A DNA stretch of 64,000 nucleotides from Dimorphilus gyrociliatus (taxonomy: Eukaryota; Animalia; Annelida). The stretch covers positions 744,001 through 808,000 of the forward strand of contig CAJFCJ010000017.1 in assembly GCA_904063045.1 (NCBI GenBank). The letters run 5' to 3'. The notes under the pieces were generated by a model, which saw nothing but the letters and a program-made list of their open reading frames with translations, was not told where the DNA came from and searched no databases. Below are positions 1 to 64,000 of the stretch, one piece after another. Each line of letters starts with the position of its first letter. Position 1 is the first letter of the stretch. The position numbers were made by a program, and so were the translations under genes.

Positions 1-1267
1 CCTTGTCAATAGAGCTTCATCTTCAAAATGACAGTTCAAGACATTCCCAAATACACGCGAGAGGGGGAAAAAATCAACCAAATCCACGTTGAATCTCATA
101 TGACTAACCCTAAGCCCAACTAACAAGAAATGAAATTCCTAAGGGAAAGTTCCCCAAGTTGGTATGAAAAAGAAAAGGCAGCAAAAATTTACAAACACAA
201 ATTCTTTACATCTCTCTCTCTCTCCCTCTTTTTCTTTTGGCGAAAAGCTTAGATTATACAAAATGATATCAAATATTTATGTTCTAAATGATATGCGATA
301 CAAGTTATCTTTGTGTACATAAAAGTACTTTTAGTTGATTGATTTTTTTCCCCTTCATACACATTTTATTTCCGGTTTACTTAAATTGCAAATAAAAAAG
401 CTGTCAGTTTTTACATGTATGATTTATCATTTATATTGATTTATTCTTGACAAAGGCTTTTAAAATAAGCTTTATTCCAGGGTTTTATATCATTTTGTTT
501 TTATCTCTTCTCTTCTTTTTTTTTATATTGAATGATTGTTACGAAGACTATTTACAGGATGTTTTTATGAGTACATACTCAAAAGCGCCTATAAATATCT
601 TTCATTCTCTATCTCCTTCGAAATGATGGATTTATATTACCATATATACTATATATATAATATAGTATATTTATATTGTTTATATTGTATTGTTCTAAAT
701 GGTCAGCATACGGAACAATTAGATTAATAGTTTGCTTAAATAAGCAAAAGAAATTTCCTTAAAATCAACATTATCGTGTATATTTATATTCAATTGTGCC
801 AGCAAAGAAGTCTGTAGCATTTGATTTCTGTTTTTCATAAACATAGCTCACTAAGAAATTCGTCTGTAATAACATTTTCTTTATCAGTAGTAATATTTAT
901 CATAAACTATATATTTTTTAATGATGATTACAATTATTATTATTATTATTATGAGATCGAAACATCTTGAATCTTTTATTAGTGTGATGAATTACTTTCA
1001 TCTTTTTTTTTCCTGTTTAATTATTCATATCTTAAAGATTTATGAATAGCAAACCATATAAAACAAAAAAAATGATATTACGTAAATATTGAATGATTTT
1101 ATTAAATATGTAGATTTGATAGTATTACTCTAAATAGATATACTTGTAAACAAAACAATTATCAATCTATCTGATGTAACACACACTAAATTTAGTTTTT
1201 ATTTGAACAGCGGTTTACAGTTTCAAAGCCCTTTCCGGCTCCTGTTCATTGGTTAATTTCGGTAAGT

Positions 1268-1278
1268 AACGCCATCTA
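1268..1278 (-). promoter_or_regulatory. CTCF-core-like motif TAGATGGCGTT upstream of PRPF19
   Basis: About 70 bp upstream of the ATG. The identical 14-mer taacgccatctatc recurs at 8579-8592. It also resembles a YY1 CCAT core. Confidence 0.5.
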
Positions 1279-1346
1279 TCAATTCGAGAATTTTTAGAAT
1301 TCGTGAAAATTTGTTAAAATAAACGAACTTGTAGCAAGTTAACAAA

Positions 1347-3395
1347 ATGGCGCTTACGTGTGCGAGTAAGTAAACAAGTTTTTTGCTTTATTTTGCATAT
1401 TAGTATGTTATTTTTTGCGATTATTAGAATTAACTAATGCATTGTAATGAGAAAGTATAGTTTATAATTTGAAATTTGAAACAAAAATGTGTACAATAAC
1501 AAAAGTCTCACATTGGGCGATAAAAGGATACCGGGTGTATCGCATTCTCTACGTTTGGGTCTCGATAACCACCTGATGCTTATTTTTCAGTAAGTAACGA
1601 AGTTCCCGAACATCCTGTTATTTCACCTGTTTCGGGATGCATTTTTGAAAGGCGATTGGTAGAAAAGTATATAGCTGAAAATGGAGTGGACCCAATGAAC
1701 CATGAAAAGTTAAACGAAGATCAGCTAATACCTGTAAAAAGTGAGTGAGATACGATATATGACGTAACATAGATTATAAATATTAAATACTTTAGCTTCT
1801 ACATTGGTCAAGCCAAGACCACCATCAGCTACGAGCATTCCGGCTATTTTGAAATCGCTACAGGACGAATGGGTTAGTTTGATTTGTATATTGTTACAAT
1901 AAACAGAGGTAATGTAAGAAATTATTTTCTATCGCAGGATGCGGTTATGTTGCACAGTTTCACATTGAGGCAACAACTTCAAACGGCTAGACAGGGTGAG
2001 TGTTCTGAAGATAATTTTAAGTTTAACTTGACGTATAATTGCTTCAATAAATTCCTCAACAGAATTATCTCATGCTTTATATCAACACGACGCGGCTTGT
2101 AGAGTTATCGCTAGGCTTACGAAGGAAGTTACTGCCGCCAGAGAGGGTATTTTTATCTATTGTAATTATTTACTTATATTAAATTGATCAATTTCAACAT
2201 CTATAGCTCTGGCTACGCTTAAACCTCAAACTGGAGTTACACCCGCACAAACTCAGCCGACAGCAACAACAACTGTTGTTGCAGCTGCGGACCAAAGTGT
2301 CGAGGCTCAAACGTCAACAGGCATGACCGAGGAAATTTTAACAAAATTGCAAGATACCGCCGCAAAATTGACCTCAGAAAGAAAGAAACGTGGCAAGACC
2401 ATACCAGAGGGATTAGCGTCTACTGAACAAATTCAATCCTACAGAAAAATTGCTTCGAAAACCTCAAATCACAGTCCCAGCGTTCCAGGTATATTGTCTT
2501 TGGATATTTGCCCTAAGGATACGAATAAGATAATAACCGGAGGAAACGATAAGACCGCTGTTGTATATAATAAAGAAACAGATTGTTTAGTTGCCACTTT
2601 GAAGGGTCATTCAAAGAAGGTCACCCATGTTGTCTATCATCCGGAAGAAGAACTAGCCTTTACTGCTAGTCCAGATCAGACAATCCGCGTCTGGGGAGTT
2701 AAAGAGTCAAAGTGTGCTCACGTGATCAGAGCCCACGAAATGCCAGTTACGGGAATTTCTTTGCATGCAACGGGAGATTATCTGCTATCGTGTTCGCTGG
2801 ATGGTTATTGGGCCTTCTCAGATATAAGAAACGGGCGGGTTCTTACAAGAGTTGGCGATAAAAATTCCTCTGTACCTTTAACGTGCGCACAATTCCATCC
2901 GGACGGTCTTATTTTCGGAACGGGGACTGAGGATTCGACAATAAAGATTTGGGATTTGAAAGAACAGGCTAATGTGGCTAATTTCCCTGGAGATGCGGGG
3001 CCTATAACGTCCATTTCATTTTCGGAGAACGGTTATTACTTAGCGACGGCTGCTGATGATTCGACAGTAAAGTTGTGGGATTTACGTAAATTGAAAAATT
3101 TCAAGAATATTCAATTAGATGAGGGTTATGAGGTAAGGGTTTATTTATTAAAACATCCCGACTAGTTCTAAACAAGTTTTCTCGTTAGGTGAAATCTTTA
3201 TGCTTTGATCATTCTGGATCTTATTTGGGCGTAGCGGGAACGGATGTTCGAGTTTACGTTTGCAAACAGTGGTCGATGGTAAAGAGCTTTTACGATCATA
3301 CAGCTACGGCTACGGGAATAAGATTTGGTGAAAACAGTAACTTTATTGCGTCAACTGGAATGGATCGAGCCTTGATGTTTTACGCAGAAGGATGA
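1347..3395 (+). CDS. PRPF19: Pre-mRNA-processing factor 19 (U-box, coiled coil, WD40), multi-exon
   Basis: ATG at 1347 (MALTCA, donor gtaagt at 1366). Exon from 1591 encodes [35 protein letters not shown] (U-box). Middle exons give [53 protein letters not shown]40 repeats lie in 2323-3165 and 3189-3395; stop TGA at 3393-3395. Confidence 0.97.
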
Positions 3396-5144
3396 AAGGC
3401 TCACGTTTAGACTCATTTCCTTTTTTGTAGTAAATTTTTTTGTCACTTATATTACAGTTTTATCGACCATGTTTCGTAGTTAAATCAAACAACTGGCCGA
3501 CGCCCATTTTCTGTAATTTTAGACGTGAATGACCGCATTCAGCTAAACATTAAAAAAATAAAATATGATACCTTAAAAACGAGCGTCATTGATAATTCTC
3601 TACTCAAACTTAATAATAATGGCTAAACATCTGTCGTTTCTTATTACTAGACATGCGTTAAAAACGAACTATCTGCCACTTATCAGTTCCTAAACAGCCA
3701 CATAACTATTACAATCAAGCCAATTAATTAGCTAAACTTCTAGTGTATTTAGTACATTGAATGTACTGCTGATCTGTTTAGTTATACCAATATAATAGCC
3801 GTAAATTTTATGCCTACTTAAACTGCCATAAAGAATGCCTATCCCATTTACCAGCATATTACAGTTTGCTATAAACGAGATCTAAATATATACAGTATAT
3901 GTCTGTGTTTCTAATCTATATACGCGAACTGTGTAACTGTATCCGTACCAATTCAAAAAAGAGGTCAAAAACTTGGCGTTGACTAAAAGGTATTAGTCTA
4001 TTATGTTTCTCTATAAAGTAAATGAAGTATAATTTTCTATATAAAATTATATGGTTTGTACTTGTACTGCTCTACTACTATTGACGTAAGTTTGATGTCA
4101 CACAACAAATGAAGTTTTGCAAATTAATGAATATGTATGATTTATACATAGAAACGAAATATTTTAAAATTAATGTCTGCCATTGTCTTTCATGATTATC
4201 TTATTGCTCGTATTAACTTTTTATATAGAATTATCCTTAAAAACAATACAGCAGCGAACAATAATGAATATTTTTCAGTTTTAAAGGAACACAATGAGAA
4301 GAAATTGTTTTTTTTTTGTACCACAATAAACACTACTAAACGTATTTTTTTGTTCTCGTTTACACGTTAAATATTCCATATTTTATCAAAGCATAGAAGA
4401 ATAAAACAAAAAAAAGAAGAAAAAATAAAACAGTACAAGAATAAGCAGTAGCAATTTATCATCTACGAACCCAAATTTTCTGATACGTCATAAACAAACA
4501 AAAATAATTATGATAACAGGAAAAAGATGAAAATAAGCTTTGTAACATATTATAAGATAACAATACTGTATAAATGAATGTACATTATATATGAAAAAAT
4601 AAAAACATTCGACGACATTTTTAAGGAAATGAAATTCACGATAAAGAGTGCTGTTTCTTTTGTTTTTTTTTCTTTGTGTTTGTTTACACTTAATAAAAAA
4701 AAGTTACATTTTGTTTTTATAATCAATCAAAAAATTCGTTATTCTTTTTTTTATCTTTATTTATTTCTTATTTTTTTTGTTTTTGTCTCTTTTAAACTTA
4801 ATTTCGATTTGTTCTAATTAGAAAAAAAATTTGCATGAAGAATATAACTTTTTCTCTTCTGTTTTTCATCTAAATTATTAAGTTAAAGCATATTTTTTTT
4901 CTATATCCATTTAGTTAGAAATTTCTTTAAAAAAAGCACCCAAAAGTAGAAAAAACTTTCATTTATGTTTGTTTTTCTTTTTACAATAGAAAAGCATAAA
5001 ACTATATATATATATATATATAGATTTATGTATATACATACATACATATGTAACTTTAAATTAAAAAAAAAAAAAAAGAAAAAAATCTTTCATATTCTCT
5101 TTTACATCGAAAACTGCTGAAGAAACAAGCAGTAATGAGATTTT

Positions 5145-8100
5145 CTAAGCTGTTAAAAATGCAATAAACGTTAATATTGGACAATATGCCCAAATGGAAT
5201 GAAATTTATTTTACCATTAGCATTATTACGATCCGAAGAAAATTTGTGCTTCATATCATCGTCTCTGTTGTTTTCAAGAATACGATAATTAATAAGGTAT
5301 ATAGGTAGACATATATAATTTTGTCATTATAAAACAATTATATATAATCAATATGAGAAAATAGAAAAAAGGAAAGATAAACGAATAGAATAGAATGAAA
5401 GCAAAATTTTATCCATAGAGAAAACGAGAAAAAACACTTTTCTACACTAATATTTTATGGAAAAACATTCAAAAAGTTTACTTTGGCAAACGTGAAATTA
5501 AAGTATAAAAGCTCAATGAAAACAAATAAATAGCGAAAAATAAATAAAATGGCAAATACTCACTCTGTTGGCACTTTCTTCGCTCCTATAAAAATTGTAT
5601 GAAACAAAAAACGGAAATAAATTGACATGCTCTCGTCTATAGGCCTAAACTAAATCATTGTATTGTTTTTTTTAATCGTTATTCCTTTAAGAGGAGGTTG
5701 AAGACTAGAGCAACATTATCTACTCTTTTTTTCTGTTGCTGTAGACTAGTAGTACAGAGTTAAAAGAGGTCAAAAATAAGGAAAAAATAAAACTACAGAG
5801 AGAGAGAGAGAGTAGTACAGTCTACAATTTACTTGGAATGATGTACAACTATAAATATCTATGCAATATACAACTATATATATATATATATATATATTAT
5901 ACTGTATATACATACTTATGTGTAATATATACAGTATAAACGTTTCGTATATACTATAAAAAATAGCTAACCTGTTTGTGACTTCTTGCGACAGTAGTAG
6001 ACGACAACGGCACCGACAATGACTAGAATGATAAGGCATATCACAACGCCAGCTGCAATGGCTGCTGTTTGCGAATTGCCTAATAGAAAATGTAAAGAGA
6101 AATTCGATTAATGAAGTAGAATTGTAACATAAAATAAAAGGGAAAATAAATTGTAAGAAAAAGGAACCTATCTCCCTCACCTGCTTCCGTTTTCTCTTCT
6201 TTTATATTATCTACCACGATATTAAAGGACACTTTTCTTTCCACTCCTTTAAAACTATTCGGATTAAAGAAAAACATAATAAAGAAAAGGATATAGAATT
6301 TAGTTAAGTTGTACAACAAACGGATGAGCAAAAAAAAAGAAAATGACAAAATGCGCCAATAGAATACTCAATTTTAATTTGTTTGCAAATTAGAATTGAC
6401 TATCTTTTCCTTACCCCTTCGACTCGACTTTACAAGTAAAATTCCTTCGAACTTTTCTCTGTTCGCCATGTTTCTCTGGTATTGCATCTTTGAATAAGCT
6501 CCTATCAAAAATTAATTGTTCTCCTTCCCCAACTTTCTCTTCCGTCTCATCGGAAATCCAATATATGTTTGGTTTAGGATTGCTTTCGACAATGCATCTA
6601 ACCGTTTGAGGTATTCTATATTCAGTTTGATCAGGTTCGATAGAAACTACTCTTGACATATCTATAATTTATTAAGTAGTAAAGTTTTTTAGCTATTATC
6701 ATTTTCTAAGATATAACACTGATAAAAAGAACAATAACTTACATTGTACATTTAATTTTTTAACGCATTCGGTAAGTAGGCTAAGGGTTGATTCAACACC
6801 AGACTGGAGCATATATTTCATTTTTAAATCCTGACCATTCATATTCCTTGTAAGAGTTAACTTAAGAAAAAAATTAGAAAGGATAATCATTAGCATACAG
6901 TATATTTGACTATTCGAATTCAAGCTTACATTAACTCGTTGCTTATACTTTTGTAGTCTGAAATTAATTAGCAAATATTTAAATAAGCCTTCATTCATTA
7001 ATGATAAATATAAACAATTTACATACTCTTATATAGTAGTACAGTACTATAAAAAAGAGAATAATATTTATACACTTACTCTGCACTGTCTCCAACGACG
7101 ATATCTCTTTCAGTTAATTTCTTATTATTTAGAACTCTGTTCAAAGATAAATAGCAAATGTGTAATTTGTCAGACAATATTCAACAAAAAGTGCGTCTGT
7201 TTTATATAACGCTTGTTCTTTTCCTTCTTTTATTTGTTATCTAATATATAATATACTGTTAATAAAAGTAATACTTACGCTATCCATGATCCATCTGTCA
7301 TATCTTTGTCCATTGTAGATAATTCAACAGAATGCATAAATGAAATTTTCTCTCCTTCTTTACTATCAGCCGAGTTGCTTTCGCATGATTCTTTCTCTGA
7401 AAAGAAGAGAATTTAGGATTTCAAGTTGAACAAATTAAATTGTGATTTAAAGAGACAAAAAGACATAATTAAAGTTGAAATAAAAGTGGAATAGAACCTT
7501 TTAAAGCTATAAATGTCAAAAACCTATTGAAGCGATATTTTAGAAATAACCGATTCTAGTAACGATACGGAACATTAGAATGCATTAGAAAGAGAAAAAA
7601 ACCATCATTTTTATCAGGCGACTAACAGGAAACTTTTAAGTCGTATAGATCTGCCGCATTGATGGGTTAATAGATCGGTAAAACACCGTTTAATTAGACG
7701 GCTATATTTAGTAATTTTCTTTTATTCATACAACTACACATTTACTATATAATAATAGAACTAGTGTACTAAAAAAACGCAAAAATTTCCCTATGAGAAA
7801 TGAGGTATTAAAGAAATATATACAAATAAACAATCGTTTAGAATAACATAGAAGGGTGGATTGTAAAAAGAATAACAATAGGATTATATAGTAGGTTATA
7901 ATCGCATAAAACTTGAAAAATAAAAACCTATCTAAAAAATATGAATAGCATTTTCTATTCAATAGCAATAGATAAAAATAAAACTAAGGTATGCTTAACT
8001 TTACTATAATGTATTAATGATTTTCAAGAGCATTTAAAAAAGTATAAAGTAATAAAATACTAGTAAATAGATAGTGTTTTTTTTTCTATATTTATAAAGA

Positions 8101-11100
8101 ATAAAGCAAGCAAAGACTTACCAACAAAATGAAATCCAAAATCTAAAAGATTTGATTCTACTGTGCAACTAAATTTCATGGATTTGGCAAATTTTTTAGT
8201 AATATCTTTGGAAATGTATAATATTGGAACTGATAGATCATTCTCTTTAGCAATGATAATATCGGATACACCGAGATCTTTCCATTTCTCATTTTGTAGC
8301 ATAGTCTGTTAACAGATGTAAATATATATAATTTTTATTTATATAAACTGTACACTTTGACTAATCAGATAATTAATGATTGATTAATGCTTACGCCGTC
8401 GTCAAAAATTTTCTCGCCGTTTACGGAAAATACCACTCCCTTGTAGAGATAAGCTTTACCGTATGAGCAGGTAAATGGGTAGTCTTCTTTCACTCCAGTC
8501 TCCCGAAATACATGATATACCATCGGTTGCAATTTAGCCAACGTAGCTGTATTTAGAAAAGGTATATAATTGTCAAATTAACGCCATCTATCGATTTCCT
8601 ATTTTTATTGAAATTCGACGACGGTGAGCGGATTCGGGCAGTAATTAGACGGCTAGGTTGTCCCGGGGGATCTTTAGTTCGTTCTTTTGTGATGAAAGAG
8701 GGAAAAGATATCTGTCAACACGAGCAGATGTCATCTCCCTTACCGTTTTTAATTTTTCTATTTGGATATACACCTGCTCTTAGTCAGAGTGTTTTAAAGT
8801 ATTAGCCCACTTCTATATACGTCAAAAATGTTCGTTTGAGCGTAAAGGCGATAAAAGACTGCAATATGGACATATACGGACTCAAGCCGATTAATCAAAA
8901 AGAGAACGACAAATATTATACGCGACCGGATAGCAATTTATATGGATTTTTGCTGACGTAGGAAGTTGAACAAACCGGACAAATAAGGGGGAACAGCTGC
9001 CCTTCATCAACTAACTCAAACCCATTTTAGTTAATCTCTCTAATCGCTACTGCCACCACGCCCGAAACTTTCGTCCCTTTCTTCTGTTTCGACTTGACAA
9101 ACAAAAAAAAATTTCTAGAGCGCGTGTAGCGCGCAACCCTAGTACGCGTCTTCCACATGTTGAACAGATTGCCTCGATTCTTTCCGGCTTGATGCCTGCC
9201 CACCAAACGGCTTTTTGCAGGTGCAGGGCGCTAGATTTATAGTAAACAGAACGTCTAAGGCGAATTTCACAGACTGACAAACAATTACTTGGGAATCAAG
9301 TCTGTTTGTCACACAGAGCTTTGGTCAACAGATACGCTCTCTTTATCGAAGAATTTATGAGAGCTATATAGAGATTAGGGAAAGTTCTTTACTCTTTATT
9401 CCGGTCTTAAAGCAAACATTTATAACAAACAAAACTCTTTGTAACGTCAGAATATATGGAGATAGTTTATACCACGACAAGGAATGTATATCAGGGCGTT
9501 GATAGGATACATAAATCTGCGACTTGGGACTAATTTTAGAGCGGTTCGTATTGCACACATGCTATTTCCTATTAAGGACGATCCCCTCTTTTTCAATCTG
9601 GTAAACAAACACGCAAACAATTTGACAAAGCTGTTTGTTTCGGACGGGGAGTATGGCGGTAGAGTACTGAATCAACTGTGGAACATCAGAAGGTCAGCGA
9701 CGATATTCTACAGAGATCCGTCTTTGTCTTTATCAACCCAATGTAAATGAGACGTTGCTATTTTTAGTAGCCTCAAGTGTCGTAATTAAGTCAAAATCGC
9801 AACTTAGGCAGATGGCGCTTCGAAAAAGGGGAAAAATCGAATTAGTTTTCCCCAATAGCAGAAAAGGAAACGCCTTACCAAAAAGGCGCGGCATTCGAAA
9901 CAGGCCCCATCCCGGCTTTTCTAACGTAACTGTAGAACCTACTACAAACAGACGACCTAGTTCTTGGTGTATACGGTGAGATTAGCGAAAAAATTGCAGT
10001 TGAGCTTAATGGTTAGCGGATAAAGCTCTCTTATCGCACTACCAATGATAAGTCATATCTTATCTCAAAATTGGTCAGTCTGTACAGGCAGTAAAAATGA
10101 AAAAAGGATATGAAGGTGTTGTAAATTATTTCACTAGAACAATAGCGTATTGAAGCTATTTCAACCGCTAGATCAACTTCTTAGTGTGGAAATATGCGCA
10201 ACAAAGGTCATTGGTTCTGTTTGCAGACAAACTGGAAAACGTGAAAACCGTACAGAACGGACGCCTTTGTTTAGACAAACAACATCACTTCCATTTTGGT
10301 ACAAGCCGTCGAAAACGAACGCGTCAATCATTTCTCGGCACGTTCTACATACAAACTCGAGACAAACTATTGAAATCGACCGGCCGACATCTGTACGCGC
10401 CTTAGGCCTACTTCACATTATCGACCGACATTTAAATAAAAAGTGTAAAATATCTTGTGGTAGGGCAGATTGAAGTGGAAAGAAAAAGGAAATAAAGACA
10501 GCCGAGCGCTCAACTGGATAATCCGTCGACCCTAATCCACTGGGCCGGAAACGGGGCCGAATAAGTGGAATTGGCGGGTAGACGGCAAAGTAACGAAATC
10601 AACGGCCGGGACGCTTATCTTCATAATCTATAGCGCGATCAATAAATCCGATGCAGAGCGATATTACGCCGTATTAGAGGCGTTTGAGGGGAGTAGAGAG
10701 GAACGTTTGGAATTCGTGCTTGAGGTTGAAATCGAACAGACGGACAATTTATTATCTCGTGCACGCGAAAAAAAAGCTCTCTTTGCCAAAATATGACCTG
10801 AACATAAAAGAATCTATGTTCTAGGTTATAATGGTATATTCAACAGATAGACATCAAACATTCATTCATTCATTCTACTGTTTGTTCTATTAGTGTAAAA
10901 TAGTAGTATATAGACCTAGTTTTTTTCGCCGAAATAATAAAGGCAGTAATGTCGTATTCCCAAGACGGTCGTTTTTAATCAAAATCTTTGGCGCCTTGTG
11001 GCGTACCTAGCTGCGGGATATCGACACAAGCAAACTCTTTACTTTCGTCGATTGAGGGCCGAAAAAAGGCGACCAAACATCAGTAAAACTAAGGTAAACA

Positions 11101-13423
11101 TTAACGACAGCTCGATACTCGAAAACGAATCAATAAAATTTGATTATTTGCGCTTCAGTAGTAATGAGCGATATTATAAAGTATTTTTCTCCTACACTAA
11201 AGTCGTTTATTACAAAAGTGTAAACCATAAAAAATATCTGTTAAGGATATTCGACATTTTATGCCGATATTTACCTGATATCAACTGCTGGACTGAGGTC
11301 AGAGGTCGATAAGCGCTATGCAAATAGAACACGCGTTTCTAGGCCTAAACTCTTAACGTACTACAGCTGTTCAAAAGGGCGGCGACTGTCTGTTTACAGT
11401 GATCTTTACGCAATTCGGCCGAGGCGAAGAAATTTTGTAAAAATAGCCCTAAGGGCCGACAATATAAATGGAGCGCGAGGCGATTTTCTAAAGAAAAGGG
11501 TAAAAAGATTGGGGAACGGGGGAGATGAGTGCCACTTCATTCCCTTTATTATAACCGAGAAAGTCGATTATGGAAAGGAGAGAGTGAGATAGAGAACAAT
11601 TTTTACATTTTTAGGGCCTAGATGATGAGGGAGATGGTAAATAAAGAGGCTCACGAACCCTGTTTACGTTTCATGCGAAAATTCCGAAATGGATATATAG
11701 CCTATTTTTCAAGCTCGAGTAAACATCGAATGGAGTCGAAATTGATTCTTATCTTGCTGCTCTTTTTTTGCCATTCTAGCGAAACGTTAAACCGTATAAG
11801 GGCGGGTGGAATTCAAAAAGAAAAGAAAAATATAGAATATGACTCGAAAAATGAAAATCGATCTTTCGTCTAAGTTGACCGATTACCGTGATTAAACGCC
11901 CAATAGACGCCCTACAATTAAATGTATTCTTCTCACCCTCTTTCGACTTCTCCTCTATAATGTGTGTACAGCTGCGATTTTGAACGTATAATAATATTTT
12001 CTCTTTGTTCAGCTGCGGATGATATTCATAAATATATCCCTTTAAGTTGTCAACCGTGACGAATTCCATTAGTCTTTCATGCTTTTCAACCCTCGAAAGT
12101 TTGGGGAAAAACGAAAGCTATTGCATAATACCTTTCCGTTTATACAGTAATAAACCGTTAAATAGTATCGCGTGACTAACGAGGAAATGTTTACAGATTT
12201 ACGCTTTGGTTCGAAAACTGGAAGCTCAAACGGGAGCTTTTTTTTTTCTTCAACTTCCGGATAACGGGAGAAAGGAAATATTGCGTGATAGGAAGGGGAG
12301 GGAGGGAGTGAGTGAGTGAGGGATTGAGTGAGTGAGTGAGTGAGAGAGTGAATGAGCGACTGAGTTAGAGAGACGGGGTAGAGGGAACGGGTGGTGAATT
12401 GAAATAAAAGAATAAAGATAAAAGTATAAATAAAACTGAAATCACACCCTGTCGAGATAATCCGTTCTAATCTTCTCCCGGAGATAGGTTATTAGTCGAA
12501 TACAATAAACTCTGTCTCTTAATTAAAACGTTCAAAACAGGAATACTTGAGTGAAAAAGACTTACTGCACTCCACTATCAATTAAGTAGGACGGAGAATA
12601 AACAAATCGTCTTGTAGGCCTTTTTTCCCCTTTTGAATAATTAACGAGTGTCATCTCTATAGCGATAAAACAATTTGTTCCTAGTTCGTACTATTTTATA
12701 GATATCTATATATGTATATATAGATATAGACATGTATATATATAGTATATAGTAACCAAATCAAAAATCCATCCGGCGCAGGCTGCCATTAATCCCGAAT
12801 AAAAATGCAATCGTTTTCGTTTGTATAAGCCTAGTTACACTACATCGCCTAGTTGGGCGTAAGATTGAACAGGTGTTTGTAAAAAAATATATTCTAAAAA
12901 AATATAGCATCACGTGGCTTACATTCGGTTTTGTGAATGAAAAATTATACCTACTCAACTTACAATTAATCAAATTGTCAAACCCCGATTTGTGAGTTTG
13001 AATATCTATTCATCGACTCTCGTAAAAGAAAAAGCAGATACCGCCTGTTTTCATTTTGTGTTGTTATCTAGTGATAAAAGAACTTTATGCCCTCTTCCAG
13101 ATACGTTCGAACGTAACTTTACGTAAGCGAAAAATACGTCGGACGTGATTCGGCATCGTTATGTAACCGAAGGTGAAAGCGGGAACAAACACCAATAATA
13201 AGGGGAAATGTTGATTTAAACTCTGGTAGGCGTTAGTAGAATGCAAACAAAACGAGTTAATTAATCAAGAGAGAAATTTGAGAAGATTTGGCGGGCGTCC
13301 CGAAAAACCGCCCCTACTATAAAAAAAGCTATCGTAAAACGCTCTCGAATTTCTCGCGCCAAAAAAATGAATCAACTTACCTCCAATTATAAAAGACAGA
13401 AGCAAAGCTGATATTAAACGCAT
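5145..13423 (-). CDS. Ig-superfamily single-pass cell-surface protein (~401 aa: signal peptide, 3 divergent Ig-like domains, TM, short tail); fasciclin-3/nectin/kirrel-like architecture
   Basis: 13 phase-compatible GT-AG exons: 13381-13423, 8395-8546, 8122-8305, 7279-7396, 7080-7136, 6930-6957, 6743-6860, 6415-6661, 6181-6254, 5972-6079, 5564-5585, 5215-5264, 5145-5149. Signal peptide MRLISALLLSFIIGA. Ig-type motifs FTCSYG..FSCTVES, LTLTRNMNGQ, LNVQY and CIVESNPKPNIYW..FTCKV. TM segment AAIAAGVVICLIILVIVGAVVVYY followed by CRKK. Confidence 0.82.
12306..12352. repeat. (GAGT)n/GA-rich simple repeat
   Basis: gagtgagtgagtgagggattgagtgagtgagtgagtgagagagtg, inside intron 1 of the Ig gene. Confidence 0.85.
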
Positions 13424-13559
13424 TGTTCTGATAGTCTCGTTAAATAAACCAGAAAAGTCTTCTTTTTATCCGTTATTTTTTTAGAAAGTTTCGCAGTCTT
13501 CAGTCGATGTCTGATCCAGCTCGAGATCGGGATTGCAATGACCGGTTAGCAACCGCACA

Positions 13560-13604
13560 GGCGACATCTATTGTTGGATTATTTTTACACCAAAAGATGG
13601 TGCT
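13560..13604. promoter_or_regulatory. Divergent pair of CTCF-core-like motifs upstream of the Ig gene
   Basis: TAGATGTCGCC (minus, 13560-13570) and AAGATGGTGCT (plus, 13594-13604), 140-180 bp upstream of the ATG at 13423. Confidence 0.4.
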
Positions 13605-15146
13605 TTGCTCACCTTTAGAAAGGCGCTTTGTGAATTGAGAATAGCTCGTTTAAAAAGTTAACTTTTACCGATAATGGCAAAAATTAAACGACGTCTTTAT
13701 TTATAGTAATTAAGTAAAGACTAAGCTCGAAGCAAAGATATATTTCCTTTCTAAAGTGGTTCCTGGGTCCAAAATTCAATTACTCTAAACCAATACCCTA
13801 TTAAATAAACAGATTATTGTCATGGACGGCGCTTTGAAGCAAAAACCCAGTTATTTTGTTTAGAATCGATTACTCTTGGTCGTAATAAAAATGAAAAGCT
13901 GCGAAAATAATTGGTTTTTGTAATAATATGCCGCCCAAGCAGTATATATATATAACTAATACGGTGGCTACGTTCATTAGAATAAGTAAGAGGGTTTTGT
14001 TATTTAATTAGCACTTCAAACTTGAATAAGTAATATAATCCCACCTGAACTTTGTTATACTACTGAATGGAAACAGTTAAGTTAAGCTATGGTAATGAAT
14101 CCGTTATCCTTGCTAAATGTGTACTTTTAATTTCGTTGACAGGTTACACCCACAAAAATATACGATAAATTAACAATTATACTATCATATAAGAAAAGAC
14201 TTTCATTGTCTACTTAGGTAGCAAAATAGACAGAAAGAGTATAGCTTCTTCAAGTTTTATGTATTTCCTAAATAGTTTTAAGTAAACGATTAAAGAAAAA
14301 GAAGAAAAATTTTTACATTTAACTGACTAGTTTAAATCTTTTATGGACTGTTCCTACGATAATAGATTCTTTATAAATTCGCTTTTATAAGCGGGTTGCC
14401 TTACACAAATCGAAATAGGCTATTTTAATAACATAGTAAAAGAATAAGAATGGGGAACAAGGTGAAGAGAAGAAGAAGAAGAAGAAAAAAATCACTTTAA
14501 CCATTATATAAAAGGGTAAAGAAAAGCCATCCTATTAACCCATATATTTATCTGGCTAAAAGAGTTTATTCTAACATTCTATAAAGAAAAAAGCAAAGTT
14601 GAAATATTTAGATTTCAAGCCTTTTAAAAACAAAAAAAAAAAAAATACCAGTTTTTTTTATCAATATCACCAATTAAATTAGTTTACACTAAAATACAAG
14701 ACGTGACTATACATTTTATTTTTGAATTGGGCAATTTTAATATCGGACGAAAATCGTATAAAAAATATTCAACTTTTTAGTATTAACATCTTTATTACGT
14801 TTATAAGGTTATATACGAAGTTAGAAAGATTTACTAAAGATAATTATATATATATATATATGCATATGTATATATAAACTATCTTATTGTATAACTAATT
14901 TATTTGCATACTGTATACCTTATACTATGATATACATATTTGATTTATTGTATTTACAAGGCATATTTTCTTTACTTTCTATTCTTTAGTATCGATTGCT
15001 GTTAACATCTGTAACAATAAGGTTTTTGTTAATAAATGACTTTGTATTTTTTTTTTCCTTTCTATTTGGTATATAGAAATACTTTGCTTGCTTATGCTCC
15101 CCTTTTTTTTCTCTTTCTTCTTTAATAGTGTCTAAAGATATGTCTT

Positions 15147-15150
<4 letters not shown>

Positions 15151-15189
<39 letters not shown>

Positions 15190-15244
15190 TTTCTTTATTA
15201 TATAATAAATAAGATATATCTATATATATATATATATATATATA
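15151..15244. repeat. (TC)18 and (TA)12 microsatellites
   Basis: (TC)n at 15151-15186 and (TA)n at 15221-15244, read directly. Confidence 0.95.
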
Positions 15245-15753
15245 GATATACTGTATATATGTATAAAGAAAGTTTATAATTCTGTCAACATAAAAAGCTC
15301 CAGCATGTCTTTAATTGATAAAATATGTCGATCTTATGATTTGTTTTGTAAACATCTTAACAGTCCGTTTTTTATATTATATATTTTAGATAAATGTTTC
15401 TCTAGAATTGGATAGTTTCGATCCTACTTCTTACTTTTATTATGAACAATAAATAGAGATGGCAGCACGGATTTTTAAGTCATTCTCTCCTATTTTTTCC
15501 CATTTATTTTTTTAAAACAAACAATCATTTAATTATTGAATTCAATAATTAACTTTCTAGACATGTAACTGTTTTTTATTTAATTACAAACTTTCAGATT
15601 AAATTCAAATATTCAATTTACATAAAGAGTAAGTTAATAGGACTTGAAAAAAAAACAAAGAAAGCTTTTCAAATGGGGGAGGGAAACAACTGTTTATGTT
15701 AATTTGGGCTCACTACTATTCATATAGCATCAGAGCGTTCATCAGTAAGGACT

Positions 15754-16149
15754 ATGGCAAATTACAAAGGATATTTTCTTGCTTTTGTACTTCTACTCTC
15801 AGTAACTGACCATGTATTATCAATGGAAGTAAGTTTTTGTACGATTTTAATAATTAATCATTATTTATTTAGTTTTAAAGCTTTTGAAAGTGAAAAATTG
15901 ACAAATTTGGAAATTTTTTCGTTACAGAGGGAAAGTTTTATGGATACTGATATTTCATTTCCAAAGCGTAACCCTTTAACCATTAAACTTTTACGGAGTT
16001 TACAAGGTGCCAGAAGGAAACGTAAGCAACACTGCTGTTGATAAATTTCTAACCTTTAATTAATTCTTATTGTTTTTGCAGGTACAAATTGCTTTGATTT
16101 ATCGGACATGTGTTGTCTCTGGAACGTTTGTCCGAATAATAAGCGTTAA
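15754..16149 (+). CDS. Secreted neuropeptide-like precursor (78 aa), urotensin-II-like ring CLWNVC
   Basis: Exons 15754-15828, 15928-16021 and 16082-16149, with canonical GT-AG sites and matching phases. Translation: MANYKGYFLAFVLLLSVTDHVLSME-RESFMDTDISFPKRNPLTIKLLRSLQGARRKR-TNCFDLSDMCCLWNVCPNNKR*. Contains a signal peptide, KR and RRKR convertase sites, and a Cys-rich C-terminal peptide. Confidence 0.85.
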
Positions 16150-17994
16150 TCTTATTGACTATTCCGGTTAATTAGTTGTTTATTATTTATGTCGTAAATT
16201 GCTAGTTTGAAATAAACGCTCGTGAATGTGCTACTACTATCCGTGCGCAAAGTAAAGCGTTACGGTTTCACAATATATAATTTAATAATTTAATAGTATT
16301 CTAATATTTTCAAAAGAAGAATAGAGAAAACAATAGAGGCTCATTATAGACCATAGTCGACTACTATGTCAAATGTATTAGTTAATCTAATTAACAGTCG
16401 AATAATTAAAAATTGTAACATAAACACTTAATACCAACCATCATAGATTACGGCGGTCTATTTATATTATTTTATGAAAGGAAAATTTGTACTAGTATTA
16501 CTCTAAGCGCAAATATTCTAAGTGTCCCTCTGCCTGAATTATCCTTGTCTCTCTCTCTCTCTCTGTCTCTCTCTCTAAGATAAACAACGACAGATCAATT
16601 TATCCAGGAATGAGAAAGTTTTAAGAATTTATAGAGAATAAATACCTTTTTAATATGAATATTTATCACGATATAGAGTTACTTAGCTAATTAATTCTTA
16701 CGGTAAAAGTAAACTTATATAATGCAAGGAAAAGTTTTCTTAAAGAAAATATAAAAAGACGGAAAGAAAAAAAAGAAAAAGAAAAGTAAAATAAACTTTT
16801 TCCCAAATGGGTAAGAAATAACACCCACTAAGGTTCGGAAAAGGGTGGGAAAGATGTACAGCTCCCTGTTTAGCTCTATAGAACAAAGACGATCGGAAAC
16901 ATCTGGAAAGAAGGGAGAGAAAGTAAATGTAAAAGGCGAAAAATTCTCGCTTCAAATTATGTTTTGTACTGTTTCTCAGATGAGATAATTAAAAAAAAGG
17001 TTATTGTAGTTTGTCATAGTAAACAACGATATATGACACAATGCTAAAAAGAGATATGCAGATATTATGTAATAAATCTTTTAAGAGAAAGGCTAATGTT
17101 TTATGTTGTTTGCTGACTGGAATACCTAAAATAGGTTATTGGTACAGTGACATTTAGCCTATATATGATTAAATGTTTCCATAACAGTATTTACGTCAAA
17201 GGGTATTTATAAGAATAGATAAAGATCTGATTTATATATTCTGAAAGCCTTGAAAACAACACAGAAAAATATTACAAACATCAATAATCCACTAATAGAT
17301 TATTTATTAAAGACGTTTTTAAAGACATTTATTGTATCATTGTTTTTATTATTGTTTGTCTCTTTTTATCTTTGTTTCCCTCTTTGCTATCAATAAACGA
17401 CAAATTTCTTCTAGAATTACGTGTGATTACATCTCATCTTTTCTTCTCTATTCGTATGTTTTCTTCTTTCTATCTTTTTTAATGATCATATAAAATTGTT
17501 ACTTTTCGAAGTAGCGAACACCTCGAAGTTCGTAATTAATTAGGTTTTCAAACGGTAAAGAATTGATTTCAACCTCATTAATGGCTATTGAGTTGTTTGA
17601 CTATTAATTTGAAAGAAATAAACCTATTGCGGATTAATGATCCAAAAGAAAAGTATAGAGTTGCGTACAACAAAAGTTGTTCGCTTCAATTGCTTTTATT
17701 TCATAATCCATTTATTATTTATATATAAGTAGAATAAAAAACTCGAATTATCTGATAGGAGTCGGTCCCTATTTGAAGTCATGTATTAAATTCATAAGTT
17801 CGCTTTAAACAGGGGTACCTGTTCCGCTTTCTAATTAGCAATGAATTTAAAAATTTTACCAGGTGCCTATCAGCAGACATTTTGCTTCAAGAATTTGAAG
17901 AATGTGTTTGAAGGAAATGCGTTTAACCGTCAAATAGCCTTTGAAAGCCTGTATTAATTCAAGATATCACTAGAACTTTTTCTAATAACCCAAC

Positions 17995-19683
17995 ATGACA
18001 TCGAAGTTCAAGCAGAAAACCATTCCAGTTCGTGTTTCGACAATGGACGCTGAGCTTAGCTTCAGCATCTCCTCTAAAACCACTGGCCAAGAACTTTTTG
18101 ACCTAGTTTGCAGAACGATTGGTTTAAGAGAAACATGGTATTTTGGGCTTCAATACTCTGACAATAAAGGATTTATAAATTGGCTTTGTCCAAAAAAGAA
18201 GATAGTCGAACAAGACCTTCCTCAAAGTTTTCCTGTTCAACTGATGTTTTTAGTCAAATTTTATCCGGAAAAGATAGAAGATCTCATTCAGGATATTACA
18301 CAACACTTATTCTTTCTACAAGTCAAACAGTCAATCATTAATATGGACATAGAATGTTCTGCCGAAGCAGCTGTTCTGTTAGCGTCGTATGCAATTCAAG
18401 CTCACTTTGGAGATTTCGATCGAACTGTATATAAACTTGGTGCTGTCTTTGCTCCGGAAGATCTTCTACCAAAGAGGGTGTTGGAGCAATATAACATGAC
18501 ACCTGCCATGTGGGAAGAGAGAATAGTAATATACTGGAGAGATCACGTCGGCTTTCCCCGAGAGGACGCAGAGCTGCACTATCTAAAGTTAGCTCAAGAT
18601 TTAGAAATGTACGGTATTAACTATTTCCAAATTCGAGATAGAAAAAATATTGATCATTGGTTGGGGGTGGATGCACACGGGATCCATTTATATGATATCG
18701 ATAAGAAATTAACGCCGACATACTCATTCGGCTGGAATAGTATTCAAACTGTTACGATCTCAGATAAAAAGTTTACTGTAAAGTTTGTAGAAAAAATTGA
18801 CGATATGAAAGAATATGTTTTTTTCACATCGAAATTGAAAATTAATAATCTAATTTGGGAATTGTGCAAAGGTAATCATGAATTATACGATCAACGAAGA
18901 AAACCGGAATCAATGGAAATACAACAAATGAAAACTCACGCAAACGAAGAGAAGGCTAGACGCCTTCAACAATTGGAATTTGATAAGAAAAGCAGAGATA
19001 GAATTTTGGAAGAAAAACGTGACTTGGAACAAAAATTGACTCTTTTACAACAAAGACTAGCGCAGATGGAAGAGGAAATTAGTACCGCGTACGATGCTTT
19101 ATCTCGATCGGAAGAAACAGTTGAATTACTCGGTGATAAAAATAGACAATATGAACAAGAGATTAGTTTATTGAATTCGAAATCAAAAGAAGCTTTAAGC
19201 TTAGTTGAAAAGATCCAACAGGAAAATATTTTATTACGTATTAAAGTCGCGAATGGCGAGAGATTAGCCATTGGTAAGTTGCAATCTGCTCTAGTATTCT
19301 TTTAATTAACGGTCTTAAATAATTCAGGTATCTTTGAGGAATGCGAGCAGCGCGGCCAGCTTATCGAAAAGCTTCGCCAAGAGAACGATAAATTAAGGAA
19401 GAACAGTGAAGCCGAACGTCAAAGGCGTCTTCAAAGCGACCCTTCTCTTTTATCACCCCTGCCGCCGTTCGAAACACCCCTGACTGATAATTTAACGCTA
19501 GAAATGGAAAGGGAAAGAGAGGATTATATTCAAAAAAGTAATAATTTAAAAGAAAGACTCGAAAATTTACGTTCAAATATAGAAGTGTTAAAAGTTGAGG
19601 ACAGTTCCTTATTAGGGGAAGAAGTTGATGAAATTCAGTCAGGAACGACTATGGCCCGTGTAGCTTTCTTTGAAGAGTTGTAG
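17995..19683 (+). CDS. NF2: Merlin (NF2) homologue, ~544 aa, two coding exons
   Basis: FERM start LFDLVCRTIGLRETWYFGLQY; blue-box-like YNMTPAMW (the Merlin type, not ERM). One 54-nt intron at 19274-19327. C-terminus RVAFFEEL* is the same as in vertebrate merlin isoform 1. Confidence 0.95.
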
Positions 19684-19985
19684 CATGCTTTCGTTAGCCT
19701 TTTTTTTGCCTACTGCCATATATACTCTATAACCTTCCCAAAAAGTTTTGTTTTTTTTTTCTTAATAACTATTTATCACGTATAAAGAGGAAGTGATAGC
19801 TTAAAAAGTTTATCAATTTTTTTTAAAAGGTGAAAGATCATTTATTAAAAAGGAATGATCAAAAGGGTTATATTGTATTAAGTTTGTTACGATGAATAAT
19901 ACAATTCTGTTTAAAAAAAAATAGTACTAAACTTTTCATACTCCTTAAACCCTAATCATTGTTTATCCTGCTCAGATATGATTTA

Positions 19986-20870
19986 TCAACCACTCGTTCC
20001 GCCGCAACTGCTACATAATGACTCACACGATGCCAAATGATTGTCATAGTCTTCTTTCATTTTGAAAATTTCTTCACATTTTTCACAAGTATATATATAC
20101 TGAGTTTCGTCTTTCAATTCGTCGTCGTTCTTATGCTCATATTGTAAATGTTCATCAAGCACGCGCATATTCTCAAATGTTAAATTGCAAATTGAACAGG
20201 CAATCGATTTTGAAACTCTAGCATTTGCGTGTATGTAATAATCTCTTGTATAACTATGCCGATCTGTAAATGTTTTATTGCATATTTTACAATAATACAG
20301 CTCAGATGATTCAGCTCTTTGTCTGATAGATCTGTTAAAAGTATCATCTTCAGATGTTGAATAGTGACGACAAACTTTTTCGTGATTTTTCAAATGAACT
20401 CTATTCCTAAATGTCTTTCTGCAAGGTCTACAATAGAACTTTTCTCGATCTTTCGTAAATAGTCTACCCGATTGGCCTTTGCCATTGGCTTCTTCATTAT
20501 TCAATTCCTCAGATTGAAGATCGCTACCACTGTTGTTCAAGAAACGAGCATCTCTCCATTTTTTTGTTTTACGCTTCGGCTTCTCAACTGATGAACTTAG
20601 GACAACCTCAGGTATAACCATTTTTACAACTGGTGTATCACAGGTATCATTATTCCTGACGCTTATGTACTCAACTCGATCTTTCGGTGGACCTATAGCA
20701 CTTTCGTTAACATTAACTAATGCTACTTTTTTTTCATCTACAGTCACTGCAAGAAAACCTTCAATCCTAATAGATTGTTCGCATTCTAGCATGTTACGAC
20801 TAAGCGCTGCAATTACTTCGCTTATGCAGTTTTGTACTCTAGTACGAGTGGATGCTTCTACGAAATCCAT
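19986..20870 (-). CDS. C2H2/C2HC zinc-finger protein with a compact N-terminal alpha/beta domain; single coding exon
   Basis: Splice acceptor cctgcag lies just before ATG 20870 (MDFVEA..), so the ORF-track start at 20897 is intronic. Four dispersed fingers: CRPC..H..C, CKIC..(D)..H, CSIC..H..H and CEKC..H..C. A 5'-UTR donor is near 21032. Confidence 0.85.
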   Translation of the reverse strand: MDFVEASTRTRVQNCISEVIAALSRNMLECEQSIRIEGFLAVTVDEKKVALVNVNESAIGPPKDRVEYISVRNNDTCDTPVVKMVIPEVVLSSSVEKPKRKTKKWRDARFLNNSGSDLQSEELNNEEANGKGQSGRLFTKDREKFYCRPCRKTFRNRVHLKNHEKVCRHYSTSEDDTFNRSIRQRAESSELYYCKICNKTFTDRHSYTRDYYIHANARVSKSIACSICNLTFENMRVLDEHLQYEHKNDDELKDETQYIYTCEKCEEIFKMKEDYDNHLASCESLCSSCGGTSG

Positions 20871-21060
20871 ATTCTGCAGGTAGGACGCTAAGTGCATTAG
20901 GTTAAATGATGAATGATTGTTTACTTACTATACAGTAATTGTTAATTATTAGAATTACAAACACTGAATATAACGTCGTACTATCTTTTTATATATAGAG
21001 AGAGTTTCTGTTTCCAATGTATAATGCTCCTTACGTTCCTGATTTATACTCAAGTTGTTT

Positions 21061-21071
21061 TGCGCCACCTA
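21061..21071 (-). promoter_or_regulatory. CTCF-core-like motif TAGGTGGCGCA at the zinc-finger gene leader
   Basis: Near-perfect match to the recalled CTCF core, between the DUSP12 stop and the zinc-finger 5'-UTR exon. Confidence 0.55.
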
Positions 21072-21193
21072 TTAAGTTTCATAGATCAACAGTACTCTTT
21101 AAATTTCCGTATAAATTGATTATTTCAGAAACTTTCTATTTAGTATTGAATTTATTTAAAAATAACGATAATAGTTAAAGTTCAAAATGATTG

Positions 21194-22418
21194 CTATTTC
21201 GTCCGAGGCATTGGCTTATAGACCATATCATTTCGAATGTGGAAGGACGGCGTAACCCAGGAGCCGCAAGTGCACTTGGAACCAGACCAGTTAAATCTTC
21301 CTATCTTTGCTTTACATTTAGGGCAGTAAACCTATTATATTATTATTTTTATTACTATTATTATCTTACATTAATATAAATTACTTTGTGGACATTATGA
21401 ATACTAACCTTGCCCTCTAAAGTTTGAATGTTCTCCTCCATCCATTTTACTGGTTCAATAAATAATGAAGAATAACACGTTTCGGTCGTTTTGTCGTCAT
21501 CATGTAAAATTATCGAATTATCGTAGAAAAGAGGCTTTCGACACTTTCCACAATAGTAAACGGCATCAGTAGTTCCATGTGTACTATCTCTGTCCATATT
21601 AGGATCTCTGGCCAATTGAGATCTTAAATTATCATCTTTAATCGACGCTCCTGCATCCAAGAGATTATTTAATAATTGCATTTGAAAGAAAACATTAATT
21701 CTACCTGAACTAATTTTATCTGCAAGATTTTCTAATTTATATATTTTAAATTCTTTATTTCTTTCGTCTATCGTGAAGTTCATTCTTTCGAATAGTTTTA
21801 ACTGTTTGAGAAATCCACTATTTGGTCTAACCCCAGGACGATGTGTTTTGATAAGGTCAAGCGATTCATTCAGAGATAGAGATAATTTTTGCATCAAATA
21901 GGCTACAGCTATCGTGACGCTTCGAGATATACCATATTCACTAGAAAAATAATATTTAAATATACATTATTTATAGTGCTAGCAATTATTAGTATATTAG
22001 ATAATATTTACGATTAGTTTAACTACTTTAAATAGCATATAAATACATAATCAGTTATGTAGGATAAATTGCGTAACAAACCAATGAATAAGTGTTGCTC
22101 CCAATTGACGACCACTTTCTATAAAGTCGATACATTCTTGAAAATGAAACAATAAATCTTGTGACGGAGTGTCTATTGCATGTACCCATTTGTATTCAAA
22201 GTCTTCACGATATTCTATAGGAATTGGCTGAAATGAAATTAAAGTCACTTTCACTTTTAATTGTTATCATTAGTAGCAGGAAATATTGTTACATTCTGTT
22301 AATAACATACTTTTATATGAATTGATAAAATTTGTTTTATTCCCTTCTTTCGTAAATATTTCGAATCTATTGCATCGTCAATTCCTCCGACGAATAAACC
22401 ATCCTGAATATAAGACAT
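21194..22418 (-). CDS. DUSP12: Dual-specificity phosphatase 12 (YVH1 family), phosphatase plus zinc-binding domain
   Basis: Starts MSYIQDGLFVGG. The catalytic motif HCEYGISRS is split across an intron, followed by VRPNSGFLKQL. C-terminal zinc domain CGKCRKPLF..CPKCKAKIGRFNWSGSKCTCGSWVTPSFHI. Stop at 21194-21196. Confidence 0.93.
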
Positions 22419-22620
22419 GCTGGTGAGCGATTTTTAGTGAATTTCCGAAATTATAATTCTTATCAATTCCAGCAGCGTTACTTGTAGTCTTAAAAGAGGG
22501 ATCACTCTAAAGAGCTAAATTTAAACAGATTTTTGTTTTTTTATAGTATTAATTCTTTGGACTACTTCACTTACAAAATAATGTGCAATCAACAATAATT
22601 GTGTTTGAAAAAGTAGTCGA

Positions 22621-22631
22621 CAGATGGAGCG
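22621..22631 (+). promoter_or_regulatory. CTCF-core-like motif CAGATGGAGCG in the DUSP12/spartin bidirectional promoter
   Basis: Midway between the divergent ATGs at 22418 and 22864. Confidence 0.45.
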
Positions 22632-22863
22632 TTTAAAACCTTTCTGTTTCCGGCTTATCAACGAACTTGGCACATTACGAAGTCTACTTTTTAATAAGCT
22701 AGAATTCCATTTAAGAGAGTCTTCAAGACTTGAGACATTGTTTAAACGTACTTTTAGATAGATTATGAATAATTGATAACTTTATATCAGTTTATTCAAG
22801 AAAAATCTACCTGCTCTTGCCAAGTATAATTCGAAAAACCTCCCCTCAGCGGATATTTTAAAC

Positions 22864-24290
22864 ATGACAGATCAATCTAACAATACAGATACATATTTAT
22901 CTGCCAATCACGAAAAGGCAACTAGCGTGCAAGAAAGAATTGTGTTTTTTTCCAAAATAGATGAAAACCAGACCGCAAATGCAGAAAAGTCTGCAACAAA
23001 AGTGGAAACTAGTGCTAAAGAATTACAAAATAGACAGATTGTAGAAAACGTTGAAATTGAAAAGATTAAAGAAAGCAAAGAAACTAACAATCATCATCTT
23101 GTTATTGAGGGAGCTCAATTATTTTACATAGCACCTACAGGAGTAGTTTCTGCACCATCGTATCCTTCCCAATTAACAATTTCTCCAATTGCAATTGACG
23201 CAAATAATGAAAATTCATTGCCCGCTGTCGAATTGAAATTAGGCTCCTGGTCTTATGCGCTGGTACCTGATATATCTCCCGTTTTTAAATCAGATTATGG
23301 CTCATTTATATTCCCCAATGAGGAAATGGGACTAGAACATTCAGTTGGTGTTATTCTCCCCCAAACAACATCTGAATACGATAAACAGAGTTTTGAGAAT
23401 ATAATACAAGAATATTCTATGCTAAAAATTTCAGGAGAATATGGAAGAGACGAAGAGAAAACCAAAAGCGAAATAGTCTCTGAAAATTTAGAAAAATGTT
23501 GTTAAAGTTGCAAATAATTTCTATAATTAATTTTTAAAAAGGTAACTTTACTGACAGCTGCGGGTTGGATTGCCACAGGTGTTTTTAACGGCGTCTCCAA
23601 ATTAGGTTGTTGGGTGAAAAAAGGCAATGATATAAAAGCTGAACAGTTTTCTTTTTTCACATTACTAAATGAATAATTCAACAGGAGGAGCAGGCTTAAG
23701 GGATAGGCTAACCCCAAGCGCAGAGGAGGTAAATGTTAAGCCAGAGGTGCAGAATAGCTTACAAATCGTACGGCAGTGCAGTGAAGTAGCAGCAAATATT
23801 TCATCTTCAGTCGGTGATATATCATTACATTACCACTTGACATTCCATTCCTTAAAATACTCTAAATTTTATACTTTTTATCGAATCTGTAGTTAATTAC
23901 TTAAGCGGTGCTGTAATTAAGGGAGCTACTTTCGCCGGCCCGCACTTACGAAAAGGAACGGAAAAAGTTCTTCCAGATAGTTGGACTAAGGTCAAAGATA
24001 CGAAAAATAGATCAAGATTAGATAATGCCATACTAATTGGTTCCGGAGGTTTCAAGGGCATGTTTAAAGTTTTCGTTAGTCTTGAGAATGCTGCCGCAGT
24101 TTTGGCTAAAAGTTTAGCCGAGGAATCAATAAAAACCATGAGACATAAGTAAGATTAAATTCTAGTGAAGGCGTAAGTTGCTATAGACTAAATTGAAAAC
24201 AGATATGGAGAACAGAGTGGGATGGCCACTGAAAATGTTCTATGCAGCGCTATGAATATAGGAATGGTTGGCGAAATGGTTGAGAACTGA
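22864..24290 (+). CDS. SPART: Spartin paralogue A (senescence domain; no MIT domain; truncated C-terminus)
   Basis: QLFYIAPTGVVSAPSYPS, then senescence-domain exons at the same intron positions as paralogue B (..SLENAAAVLAKSLAEESIKTMRHKYGEQSG..). Stop TGA at 24288-24290. Two donors are weak or non-canonical. Confidence 0.8.
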
Positions 24291-24659
24291 TCAATTAAAA
24301 CTAATTGCACGTTATACAACGTTTATTTGTCTTGTCTCTTTAACATCTTTATACCAGATGAGGATGGATGATTCTAACAACCAGTATTTACCAACATAAA
24401 AAAATTCGTTAATTTGTACGTTATAGTTTATTCAATAATTCATTCCAAAAGCAATTTATCACTTAAATTAGCATTCTTTTGTAACAGGTTTTTATTAAAA
24501 GTCAATTAAATGATAAGATTTTGTTTTGTCTAAATTACAGTTTTTTATACTCTCTATGTTCTCTTTTTGGCAGCCAGAAAGCTGTTTATCTAACTATAAA
24601 TAACTTATTATATTCAGAGCTATTTAATAATCGAAAATTTTTATTACTAATTTTAAAGA

Positions 24660-24674
24660 TAGATGGAGCCATCT
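24660..24674. promoter_or_regulatory. Palindromic CTCF/YY1-like motif AGATGG-ag-CCATCT upstream of spartin B
   Basis: tagatggagccatct, 250 bp upstream of ATG 24910. Confidence 0.4.
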
Positions 24675-24909
24675 CGCAATATATATGTATACTTGATTTC
24701 CGGTTTGATACTTCCGGTTGTAATAAACAAGTTTCAATTTAAAGACCAAAGCCTTGGTGATAAGCTGAACAGCTGATAAAATTTTTGAGAAACATCCTTT
24801 CCATTAAGTAATCATATCAATCCACCTCGATAAATTAGGTAACATTATTCTTGATGACTAATAATCTTGTGTCTAACACTCAACTTTGTATTTAGTTTAA
24901 ATTATAAAA

Positions 24910-26690
24910 ATGGCAGAGGCAATAGCTCCTCCAGCATCGAAACCTTCTGATAGTCAAATATCAGAAAGGTTTGATATCATTTTTACGAAAGCTTTAAAAT
25001 TTGTAAGTGAAGCTCTACTTAAAGATGAAGAAGGTATTATTCAAGAAGCTATTGATCTTTACAAAACAAGCTTAATCTTTATTGAAGAAGCATTAGGAAT
25101 TAGTAGAGGGTCAACAGAGGGAAAAAAGAAAAAACTAGAATCTGCAAAGAAGAATGTAGTTGATAGATTAAAAATTTTAAAAAATCAGCAACCGCAATCG
25201 AAATCAAACAATTTACAAAATCAAGAGAATGAACTATTAGAAATTATGGAAATTGATGGTATTGAAACAGCTACAAGTGATGAAAATTGCAATGCCACTG
25301 AATTATTAGCTATCTCTGAGGCTCAGATATTTTATATTTCTGCCGATGGTCTTGTTTCGGCTCCTTCGTATCCATCCAAGTTAGGAATATACAAATTTCG
25401 AAATGAAGCAGATAGAATTAGAACTGGAGCTCCTGCTTTTCTTAAGGTTGGATCATGGACATATCCATTAGTACCAAATCAATCTCCATCTTTACAATCA
25501 ATTTGGGGAGCTTATATGTTTCCAGATTTGGAAAAAGGGGTTGATCATGCTATAGGTGTTATCTTACCAGACAACACCACGCTAACTGATAGACAAACCT
25601 TTGAGAATTTGATTAAAGAGTATTCTATGCTAAGTATTGAAGAGGGTGAAGAAGCCGTTGAAGAATCTGAAGATAAGTATCAAAGATTAGAACACAAAAG
25701 GGGTAGTGAAAAAGTTGCTGAAGGAATAGAGAGAAGTAAATATATATCTTTATTAGAATCTAAATAGCCTACATTTGTTATTAATTACAGCCGCCGAATA
25801 TATTGCGAAAGGTGTTGATTTTGGGGTTCATAAAATAAGTGGATGGCTACTCAAGGGTAAGGTGTCATAGTGTTTTAATAACTTAAAAAACGAGAGAAAT
25901 AAATACCAATTAAACATTCTAGGAGGTTCAGCAGTCAGAGATAGGATGGCACCTACTGAAAAAGATGTCCAAGTACGTCCAGATGTTCAAAAGGGTCTAA
26001 AAACTATTCGCACTTGTAGTAAAGCTGCAGTTTCAGTCTCCTCAACTATTGGTAAACCACTTCATTTAATCAGAAAATTGAATAGCAATTCCATGTCTAT
26101 TTAGTTAGCTGCGTAGGATCTGCAACGAAACATTTAGCAGTATACGCTGCTCCTCACCTTCGAAAAGGGGCTGAGAAAGTGTTACCCAAGAGTTGGACTA
26201 CCCCAAAGGAGAATCAAGAGTGCTCAAAATTAGACGATGCATTATTAATTGGAGCTCACGGGGTTCAAGGAGCTGTTACAGTATACTTAAGTCTAGAACA
26301 TGCGGCGTTTACATTAGCAAGAGGGTTAGCCGATGAATCAGTGAAAACAGTTAAACACAAGTAATGTTAATAGTTGATATTAAATGCTGTTTTTTTCTAT
26401 CATCCTTTTATCATTAGATACGGAGAACAGTCTGGAGCGGCAACTGAAGACGCTTTATATAGCGCAGTCAATATAGGCATGACAGTTAACAATGCAAAAA
26501 AGTAAGGCTATAATTAAAAGATCTTTAAAATAATTATTAATCCTATCTTCTTTCCCTGTTTTCTCTTAGTCTTGGAGTTAAGGCAGTAGCAAAGCGAATA
26601 GCAAAAGACACTGGAAAGGAAGTTGCTAAAGACCTTATTAAGACTCGTACGGAAATGGATAAACCTGGTAGTTCGAAAGATGCTTTGTAA
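24910..26690 (+). CDS. SPART: Spartin paralogue B (MIT domain plus senescence domain), full length
   Basis: MIT-like helices (KALKFVSEALLKDEEG..AIDLYKTSLIFIEEAL), QIFYISADGLVSAPSYPS, SLEHAAFTLARGLADESVKTVKHKYGE and final exon LGVKAVAKRIAKDT. Stop at 26688-26690. Confidence 0.93.
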
Positions 26691-26853
26691 TCTCTGTCCT
26701 TTTTGAAAAACACACTGCAGTTTGAAATATACTTAATGAGATTTTTTGTTATTTAAATTCAATTTCTTATTATTTATAAATACAAGAAAAGTATTGAAAA
26801 AAAAATAAAAAACCTTCTAATAAAGACATTTTGATATAAAAAAAAGAAGATTA

Positions 26854-27714
26854 ATGTTGTCGAAAGTAGGTAAACAACGTAGAACGAGGGGTAATGTTGA
26901 TACCACGGATATTCTGATGGGTGACATCACTGGGAAGAGTAAGTACTTATCTTTTTCTTCATCTTATACTTTTATCTGGAAATTTCATTTAGAATTCGAA
27001 GATAGGGCTTTCGATGAATTTGATAACGATAATGAATTCCATAAAATTCAAGATATTCCTTCAATTTCTCCAAAAGATCAACAAGATTTAATAGAGTTAC
27101 GTGGTGTATTTTCCAGAGAAATTGAAACTTTACGTGATGAATTTAAAGAAACTACTATAAAGTTAAGAGAAGTTGAAAATCATTTAGGCATTACTAAAGA
27201 TGAAGTTATACAACGGCGTCAAGAGGTTCTACAAACTCAAATGGACTTGGAGCAGATAACTCAACATTTAGATATGTTAAAGCAAGAATCAGAAGTCCTA
27301 AAAATTTGGCATGTCGATTCTCAAGCTGAAAACGAGGTAATATAGAAATATATACAGTACGGTATTTATACGAAATGTAATATTTTCGCCTTTCCTTTTT
27401 AAAAGGGTTTACGTATTATGAAAGAAATATCAACTGCATGGAAAGAGGGTCTTGAAGGGCGAAATCAATTACTAAATTTTGATGAAATTCTCAAAGGTAT
27501 ATTACCAGAAGATAAAACTGTTCAAGATTTATTAAATGAACGGCGTCCCGACTTATGGAGTATATTTAATCCATTGATTGATCCGGAAAAGCAAAAACTT
27601 AAACATGCAAACAAAAGTAAAATTCAAGCAAAATCCGCCTTTAAAGCTCATTCATTGACAAGATTTTCTCATAGAATAAATAGAACTTCGTCTAAAATTG
27701 TATTTCATTCTTAA
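26854..27714 (+). CDS. Uncharacterised coiled-coil protein
   Basis: Three exons joined by GT-AG introns (donors near 26939 and 27337). Heptad-rich segment IETLRDEFKETTIKLREVENHL..LQTQMDLEQITQHLDMLKQE. No family recognised; the start codon is uncertain. Confidence 0.7.
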
Positions 27715-27789
27715 AATATAATCAAAATAAACAAATTCAATCAAGAAGAATTGTATATCTGAAAGCAGATATTAGTGATTTGTAAGAAT

Positions 27790-29828
27790 CTATAAGAGTT
27801 TCCTCTTTGTAAGCATATATAGTGAGGCTATACCGCCAGCTATTAAACCAAAATATAGTAATTTTGTTGTAAAACATGACTTATTCTTAGCTCTTAATCT
27901 TGTTTGTAAACAAGAAACTTTCTCCATTTCTGCTGTTGATACAGTTCCCGGGAATAGCAACTCCGATACCTAGTTTTGACAAAAAAATAACAATATTATT
28001 ATGTAAATCATATGCAAATTGAGTATATAAATTTATTAAGAACCTCAAGTGCTGCTCTTTCACCAGCTTGAACGGCACCGCTTATATAGCCGCAGCAAAC
28101 GTTAGCAGATTCAGTACCGGCAAAATGAACACTAAAAATACACACATCTTGTTTAGATAACTAGCTAATGTGCACTCAGATAAGTATACCTTCCGTGTTT
28201 ATCCCTTAAGCTACCGTTTAGCAAAGACATTAGACCTGTACTACAAACAGCTACAGGGCATCCGCCGTTGTAACGTTCCTCAGTCCAATTCTTTTCAGCG
28301 TACGAAACATAGTCTAATGCCTCATTTCCGAAGCATTCAGCAAGATGAGAAGTTACCGCTATCTTTGTCTCTTCAAGCGTTTTAGCAGAATATTCAAAAT
28401 GTTGAGAACCGCCTATAAAACCAACTAAAGCCGCATCATTTTCTAGTGTAGTTGCATCAAAAACAATACAATTTGGACCTCTACTGCAATTGGGAATTAT
28501 TGACTGTCCACCAGTGGTTAATATTTCGCCGGAAAAGCCATTATCTCTCCAAAATGGTTTCTTGTATGTTATTATAAACTTGGTAAGATGTCCCAAAGGT
28601 AACTTTTGAAGGACATGCATCCTTCCAGAGTTAAGACTTGGTGTAAATTGAATTTGGGCTACAAATAGTGAATGTTATTTTTTTGTTAAGAGTTACTCAT
28701 TAATTATTTGTTACCGATAGTTTGTGGAGGAATTGCCAAAATAACGTATTTGCATTCAAAAGTTTCTCCATTCAAGCAAGTGACAGTAGTGATATCGTTT
28801 TCTTGTTTAATAGAAACAACAGGACAATTAAGGCGAATATTATCTTTGCCTATATATTCGGCTAATTTATCCGCAATTTGATAAGCTCCTCCAACAATTC
28901 TAAGTCTTTGGGCATGATCTTTAACATCACCAATTAGCCTATCAAATCCATTTGAAGTAGCCGAAAAGTATACAAAATATAGAAATGATATATGATTTAT
29001 ATCCGCTCCAAATAAAGTTGCAAAAGCTGCATTTAAAGTTTCCTTCATAACTGAAAAGATAAAGGGATGAATGATATATTTTTCATTGAAATCTTAATAA
29101 TTCCTATACGTTTTGGGAAAAAGCTCATTTGGTCCAATGCTTCTGCAACAGTTATATTATCCCATTTTTCAGCATTGGGAAAGGAATAGGGATCGTCCAA
29201 GGGGAAATTTTTTGTCATTTTATTAATCTATTAATTAATTAATTGTTATAATATACTGTACATATTTCATTGATTCTGGATATTATACTTTGTGTAGAAG
29301 ATAAGCAAAGTCCAAGAGAGCATACCAGGGCATAGATGGAATATTTGTTGAGTAATACCTTATTAAATTATCGCTTAATTGCAAAATCTTCTTTCCTTTC
29401 ATATATTGAGGATATGTATCTAATTCTAATTCTTCCAGTAGTTTCATTACATTTGTTTGATAGCTTAGATGGAATGTTATACTATTAACGAAAGCAACGA
29501 AAGAAAGTAGAATATTTACTCTCCAACCCATTGACCTCCAAGATCCCATTTCTTAGTTTTTCCATTACCGCAATCGATATATTCTCCATAAGTTCTTCCG
29601 CCAATTCTCTCTGCAGAAAAGATGAAAAAATAATGTTATAACACTGTATTTTAGATATTAAATAAAAATTATCAGATTATTTTGTTCACCTTTTGCTTCC
29701 AAAACAATTAAAGATGTTTGTTTATTTCGTTTAAGCAGCGTTCTAGCAGCTGTCAAACCTGAGACACCCGCACCAATTACAACAACATCAAACTTTTGAT
29801 GATCGTCTTCATTAAATGATGCATCCAT
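27790..29828 (-). CDS. Flavin-containing monoamine-oxidase-like protein with C-terminal membrane anchor
   Basis: FAD-binding [48 protein letters not shown] and [20 protein letters not shown]; hydrophobic C-terminal helix [17 protein letters not shown]. Stop at 27790-27792. Confidence 0.92.
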
Positions 29829-30328
29829 CTCTTTATTATATCCTCAATGTATAAACACACAATGTATATCAAGAAATGATACGGTGCAACATACTGTACT
29901 AGCTTACATGTTAAAAATTATCAGTAAAGTTAATGTGACCTTAAGATAAATCGCATTTTGTGTTAGCCTATACACTAAACCTTAAAAATGTGGGACTGGC
30001 TGAAGTATGTGTGGAAGGAACTAAGAAAATGCAAAAAAATATTTTCAACTTTCAGTATATGTGACTGGTACCAGTTCGAATACATATCGATTTTCCTTCA
30101 TACGTCTATAATGATCTTATCAAACTATAAATTTTCACAAATAGTTAGTAGATTAGTTAAGTAATTAATTATCTATTACGCAAAAATACATATTATTTGC
30201 CTAATTAGTTATATTTGCTGTTATATCATTCCCATAAAAAATGTATTAAAGAAAAGTTGATTTTTGAATGTTCCCTATCATTCAAAATATAAAATATTAA
30301 AATTAATAGAAGTTTTATTGATTCAATT

Positions 30329-31109
30329 TTAATCAACAGTAAAAATTCTCTCAGAAATATCAGTTATCAACCAATCAATTCCTTCCAAGAGTTTTTCTCC
30401 CGTAACTGCACTACACGCTTCAATTTTCCATTTATGAGACGTTATTTTCTCTAATTGTAATTCTTTTTTAATTTCTTCTCCACTCATAGCTCCAGGTAGA
30501 TCTTGTTTATTAGCGAAAACTAGTAAAGTTGCACCCGCTAGTCTCTGTTTACGGTTTTTATAAATTTAAATAGAGTAACAATTAGCTTTCAATACAAATT
30601 TAAAATTACTATCTTACCTCTTCAACAAGTAGATCATCCAACTCTTTTTTACAGTCCTTCATTCTTCTCCTATCTGCACTGTCAACAACCCAAATTAAAC
30701 CGTCCGTGCTTTCAAAATAGTTTCTCCAATAAGATCTTAAAGATTTCTGTCCACCAACGTCCCAAATATTCATTTTAAATCTAAATAAAAGGTAAACAAA
30801 TTAAACTTGAATCTTATTTAATGCAACTGTTCAAGAAGTAAATAACCTACCCTTTATGTTCTAAAGTTTTAATATTAAAGCCTAAAGTTGGTGATATGGT
30901 ATCAATATCTTCTCCGTTGAACTTTTTAAGGATAGTGGTTTTACCGGCATTGTCTAATCCGCTATTTTCCAAGAAGTAGACAATAAATTACATAATAAAA
31001 TTAACAAATTATAAAATAATCTAAAAAATAGAATATGTATTTACAGAATTAGTATTCTGACTTCTTTCTCCTTTTCACGAATTTTCTTAAGAATTGATAA
31101 CAAACCCAT
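30329..31109 (-). CDS. ARL2: ADP-ribosylation factor-like GTPase 2
   Basis: [72 protein letters not shown]; five exons. Confidence 0.97.
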
Positions 31110-31597
31110 TTTAGCCGAATTTATTAAAACTTCCTTTTGTTCTTTTCAATTTCTGGTTGATAAGAAGAATAATAATAATTTATTGATTTCACAAAGAAAA
31201 TGAAGAATGTTTTGAGGAATCAAAAAAAAAAACTTAAAATATTAAAACTGTTGAGATTGAACAGTTTCGAGTCGTTTTAATGTTATTTGTTCAAGAAATA
31301 TAGTTATTCTATGTCTTATTCAAAATTTTATATGTTAATTTGAATTCTGATATAGAAGATAGTAGAGATTTCAAGATATTTTTAATGAAATGCACAAAAT
31401 ACTTCATCAGTTATTCGATGGACTACCATTAGGATTTTTTTCCTACCAAATCAACAGCAATTATTATTACATAGGGACATTAATTGAAAGGTTACAAACT
31501 ATTTTTTAAGGGATTTTTAATAGAATATCATCAACTACTTACAATATATTACTAATAGTTCCGGTAGCTTGCGAAATTGACCGCAGAATTTGTTATG

Positions 31598-31608
31598 TAG
31601 AGGTCGCT
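31598..31608 (+). promoter_or_regulatory. CTCF-core-like motif TAGAGGTCGCT in the ARL2/OXSR1 bidirectional promoter
   Basis: About 60 bp upstream of ATG 31666. Confidence 0.5.
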
Positions 31609-31665
31609 TTCAATACTAATGGATAGCATAAAGTGTGAATTTTGAATTATATTCGATAAAGAAAA

Positions 31666-33762
31666 ATGGCGACAGCTACGAAAGCCGATGTCAAGAAATG
31701 GCCTAACAACAAGGAGGAATATGAATTACATCATGTTATAGGTAGAGAGCTATCTTTTAAAATAATAATTAACTCTATGACATTGGTTTTGTAACACAAC
31801 AGTGTTTTGTTTAAGAGAAAAATAAATATTATTCTTTTCTCCGGGATATAATTATCTTTCATATATTTAAGGTTTATTTTTATAACCAAGTCTCTAAATG
31901 TAGCTTTTGTTAAATAAAAGTCTAACAATAATTTCAAAGCGATCGGTAAAATTGCTTATCTGTGTAGGAGCGGGAGCAACGGCCATAGTTCAATCCGCCT
32001 ACTGTATACCCTTAAAGGAGAGATGCGCTATAAAGCGAATAAACCTAGAAAAATGCAACACCACTCCAGAGGAATTAGGGAAAGAAATACATGCTATGAG
32101 TCAATGTAATCAAGAGAATGTCGTTAGTTATTATACTTCGTTTGTTGTTAAGGATGAGTTATGGATGGTAATGCAATTATGCGGTGGTGGTAGCCTCTTG
32201 GATATTATAAAATTTAGAATCAAACAAGGCGAAAAATATAGGCATGGAGTTATTGATGAAATTACTTTAGCTACTGTTATGAAAGAAGTACTCAAAGGTC
32301 TTGATTATCTCCATTCAACAAATCAACTGCATAGAGATATTAAGGCAGGCAATATCCTATTATCAGAGGATGGTTCCGTTTTAATAGGAGATTTCGGTGT
32401 TAGTGCCTGGCTAGCAGATTCCTCAACAAATTCTAGGGGAGAGAAAGTAAGACATACATTTGTTGGAACTCCCTGCTGGATGGCACCTGAAGTTATGGAA
32501 CAAGTTGCTGGATATACATACAAAGCCGATATCTGGAGTTTTGGAATTACAGCCATTGAATTAGCCACTGGAACTGCACCCTATCATAAATTTCCACCAA
32601 TGAAAGTTCTCATGCTGACTTTGCAAAATGATCCCCCTGGCCTTGATACTGGAGTAACTGATAAGGAACAGTATAAAGCATACAGTAAAGTTAGTACGAC
32701 CTTTATAACAATTGAAAAAAATTCAACTATTACAATTTACACAATGATCTTGAAAAAAGTTATGAGTGCTATTATTTCAGATGTTTCGCAAAATGATAAG
32801 TGATTGTCTCAGAAAAGATCCAAGTAATAGGCCTACTGCCCATCAACTCTTGAAACACGAGTTTTTCAAAAAAGCAAAGGTGCACTTAGATTTTTTTTTA
32901 TTAAGTGTTCAAGAGCTTTTAGCTTGAACAAATTTTTTTTAATTGTTATAATATTTTTTACTTATCAGGATAGGGATCATATTCGAAAATATCTCCTGAG
33001 TGATTTATCCCACGTTCAACAAGCAAAGGTTAATATATTTTTCATTAGCTAAACTTGCAATAAAGTAATAATAATATTTCAGCCAAAACGTGTACCAGGG
33101 TCTAGTGGCCGCTTGCATAAGACTGAAGGTGGTACTTGGGAATTTTCTGATGATGAAATGGATAAAAATTCTGAAGAAGGAAAATTAGCATGCAACGACG
33201 AATCAAGAGTGAGAAAACCATTTGAAACATATATAAGTACTTTTTAAATGTTAGATCAAAATAATGCAGACTCCACGTGTGAAAGAAGCTTCCCCAGTCG
33301 AGGAGGAGGAAACAGCAGCTCCAGTACCAGAAGCAGCTCCAGCTGTTGGTTCAACGCCCCTTAACTTTGTTTTGAGACTGAGAAATACTAAAGGAGAATT
33401 AAATGATATAAAATTTGAGTTCACCAGAGGACAAGGTAAATGATCTACTTTCCAAACTTCCAACAATTTAATGGAATGAAAATGAAATTGTTTAACAGAT
33501 ACTGCAGATAGTATATCTCGGGAATTAGTGGAGGCAGATTTAGTTGATGGAAAAGACATGATAGTAGTTGCAGCAAATCTCCAAAAGCTATTGGACAGTG
33601 ATGAGAATACTAAAAATGTTACTTTTGCCCTGGTTAGAAACAATTTGTTAAGAGATTTCAAATTAAACATGTTTTTGTTTACAGAATTCTACCGGAAATG
33701 TAAATGAGAAGCAAGACGAAAAGGCACTGCACGGCTTTGCCCAATTATCGCTTTTAGACTGA
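31666..33762 (+). CDS. OXSR1: STE20-family kinase OXSR1/STK39 (OSR1/SPAK/Fray orthologue)
   Basis: Starts [21 protein letters not shown]. Kinase motifs [11 protein letters not shown] and [14 protein letters not shown]; S-motif [15 protein letters not shown]; CCT domain [26 protein letters not shown]. Confidence 0.95.
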
Positions 33763-33972
33763 ATAGTTTTTTGATACACCTCTCTAACTTAAGTAGATGA
33801 TTTATAAGAAGAAACCAAAATGATTTTTTAATTTTCTTCAAGTCTTGACTACTCGTTATTCAGTAAACTATAAGAAGCTCTTATCGACATAGCATTTTGT
33901 TTACTTTCCGGCTTGTTGATTTTTTATTGACATTAGAAAAAGTAAATAACTAAAATAAAACGTTTCTCATTC

Positions 33973-35816
33973 TCACAATAAACCTTGACGTTTCAAGTCA
34001 TCAAACGTTTTCTTATTTACAACATTTCCGGCAGAATCTTCGTATTCTTCTTCAGTTTCCGGCTTCCAACGCTCAACGTCTTTTGTTACTTTTAACTTTT
34101 GCCATAAAGCAATTGCATCTTCAATATGTGTAACGTTTGCAAAATGAGCTGTATTTGGTATACCAAGACATCTCATGCCGTGTGCGTGTCTCCACTCAGA
34201 AAAATGCCTTTGAAAAGCTTTCGGTCCTTTGTAAGTATAATTGCCACAGATTTCGCAGCTATAGCTAAGGTTGAGGCCGTGTAACTTGTAAAGCCAATAG
34301 GGTATTGGTTTTCCATCCCAACCCAAGGGTAAATTTTTTGGATTGTATGGAATATCATCATCATTGTCATCATCGCTTTCAATGTTAGGTTCTTCCTCGT
34401 CGTCGCTTTCATCTCTTTCATCAGCTCCTCTAGCTTGTTTTCTTTGAACATTGTCTCTGGTGGCTGCTCTCTGCTCTGATAATAATTCTGAGAAACGATA
34501 AACTTGAGCTTCTAGGAGTGCAATTTCCCTATGACGTTCCCTGAGTGCCTCATTTTCTTTTTTCTCTTGTTCTTTTGTCTTCGTTCGAGCAAACAAGCTC
34601 GGATCAAGTTCATCAAGACTTTTTCCTTTCGTTGCAAATAATCTTTTTGCTCTCTCCTCCAGTGTACCTCCACATTTCAAACCAAGAGCCATAAGAGCTG
34701 ACTTCAATCTGTCAAGACCCAAGGAGGCAAGTTCGTCTGGAGTGCTAAACGCTGAAAGATCCAAATGAGCGCCAGTATGAGTCAAGGCTCCAGCAGTTTC
34801 TTTCTATATTATAAAAATTAGATATCACTCTTTTGTACATATATATAATATAAACTAAAAATCAAAACATACAGGCCATCCTGGAAAGGTTCCATCCATC
34901 CATTTTATTTTGAATTCATTTATAATAATATCCATCTCTTGATTGATATCAAATAAAGGCTGGACTCTAAGCAAAAAGTCATTGAGATAATCCAACAGAG
35001 ATTTTAGATAATCTCTATAAGCATTATTTTTTCTCTCTTTTGATATTTCAAAGAGTCGGTCAAATGAAGTGAGATAACTTATATAATCAGCTTTCTATTT
35101 GTACAAAAATAGTATCTTTGTATTAAAGATTCAAATATATTTGAACCTAACATTGAAAGCTTACCTCAACTCCTTTCAAATTAATAAACATTTGATACAT
35201 GTGATGCAAATCCAAGTATTTACCATAACCTTCTTCATCAGAAAATTCAACTAATGGAACTGTATCCATTTCAGGATTTTCTCTAAGTCTATCCAATTCT
35301 TCGAATTCAGCTGCCATGGGGACGCTTACTTGCTGTTTTCATTTAAATTTGATTGAAATAAATCCACTGAATTTATATATTTAATAAAATTTACTTACTT
35401 CATTTGGATGTTTTCTATGGAACTCTTTTATGGATTTCAGACGCATGTAAAATTCTCCAAATTCATTAGGACCTGAAAGAGCAGCAATTTCTTGCTTAAC
35501 TGCTCCATCCTTGTCATCGTAGAGCTCCTTTAATTCTGATGTGGCATCAGTATACCTCTAAGGAAGTTATTGGGAGATTAATTAGACAATCTATGGGTTA
35601 ATATTTAAATATACTTACATCGAGTAACAACTTCAATCGATGGTCTGAATTTATTCTTTCTCTATGCTGAAATGATAGTTTTTAATAGATTTCAATAAGA
35701 TTTTTATGAAGGGTACTAACCATTTTCTTTTCGTACAACATCTCCTTTGCCATAGTATCCATCAATCTTTCTCGCTCTTCATGAAATCTCCGTTGTTGTT
35801 CCAAAAGAGTTTCCAT
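33973..35816 (-). CDS. SF3A3: Splicing factor 3A subunit 3 (PRP9)
   Basis: [18 protein letters not shown] at 35816; [25 protein letters not shown]; [26 protein letters not shown]; matrin-type zinc finger CEICGN..HFSEWRH. Confidence 0.97.
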
Positions 35817-35932
35817 CCTGTCTGGATCGCTTGAGGGAGAATTAAAATCCAAAAACGTATATGAAGAATGTCAACAAATTATCGTTTATACTACGATTCC
35901 ACACTCGAAATACCCGGCTATTCTCATCCACT

Positions 35933-35965
35933 ACGCATGCGCTTAGGTGCGAATAGTCATGCGCA
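35933..35965. promoter_or_regulatory. NRF1/Ewg-like GCGCATGCGC motifs in the SF3A3 promoter
   Basis: acgcatgcgc at 35933-35942 and catgcgca at 35958-35965, 120-150 bp upstream of the ATG. A similar tgcgcatgctca occurs at 57527-57538. Confidence 0.5.
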
Positions 35966-36448
35966 AAAAAAGGATACTATAGAGCAATCGGAATAGTATT
36001 TGTCATGGAAGCCCGCAGATTTTTTTAAATGTGGATTAATGAACGTGTTTTCGAACAGTCCCATCTGTTACATGTCTATATTTAAAACTATGTTGGGCAT
36101 TTAAGATTAAAAAAAAGAATATTGATTGCATTGTTAACCTTTTTTTATCGACTTGACCGTTTAATAACGGTAAAATAATATATAAAATACGAGCCGTTTA
36201 TCAGTTTTTAGACACGTCAGGGTTGTATTCAGAAAGTAATTGCAGATTATACATATTTCACTAACAGATGGACTATCTGTAATGCTATATTAAATAGGGT
36301 TTTAATATTTCTATTTTATAGGGTAACACAGCTATATACGGAAATAGACTTGATTATTTTTTGCAGAGAGTTACATAAACATTATATTCTCTCTTCTTCT
36401 ATCTTCATTTCAAACCCAAATATATCCAAATATGTAGTGAATAACATT

Positions 36449-40012
<3,564 letters not shown>

Positions 40013-40214
40013 ATCTGTAGAGTTGCTGTCTATTCGAATTCCGTCCTTGAGCAGAGTTCACATTGACCTTAACATGATCTTATTGGGCGTCAAGACATTT
40101 TCGTAGTTTCGGAAATGTAGCACAAGCGTTCGAAAAAGAAAACTTGTTCGAACAAAACAATTCGAATTTGAATTGATAAATCATTGAATTCTGAGTTAGA
40201 CATAAACTATAATT

Positions 40215-43200
40215 ATGGCTCGAGTTAAACGTAAAGTTATTAATACAACTCATACAATAGCTGATCATAACAAGGATAAATTAAAAGAGTCAGTTTTTAA
40301 TTGTTTCTTGGTTTAACTTGCATTATCGCTCGTATATAAAACAGTTTAAGAATTACCAATAAAGATGAAAATTGGAATAATCATCTGCTGTTTAGTATCG
40401 GTTCCTTCTGTATAGCTTTGTCAGTATATGTACGAACTGTTTATCCGTCTATACCAGGAGGAGATTCGGGTTAGATTTGAGATAAACTGCACAATATTTT
40501 CTCCAGCACATTTCTTTTCAACACATCTCTTTTCTTGTATTGTTATTAAATTTGAAATTCGTTAGCAAATAATACACATACCTAGCTATAATGTGAATGA
40601 AATTCTTGATTACATATAATTAAACTTATTAACCGTTCTAGAAGTCTTTTTTTTTTAGATTAATACTGACACTAAACAATTCATAAATACACATAAAATA
40701 TACTGATTATTTCAGGTGATATCATAATGAGCGGTTTCGAATTGGGAGTACGTGAATAATATCTGTTACATCTAATTTTGTCACAAATTTTTTTATTAAA
40801 CGTATCTTATTCAAGGTCGCTCATCCGCCTGGTTATCCTCTTATGACACTACTTTGTTACTTTATAAACAAAGTAATACCTTACGGTAATCCTGCCTGGA
40901 GGGTCAATATCCTAAATGCTGTAATAGCAGCTTCGGCCTCAAGTCTTTTAACTTTTTTAGTGTTGAGGTGAATATTTCTTTTTAACAAAAAGGATAACTT
41001 GAACGTTAATGTTTAATATTAATATACATTCAAGCTGTTTTTTTTAACAGAAAAACAAACTGCTATTATTCAAGCTTTATTGCTTTTTTGTTATTTTCTT
41101 TCAACCGTATAACTTGGTTATGGTCTATAACAGCTGAAGTATTTGCTCTAAATAATTTCTTCGTATGCATCCTATTCTATTCTTTATTTGTATTCAATTT
41201 GAAAAAAGATAAAGACGAAATATATCAAGTAAGAATAAACAACTATTGTCACCGTCCTTCGCCCCCTTATAAATATTTTTATATACATTTATACAGTATA
41301 TAAGTGTGTATACTATACTTCTTCAATAGGTTGCGAGAGTTGGAGCTTTTATATGCGGACTTTCATTATGCAATCAACATACTATTGTTATTTATGTTGC
41401 TTGTGCTGGATTTTGGGTCTTCAGTACACTTTTAAAATTAAAAGTATACCTTTAATTACAGATAGAACTATAAATATAACGTTACATTTTCTCCAGTTTA
41501 CAGTCGGTGAACTTACTATTGTTAGCCTTTGGGGGATTATAGGCCTACTACCATACGTTTATTTACCATTAAGCGATTATTTAAGTAACGCCAGATGGTC
41601 ATGGGGCAACTGTTCAACGATTAAAGGATTTTTAATTCATATATTCCGATATGAATATGGTACTTTTAGTTTGGCAAGTAGAATGAAATATTTTTTTCTT
41701 AGCTCGTAATATCGTAGTCCATTGTAAAATCCTTCCTTCCTGTTAAATAGGCTAAAAAAGGAAAAGATGCAACACTTGTAAAACATTTAAAGTAAACAAC
41801 CTTGACATTTCAAATCTATTTTAAAATATTATTACATTTTCCTCTTTAATTAATTAACTAATACGATAATTTTTATTTCTTTCAACTAATTAGCATAGTT
41901 TTATTAGTTTAATTAAGAGAATTTCAACGATTACAACATTAATTGTATATTTAATAATTACGGTGTTGGGTTTTAAGTCTGCTCTCTTCAAGTAAGACTA
42001 TTTATGGCACTTAAAACAGCAATTTTTTTTAGATATTACGTAATACATTTCTGGAGAGATGCCAAACCTCCTTTTTTCTTCTTAGGAATTCTTGGTATAT
42101 CTATTTCACTTAGAAAGTTTGTTATATTATTATATAATATATATAATTGAAATACGGTTAAAACTGAAAAAAACAACAACAACAACAGAAGTATAAAGGA
42201 CAGGAAGCTCAACTCGGATGGATTGTTAATTATCATGATTTTCACATATCAGATATTCTTTTCATGGAGAGCTAATTTAGATGTTGAAAATGACTTGTAC
42301 TTAGGCGTGGTTGGTTGAAATTGCTTATTTTTAAATGTTGATTAAATATTTTCATATTAATGTAACTTTTTCAACAGATTGAAAGATTTTATATGCAAAC
42401 TGATATAGGAGTAATTATCTTCGTTGCAACCGGATATAAAGATTTAATCTTGTAGTTATATTAATATTTATATAGACTTGTGTATTTTACCTTTTTTTGT
42501 TATTACAGATATTTCAAAAAGTATTTAAATAATACTATTATATATATATTTAAAGCGATTTCAATACTATTACTTCTCTTTTGGCAAGGAGTAAACATTT
42601 TTTTACTATCTTATTCTTTTAGTTAATGAATATTCATAAGCGTTTCTATTTTCTTCAATAGAAAAATTTTGACCTCTGCAACTTCTCTAATACATCAGTT
42701 GTTACTGATTATGCTAAACTAGTGATGGATACAATACCTCACAATTCAACAATTTTTACTCACGGAGATCTATCCGCAACAACTATCCCTTATCTACAGT
42801 TATGTGAAAATTATAGGCCTGATTTAAAAATTATAGATATGGAAGTAGGAATAATTCATTTACCTATTGTTTTCTAATTGTTTATGAACGATTACACAAA
42901 TACTTTCTTTACCTCCCCTTTAATTCATATAAACAAATAGCTGATGACCTATAACTGGAGCGTTCCGAGATTGAAAAACACAATCAAGTCTTTAGAATTT
43001 CCTGCTGAACAATGGCATCTTAGAGACACAGAGACAACTTTTACATTGAACAGATTTTTGAAAGTGAACATTTTTGAAAAGTAATTGTTGCGTTAAAATT
43101 AAAGTGTCTATTTTTAATGATTGATTTTATCTATGACACAGAGAAACTACACCAGGTGTCTACGTTTGTATCGGAGCCCATCAGGAGGAGATATCCTATC

Positions 43201-43921
43201 AAAAGTCTTTCTTTTTACTACCTATTGGTGTATGCCACCAATTTTATCCAAAAGACAATGATATTTCTCTTGTCTCCTACATTCAGAAATATGGATATCT
43301 ATACGATTCGTGGCCATATTCGTACGATTCAAAGTTTGTTGTTGAAAATTAATTAAACTCATTTAAAACAATCTATATACTGTATGTATTACTTAGATTC
43401 GATCCTAAATCATGGGAGTATATAGCCAATAGGATAATTTGGGATGCAAAGTATAATATCTTCTTTTAATCTTTATATTTTCATCTTTATATTTTTTTCT
43501 TTGTGAAGAATTAACGCTGCTATTTTCCTCTTCAACTTTGCATCTACGTCAAAACATAATGAAATGAAAGAGAAGGGCTACTATTCAAGTTGGAAGGTAG
43601 ATAATTCTGTTAAAAATAGCCACTATTCAAGTTGCTATATAAAAATTCTGTCGATAAGAGTATTGTATATATTTTTAGATATATAACCATCACATAAAAA
43701 AATACGAAAGGAAGCAACCTTTTCCAGTTTTCTGGATGAAAAATTACGCTTTAGCAAGCTTTTGGCTATATCGTCAAGGGCATGTAGAGGTTGATGGAAT
43801 AAATCTAATTTTAGAATCAATTCAATATTTCCAATCCTATTTAAACACTGAAGAAGGTAGAAGAGATAAAGAATTTTATAATATTTCTAATCTTGTCAAG
43901 AGTTTAAAAGCAAATTTATAA
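40215..43921 (+). CDS. TMEM260: TMEM260 (GT-C fold protein O-mannosyltransferase family), multi-exon
   Basis: [68 protein letters not shown] and [17 protein letters not shown]. First exon inferred (ATG 40215, donor gtcagt). Stop at 43919-43921. Confidence 0.9.
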
Positions 43922-44383
43922 GTACTTATATAAATTTATTATTAACTTAACAATAAATAGTATTAAAAAAAGATAAATCTTTGTTAATAAGAACAAAATT
44001 AAACGATAATGAGGACAAAAAAGACAAAGAATAAAACTAAAATGAAACTCTTCTTACTCAATTGTTTTGTTTTTTTTGTTATTTCTTTCTTTTATGTGAA
44101 TTTCTAAAGTTGATTAAAATATAAAGTACAATTTCTTCCCTTTAATAATAAAACTATTTACATCTTTTAAGTAAATCTTGTGCCAAAAGAGCCAAAAAAG
44201 AAACAAGACATGGCTTTTAAAAAATAACAGAGAAAAAGAAATTAAAACTAACAGTGATTGTACATTTTGTTTTTGGTTTTTTTTTTTTAAAAAGTACTTT
44301 TACACCATTTATTAGCACTTCGTGGAAAAAGATCAAGTAGAAAGGAGTGTATTCCAGACTTTCTTCAGGTTATTAAAACATTA

Positions 44384-47300
44384 TCAGACTGTACTTTCGT
44401 GCCGGTACTAAAACGTAAAAAAAAAGAATAAAATTATCCTTTGTTGGTCATTAATTTCAATTATAAATAATACATACCTCAGCACTTTGGGGCTTATCAA
44501 TAGCAAAATGAGGTTTTGAAATTCTAGTTCCACCTTCAGTTATGATACTCTCATCGAAGAAGCTAGAATTTCTCGATTGATGGCGTGATGACGGTCTTAA
44601 TAGATTATCCACACTGAGATTGAAATCTCCCGATTCGAAACTTGAATTTAATGATTTTACTTCGTATTCTTGGATAAGTCTATTTACATCTTCATCAACG
44701 TCACTCATTTCCGATAAAGCCAATTCTTCGCCATCCGTTTCCGTGTCAGTACAAGTCGTAGTGCCGGTATCGTGTTCGAATTGCTCCATTAAGTATGGAA
44801 TTTTAGAGGCGTCCAAACCGACTTTCAAGGCTTCTATAGTAGCGTACTGACCTCTATCTTTCCACCAACGTCTCATCATTTGTTGTACCTGATTTGGCAA
44901 ATAACCGGACCATTTCATGCGAATTTCTTGAATCATTCTCCTTGTCGAAGCTTCAGGTTGACGTTGAGCGAATAATGAGTAAGCCAAATCTTGCCAGTTT
45001 GAACCAACTTTGAAGAAGATTCTTCTTCCAGCAAGGTCTAATTCAGTAACAATCTTTGTCTTTCCTCTTCTCGTTTTCTTCTTTCGACGTCTTACTGCTC
45101 GTCCTCGGACAATTACCCATTGCGGAGTTAGTTTATTGTCGTCTGGTTCTGGAAGTTCAACTTTAGGCGCATTTAGTACTTCCGCTGGAATTCTTGATCT
45201 AGCTGGAATGAAAACTTCTGAACTCGTCGATTGACGGTTCAATCTGACGTCCTCTGGAATGTCATTAACCATAGTCATATACATTGTTTTTGACTTTTCA
45301 ATCGGTGGAGGGGGTCCAATTCTATCAGCAAATAGTTTGGCTGCCAGACCAAATTTTGTGTAATCTATCTCAGCAGGCTTTTGATTTTCATCTCCAATAT
45401 AAACTGGAGGTGTTGTATCATTAGTATGAGGTGTTGAAGGTTGTTTTTCAGGAAAGCCCATACGTCTAGGCATTAACGGCCTCCTAGGGAGGGAATTAAT
45501 AGGATCCAAGTCACCTCGTGATTCATCAAAACCTTCTGTATCGGCTTCGCCTTCGCTTTCAAATCTATTAGGCCTACTTCGCATTCCAATATCTCCATCT
45601 TCGTATCGTCCATGATGTCTCAAAATAGATTTTCCTGATTGATTCCCTGAATTTTGTCTGTAAATTCCACTGGGCTGCGATTCATCGTATAAACTGTCTG
45701 AATTTCTATTCATACCAGGCTCATTTTCAGATAATCCTGCAGGTGAGAAAATAAACAATAAATGATAAATTCAGTATAATTTCGTAAGAAAAAAAGAAAA
45801 CAATCATCATTTAATGTAATTTGTTACTGATAAAAAATTAATATCCGAAAGGCGTACTGAAGCACTTCATGCCGCCACAAATATTGTAAAAAAGAGGTAT
45901 ACTGCTATAATACAAATAGACTAAATGATGATAAAATAATAACAAAGATATTGAGAAAATAAAATAATATAATAAAATACAAAAATAATAAAAAATTGAT
46001 TTACACGTGGCCACAAAAAGATTTTTAATCTCTTTAAAAGGCGTGTTTCAGTGCACCTTTATTAGTTTTCTTTCTCTCGCTCTCTCTCTCACTCTCGCTC
46101 TATTTTTAATATTGTTTTATGATAATATATATTTGATTTTAGTCAACTATCATTCTCTAGGTAAATCATAATCAAGTGTGAGAATCTAGTTTAGATTATC
46201 TAGGGATAATTAGGTATTATTTTACTAACTGCTTGATTGATTTGAGGCTGTTGATCCTCTTGTTTGTTTTGGCATTTGTCGTACTTGTGTAGGATCAGGC
46301 TTTGTATTTGACCATGAATTGGCTAGCATTTTATGGTATAGAGACGCTGGAGTCTCTTTCTCTGCAGTTATTTGTTCATTATCATCTTTACTTAAAGGTC
46401 TCTCAGAAATATTACTTGTAGGTAAATCGGAATCAATATCTGTTTCTCTAACTCTTAATTTTGGTGAAGTACTTTTTAAATCTTCGTCACTTAACAAAGT
46501 CACAACGGGCAAAACTTCTCCGTATGCATCTATTAATTGACCTTTATCATTTACGGGTTGACCATAATCATTAAGTAATTGTCCTTTTTCATTAACAAAT
46601 TGGCCCCTTTCGTTTATTAATTGACCTCTGTTATTTATCATGCGACCTTGTTCGTCTACTAGGAATCCTTTTTCATTTACTAATTGACCTTTTTCATTTA
46701 TTAGTTGACCTAGTTTGTTAATCAATTGACCTTTTTCATTGATCAATCTTCCATTGTGATCTATTAATTGACCTCGGTTGTTGATTAAGTGACCTCTTTC
46801 ATCGACTGGTCTTCCGAAACCGTCGATCAGTTGTCCCTGCTCGTTTATGAGCCTGCCGAAGCTATCAACTAGCTGACCTTTTTCATTAAATAATTGGCCT
46901 CTGTCCCTATGATGGGGTTCGGTTTCTGGAATTCTAGGGTCTATTATATTACCCTTTTCATCAATTATTTGACCTATTTCATTGATCAGCTGACCCTTTT
47001 CGTTGACTAGTCTTCCTCTGTTATCTATTAACCGGCTCCTAGAATTTCTTTGGTATCCTTGATTGTTTGTGAACCTTTCATAATTTTCAAATTGATGACC
47101 TTGATCAGTTTTTAGTCTTCCGTACTCATCGATCAATTGTCCTTGATCATTTATTAGCTGTCCTTGATCATTGATCAATTGTCCTTGATCATTTATAAGT
47201 TGTCCTCTGTTATTTATCATCCGTCCTCTATCATCAATAAGAATTCCTCTCTCATTGACGAATTGTCCCCTTTCATTAATAAAGTTTTTGACTTCCCTCT

Positions 47301-50300
47301 CTGGTGACACAACATCGCTGCTGCGTCTTTTTAGGAAACTCAGAAAACCTGCTTTACGTTTTGCTTCTTTAACTGTATCAGATCGCTCAACGCTAGAGCC
47401 CATAACAGTCTTTTCTATACCGTAAGGCTGACCATCAGGAGATATAGGGACATCCTGTGCTTCAGATTTACTATCTTTCTTCTTTCGTAAAGAAGGGAAT
47501 TTGAATATTGATTTCTTTTTTGGACTGTCGTCAGGTCCGAAAGATTGTTCGGTATCATCAAAAGTTTCACTTTCTCTATCTTTAGATTTGCTTCTCTTCC
47601 TCCCCTTAAAGAAAGCAGCCATTTTAGAGGCATCCCATGATTTCTCCCTGTCTGTATCTGACAATATCTCCTCATCAGTTTTAGATCCTCTGGTAACTAT
47701 TCCTTCATCATCTGATTTTGCTTTTGATTTCCTAGTTAGTGATGGAAATCCTTTAAAAAATCCTTTACGCTCATTCGTCTTCATAATATCAGTATCTTCT
47801 TGAGCAAATTGTTCGTATGTTTTTTTGTCTTGTGGCTCGGATTTTTTCGCATAAACCGTTTCTGGATTTGTGTTTATAGCACTCGACCAAAGCGCGCTCA
47901 CTACGTGGCTGTCACTCTCCACGTAAGCTCTAGGGGATCTTATAGGCAAGTCATATACCTCATCAGCAGCTGGTGACGTATCTGATTTAGGATTTATTTG
48001 GCCCGGTACGAATTTAACTTCAGTTGGTCTATAAACTCCTCTAACAAACGTCAAGGGTACTGGTTTACGGGCTTCGCCAGTCGGCTTAGGAGGTGTTTGA
48101 TTGGTCGATTCCTCTTTAGCTCTGCGTAGCTGCTCTAATTGCCATTGTTGATCCTCTGTGGGAGATGGAGGCATTATCGGAGGTTCAATAAGCGATTCAG
48201 GTCTAGCAGAATCACTATATATGGTTTTGGACTCATATTCTTTGGGCTTGCTGAATCCTTCAGTTGGTGGATATTGTTCATGTATTTGACCGGTCTGTAA
48301 AAGAGGCTCTTCACTTTGCATAGCGAATGTTGAATCCGATTCCCTTGGAAACAGTTCAACAAGCTGTTCTTTCTCAAGCTTTGTTGGAGAACTTATCGCC
48401 TGAGGTGGAAGTGGGGGTGGATCTCTAGGTCGTCTCTTTGGACTGCCAGTTTTCTGACCTATCGGAGATATTTGAGAGGGAATTGCATTCCTTTGTAGGC
48501 TGGGCGGAGATTCACTTGCAGGTGATGAGGATTGAAGAGGTAGTGCTCTCCTATCGTCAATTTTACGAGGAATGTTTTCGATTGATTCTGATGGCTCCTC
48601 AGCCTCATAAATAGTAGGAGACATTGGAGATTGAGCAATGATAGATTTGGGCCTACCAGGTACGGTGGATTTTGGGCTATCTGGTACAATATAAAATGAG
48701 GACCTCTGCTGATCCGGAGGAGGAGGACAATTGGGTAGTGGAGGAGAAAGGGGTGAAAGGGGTGCACGCTTTCTTTTGTTTTTAGATGTTGGCCTCATAA
48801 TTTGCTCCGGAGCAGGGATATTTAATTCCTCTGAAGAGTTAACTTCGTCATCTGATTCCTCTTCAACAATACTCAGTTTTAAGTTTCTAGGCCTCTTGCT
48901 ACCAGGCTCCTCGGAGAAGTCATTTAGCTTGTATTCAACCTCACCATCACTACTAACAGAAGACGAGGACGAACTATCTGAAGATGATTGGTCAGGTTCA
49001 ATTGGGGCAACTTCTATGCGCTTATCAAGTTCTTTCTCGTCCTCCTCACTTGTTTCTCCACTTTTACTAATCAATTGTATTTCATCATCTAGATTTGTTT
49101 CCGTACATGGTTCAGCCGCTGATTGATATGCTATACCTCCAACTGCAGCTGCTACTGAAGTTGCAAGTATAGGATTGTTCTGAGCAGTTTTAGGAAATGT
49201 TTGATCTTTTTCAACTGCATCAGATTGATATTTTGGAATGTCATCAATATTTGTTTCTAAGTGGCTCGTTCTAGTATCTGGCCTTAGTGGTGAGTCTTGA
49301 GCAGCTTGTTCGTCCTTCAAAAGCCTATTTTCTTCAAAGTCATCAATATTAGTTTCAAAACCTATTTTTTTCATTTCTGAAGCTCTGTCGTCAATTAATG
49401 GCTTCTTAACATCACCACTGACAGGTTTCGTTTCACTGACCACCATCTCAATAGGAGCATTGTCTATGTCAGTTTCTACTGTATGTGTTTTCACATTTTG
49501 TTGTTCAGCTTCCCCAGCATATAGTTCAGGATTTCTTCCTGACCTTGGTTCTCTGGAAAAAACCATCGTTGGATCGTCAATATCAGTCATTAAAAATGGT
49601 TTTCTTTGCTCTTCTTCATGGTAATCAGATTCAGTCGCTTTAGGTTTATTTTCATTGATAGGCAAGTTATCAATATTGGTTTCTTCTAAAACCTTTGTGC
49701 GTGTGTCAGGCTCTTTTATCTTATCAGGCGTTCTACCAGATTTTGGTTCTTTCAAAAGTTCCTCAGGTAGCTGTCCGAATCCTTTATTTTTCTCAGTATC
49801 TTCATGAGAAACTCTTTGCTGAGCTCTTGGAACGTTTTGAGATAATTCTGACGATGAAGAAATATTCGTGGGAAAATCATCAATATTGGTCTCCATATGT
49901 TTCTGAGCACTTTCATCTATTGGCATTGAGCTAACTGGAGGATCATGTCTTCGACCAGACCTCGGTTCCTTATCGAAAACAGTTGAAAGATCGTCGATAT
50001 CAGTTTCAATATGACTTTTTGGTTGAAGGTTTGAAGAATCATCCTCTGGTCTTGACGAATTACTTTGCCAGTTATCGATATTCGTTTCTTGTGGATGATG
50101 TCCAATAGGCTGTTCTGAAAGCTTTTGAACAGCTCTTTTTCCTGATCGAGGCTCTTCAGAATATTCATCAATATTTGTCATAACTAGGCCAAGTCCTTCA
50201 GCAATCTTTTCAGTTTGTTGTTCTGAAACAGTTATTTTGGAACTAGGCATATCGTCAAGATTTGTCTCGTGGACAAAACCTGATTCCAAGATTGGTTGCA

Positions 50301-53300
50301 AATTTTCTCCTTTCACTTTATTTTCACTTCTTAGAGCCGGTTCTATATTTTCTTGAGCGATATCATCGATATTTGTTTCTAATCTATCCAACCTTTCGTC
50401 AATATTAAGTGAGGAGTTACTTGAATTGTCAGTAGATTTATTACTATTGTCTTTAGTCTCAGATATTGTTAACTTATCGGCCTGAATTTCTAGTAATTGA
50501 TTTGAATTTCTATCTATTTCAGTTATAGATAAAACTCTTTGAGGTTCATTAAAATCATCTATATTTGTCTCAATTCCAGCGTATGCTTCTGTCGAAGAAT
50601 ATTGAGTATGTGGTTGACCGAACTGTTCATAAATATTTACGTTTGTATTCCCTTGTAAACCTTGATTGTGACCTTTAATTGCTGTTTGAGAAGAATCCTG
50701 TGGTTGTGGTTTTGATTTTTCTTGCATTTGTATTTCACGTTGTAAGTAATTTGGTTTTGATTCTTCATAATCATCAATATTTGTTTCCATGTGACGTAAA
50801 TCAGTTTCTTTTGGTGTATCTATTCTTTGTACAGGATTCAACGATGCTTGATCTAAGTCTGTCTCTGTATGCATCTTTATAGATAAAATTTCACCTGCAC
50901 TTCGTTCAACGGTCAAGATTTCATCAACATCTGTGACAAAGTCTTTGTTTTTCGTTCCGTACCAATGTTGACTTTTATTTTTATCGTCTTTGCTTTCTAG
51001 TATGTAAGGATTAGATTGTGACCTATCACGCAGTGACGGTTCGTTATCTATAAGTACTTCATCGTCACTCTCATCAAGGACAGGGACCGACGAAGAACGT
51101 TTTTGTGTACTACCTTCTAAATCAGAGTTTACAGAATGTCTAGAGCTTCTTATTGGAGACCTAGAAATCGGAATGACATCCTCGACTTTGTCTAAAGAGG
51201 AGGAGCTCTTTTTTAATACCATAGAAGATGGATCGTCAACCGAAGTTTCAAGGTAGTTTAAGCCCTCAAGTGTAACACCTTGAGGAATTTCCGGTTCATA
51301 TTCTTCGCTACTGCTAAGATCGTAAGATCTTTCCGATGGGTCAGCTTTCAAACTTATAGATGTCTCATCAATATTATGGGGTCTGTCTACTTTTACACTG
51401 GTTTGTTCCCTTAATACTTCAATTTTCCTCCGTCTTTTTGGTGACCCATCTTCCAATTCTGTTAATTTAAATCCAAGAGCCTCTAATTTATTTTTAACCT
51501 CTTCCGTCTGAAGAACCCCTTCCTCGCCAAATTCTGCCTCACTTTCACTTTCCGTTACAATATCCTGAATTTCTTTAGCTGTATGAGATTCGTAGAGCCC
51601 TATTTTATCTCGTACAGATGCAATGTTTACTCTTTCCTTAAGTTTTCTTGATGACTCTGATGAAACTATTTGCTCATCTTGTTTAGCTAGCTGTTCTTTG
51701 ACTTTAATTTGATCAGCTGCCTCAATATTTTCCGATTTCGCTAAGATAAATGTTTCTCTTTGAGTTAGTTTTGTTTCCTTTATTTGAATTGGTTTACCCT
51801 TGTTTGTTTTATACTCAGCTAACAGTTTTTCAAAGTCAGTATCTAAACTCATAGTAGGTATGTTGGGTCTAGGTTCGTCAAAATTGAGTGACGGAGTTGA
51901 TTTTGCTCCTGATATTGATTCATTTTCCTCCTTTACAATTAAACTACCATCCTCTCTTGGTTTTATTATTAGTCCAAAAGTAAACTCCTCGCCTCCTAAA
52001 ACCTCACTAATTGAATCCATTTGGGATTTGTGAATTTCTGTGGAGCCATGTTCGCTCCTGGGTATAGAGACAAACTCTTTTAAAGCATCAGTGTTAACAT
52101 CAACTTTACCGAATGATTTATATGGTTTGGGTACGGCGGTGGACAAAAGAAGACGGCGATTAGCCGCTCGACGTGCATAGGGCGAAACGTACAAATCTGA
52201 TGTGGACTTTGCACGAACAGTTTGCGAAATAATCGGAGGAGGAGTCGGAGGATTATCGGAGAAAACGCTATATCTAGATATTTCGTTCTCTGAAAGCTCT
52301 CCACCAGATTCAATATTGAGGGGTGGTACAGAGAAGAATTCTCGTCTCGCGATGTCTCTATCATGCATTCTAGCCTTTATATCAGAAATATTCGAAATTG
52401 GGGCTGTTGATGATGAAGAGGACGAAAGGTTATGAATGCTTTCGGGTGTAACGATTACACGTTTTTTGCCACGCGGACTTCTAGATAATAATTCGCGAAC
52501 TTCCATATCCTCTGTCGGTGAACTACACGCAACAGGCGAAATTACACTTTTCTCATTTGAAAACTTAGCGACTTGAGATGTTATCAAGCGAACCTCATCA
52601 TCTGCTGAAATATTCGGTAAGTCATTGCTACCTTTAATTTCCAGCCGCATTCCTAAGTTTTCACTCAATGTCAACATTTCCTCCTTTTCCTCCTCCTTCT
52701 CCCTATACTGTTGTTCCAAATAATGTTGTCTCTGTCCTTGCCCACTGGGTTCTCTTTGATTGTCTTCGCCGACGTCAGTTTTTATATCTTCGGTGGACGA
52801 AGAACTACTAGATACCACTTCGATAAATTCAGCAAAACCTAACTGAGACGATTCTTTAGTAACAGTTTGTACTACATCGTTATCCTGTTTTTCGACAACT
52901 GTCTCCGCTTCAGACGATTCGCTAACAATAGAGCGTCTTGAGGCCGTTGAATCGCTACTTACGGCTCTCGTGATAACGTAACCTGTTGGAGTTCGGTTAT
53001 CGGTCGAAACAAGCCTTTGTGGCCACGCGTTATTATGCTCACCTGCTTTGGAAGACGGATTATTCACTGTCCAAACTTCATCAGGCCTATGCTTTCTTGC
53101 AGCTGCCCTAGGTCGCTGAACGGCATTTCGAAGACTAACATTAGGAGTGAGATCAGGGGAGGTAGAACCATCTTCTACTCTGATACTATCATCAGCTTTA
53201 GTTTTGCATAAAGGTGTCACAGCTTCAGTTCTTGGAGGAGTAGACGGGTGAGATACGTATCGGGGAGTCGGCGTTTTTGGAGTAGAACCAGTATAATCTT

Positions 53301-55990
53301 TTACTGTTTGGAGGACAGCATCGCTCACCTGCTGATTTGGCTCCTCAGATTGTGTTATAGAAGTATCAAAAGATCGAAACGATGCATTGGTAAAGTCAGC
53401 ACTGTAAAAACTGTCAGCATCGTTTCCATTATATACTCCAGCAGATGGCAGAATGACAAGGCCATTTGCATCTAAGAATAGCGGCTTTTTGTCAGCATCA
53501 AAAACCTGTTCTCCATTTTGATCTAATAAAGGTCTGTACCCAATAGTCGTACTTGCAAGAGGCTGCGAGGAGGCTAAAACTGGTTTACCACTAGGATCAA
53601 TTATGGGTTGACCATTAGCATTTGTTGCAATTAATTTTCCAGTGTGCGTTATAAAAATAGGACGATCAAAGATATCAACTCCCTGAATGATCGTAACTGT
53701 TTCTTGCTGAGGTGGTGTTATTTGGAGATTCATTGGACGACCTTCGCCATCAAGAACAACTTTTCCATTCATATCTAATAAGAAAACTCGCCCTTTTGAA
53801 TCTACATATGGTTTATAACCTTGAAGTTTCAGCTGTTCTTCAACTTGCTCAGTAATGCCTGCATTCAGTCTCCTTGTCTTTTGAACTTCTTCTTTCTTTT
53901 TCTTCTTTTCTCTTTGTTTGTCAGCTTCTTTAGCCGCCTCTCTTTCTCGATCTTCTTGTTCAAGTTTTAAACGTTGTTGTTCCTGTTCGTATCTTATACG
54001 TTGCTCTTCTCTCTTTATTCTTTCTAATTCTTGTTTTCTTTTAGCTTTCTCTTCTTCTAGTCTTTTAATTTCCTCTTCTTGTTGTCTTAATCTTTCTTCC
54101 TCTTCCAATCTTCGCAATTCCTCTTCTTCTTGTCTCCTCCTTCGGAGTGTCTCTTCAGCTCGAAGTTTTTCTCTTTCTTTTTCTTCCTCCAATCTCTTTA
54201 ATTTTTCCTCAATTTTTTGCTTTTCTTCTTCTTCCTCTTTCATAAGAAGAATTAATCTATCTTGCCTCTTAGCTAACTCTTCTTCTAATTCCCGCTTTTT
54301 TCTATCTTCCGCGTCTCTTCTATCAAGTTCCTGTTTGTTTAACGATCTTTGAGGTCTTTCTGATCTGGTCTCTGACCTGGTCATTAGTGGTTCATATGCA
54401 GCACCCGTTCCTGTTGATGCATCGTGCAACTGAAGATTCGAAGTTTGAGTTGCATTTTCTCGACTAATATCTAAACCTCCCCTTTGCTTCGCGTCATTTG
54501 GGCCACTTTTCATAGTGCTAGTTTTGTTAGGCTTATTTTGTTGTGGTTGCTCAAATATAGAATTTATAGATGTTCCCGCTGTCATATTTGACATTCTATT
54601 ATGAGGTCTACTGCCGTAGTGGCTAGTATTATAATGTTCAGCTTCAGTGCCCATATAGGCAGAAGTGTCATGAGTTTTATTAAGATGGCGTTTTGAATTC
54701 GGCGAGTGTGTTGAATGATAAATGAGTTCTTTTGGAAGGGTCTGTAAAATAGTTATATTAAAAATTTGGTCAAAATAATTTTTAATCTACCTCTGATTCA
54801 GCAACACTGTATTCCCCAAGAATTTGCTGTAGTCTAACAGTATCCATAGAATTTGAAAGATCAGGATTTCGGGGTCTAGAATGCATAGCATTTTTCAACA
54901 GTTGTTGAGTTACTGTATCGTTCCTTGGTGTTACATCGATAGGTTTTTGCCCTTTAGAATTTTCAATAAAAGGGTTTGCTCCCAGAGCTAATAAAATCTC
55001 CACAATCCTTTGATAATGATTAGCAGCTGCTAAATGAAGAGCCGTCTCTCCATGGATATTTTTATCGTTAATTGCGACTCTATGTTTCAGTAGAATTCTT
55101 GCACAAGCAGTAAAATCATCCTTATCCCGCATTCCTTTTTGGGGTAACCATTCATTTAATACAACACAATGTAGAGGAGTATTTTCGTGGGAATCATTTA
55201 TATCTATGGCAGCGTTAAATTGTTCTATTAAAGCTTTCATGGCTTCTCTATGTCCATTTTCGGCAGTTATGTGAAGAGGAGTTTTTTCACGCCTATCTCC
55301 GAAACATGGCAATTTTATATTAACACAACTAATTTCTCTGGCAGAAAACAACTGTAACAAATGAATATGGCCTTCTCTCGCTGCAATATAGGGAGCAATA
55401 GCTCCATCTTGTCCTTTTTGAAAGACGTCTGCATTGTGATGCAATAATAGTCTAACTAATTGCAAATGGCCATATAAAGTAGCAGTATGTAACGGAGCAT
55501 TTTGTTTAGAGTCTGTTAACTGAGGATCAGCTCCTCTAGAAAGCAACATTCTTGCCATAATTCGGTCTGGTTTCTTAACGGCGATATGTAAGGGGGTCTC
55601 GCGATTATGATCACCAATGTTTGGGTTTGCACTCGCCAACAGTAACAATTCTACTGTTGCATAAAGACCTAAGTCAACACTTATATGTAAAGGGGTAAGT
55701 TTCTCTCGTCGTCTAGAGCTATAAACTGTTTGATGAACGTAATTTGGATCTACTCCTTTTTTCAAGAAATATTCCATTATTCTTGGATCTTCTTGTCGAG
55801 AGGCAAGTATAAGAGGACATGCGAATTTTTTAGTCGGCCTATGTTTGATATCAGCAATGACCAACTTTTGTATTTTATGTTCAGACTTTAATTCTTTCTC
55901 AAATATTGATTTAAGCTTTTCCAAATCATTTTCCCTTATCGCCTCCAAGATATCAGAGCCATAATCTTTAATTACGGTGGTGACACCCAT
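44384..55990 (-). CDS. Giant ankyrin-repeat / disordered / death-domain protein (~3,660 aa) ending in a class I PDZ ligand
   Basis: Phase-compatible exons 54791-55990 (about 9 ANK repeats), 46230-54741 (8,512 nt), 44478-45736 (death-domain-like VGSNWQDLAYSL..QMMRRWWKDRGQYATIEALKVGL) and 44384-44407 (YRHESTV*). The true start may lie upstream at 56484 (see findings). Confidence 0.85.
46519..47283 (-). repeat. Coding heptapeptide repeat array (L/F)-(I/V)-(N/D)-x-x-G-(Q/R)
   Basis: For example LINDQGQ x3, LINEKGQ, LVDEQGR and MINNRGQ; about 30 units in two blocks. Confidence 0.9.
49081..50960 (-). repeat. Dispersed coding repeat ET(N/D)(I/L)D(D/N/E)
   Basis: At least 15 copies counted in the translation, several followed by EP(R/K)SGR. 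Confidence 0.9.
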
Positions 55991-56208
55991 ATTTGAAGAG
56001 ATATTAAAGAGTTCCTTGTTGTTCAGTGATTCTCGTATTAGCTTCCAACGGTCGACTTGAGGTCTATTTAAAAGAAAGACAGAAAAGTTTACATCTAACA
56101 AATATAGTATAAAGTTATTTAACTAAGAAGGACAAGATTAAACAAATAAACACATTCACAAAGGGGTGTGGTCCTTTCAATTATCTCCTACAAGGAGGAT
56201 ACAGTTAC

Positions 56209-57473
56209 CATAAATTCACATAAAGTAGTTAATGGGAATTTTCCCTCTTGCCTAATAAAAATATGACTCTTTATGGCCAGTCAGTTTGTTCTATTATTAT
56301 ACCTTAAGATCTCTGCAGTATTTTCGACATTTACTGATTCATCCTGATTTAGATTCGTCTCTTTTGAAATCCAATTGGAGTTTTCTATCTTTTGATCTGA
56401 AGGAACTTTATGACCATACCGTTTATAAGCGAAAAGAGAGATTGAAAGAATTAAAGCTGATACTGCTAAAAGAACACCGAACATATAATTTGGTAGAGGG
56501 AATCAATCGTGCAATACTCGAAATTGAAGCAAATATAGACTGTTCTAGGTGAATAAAGTCAGAATGATCGTCTGTTTGCTATAGCATTCCAATAATAGGC
56601 CACTTAGGCCGACAGGTAAGAGATAGGAATTCTTATCACAGATAAGCTTTGATAATGGAGCGTCTTTCCGTAACCAATCAAGAATGGGATATAGTTAGGA
56701 TGATATATAAAGTACACTTTTATATCTATTAATAAATTAAACATTCTCTTTCATAAAGAATGTATGAAATATAACTAATATTGGCTAATAATCGAAGATA
56801 AAAGCTATTTTTAAAAAAGTGAATGTTTTACATACCGTTGCAAGATTCAAGGATATTCTTTACGCATAAATATTTCTATCAATAAGATACAATTGAGCAA
56901 ATAAAGCTCTTAAACAGATTATAATTCGGTGTCCGTTAATAAGTTCTTTAGTTTCTTTAAATAAATCCTTATTGTTGTATTTAAAATTCTAGTATATTTT
57001 AACAACGAACATATTGTGAATGTTCTGGTCATTGACTAAGGTGTGAGAACAATGATTTCTAACGCTTTTTTGAGTAATGGGGAATTCCCTAAGTGCTTTG
57101 CGCTGGCACACACTTTTTTCATAAACTTTTCTCAGATAAGGAAGATAAGTCATTGGAAAGGAATGCAAATCAATTAATCTCAGAATATTTTATATGAGCA
57201 AACGGTATAACTACATTTTAACAAAATCATGTTACAGGGCTAAATTTTAAATGGCAAAATAAACAACTATATTTTTTTAGTATTACACATTCTATGGAAC
57301 CTTAAGGCTTGATTATACAATAATACACAATGCCAATTTAAAACAACCAAGAAGATAACGCTAGGGCTCAATAATAAACAGAAGCTCACCTTTGCCTATA
57401 TTCGTTAGGATCTATTTACCTGTACAAGACTATCTACCATTCTATACGTTTTGGGTGAAAGCGGTATATCTCT
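56209..57473. other. Unresolved putative coding exons between the ankyrin gene and the TGN38-like gene
   Basis: Overlapping ORFs on both strands (56281-56484 minus, 56286-56552 plus) and several splice-like sites, but no single consistent gene model. Promoter-like motifs at 57527-57558. Confidence 0.3.
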
Positions 57474-57777
57474 ATTGCATGTATGATTCGCTTAATTCAC
57501 TATGTCACACCTGAAAAAAAACATAGTGCGCATGCTCACATGATTGCAGCTCCGTCTACAAATATAAAGCAATTTCAAACTTTTTATTTTGAACATTTTT
57601 TAAAAAACGAGCAGTTGTATTTAATTTATAGAACAAAAAAGCAAATCAAATATTTGTAAATAGATCAGTTAATTTGAAGAAATGCTCAAATACTATTGAG
57701 CAATCAAAATATAAAAAATAAAAACCTCAAATGGTACAAAAGATGTGCTCTTAAAAATTCAACTTATTTTTGGAAAT

Positions 57778-59978
57778 TCAATAGACATATTCTTTAGCAC
57801 TTTTTGGCGGACCGGGTGTAGCCAGAGTTTCTTGCATATTTGCTTCTAATTTATGATACCTAGTTGACTCGCTTCTTTTACCTTTATATTGCTTTCTACC
57901 TTCAATAATAAACCCTAAGATCTGAAACATTATCAATTTAAAATTGAACAAAAGTACTTTTCTTACAAACTTTTCGTCTATTATGATATGTTATATAGCC
58001 ACAAATGGCTAGTACCACAACAGTCACCAGATATGCCATAAACCTACTGGAACTTTCCTTTTCTACATCTTCTGTAGGTTTTTTCAAGTAGTTTTCTATG
58101 AAAAAATTAATGCACAAAAAAAACAAAATTAAATGAGGCAAATACATAAAAATCACTCGTGCAACATGGAAAGTTTATCTATAAAATTCTTTTAACATTT
58201 AAAAAAATATATCAAACCTGGTATCTTTGAATTTTCTGCAGGAATAGGATTTGGTATATCTTTTGGTTGGCCATCTATGCAAATGAAAAGTAGATACTAA
58301 ATAATCACGATCTAAAATGATATTTATTGAATGGTATTTAAAAATATAAAACCTGTTTCTGTTCCTTTTGGTTGATCATGATCTTTTTCTGTTTCTTTTG
58401 GTTGATCAGAACCTTTTTCTGTTTCTTTTGGTTGATCACCTACTTTTGGTTGATCAGGACCTTTTTCTGTTCCTTTTGGTTGATCAAAACCTGTTCCTAC
58501 TTTTGGTTGATCAGGACCTTTTTCTGTTTCTTTTGGTTGATCAGAACCTTTTTCTGTTTCTTTTGGTTGATCACCTACTTTTGGTTGATCAGGACCTTTT
58601 TCTGTTTCTTTTGGTTGATCAAAACCTGTTCCTACTTTTGGTTGATCAGAACCTTTTTCTGTTTCTTTTGGTTGATCAAAACCTGTTCCTACTTTTGGTT
58701 GATCAGAACCTTTTTCTGTTTCTTTTGGTTGATCAGAACCTGTACCTAATTTTGGTTGATCAGAACCTTTTTCTGCTTCTTTTGGTTGATCAGAACCTGT
58801 TCCTACTTTTGGTTGATCAGAACCTTTTTCTGCTTCTTTTGGTTGATCAAAACCTGTTCCTACTTTTGGTAGATCAGGACCTTTTTCTGTTTCTTTTGGT
58901 TGATCAGAACCTGTTCCTACTTTTGGTTGATCAGAACCTTTTTCTGTTTCTTTTGGTTGATCAGAACCTTTTTCTGCTTCTTTTGGTTGATCAGAACCTG
59001 TTCCTACTTTTGGTTGATCAGAACCTTTTTCTGCTTCTTTTGGTTGATCAAAACCTGTTCCTACTTTTGGTAGATCAGGACCTTTTTCTGTTTCTTTTGG
59101 TTGATCAGAACCTGTTCCTACTTTTGGTAGATCAGGACCTTTTTCTGTTTCTTTTGGTTGATCAGAACCTTTTTCTGTTTCTTTTGGTTGATCAGAACCT
59201 TTTTCTGTTTCTTTTGGTTGATCACCTACTTTTGGTTGATCAGGACCTTTTTCTGTTTCTTTTGGTTGATCAGAACCTTTTTCTGTTTCTTTTGGTTGAT
59301 CACCTACTTTTGGTTGATCAGGACCTTTTTCTGTTTCTTTTGGTTGATCAGAACCTTTTTCTGTTTCTTTTGGTTGATCAGAACCTGTTCCTACTTTTGG
59401 TTGATCAGAACCTTTTTCTGCTTCTTTTGGTTGATCAAAACCTGTGCCTACTTTTGGTTGATCAGGACCTTTTTCTGTTTCTTTTGGTTGATCAGAACCT
59501 TTTTCTGCTTCTTTTGGTTGATCAGAACCTGTTCCTACTTTTGGTTGATCAGAACCTTTTTCTGCTTCTTTTGGTTTATCAAAACCTGTTCCTACTTTTG
59601 GTTGATCAGAACCTTTTTCTGTTTCTTTTGGTTGATCAGGACCTTTAAAAAGTAAACATAAAGATATTCATATTGTCAATTGTTGAAGAAAAATGAATAT
59701 ATGCTAAATTTATTTTTTCCTAAAATTATTACAAATATATTTAAGTTTGTTTTGTTGAAATGAATGCTGGCAAAAAGATTTTTATTTTTTCCTCAAATTT
59801 TGTTACATACCATTTTTGTTGTTTTTATATAGAGCATTTGAACTAATTTTTTAGTCGTTTTCTGTAATTGCTTACCACTGATTGTGTGACTTGAATCAGC
59901 GTGATGAAATGGTAAGAAGGTTGTTGTGAGAACAGTTAAAATTATAATAGTTTCCCGGCGTAATAAGGAAATTTTCAT
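57778..59978 (-). CDS. TGOLN2: TGN38/TGOLN2-KCT2(C5orf15)-family type I membrane protein (~572 aa)
   Basis: Exons 59876-59978, 58353-59642, 58218-58274, 57971-58095 and 57778-57921. Signal peptide, then a repeat ectodomain. [37 protein letters not shown] matches the family TM/HNKRK signature. The tail has YHKL (YxxPhi) and ends EYVY*. Confidence 0.88.
58368..59645 (-). repeat. Coding minisatellite: 45 units of 30, 27 or 18 nt around a DQPK core
   Basis: 27 x 30-nt (GSDQPKETEK/EAEK), 14 x 27-nt (GSDQPKVGT) and 4 x 18-nt (DQPKVG) units; all lengths are multiples of 3 and the reading frame stays open. Confidence 0.97.
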
Positions 59979-60407
59979 GATTACACGTAGCTGAGTCTAA
60001 TCTATAAAAACTGGTGGAAAAGCGAAAAATATTCCTTATGAAAGAGTTGAGTGTCCACTGACAACAAAATAAACGAATAGCTCCAGTACTGCAAAAAGAG
60101 CTTTGTTGTTCTCAATATTTTTTAGGGGACAGTTATGTGTATTAATTTTTATGATTTATAAAATCTTAAATCTTTTTGTAAAGGATTTTCTTTTCCTTTC
60201 GTTTTCTGAATTTTTTGACACGTCTTGCGTGTAGATGTTTTTAACATAAATTGTTTCCTCTTATGGAAATAAACGAATATTTGTACTTTATATATTAATA
60301 TATTAAACTAATTTTTAAAGCTTTTTTCTCGTTTTGATGAATTTAAACTAAAATTTTTTTTCAAAGAAGATAACATTAAAATTTAGAATATTTGTTTTAG
60401 TGATTCA

Positions 60408-63400
60408 TTATAGTGATTTATTTACGAAATCCTCTCTAGCTGTAAGAATAGCTATTTGTCTTTCAAGCTTTACTTTAAGCAAACGACGCTTTAATCTTCT
60501 TAACAACCATAAGCTAAAACACCAAGTCATACTAAACAAAATTAAGCAGGAAATAATTGTTAAAGACAATAATATATTAAAAATAGGCCCTCGGTAATAT
60601 CTATAATCAAAAGATTTTCCAGAGCAAGCTAATTCTCGCCTTACTGGAGGAGGGGATTGACAATATCGCTTCCTTACTTGAAGGCCTAATGACAATACAA
60701 CATATTCGTTTTTAGAAATTTCTTTACAAGCTTCCAAAGTTTCTTTAGTTTTGTTCCGCGTTCCGCAATATGACCAACCTGTCCATGTTGTCCAAAAGCC
60801 TTTATAGGGCCTCCAACAGATTGATTGTTTCTTCTCATGGCAATTCGTTCTGCTTAACTTATAACTATTGTTCTTCTTGAATACTACAGTCACACAATTT
60901 CCATCTTTAGAGTTAAGTTTCTTGCGAAGTTTGTGGTCATCGTACCATACCATATTATCCCAAACTAACAAATTTTTATAGAATATTTTAATTGATGTCC
61001 AACTTTCCAATTCTCCAAATGTATCATAAATATATCGGGGAAGCTCTAATTGACTTATTTCATCTGATATTTTAATTAGTTGCATATTTATTCTTTTACA
61101 AGACTCAATAGCTGCTGTTTTATTTAAAGTACCAATATTTGCCAAGCAAATTCCAGTATTGTTATTTTGTAATAGAGTAGGCCTTTTTAGTGAGCATAAA
61201 TTATTCGAACCGTCACCAAAAGAAGGTGAACATACGCCATTGGATTTTCTATATATTGTTGAATCTGTCATATCGAATGCGCAAGGTTTGCTAGAGGTAA
61301 AACATATTCTACCTTCCTCAGTGTCTTTGAGAACAGCTTCAGTGCAATTTTTAAGTTTTAAACATGTATTTATGCAATCTTGTTCCGTTATTACGTCTTT
61401 TTGCTTTCTTATATATATTGAAGCTGTTTTTTTATGACAAATGTCTTTTATTGTCGAATCCACCAAATTCATTTTTGCGGTATTATCAATATTTAAATTT
61501 AAACAAGCCATATTTTGTTTTTCTATTCTCGAACCTGTGAAGAACAAGGGATATGGCGGTGGATCATTATATTCACGTGTTCTAAACCTAAGATTAGAAT
61601 CTGTATCATTCTGACAACTACACTCTGACCATTCTGACCAAACTGACCAATCTCCAAAAAGAGGTCGATAACATACAACAGTATTTTTTTCTGTGCAGTT
61701 TGTTCTCTTTATCAAGGTAGTAGAAGAAGACGATCTAATAAAACAATCTTTATCTTTTGTATCTCTATTTCCCAGTAAATTAATACCCTGAACTCTTCTT
61801 AGCTTTTTATTAAAATTGCTGTCGTAAAAGAATTGACCGTTAATCACTTTAACCGCTACCCATATGTTCTTGCCGTTTAATTCTTCTGCTAGTGAAAAAC
61901 TCATTTGCCGTAACACGTTCATTTCATTAGTTTTACAAAACTTCAATGATTCTTTATAGTCTAGATTCTCTTCAAGAAGAAGACACCAACCATTTTCTTT
62001 GTCAAACTTATAACTCTTTTCAGCCAAATCAGTTGCTCTTCTGCAAAATCTATAAGTTTTAATATATATAAATACGCCTGGTGGTATATATCGTATTCTA
62101 TCACTTTTATCATCATCACAACTCCGCTGAGGAATCCTACATCGAATTCGATTTTCTACAAACACAACCAGAAAACTTCGACAGTCCGAGAATTTTGTAC
62201 ACTCCTTTGCACATTCGTCAACAGACTGCACTGTCTTTCTTATTTGACTTAAATCTTCTAATAGACTGAAATGTTTACAAGTTCGGTCTGATAGTTTCAA
62301 TTTACCAGGTTTGTAGATTTCGAAAGTATAATAATTGTATTCGCCGAATTGGCTTCTTTCCAAATGCTGATATAAGTTTCTAGGAATAATACGAGAATCT
62401 TTGAACGAGCACCAAATTTGAATTCCCAAATTCTTAAAACAATTCGATCTTCTTTTTATTCCTTTATGTTGAAAGAAATGAGCAGCTGAAGCATAATCTT
62501 TAGAAAAAATATCTAAATCTAAGTTTAACGTAAATTTACGAAACTTTCTCGGTATAACAACATTTAAAAAATGTTTGTAAGATAAACCAAAAGAATAACA
62601 TATACTTTCAACAACTGATTTAGTTTTCAAATCAATATTTTCGGCTCCGGTAGGTAGAGTTAAACAAATAGGACTCCACATACCTTTCCACTTAACATTA
62701 AGCATACCGCAAAATATATCTTCATTACCTCCCTCAAACTGTATCATACTACAATTAAATGAGCTGTATTGTTTTAAACTTAGAAGATGATCTATTGAGT
62801 TAAGCTGTGTTATTCCTTCACTTGACGAAGATATTAAAGACTTTTTAACCTCATTAGTGTTTTTACTAGAAGGAATTTCGTTGTAAGGGGGATAGCATGA
62901 ATTTTCAGAGCAACTCTTTCCCAAATCGGAGAATTGAAGCTAGAATATATTTTAGTTAATATATTTGTAAATATATATACTACAACAACACTTAAATACT
63001 TTACATAACTCTGTTTCTCTTTTATTTCTCTTGAAAATAGTTTAAATAGAGCGCTTTGTTCCCATCCAAAGCGAGGCCTATAACAAATTGCTGTAAGCCT
63101 AGTTTTACATGTTGTAATATTTGAAAAATTTGCAAATTTTGTTTTCTGATATCTATTTCTATGTCTCGTATCATTCTTATAAAGAAGGTGTGTTGAAAAA
63201 CAGTTTCCATTGTCTAAAGATTGAATGGGAAATGTGAGAGAGTCGATTTTATTACCTCGTCTTCCTTTCATCTTATCATAAGTATTCTCCCAATAATAGC
63301 CACTGCCAACTCTTGTTGCTCCCACCCAAATATATTCTCCTTCTGAGAAAAATGTTGAAATGTAGTTGAGTAGGTTTTTATTAAGCATAATAAGACTCAT

Positions 63401-64000
63401 GTTTAAATGATTGCATTCTTTTATACCATTTTGATAAGTTACACTTGGTAAGACAACTAGGCAACTTTCTGATATAGCATCATGATAATATCTTATATAT
63501 CTCGAAGAATAATCCCCACAAAATCTAGCAGTTTTTTTATATACATACTGTCCAGGTGCCAAATAGCTGTAAATAGGTAGAGGCTTCCTGAAGCCATCAG
63601 AGTCTAAATCTAAAATATCTGGACAGTGATGATTAGTTCTATAACACACTCCCCTACCCATCGGCAATATAGAACCAACGAAAAGAAAAGCTTTGCACAT
63701 ATCATCCGAAGCACAACTGGAGCTGCACTGTTTAATCGTCATTGAACTATCATAGGAATCTCGAGGATTTCTCCCAATAACATAATCATATATTAGTTGT
63801 GTAGGCCCGCAATATCTCCAGGAAAAATACTCTCCAGGTCGATAGAATTGCATACTGTAATCGAAAATATTAATATGCATATCTGGATATTCTTTATGAT
63901 CATCGCATGATACAAAAAGTGCTGATTTTCTATTGCAAGTTTTAGATCTTGGTATTCTCATCAATTCAAGGTAGTGCCGACTAGACATTCTAAAGTTGTA
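60408..64000 (-). CDS. Mosaic type I membrane receptor (SRCR-like, PAN/apple, C-type-lectin-like and TSP1 modules); 5' end beyond the window
   Basis: The frame is open to base 64000. A 65-nt phase-0 intron (62940-63004) joins the two track ORFs. SRCR-like GMLNVKWKGMWSPIC..ICYSFG; PAN-like ECAKECTKFSDCRSF; CTL-like IWVGATR and IWVAVK; TSP1 WSVWSEWSEC and WTTWTGWSYC..RKRYC; TM segment ILLSLTIISCLILFSMTWCFSLWLL followed by RRLKRR. Confidence 0.88.

Follow-up and report, generated by a model that had tools for sequence, protein, structure and literature searches.

Gene structure and transcription at the locus

The window, by which is meant the whole 64,000-nucleotide stretch of Dimorphilus gyrociliatus DNA that was analyzed (contig C17:744001-808000), is AT-rich eukaryotic DNA with a base composition of 33% G+C. 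A small peptide gene is encoded on its forward strand at 15754-16149, in three exons that total 237 nt and specify 78 codons and a stop (Table 1). Instead of this gene, the list of open reading frames at the locus contained a frame of 95 aa that continues through intron 1, and the third exon alone accounts for 21 aa within an open frame of 29 aa. The sizes of both introns are ordinary for D. gyrociliatus, in which the median intron is 66 bp.

The start codon has an A at -3 and a G at +4, and the signal peptide has a hydrophobic core, LAFVLLLSV, with a Kyte-Doolittle 9-mer maximum of 3.04. The signal cleavage site, which was judged by hydrophobicity alone, likely lies after VLS. The RRKR site directly precedes the TNC of the predicted mature peptide, for which a monoisotopic [M+H]+ of 2187.81 was calculated with two disulfides and of 2191.84 in reduced form. 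Inspection of the sequence found no Gly before the C-terminal KR of the precursor, and there is therefore no amidation signal.

Table 1. Features of the window and of related loci elsewhere in the D. gyrociliatus genome. Positions without a contig name are those of the window; a slash within a sequence marks the position of an intron boundary.
Feature	Position	Strand	Description
Prp19 WD40 domain exon	2323-3165	+	
Exon 1	15754..15828	+	75 nt; start codon and signal peptide MANYKGYFLAFVLLLSVTDHVLSME; donor GAA/GTAAGT
Intron 1	15829..15927	+	99 nt, GT..AG, phase 0; acceptor ...TTACAG/AGG; joint 15828->15928 in run X3 contig
Exon 2	15928..16021	+	94 nt; propeptide RESFMDTDISFPKRNPLTIKLLRSLQGARRK and first base of Arg codon; donor AAAC/GTAAGC
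Internal KR site	15964-15969	+	within exon 2
RRKR site	16012-16021 plus 16082-16083	+	split across exons 2 and 3
Intron 2	16022..16081	+	60 nt, GT..AG, phase 1, inside last Arg codon of RRKR; acceptor TTTTTGCAG/GT; joint 16021->16082 in run X3 contig, 60 nt skipped
Exon 3	16082..16149	+	rest of Arg codon, mature-peptide region, KR, TAA stop; encodes (R)TNCFDLSDMCCLWNVCPNNKR
Predicted mature 19-mer	16084..16140	+	TNCFDLSDMCCLWNVCPNN; Cys frame C-x6-CC-x4-C
3' UTR	16150..16245	+	AATAAA at 16211-16216; transcript contig ends at 16245
FERM/ERM, moesin-like	17995-19305	+	1.8 kb downstream of peptide gene
C2H2 zinc fingers exon	19986-20897	-	
MIT domain exon	24910-25767	+	
Protein kinase exon	31907-32803	+	
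MNC-like paralog	C32:53955-56282 (exon 3 at L032:1499-1567)		predicted; exon 3 at 56214, exon 2 at 55375-55534, putative exon 1 at 53955-54035
Canonical WK gene	C2:4411576		CMWKVCPPSAW; genome pattern search
Canonical WK gene	C22:352166		CIWKVCAPTPW; genome pattern search
Canonical WK gene	C3:3124394		CIWKICLPNG-RR; genome pattern search
Canonical WK gene	C10:1079118		KR-MYDLG/LCIWKACPPER, phase-1 intron; genome pattern search

Transcription of the gene was evident in a public run from 2017 (run X3), in which one 306-nt contig was 100% identical to the locus, with zero mismatches. The contig matched in three pieces (15782-15828, 15928-16021, and 16082-16245), omitted precisely the 99 nt of intron 1 and the 60 nt of intron 2, with GT..AG ends at both gaps, and ended 34 nt past the AATAAA. 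A contig without either intron must come from spliced RNA, and the orientation of the splice sites places the gene on the + strand. The contig covered the later part of exon 1, and the full N-terminus is present in a published transcript (PMC7854359). Its depth was high (637), though depth cannot rank genes and is a poor measure of expression. Two other runs (X1 and X2) were uninformative for the peptide gene, as they touched only 33 nt near 14989-15021.

These data show that the gene is real, is transcribed and spliced from three exons, and encodes a 78-aa preproprotein. An earlier note on this DNA had proposed the precursor in this three-exon form, staking the proposal on the existence of a spliced transcript; the run X3 contig is such a transcript and agrees with the model to the base. 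The note was also right that the open reading frame list misreads the gene and that an amidation Gly is absent. The region is AT-rich and short open frames are common in it, so a chance open frame flanked by chance splice-like sites might be suspected, but this reading is refuted by the perfectly matching spliced contig and by the independent published transcript with the full coding sequence (PMC7854359). A conserved paralog, described below, also argues against it, and we give it practically no weight.

The five neighboring long exons belong to ordinary housekeeping families, and no relatives of peptide signaling were found among them. Three further frames of 433, 426, and 838 aa (44457-45758 on the - strand, 58368-59648 on the + strand, and 60408-62924 on the - strand) had no Pfam match at E <= 0.001. 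An uninterrupted frame of 2809 aa was also found at 46225-54654 on the - strand; its sole Pfam match was a DUF3659 stretch near the C-terminus.

Membership in the annelid MNC family

The precursor is already known. The identical 78-aa sequence, named 'MNC-like', is included in the neuropeptide precursor FASTA in supplementary file 5 of Martín-Durán et al. (2020, PMC7854359). This entry has a transcript name only and no DgyrP identifier, while many other entries in the file carry DgyrP or genome-guided Trinity identifiers. No match to the 95-aa open reading frame, which contains exons 1 and 2, was obtained when a collection of 5.8 billion proteins was searched by words. Both the missing identifier and the blank search fit a gene that is absent from the gene models. 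The description of the gene as unannotated therefore holds for protein sets of the gene-model type and fails for the literature, in which the sequence had been published. The precursor appeared in 2020, and the MNC family was named in 2013. What is new is the genomic locus for the published transcript, its intron phases of 0 and 1, and a second paralog that is not on the published list; the transcript is now tied to a locus that seemingly has no gene model.

Conzelmann et al. (2013, PMC3890597) found six proneuropeptide families in annelids alone, among them MNC, which they defined from Platynereis, Capitella, Eisenia, and Alvinella. At its C-terminal end, the precursor of Platynereis reads ...SKR FQLGQRIN KR HCWDVADVCCMWNVC (file 7 of PMC3890597). 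The mass spectrometry table of the same study (file 9) includes FQLGQRIN, the spacer that is flanked by KR sites and immediately precedes the Cys-rich peptide; this spacer was the only product reported from the MNC precursor, and the mature Cys-rich peptide was not reported. Detection of the spacer indicates that Platynereis cleaves its precursor in vivo at the KR that adjoins the Cys-rich peptide. MNC transcripts were present in Platynereis at intermediate stages of a 13-stage series (PMC3890597, file 11). The alignment in additional file 10 gives the same Cys frame for Capitella and Eisenia, in machine-read text that contains reading errors, and cross-species conservation therefore rests mainly on the Platynereis FASTA. 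The EST records named by the study are EY614600 for Capitella, EH671930 for Eisenia, and GO201158 for Alvinella. Our genome searches covered D. gyrociliatus alone among animals, and the cross-species evidence was taken from the cited papers.

The MNC arrangement C-x6-CC-x4-C, in a single C-terminal peptide, is present in TNCFDLSDMCCLWNVCPNN as it is in Platynereis HCWDVADVCCMWNVC. The residue pattern C-[W/F]-D-x-x-D-x-C-C-[M/L]-W-N-V-C is also present, and the second D. gyrociliatus paralog has the same pattern. A dibasic site stands right before the Cys-rich peptide, and there is an N-terminal signal peptide, as judged by hydrophobicity. From the first Cys to the last, the Platynereis peptide reads C-W-D-V-A-D-V-C-C-M-W-N-V-C and the D. 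gyrociliatus peptide C-F-D-L-S-D-M-C-C-L-W-N-V-C. Nine of these 14 positions are identical (the four Cys, both Asp, W, N, and V), and the differences at the other five are conservative. The gene very probably belongs to the MNC proneuropeptide family, which is restricted to annelids.

Established prohormone processing, together with the mass spectrometry data from Platynereis, suggests how the MNC-like precursor may be handled. The signal peptide would be removed, probably at the site given above, and a prohormone convertase would then cut, probably behind RRKR and perhaps also behind the internal KR. Removal of the C-terminal KR by a carboxypeptidase would leave the non-amidated 19-mer TNCFDLSDMCCLWNVCPNN, which would fold with two disulfides and be secreted as a signaling peptide. 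The peptide is likely bicyclic, and its disulfides might be paired as C3-C10/C11-C16 or as C3-C11/C10-C16.

A second paralog and selection on the peptide core

When the whole genome was searched in six frames with the peptide of exon 3, one match was obtained besides the gene's own locus, on contig C32. The sequence there reads ...ttccag/GA ACG AAC TGC..., and the predicted exon 3 encodes (R)TNCFDISDLCCLWNWCEPRTDK and a stop and is followed directly by AATAAA. The donor of exon 2, AGA AAA C/GTAAGCA, lies 679 nt upstream of exon 3 and is the same as the AAAC/GTAAGCA of the gene in the window; no other upstream site has two basic codons together with a phase-1 base and GTRWG. The predicted exon 2 is 160 nt long with a good acceptor in front and encodes ...SKMRMEHRRK(R), and a putative exon 1, MASARTCLFFCLVFIFISSDYILGSDD, ending in a phase-0 GT, is found 1.3 kb above it. 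The introns of this paralog (about 1.3 kb and 679 nt) are unusually long for the genome and contain TTC-rich low-complexity sequence. The paralog is absent from the published precursor list, in which the motif CCLWN occurs once (PMC7854359), and the protein word search gave no match to its exon-2 open reading frame within the collection covered.

The peptide of the C32 paralog retains TNCFD-SD-CCLWN-C. Across the 16 core codons shared by the two genes, synonymous differences number 6 among 7.3 sites (pS 0.82, which is saturated) and dN is 0.16, and the two propeptides could not be aligned. Together these observations indicate an old duplication, with selection on the mature peptide and drift of the spacer. 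Purifying selection on the peptide core, which includes Trp-Asn and each of the four Cys, is strong. Retention of the core beside a drifted spacer is the pattern that would usually be expected of a bioactive C-terminal peptide.

Other matches to parts of the gene lacked a comparable context. A genome-wide scan for CC-x-W-x-x-C gave 49 matches, and besides the gene in the window and its C32 paralog, none had an upstream Cys, a cleavage site, or a usable frame. A CFWNVCP match on contig C76 had no peptide-precursor context, and an exon-2-like match in locus L024 fell within a long coding exon that is unrelated. Scanning of metagenomes for C-F-D-x4-C-C-x-W-N-x-C produced one match, antisense to a 475-aa open reading frame on a 2.9-kb bacterial-looking contig, and this match was attributed to chance. 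Repeated pattern matches also brought to light a tandem array at C2:2605045-2605275, which consists of at least 10 perfect copies of the 21-nt unit TGCTGCATTTGGGGTTGATGC.

The conservation of the core bears on whether the product might instead be a secreted Cys-rich effector that is not neuronal, of an antimicrobial, mucus, or toxin-like kind. Such an effector could well be a small secreted peptide with four Cys, and the high depth of the run X3 contig would suit it, with the reservation already made about depth. However, prohormone-type dibasic sites flank a single C-terminal peptide, and MNC came from neuropeptide screens, with processing at the site confirmed by mass spectrometry in Platynereis (PMC3890597). 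Furthermore, the core is strongly conserved between old paralogs and between annelid orders, while defense peptides usually diversify. An effector role is very improbable.

Relation to SSRP-like peptides and other families

The earlier note had assigned the peptide to the urotensin II (UII) family because of its likeness to an Aplysia ring. The note gave that ring correctly: Aplysia apUII is SGGMSLCLWKVCPAAPWLIS, and mass spectrometry has confirmed its disulfide (Romanova et al. 2012, PMC3493602). Peptides of the apUII type are now classed among the protostome SSRP-like peptides (Koch et al. 2022, PMC9048919). This group is defined by precursors that have a signal peptide and one peptide at the C-terminus, with a Cys loop of four residues and an aliphatic residue before a WK that is invariant in all of them; in many species the genes have three exons, with one phase 0 and one phase 1 intron and the signal peptide on exon 1 (PMC9048919). 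For D. gyrociliatus, three SSRP-like genes have been reported, of which two lack the second intron (PMC9048919). In our genome pattern search, four canonical WK loci were found (Table 1), which encode peptides of the pattern C-[MI]-W-K-x-C behind basic cleavage sites.

If the peptide belonged with these, it would be a bicyclic UII/SSRP-like ligand in which the ring Lys has become Asn or, in a weaker form of the same idea, MNC as a whole would be an old annelid offshoot of an SSRP-like gene. The ring C-L-W-N-V-C-P is one residue apart from the C-L-W-K-V-C-P of apUII, the four-Cys peptide contains the C-x4-C spacing with an aliphatic residue ahead of Trp, and the precursor holds one such peptide only, at its C-terminus. 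The exon layout is that of SSRP-like genes (PMC9048919), with three exons, a phase 0 and then a phase 1 intron, the signal on exon 1, and the ring on exon 3. Canonical WK genes are present in the same genome, and the signal peptide weakly resembles that of one of them (NYKGYFLAFVLLLSVT versus NHRSRLFGLVLLLAVT). This resemblance emerged when the translations of the three exons were compared by tblastn with five WK loci, in a tiny database of seven loci; ring matches and one signal-peptide match with an E of 0.15 were the only hits.

Several observations argue against both forms of this reading. The WK motif is absent from the Cys loop, which reads C-L-W-N-V-C, and the Asn is a conserved residue across MNC peptides, being found in the C32 paralog and in Platynereis MNC. 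The Pro behind the ring, to which the seemingly close match with Aplysia UII is due, has no equivalent in Platynereis MNC, where the last Cys is also the last residue, and it is shifted in the C32 paralog (CLWNWCEP). Eisenia MNC may lack even the Trp, as it reads CCMSNAC in machine-read text (PMC3890597). The first loop, C-[FW]-D-x-x-D-x-C, is as well conserved as the ring, and SSRP-like peptides contain nothing comparable. Intron 2 is equal in phase but not in position, as it splits an Arg of RRKR here and lies at another place in the WK gene on contig C10. No significant propeptide similarity to the WK precursors was found by local tblastn, and annelids possess the MNC and SSRP-like families side by side. 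We consider membership of the peptide in the UII/SSRP-like family unlikely.

The neuropeptide-precursor claim of the earlier note can accordingly be kept for a real, spliced precursor of the secreted type, with dibasic sites and a four-Cys C-terminal peptide, but not for urotensin-II membership, for which the defining WK motif is missing. Nor did the proposed change of Lys to Asn in this lineage stand, as Trp-Asn and all four Cys are common to Platynereis MNC HCWDVADVCCMWNVC and are thus old family traits rather than a recent change of a urotensin ring. The second Cys pair that had been pointed out is present, in the frame C-x6-CC-x4-C, as an old trait of MNC and not as a recent alteration. 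Trp-Asn and the four Cys are ancestral, selected features of the MNC family.

MNC is mentioned neither by Koch et al. (2022, PMC9048919) nor by Thiel et al. (2021, PMC8557429), so a link between MNC and SSRP-like peptides is neither proposed nor excluded in those papers. Such a link is doubtful; in one form of it, MNC would be an old, bicyclic, Lys-less offshoot of the SSRP-like genes, which would have arisen by an early annelid duplication, gained the second loop and Trp-Asn, and come to act on its own, probably SST-like, receptor. If this were true, annelids would have two parallel somatostatin-type systems. The likeness of the ring to somatostatin/urotensin-like peptides also provides concrete candidate receptors for MNC.

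Three other families were considered and rejected. Vasotocin-type C-x4-C-P peptides come with a neurophysin domain, which a 78-aa precursor cannot accommodate. Allatostatin-C contains only one Cys loop, of six residues and usually with Asn and FxP (PMC9048919); the first loop of the MNC-like peptide, C-FDLSDM-C, has six residues but contains neither Asn nor Pro, and a second Cys pair follows it. In CCWamide/agatoxin-like peptides there are eight Cys, and the aromatic C-terminus is amidated (Thiel et al. 2021, PMC8557429), whereas the MNC-like peptide has four Cys and no Gly before the KR. The MNC-like and CCWamide genes both encode short precursors in three exons, of which the last contains the Cys-rich peptide, and in both an intron interrupts the basic cleavage site, but the CCWamide intron falls between the second and third base of a basic codon and the MNC-like intron after the first base.

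Compared with the WK genes of its own genome, the MNC-like gene likewise encodes a small secreted precursor with a C-terminal ring peptide, and one of the WK genes has the three-exon, phase 0/phase 1 layout. However, all of the WK genes keep WK and have two Cys only, and there is no significant similarity outside of the ring. Intron 2 is located 10 codons before the ring in the MNC-like gene, and five codons after the KR and two before the ring in the C10 gene. The likeness to Aplysia UII and the SSRP-like peptides consists of the C-x4-C spacing, the aliphatic residue and then Trp, and the Val-Cys-Pro past the variable position, along with one peptide at the C-terminus and a gene of three exons whose introns are in phase 0 and phase 1. 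The MNC-like peptide differs from SSRP-like peptides in having Asn for Lys, two extra Cys that allow a second loop, and a conserved N-terminal C-F-D-x-S-D for which there is no SSRP-like counterpart, and it is missing the Pro/Trp-rich tail (PPTPW, PAAPW).

In comparison with Platynereis MNC, the D. gyrociliatus peptide begins with TN rather than H, has F for W in the first loop, and has a C-terminal PNN followed by KR, whereas the Platynereis precursor stops at the last Cys. The D. gyrociliatus precursor is also shorter (78 aa versus about 105 aa), and the genome has a second paralog. In both species, however, a signal peptide is followed by a non-conserved propeptide with dibasic sites and by a single C-terminal peptide, right behind a KR-type site and without amidation, in which Asp is found at +2 and +5 after the first Cys and an aliphatic residue precedes W-N-V-C.
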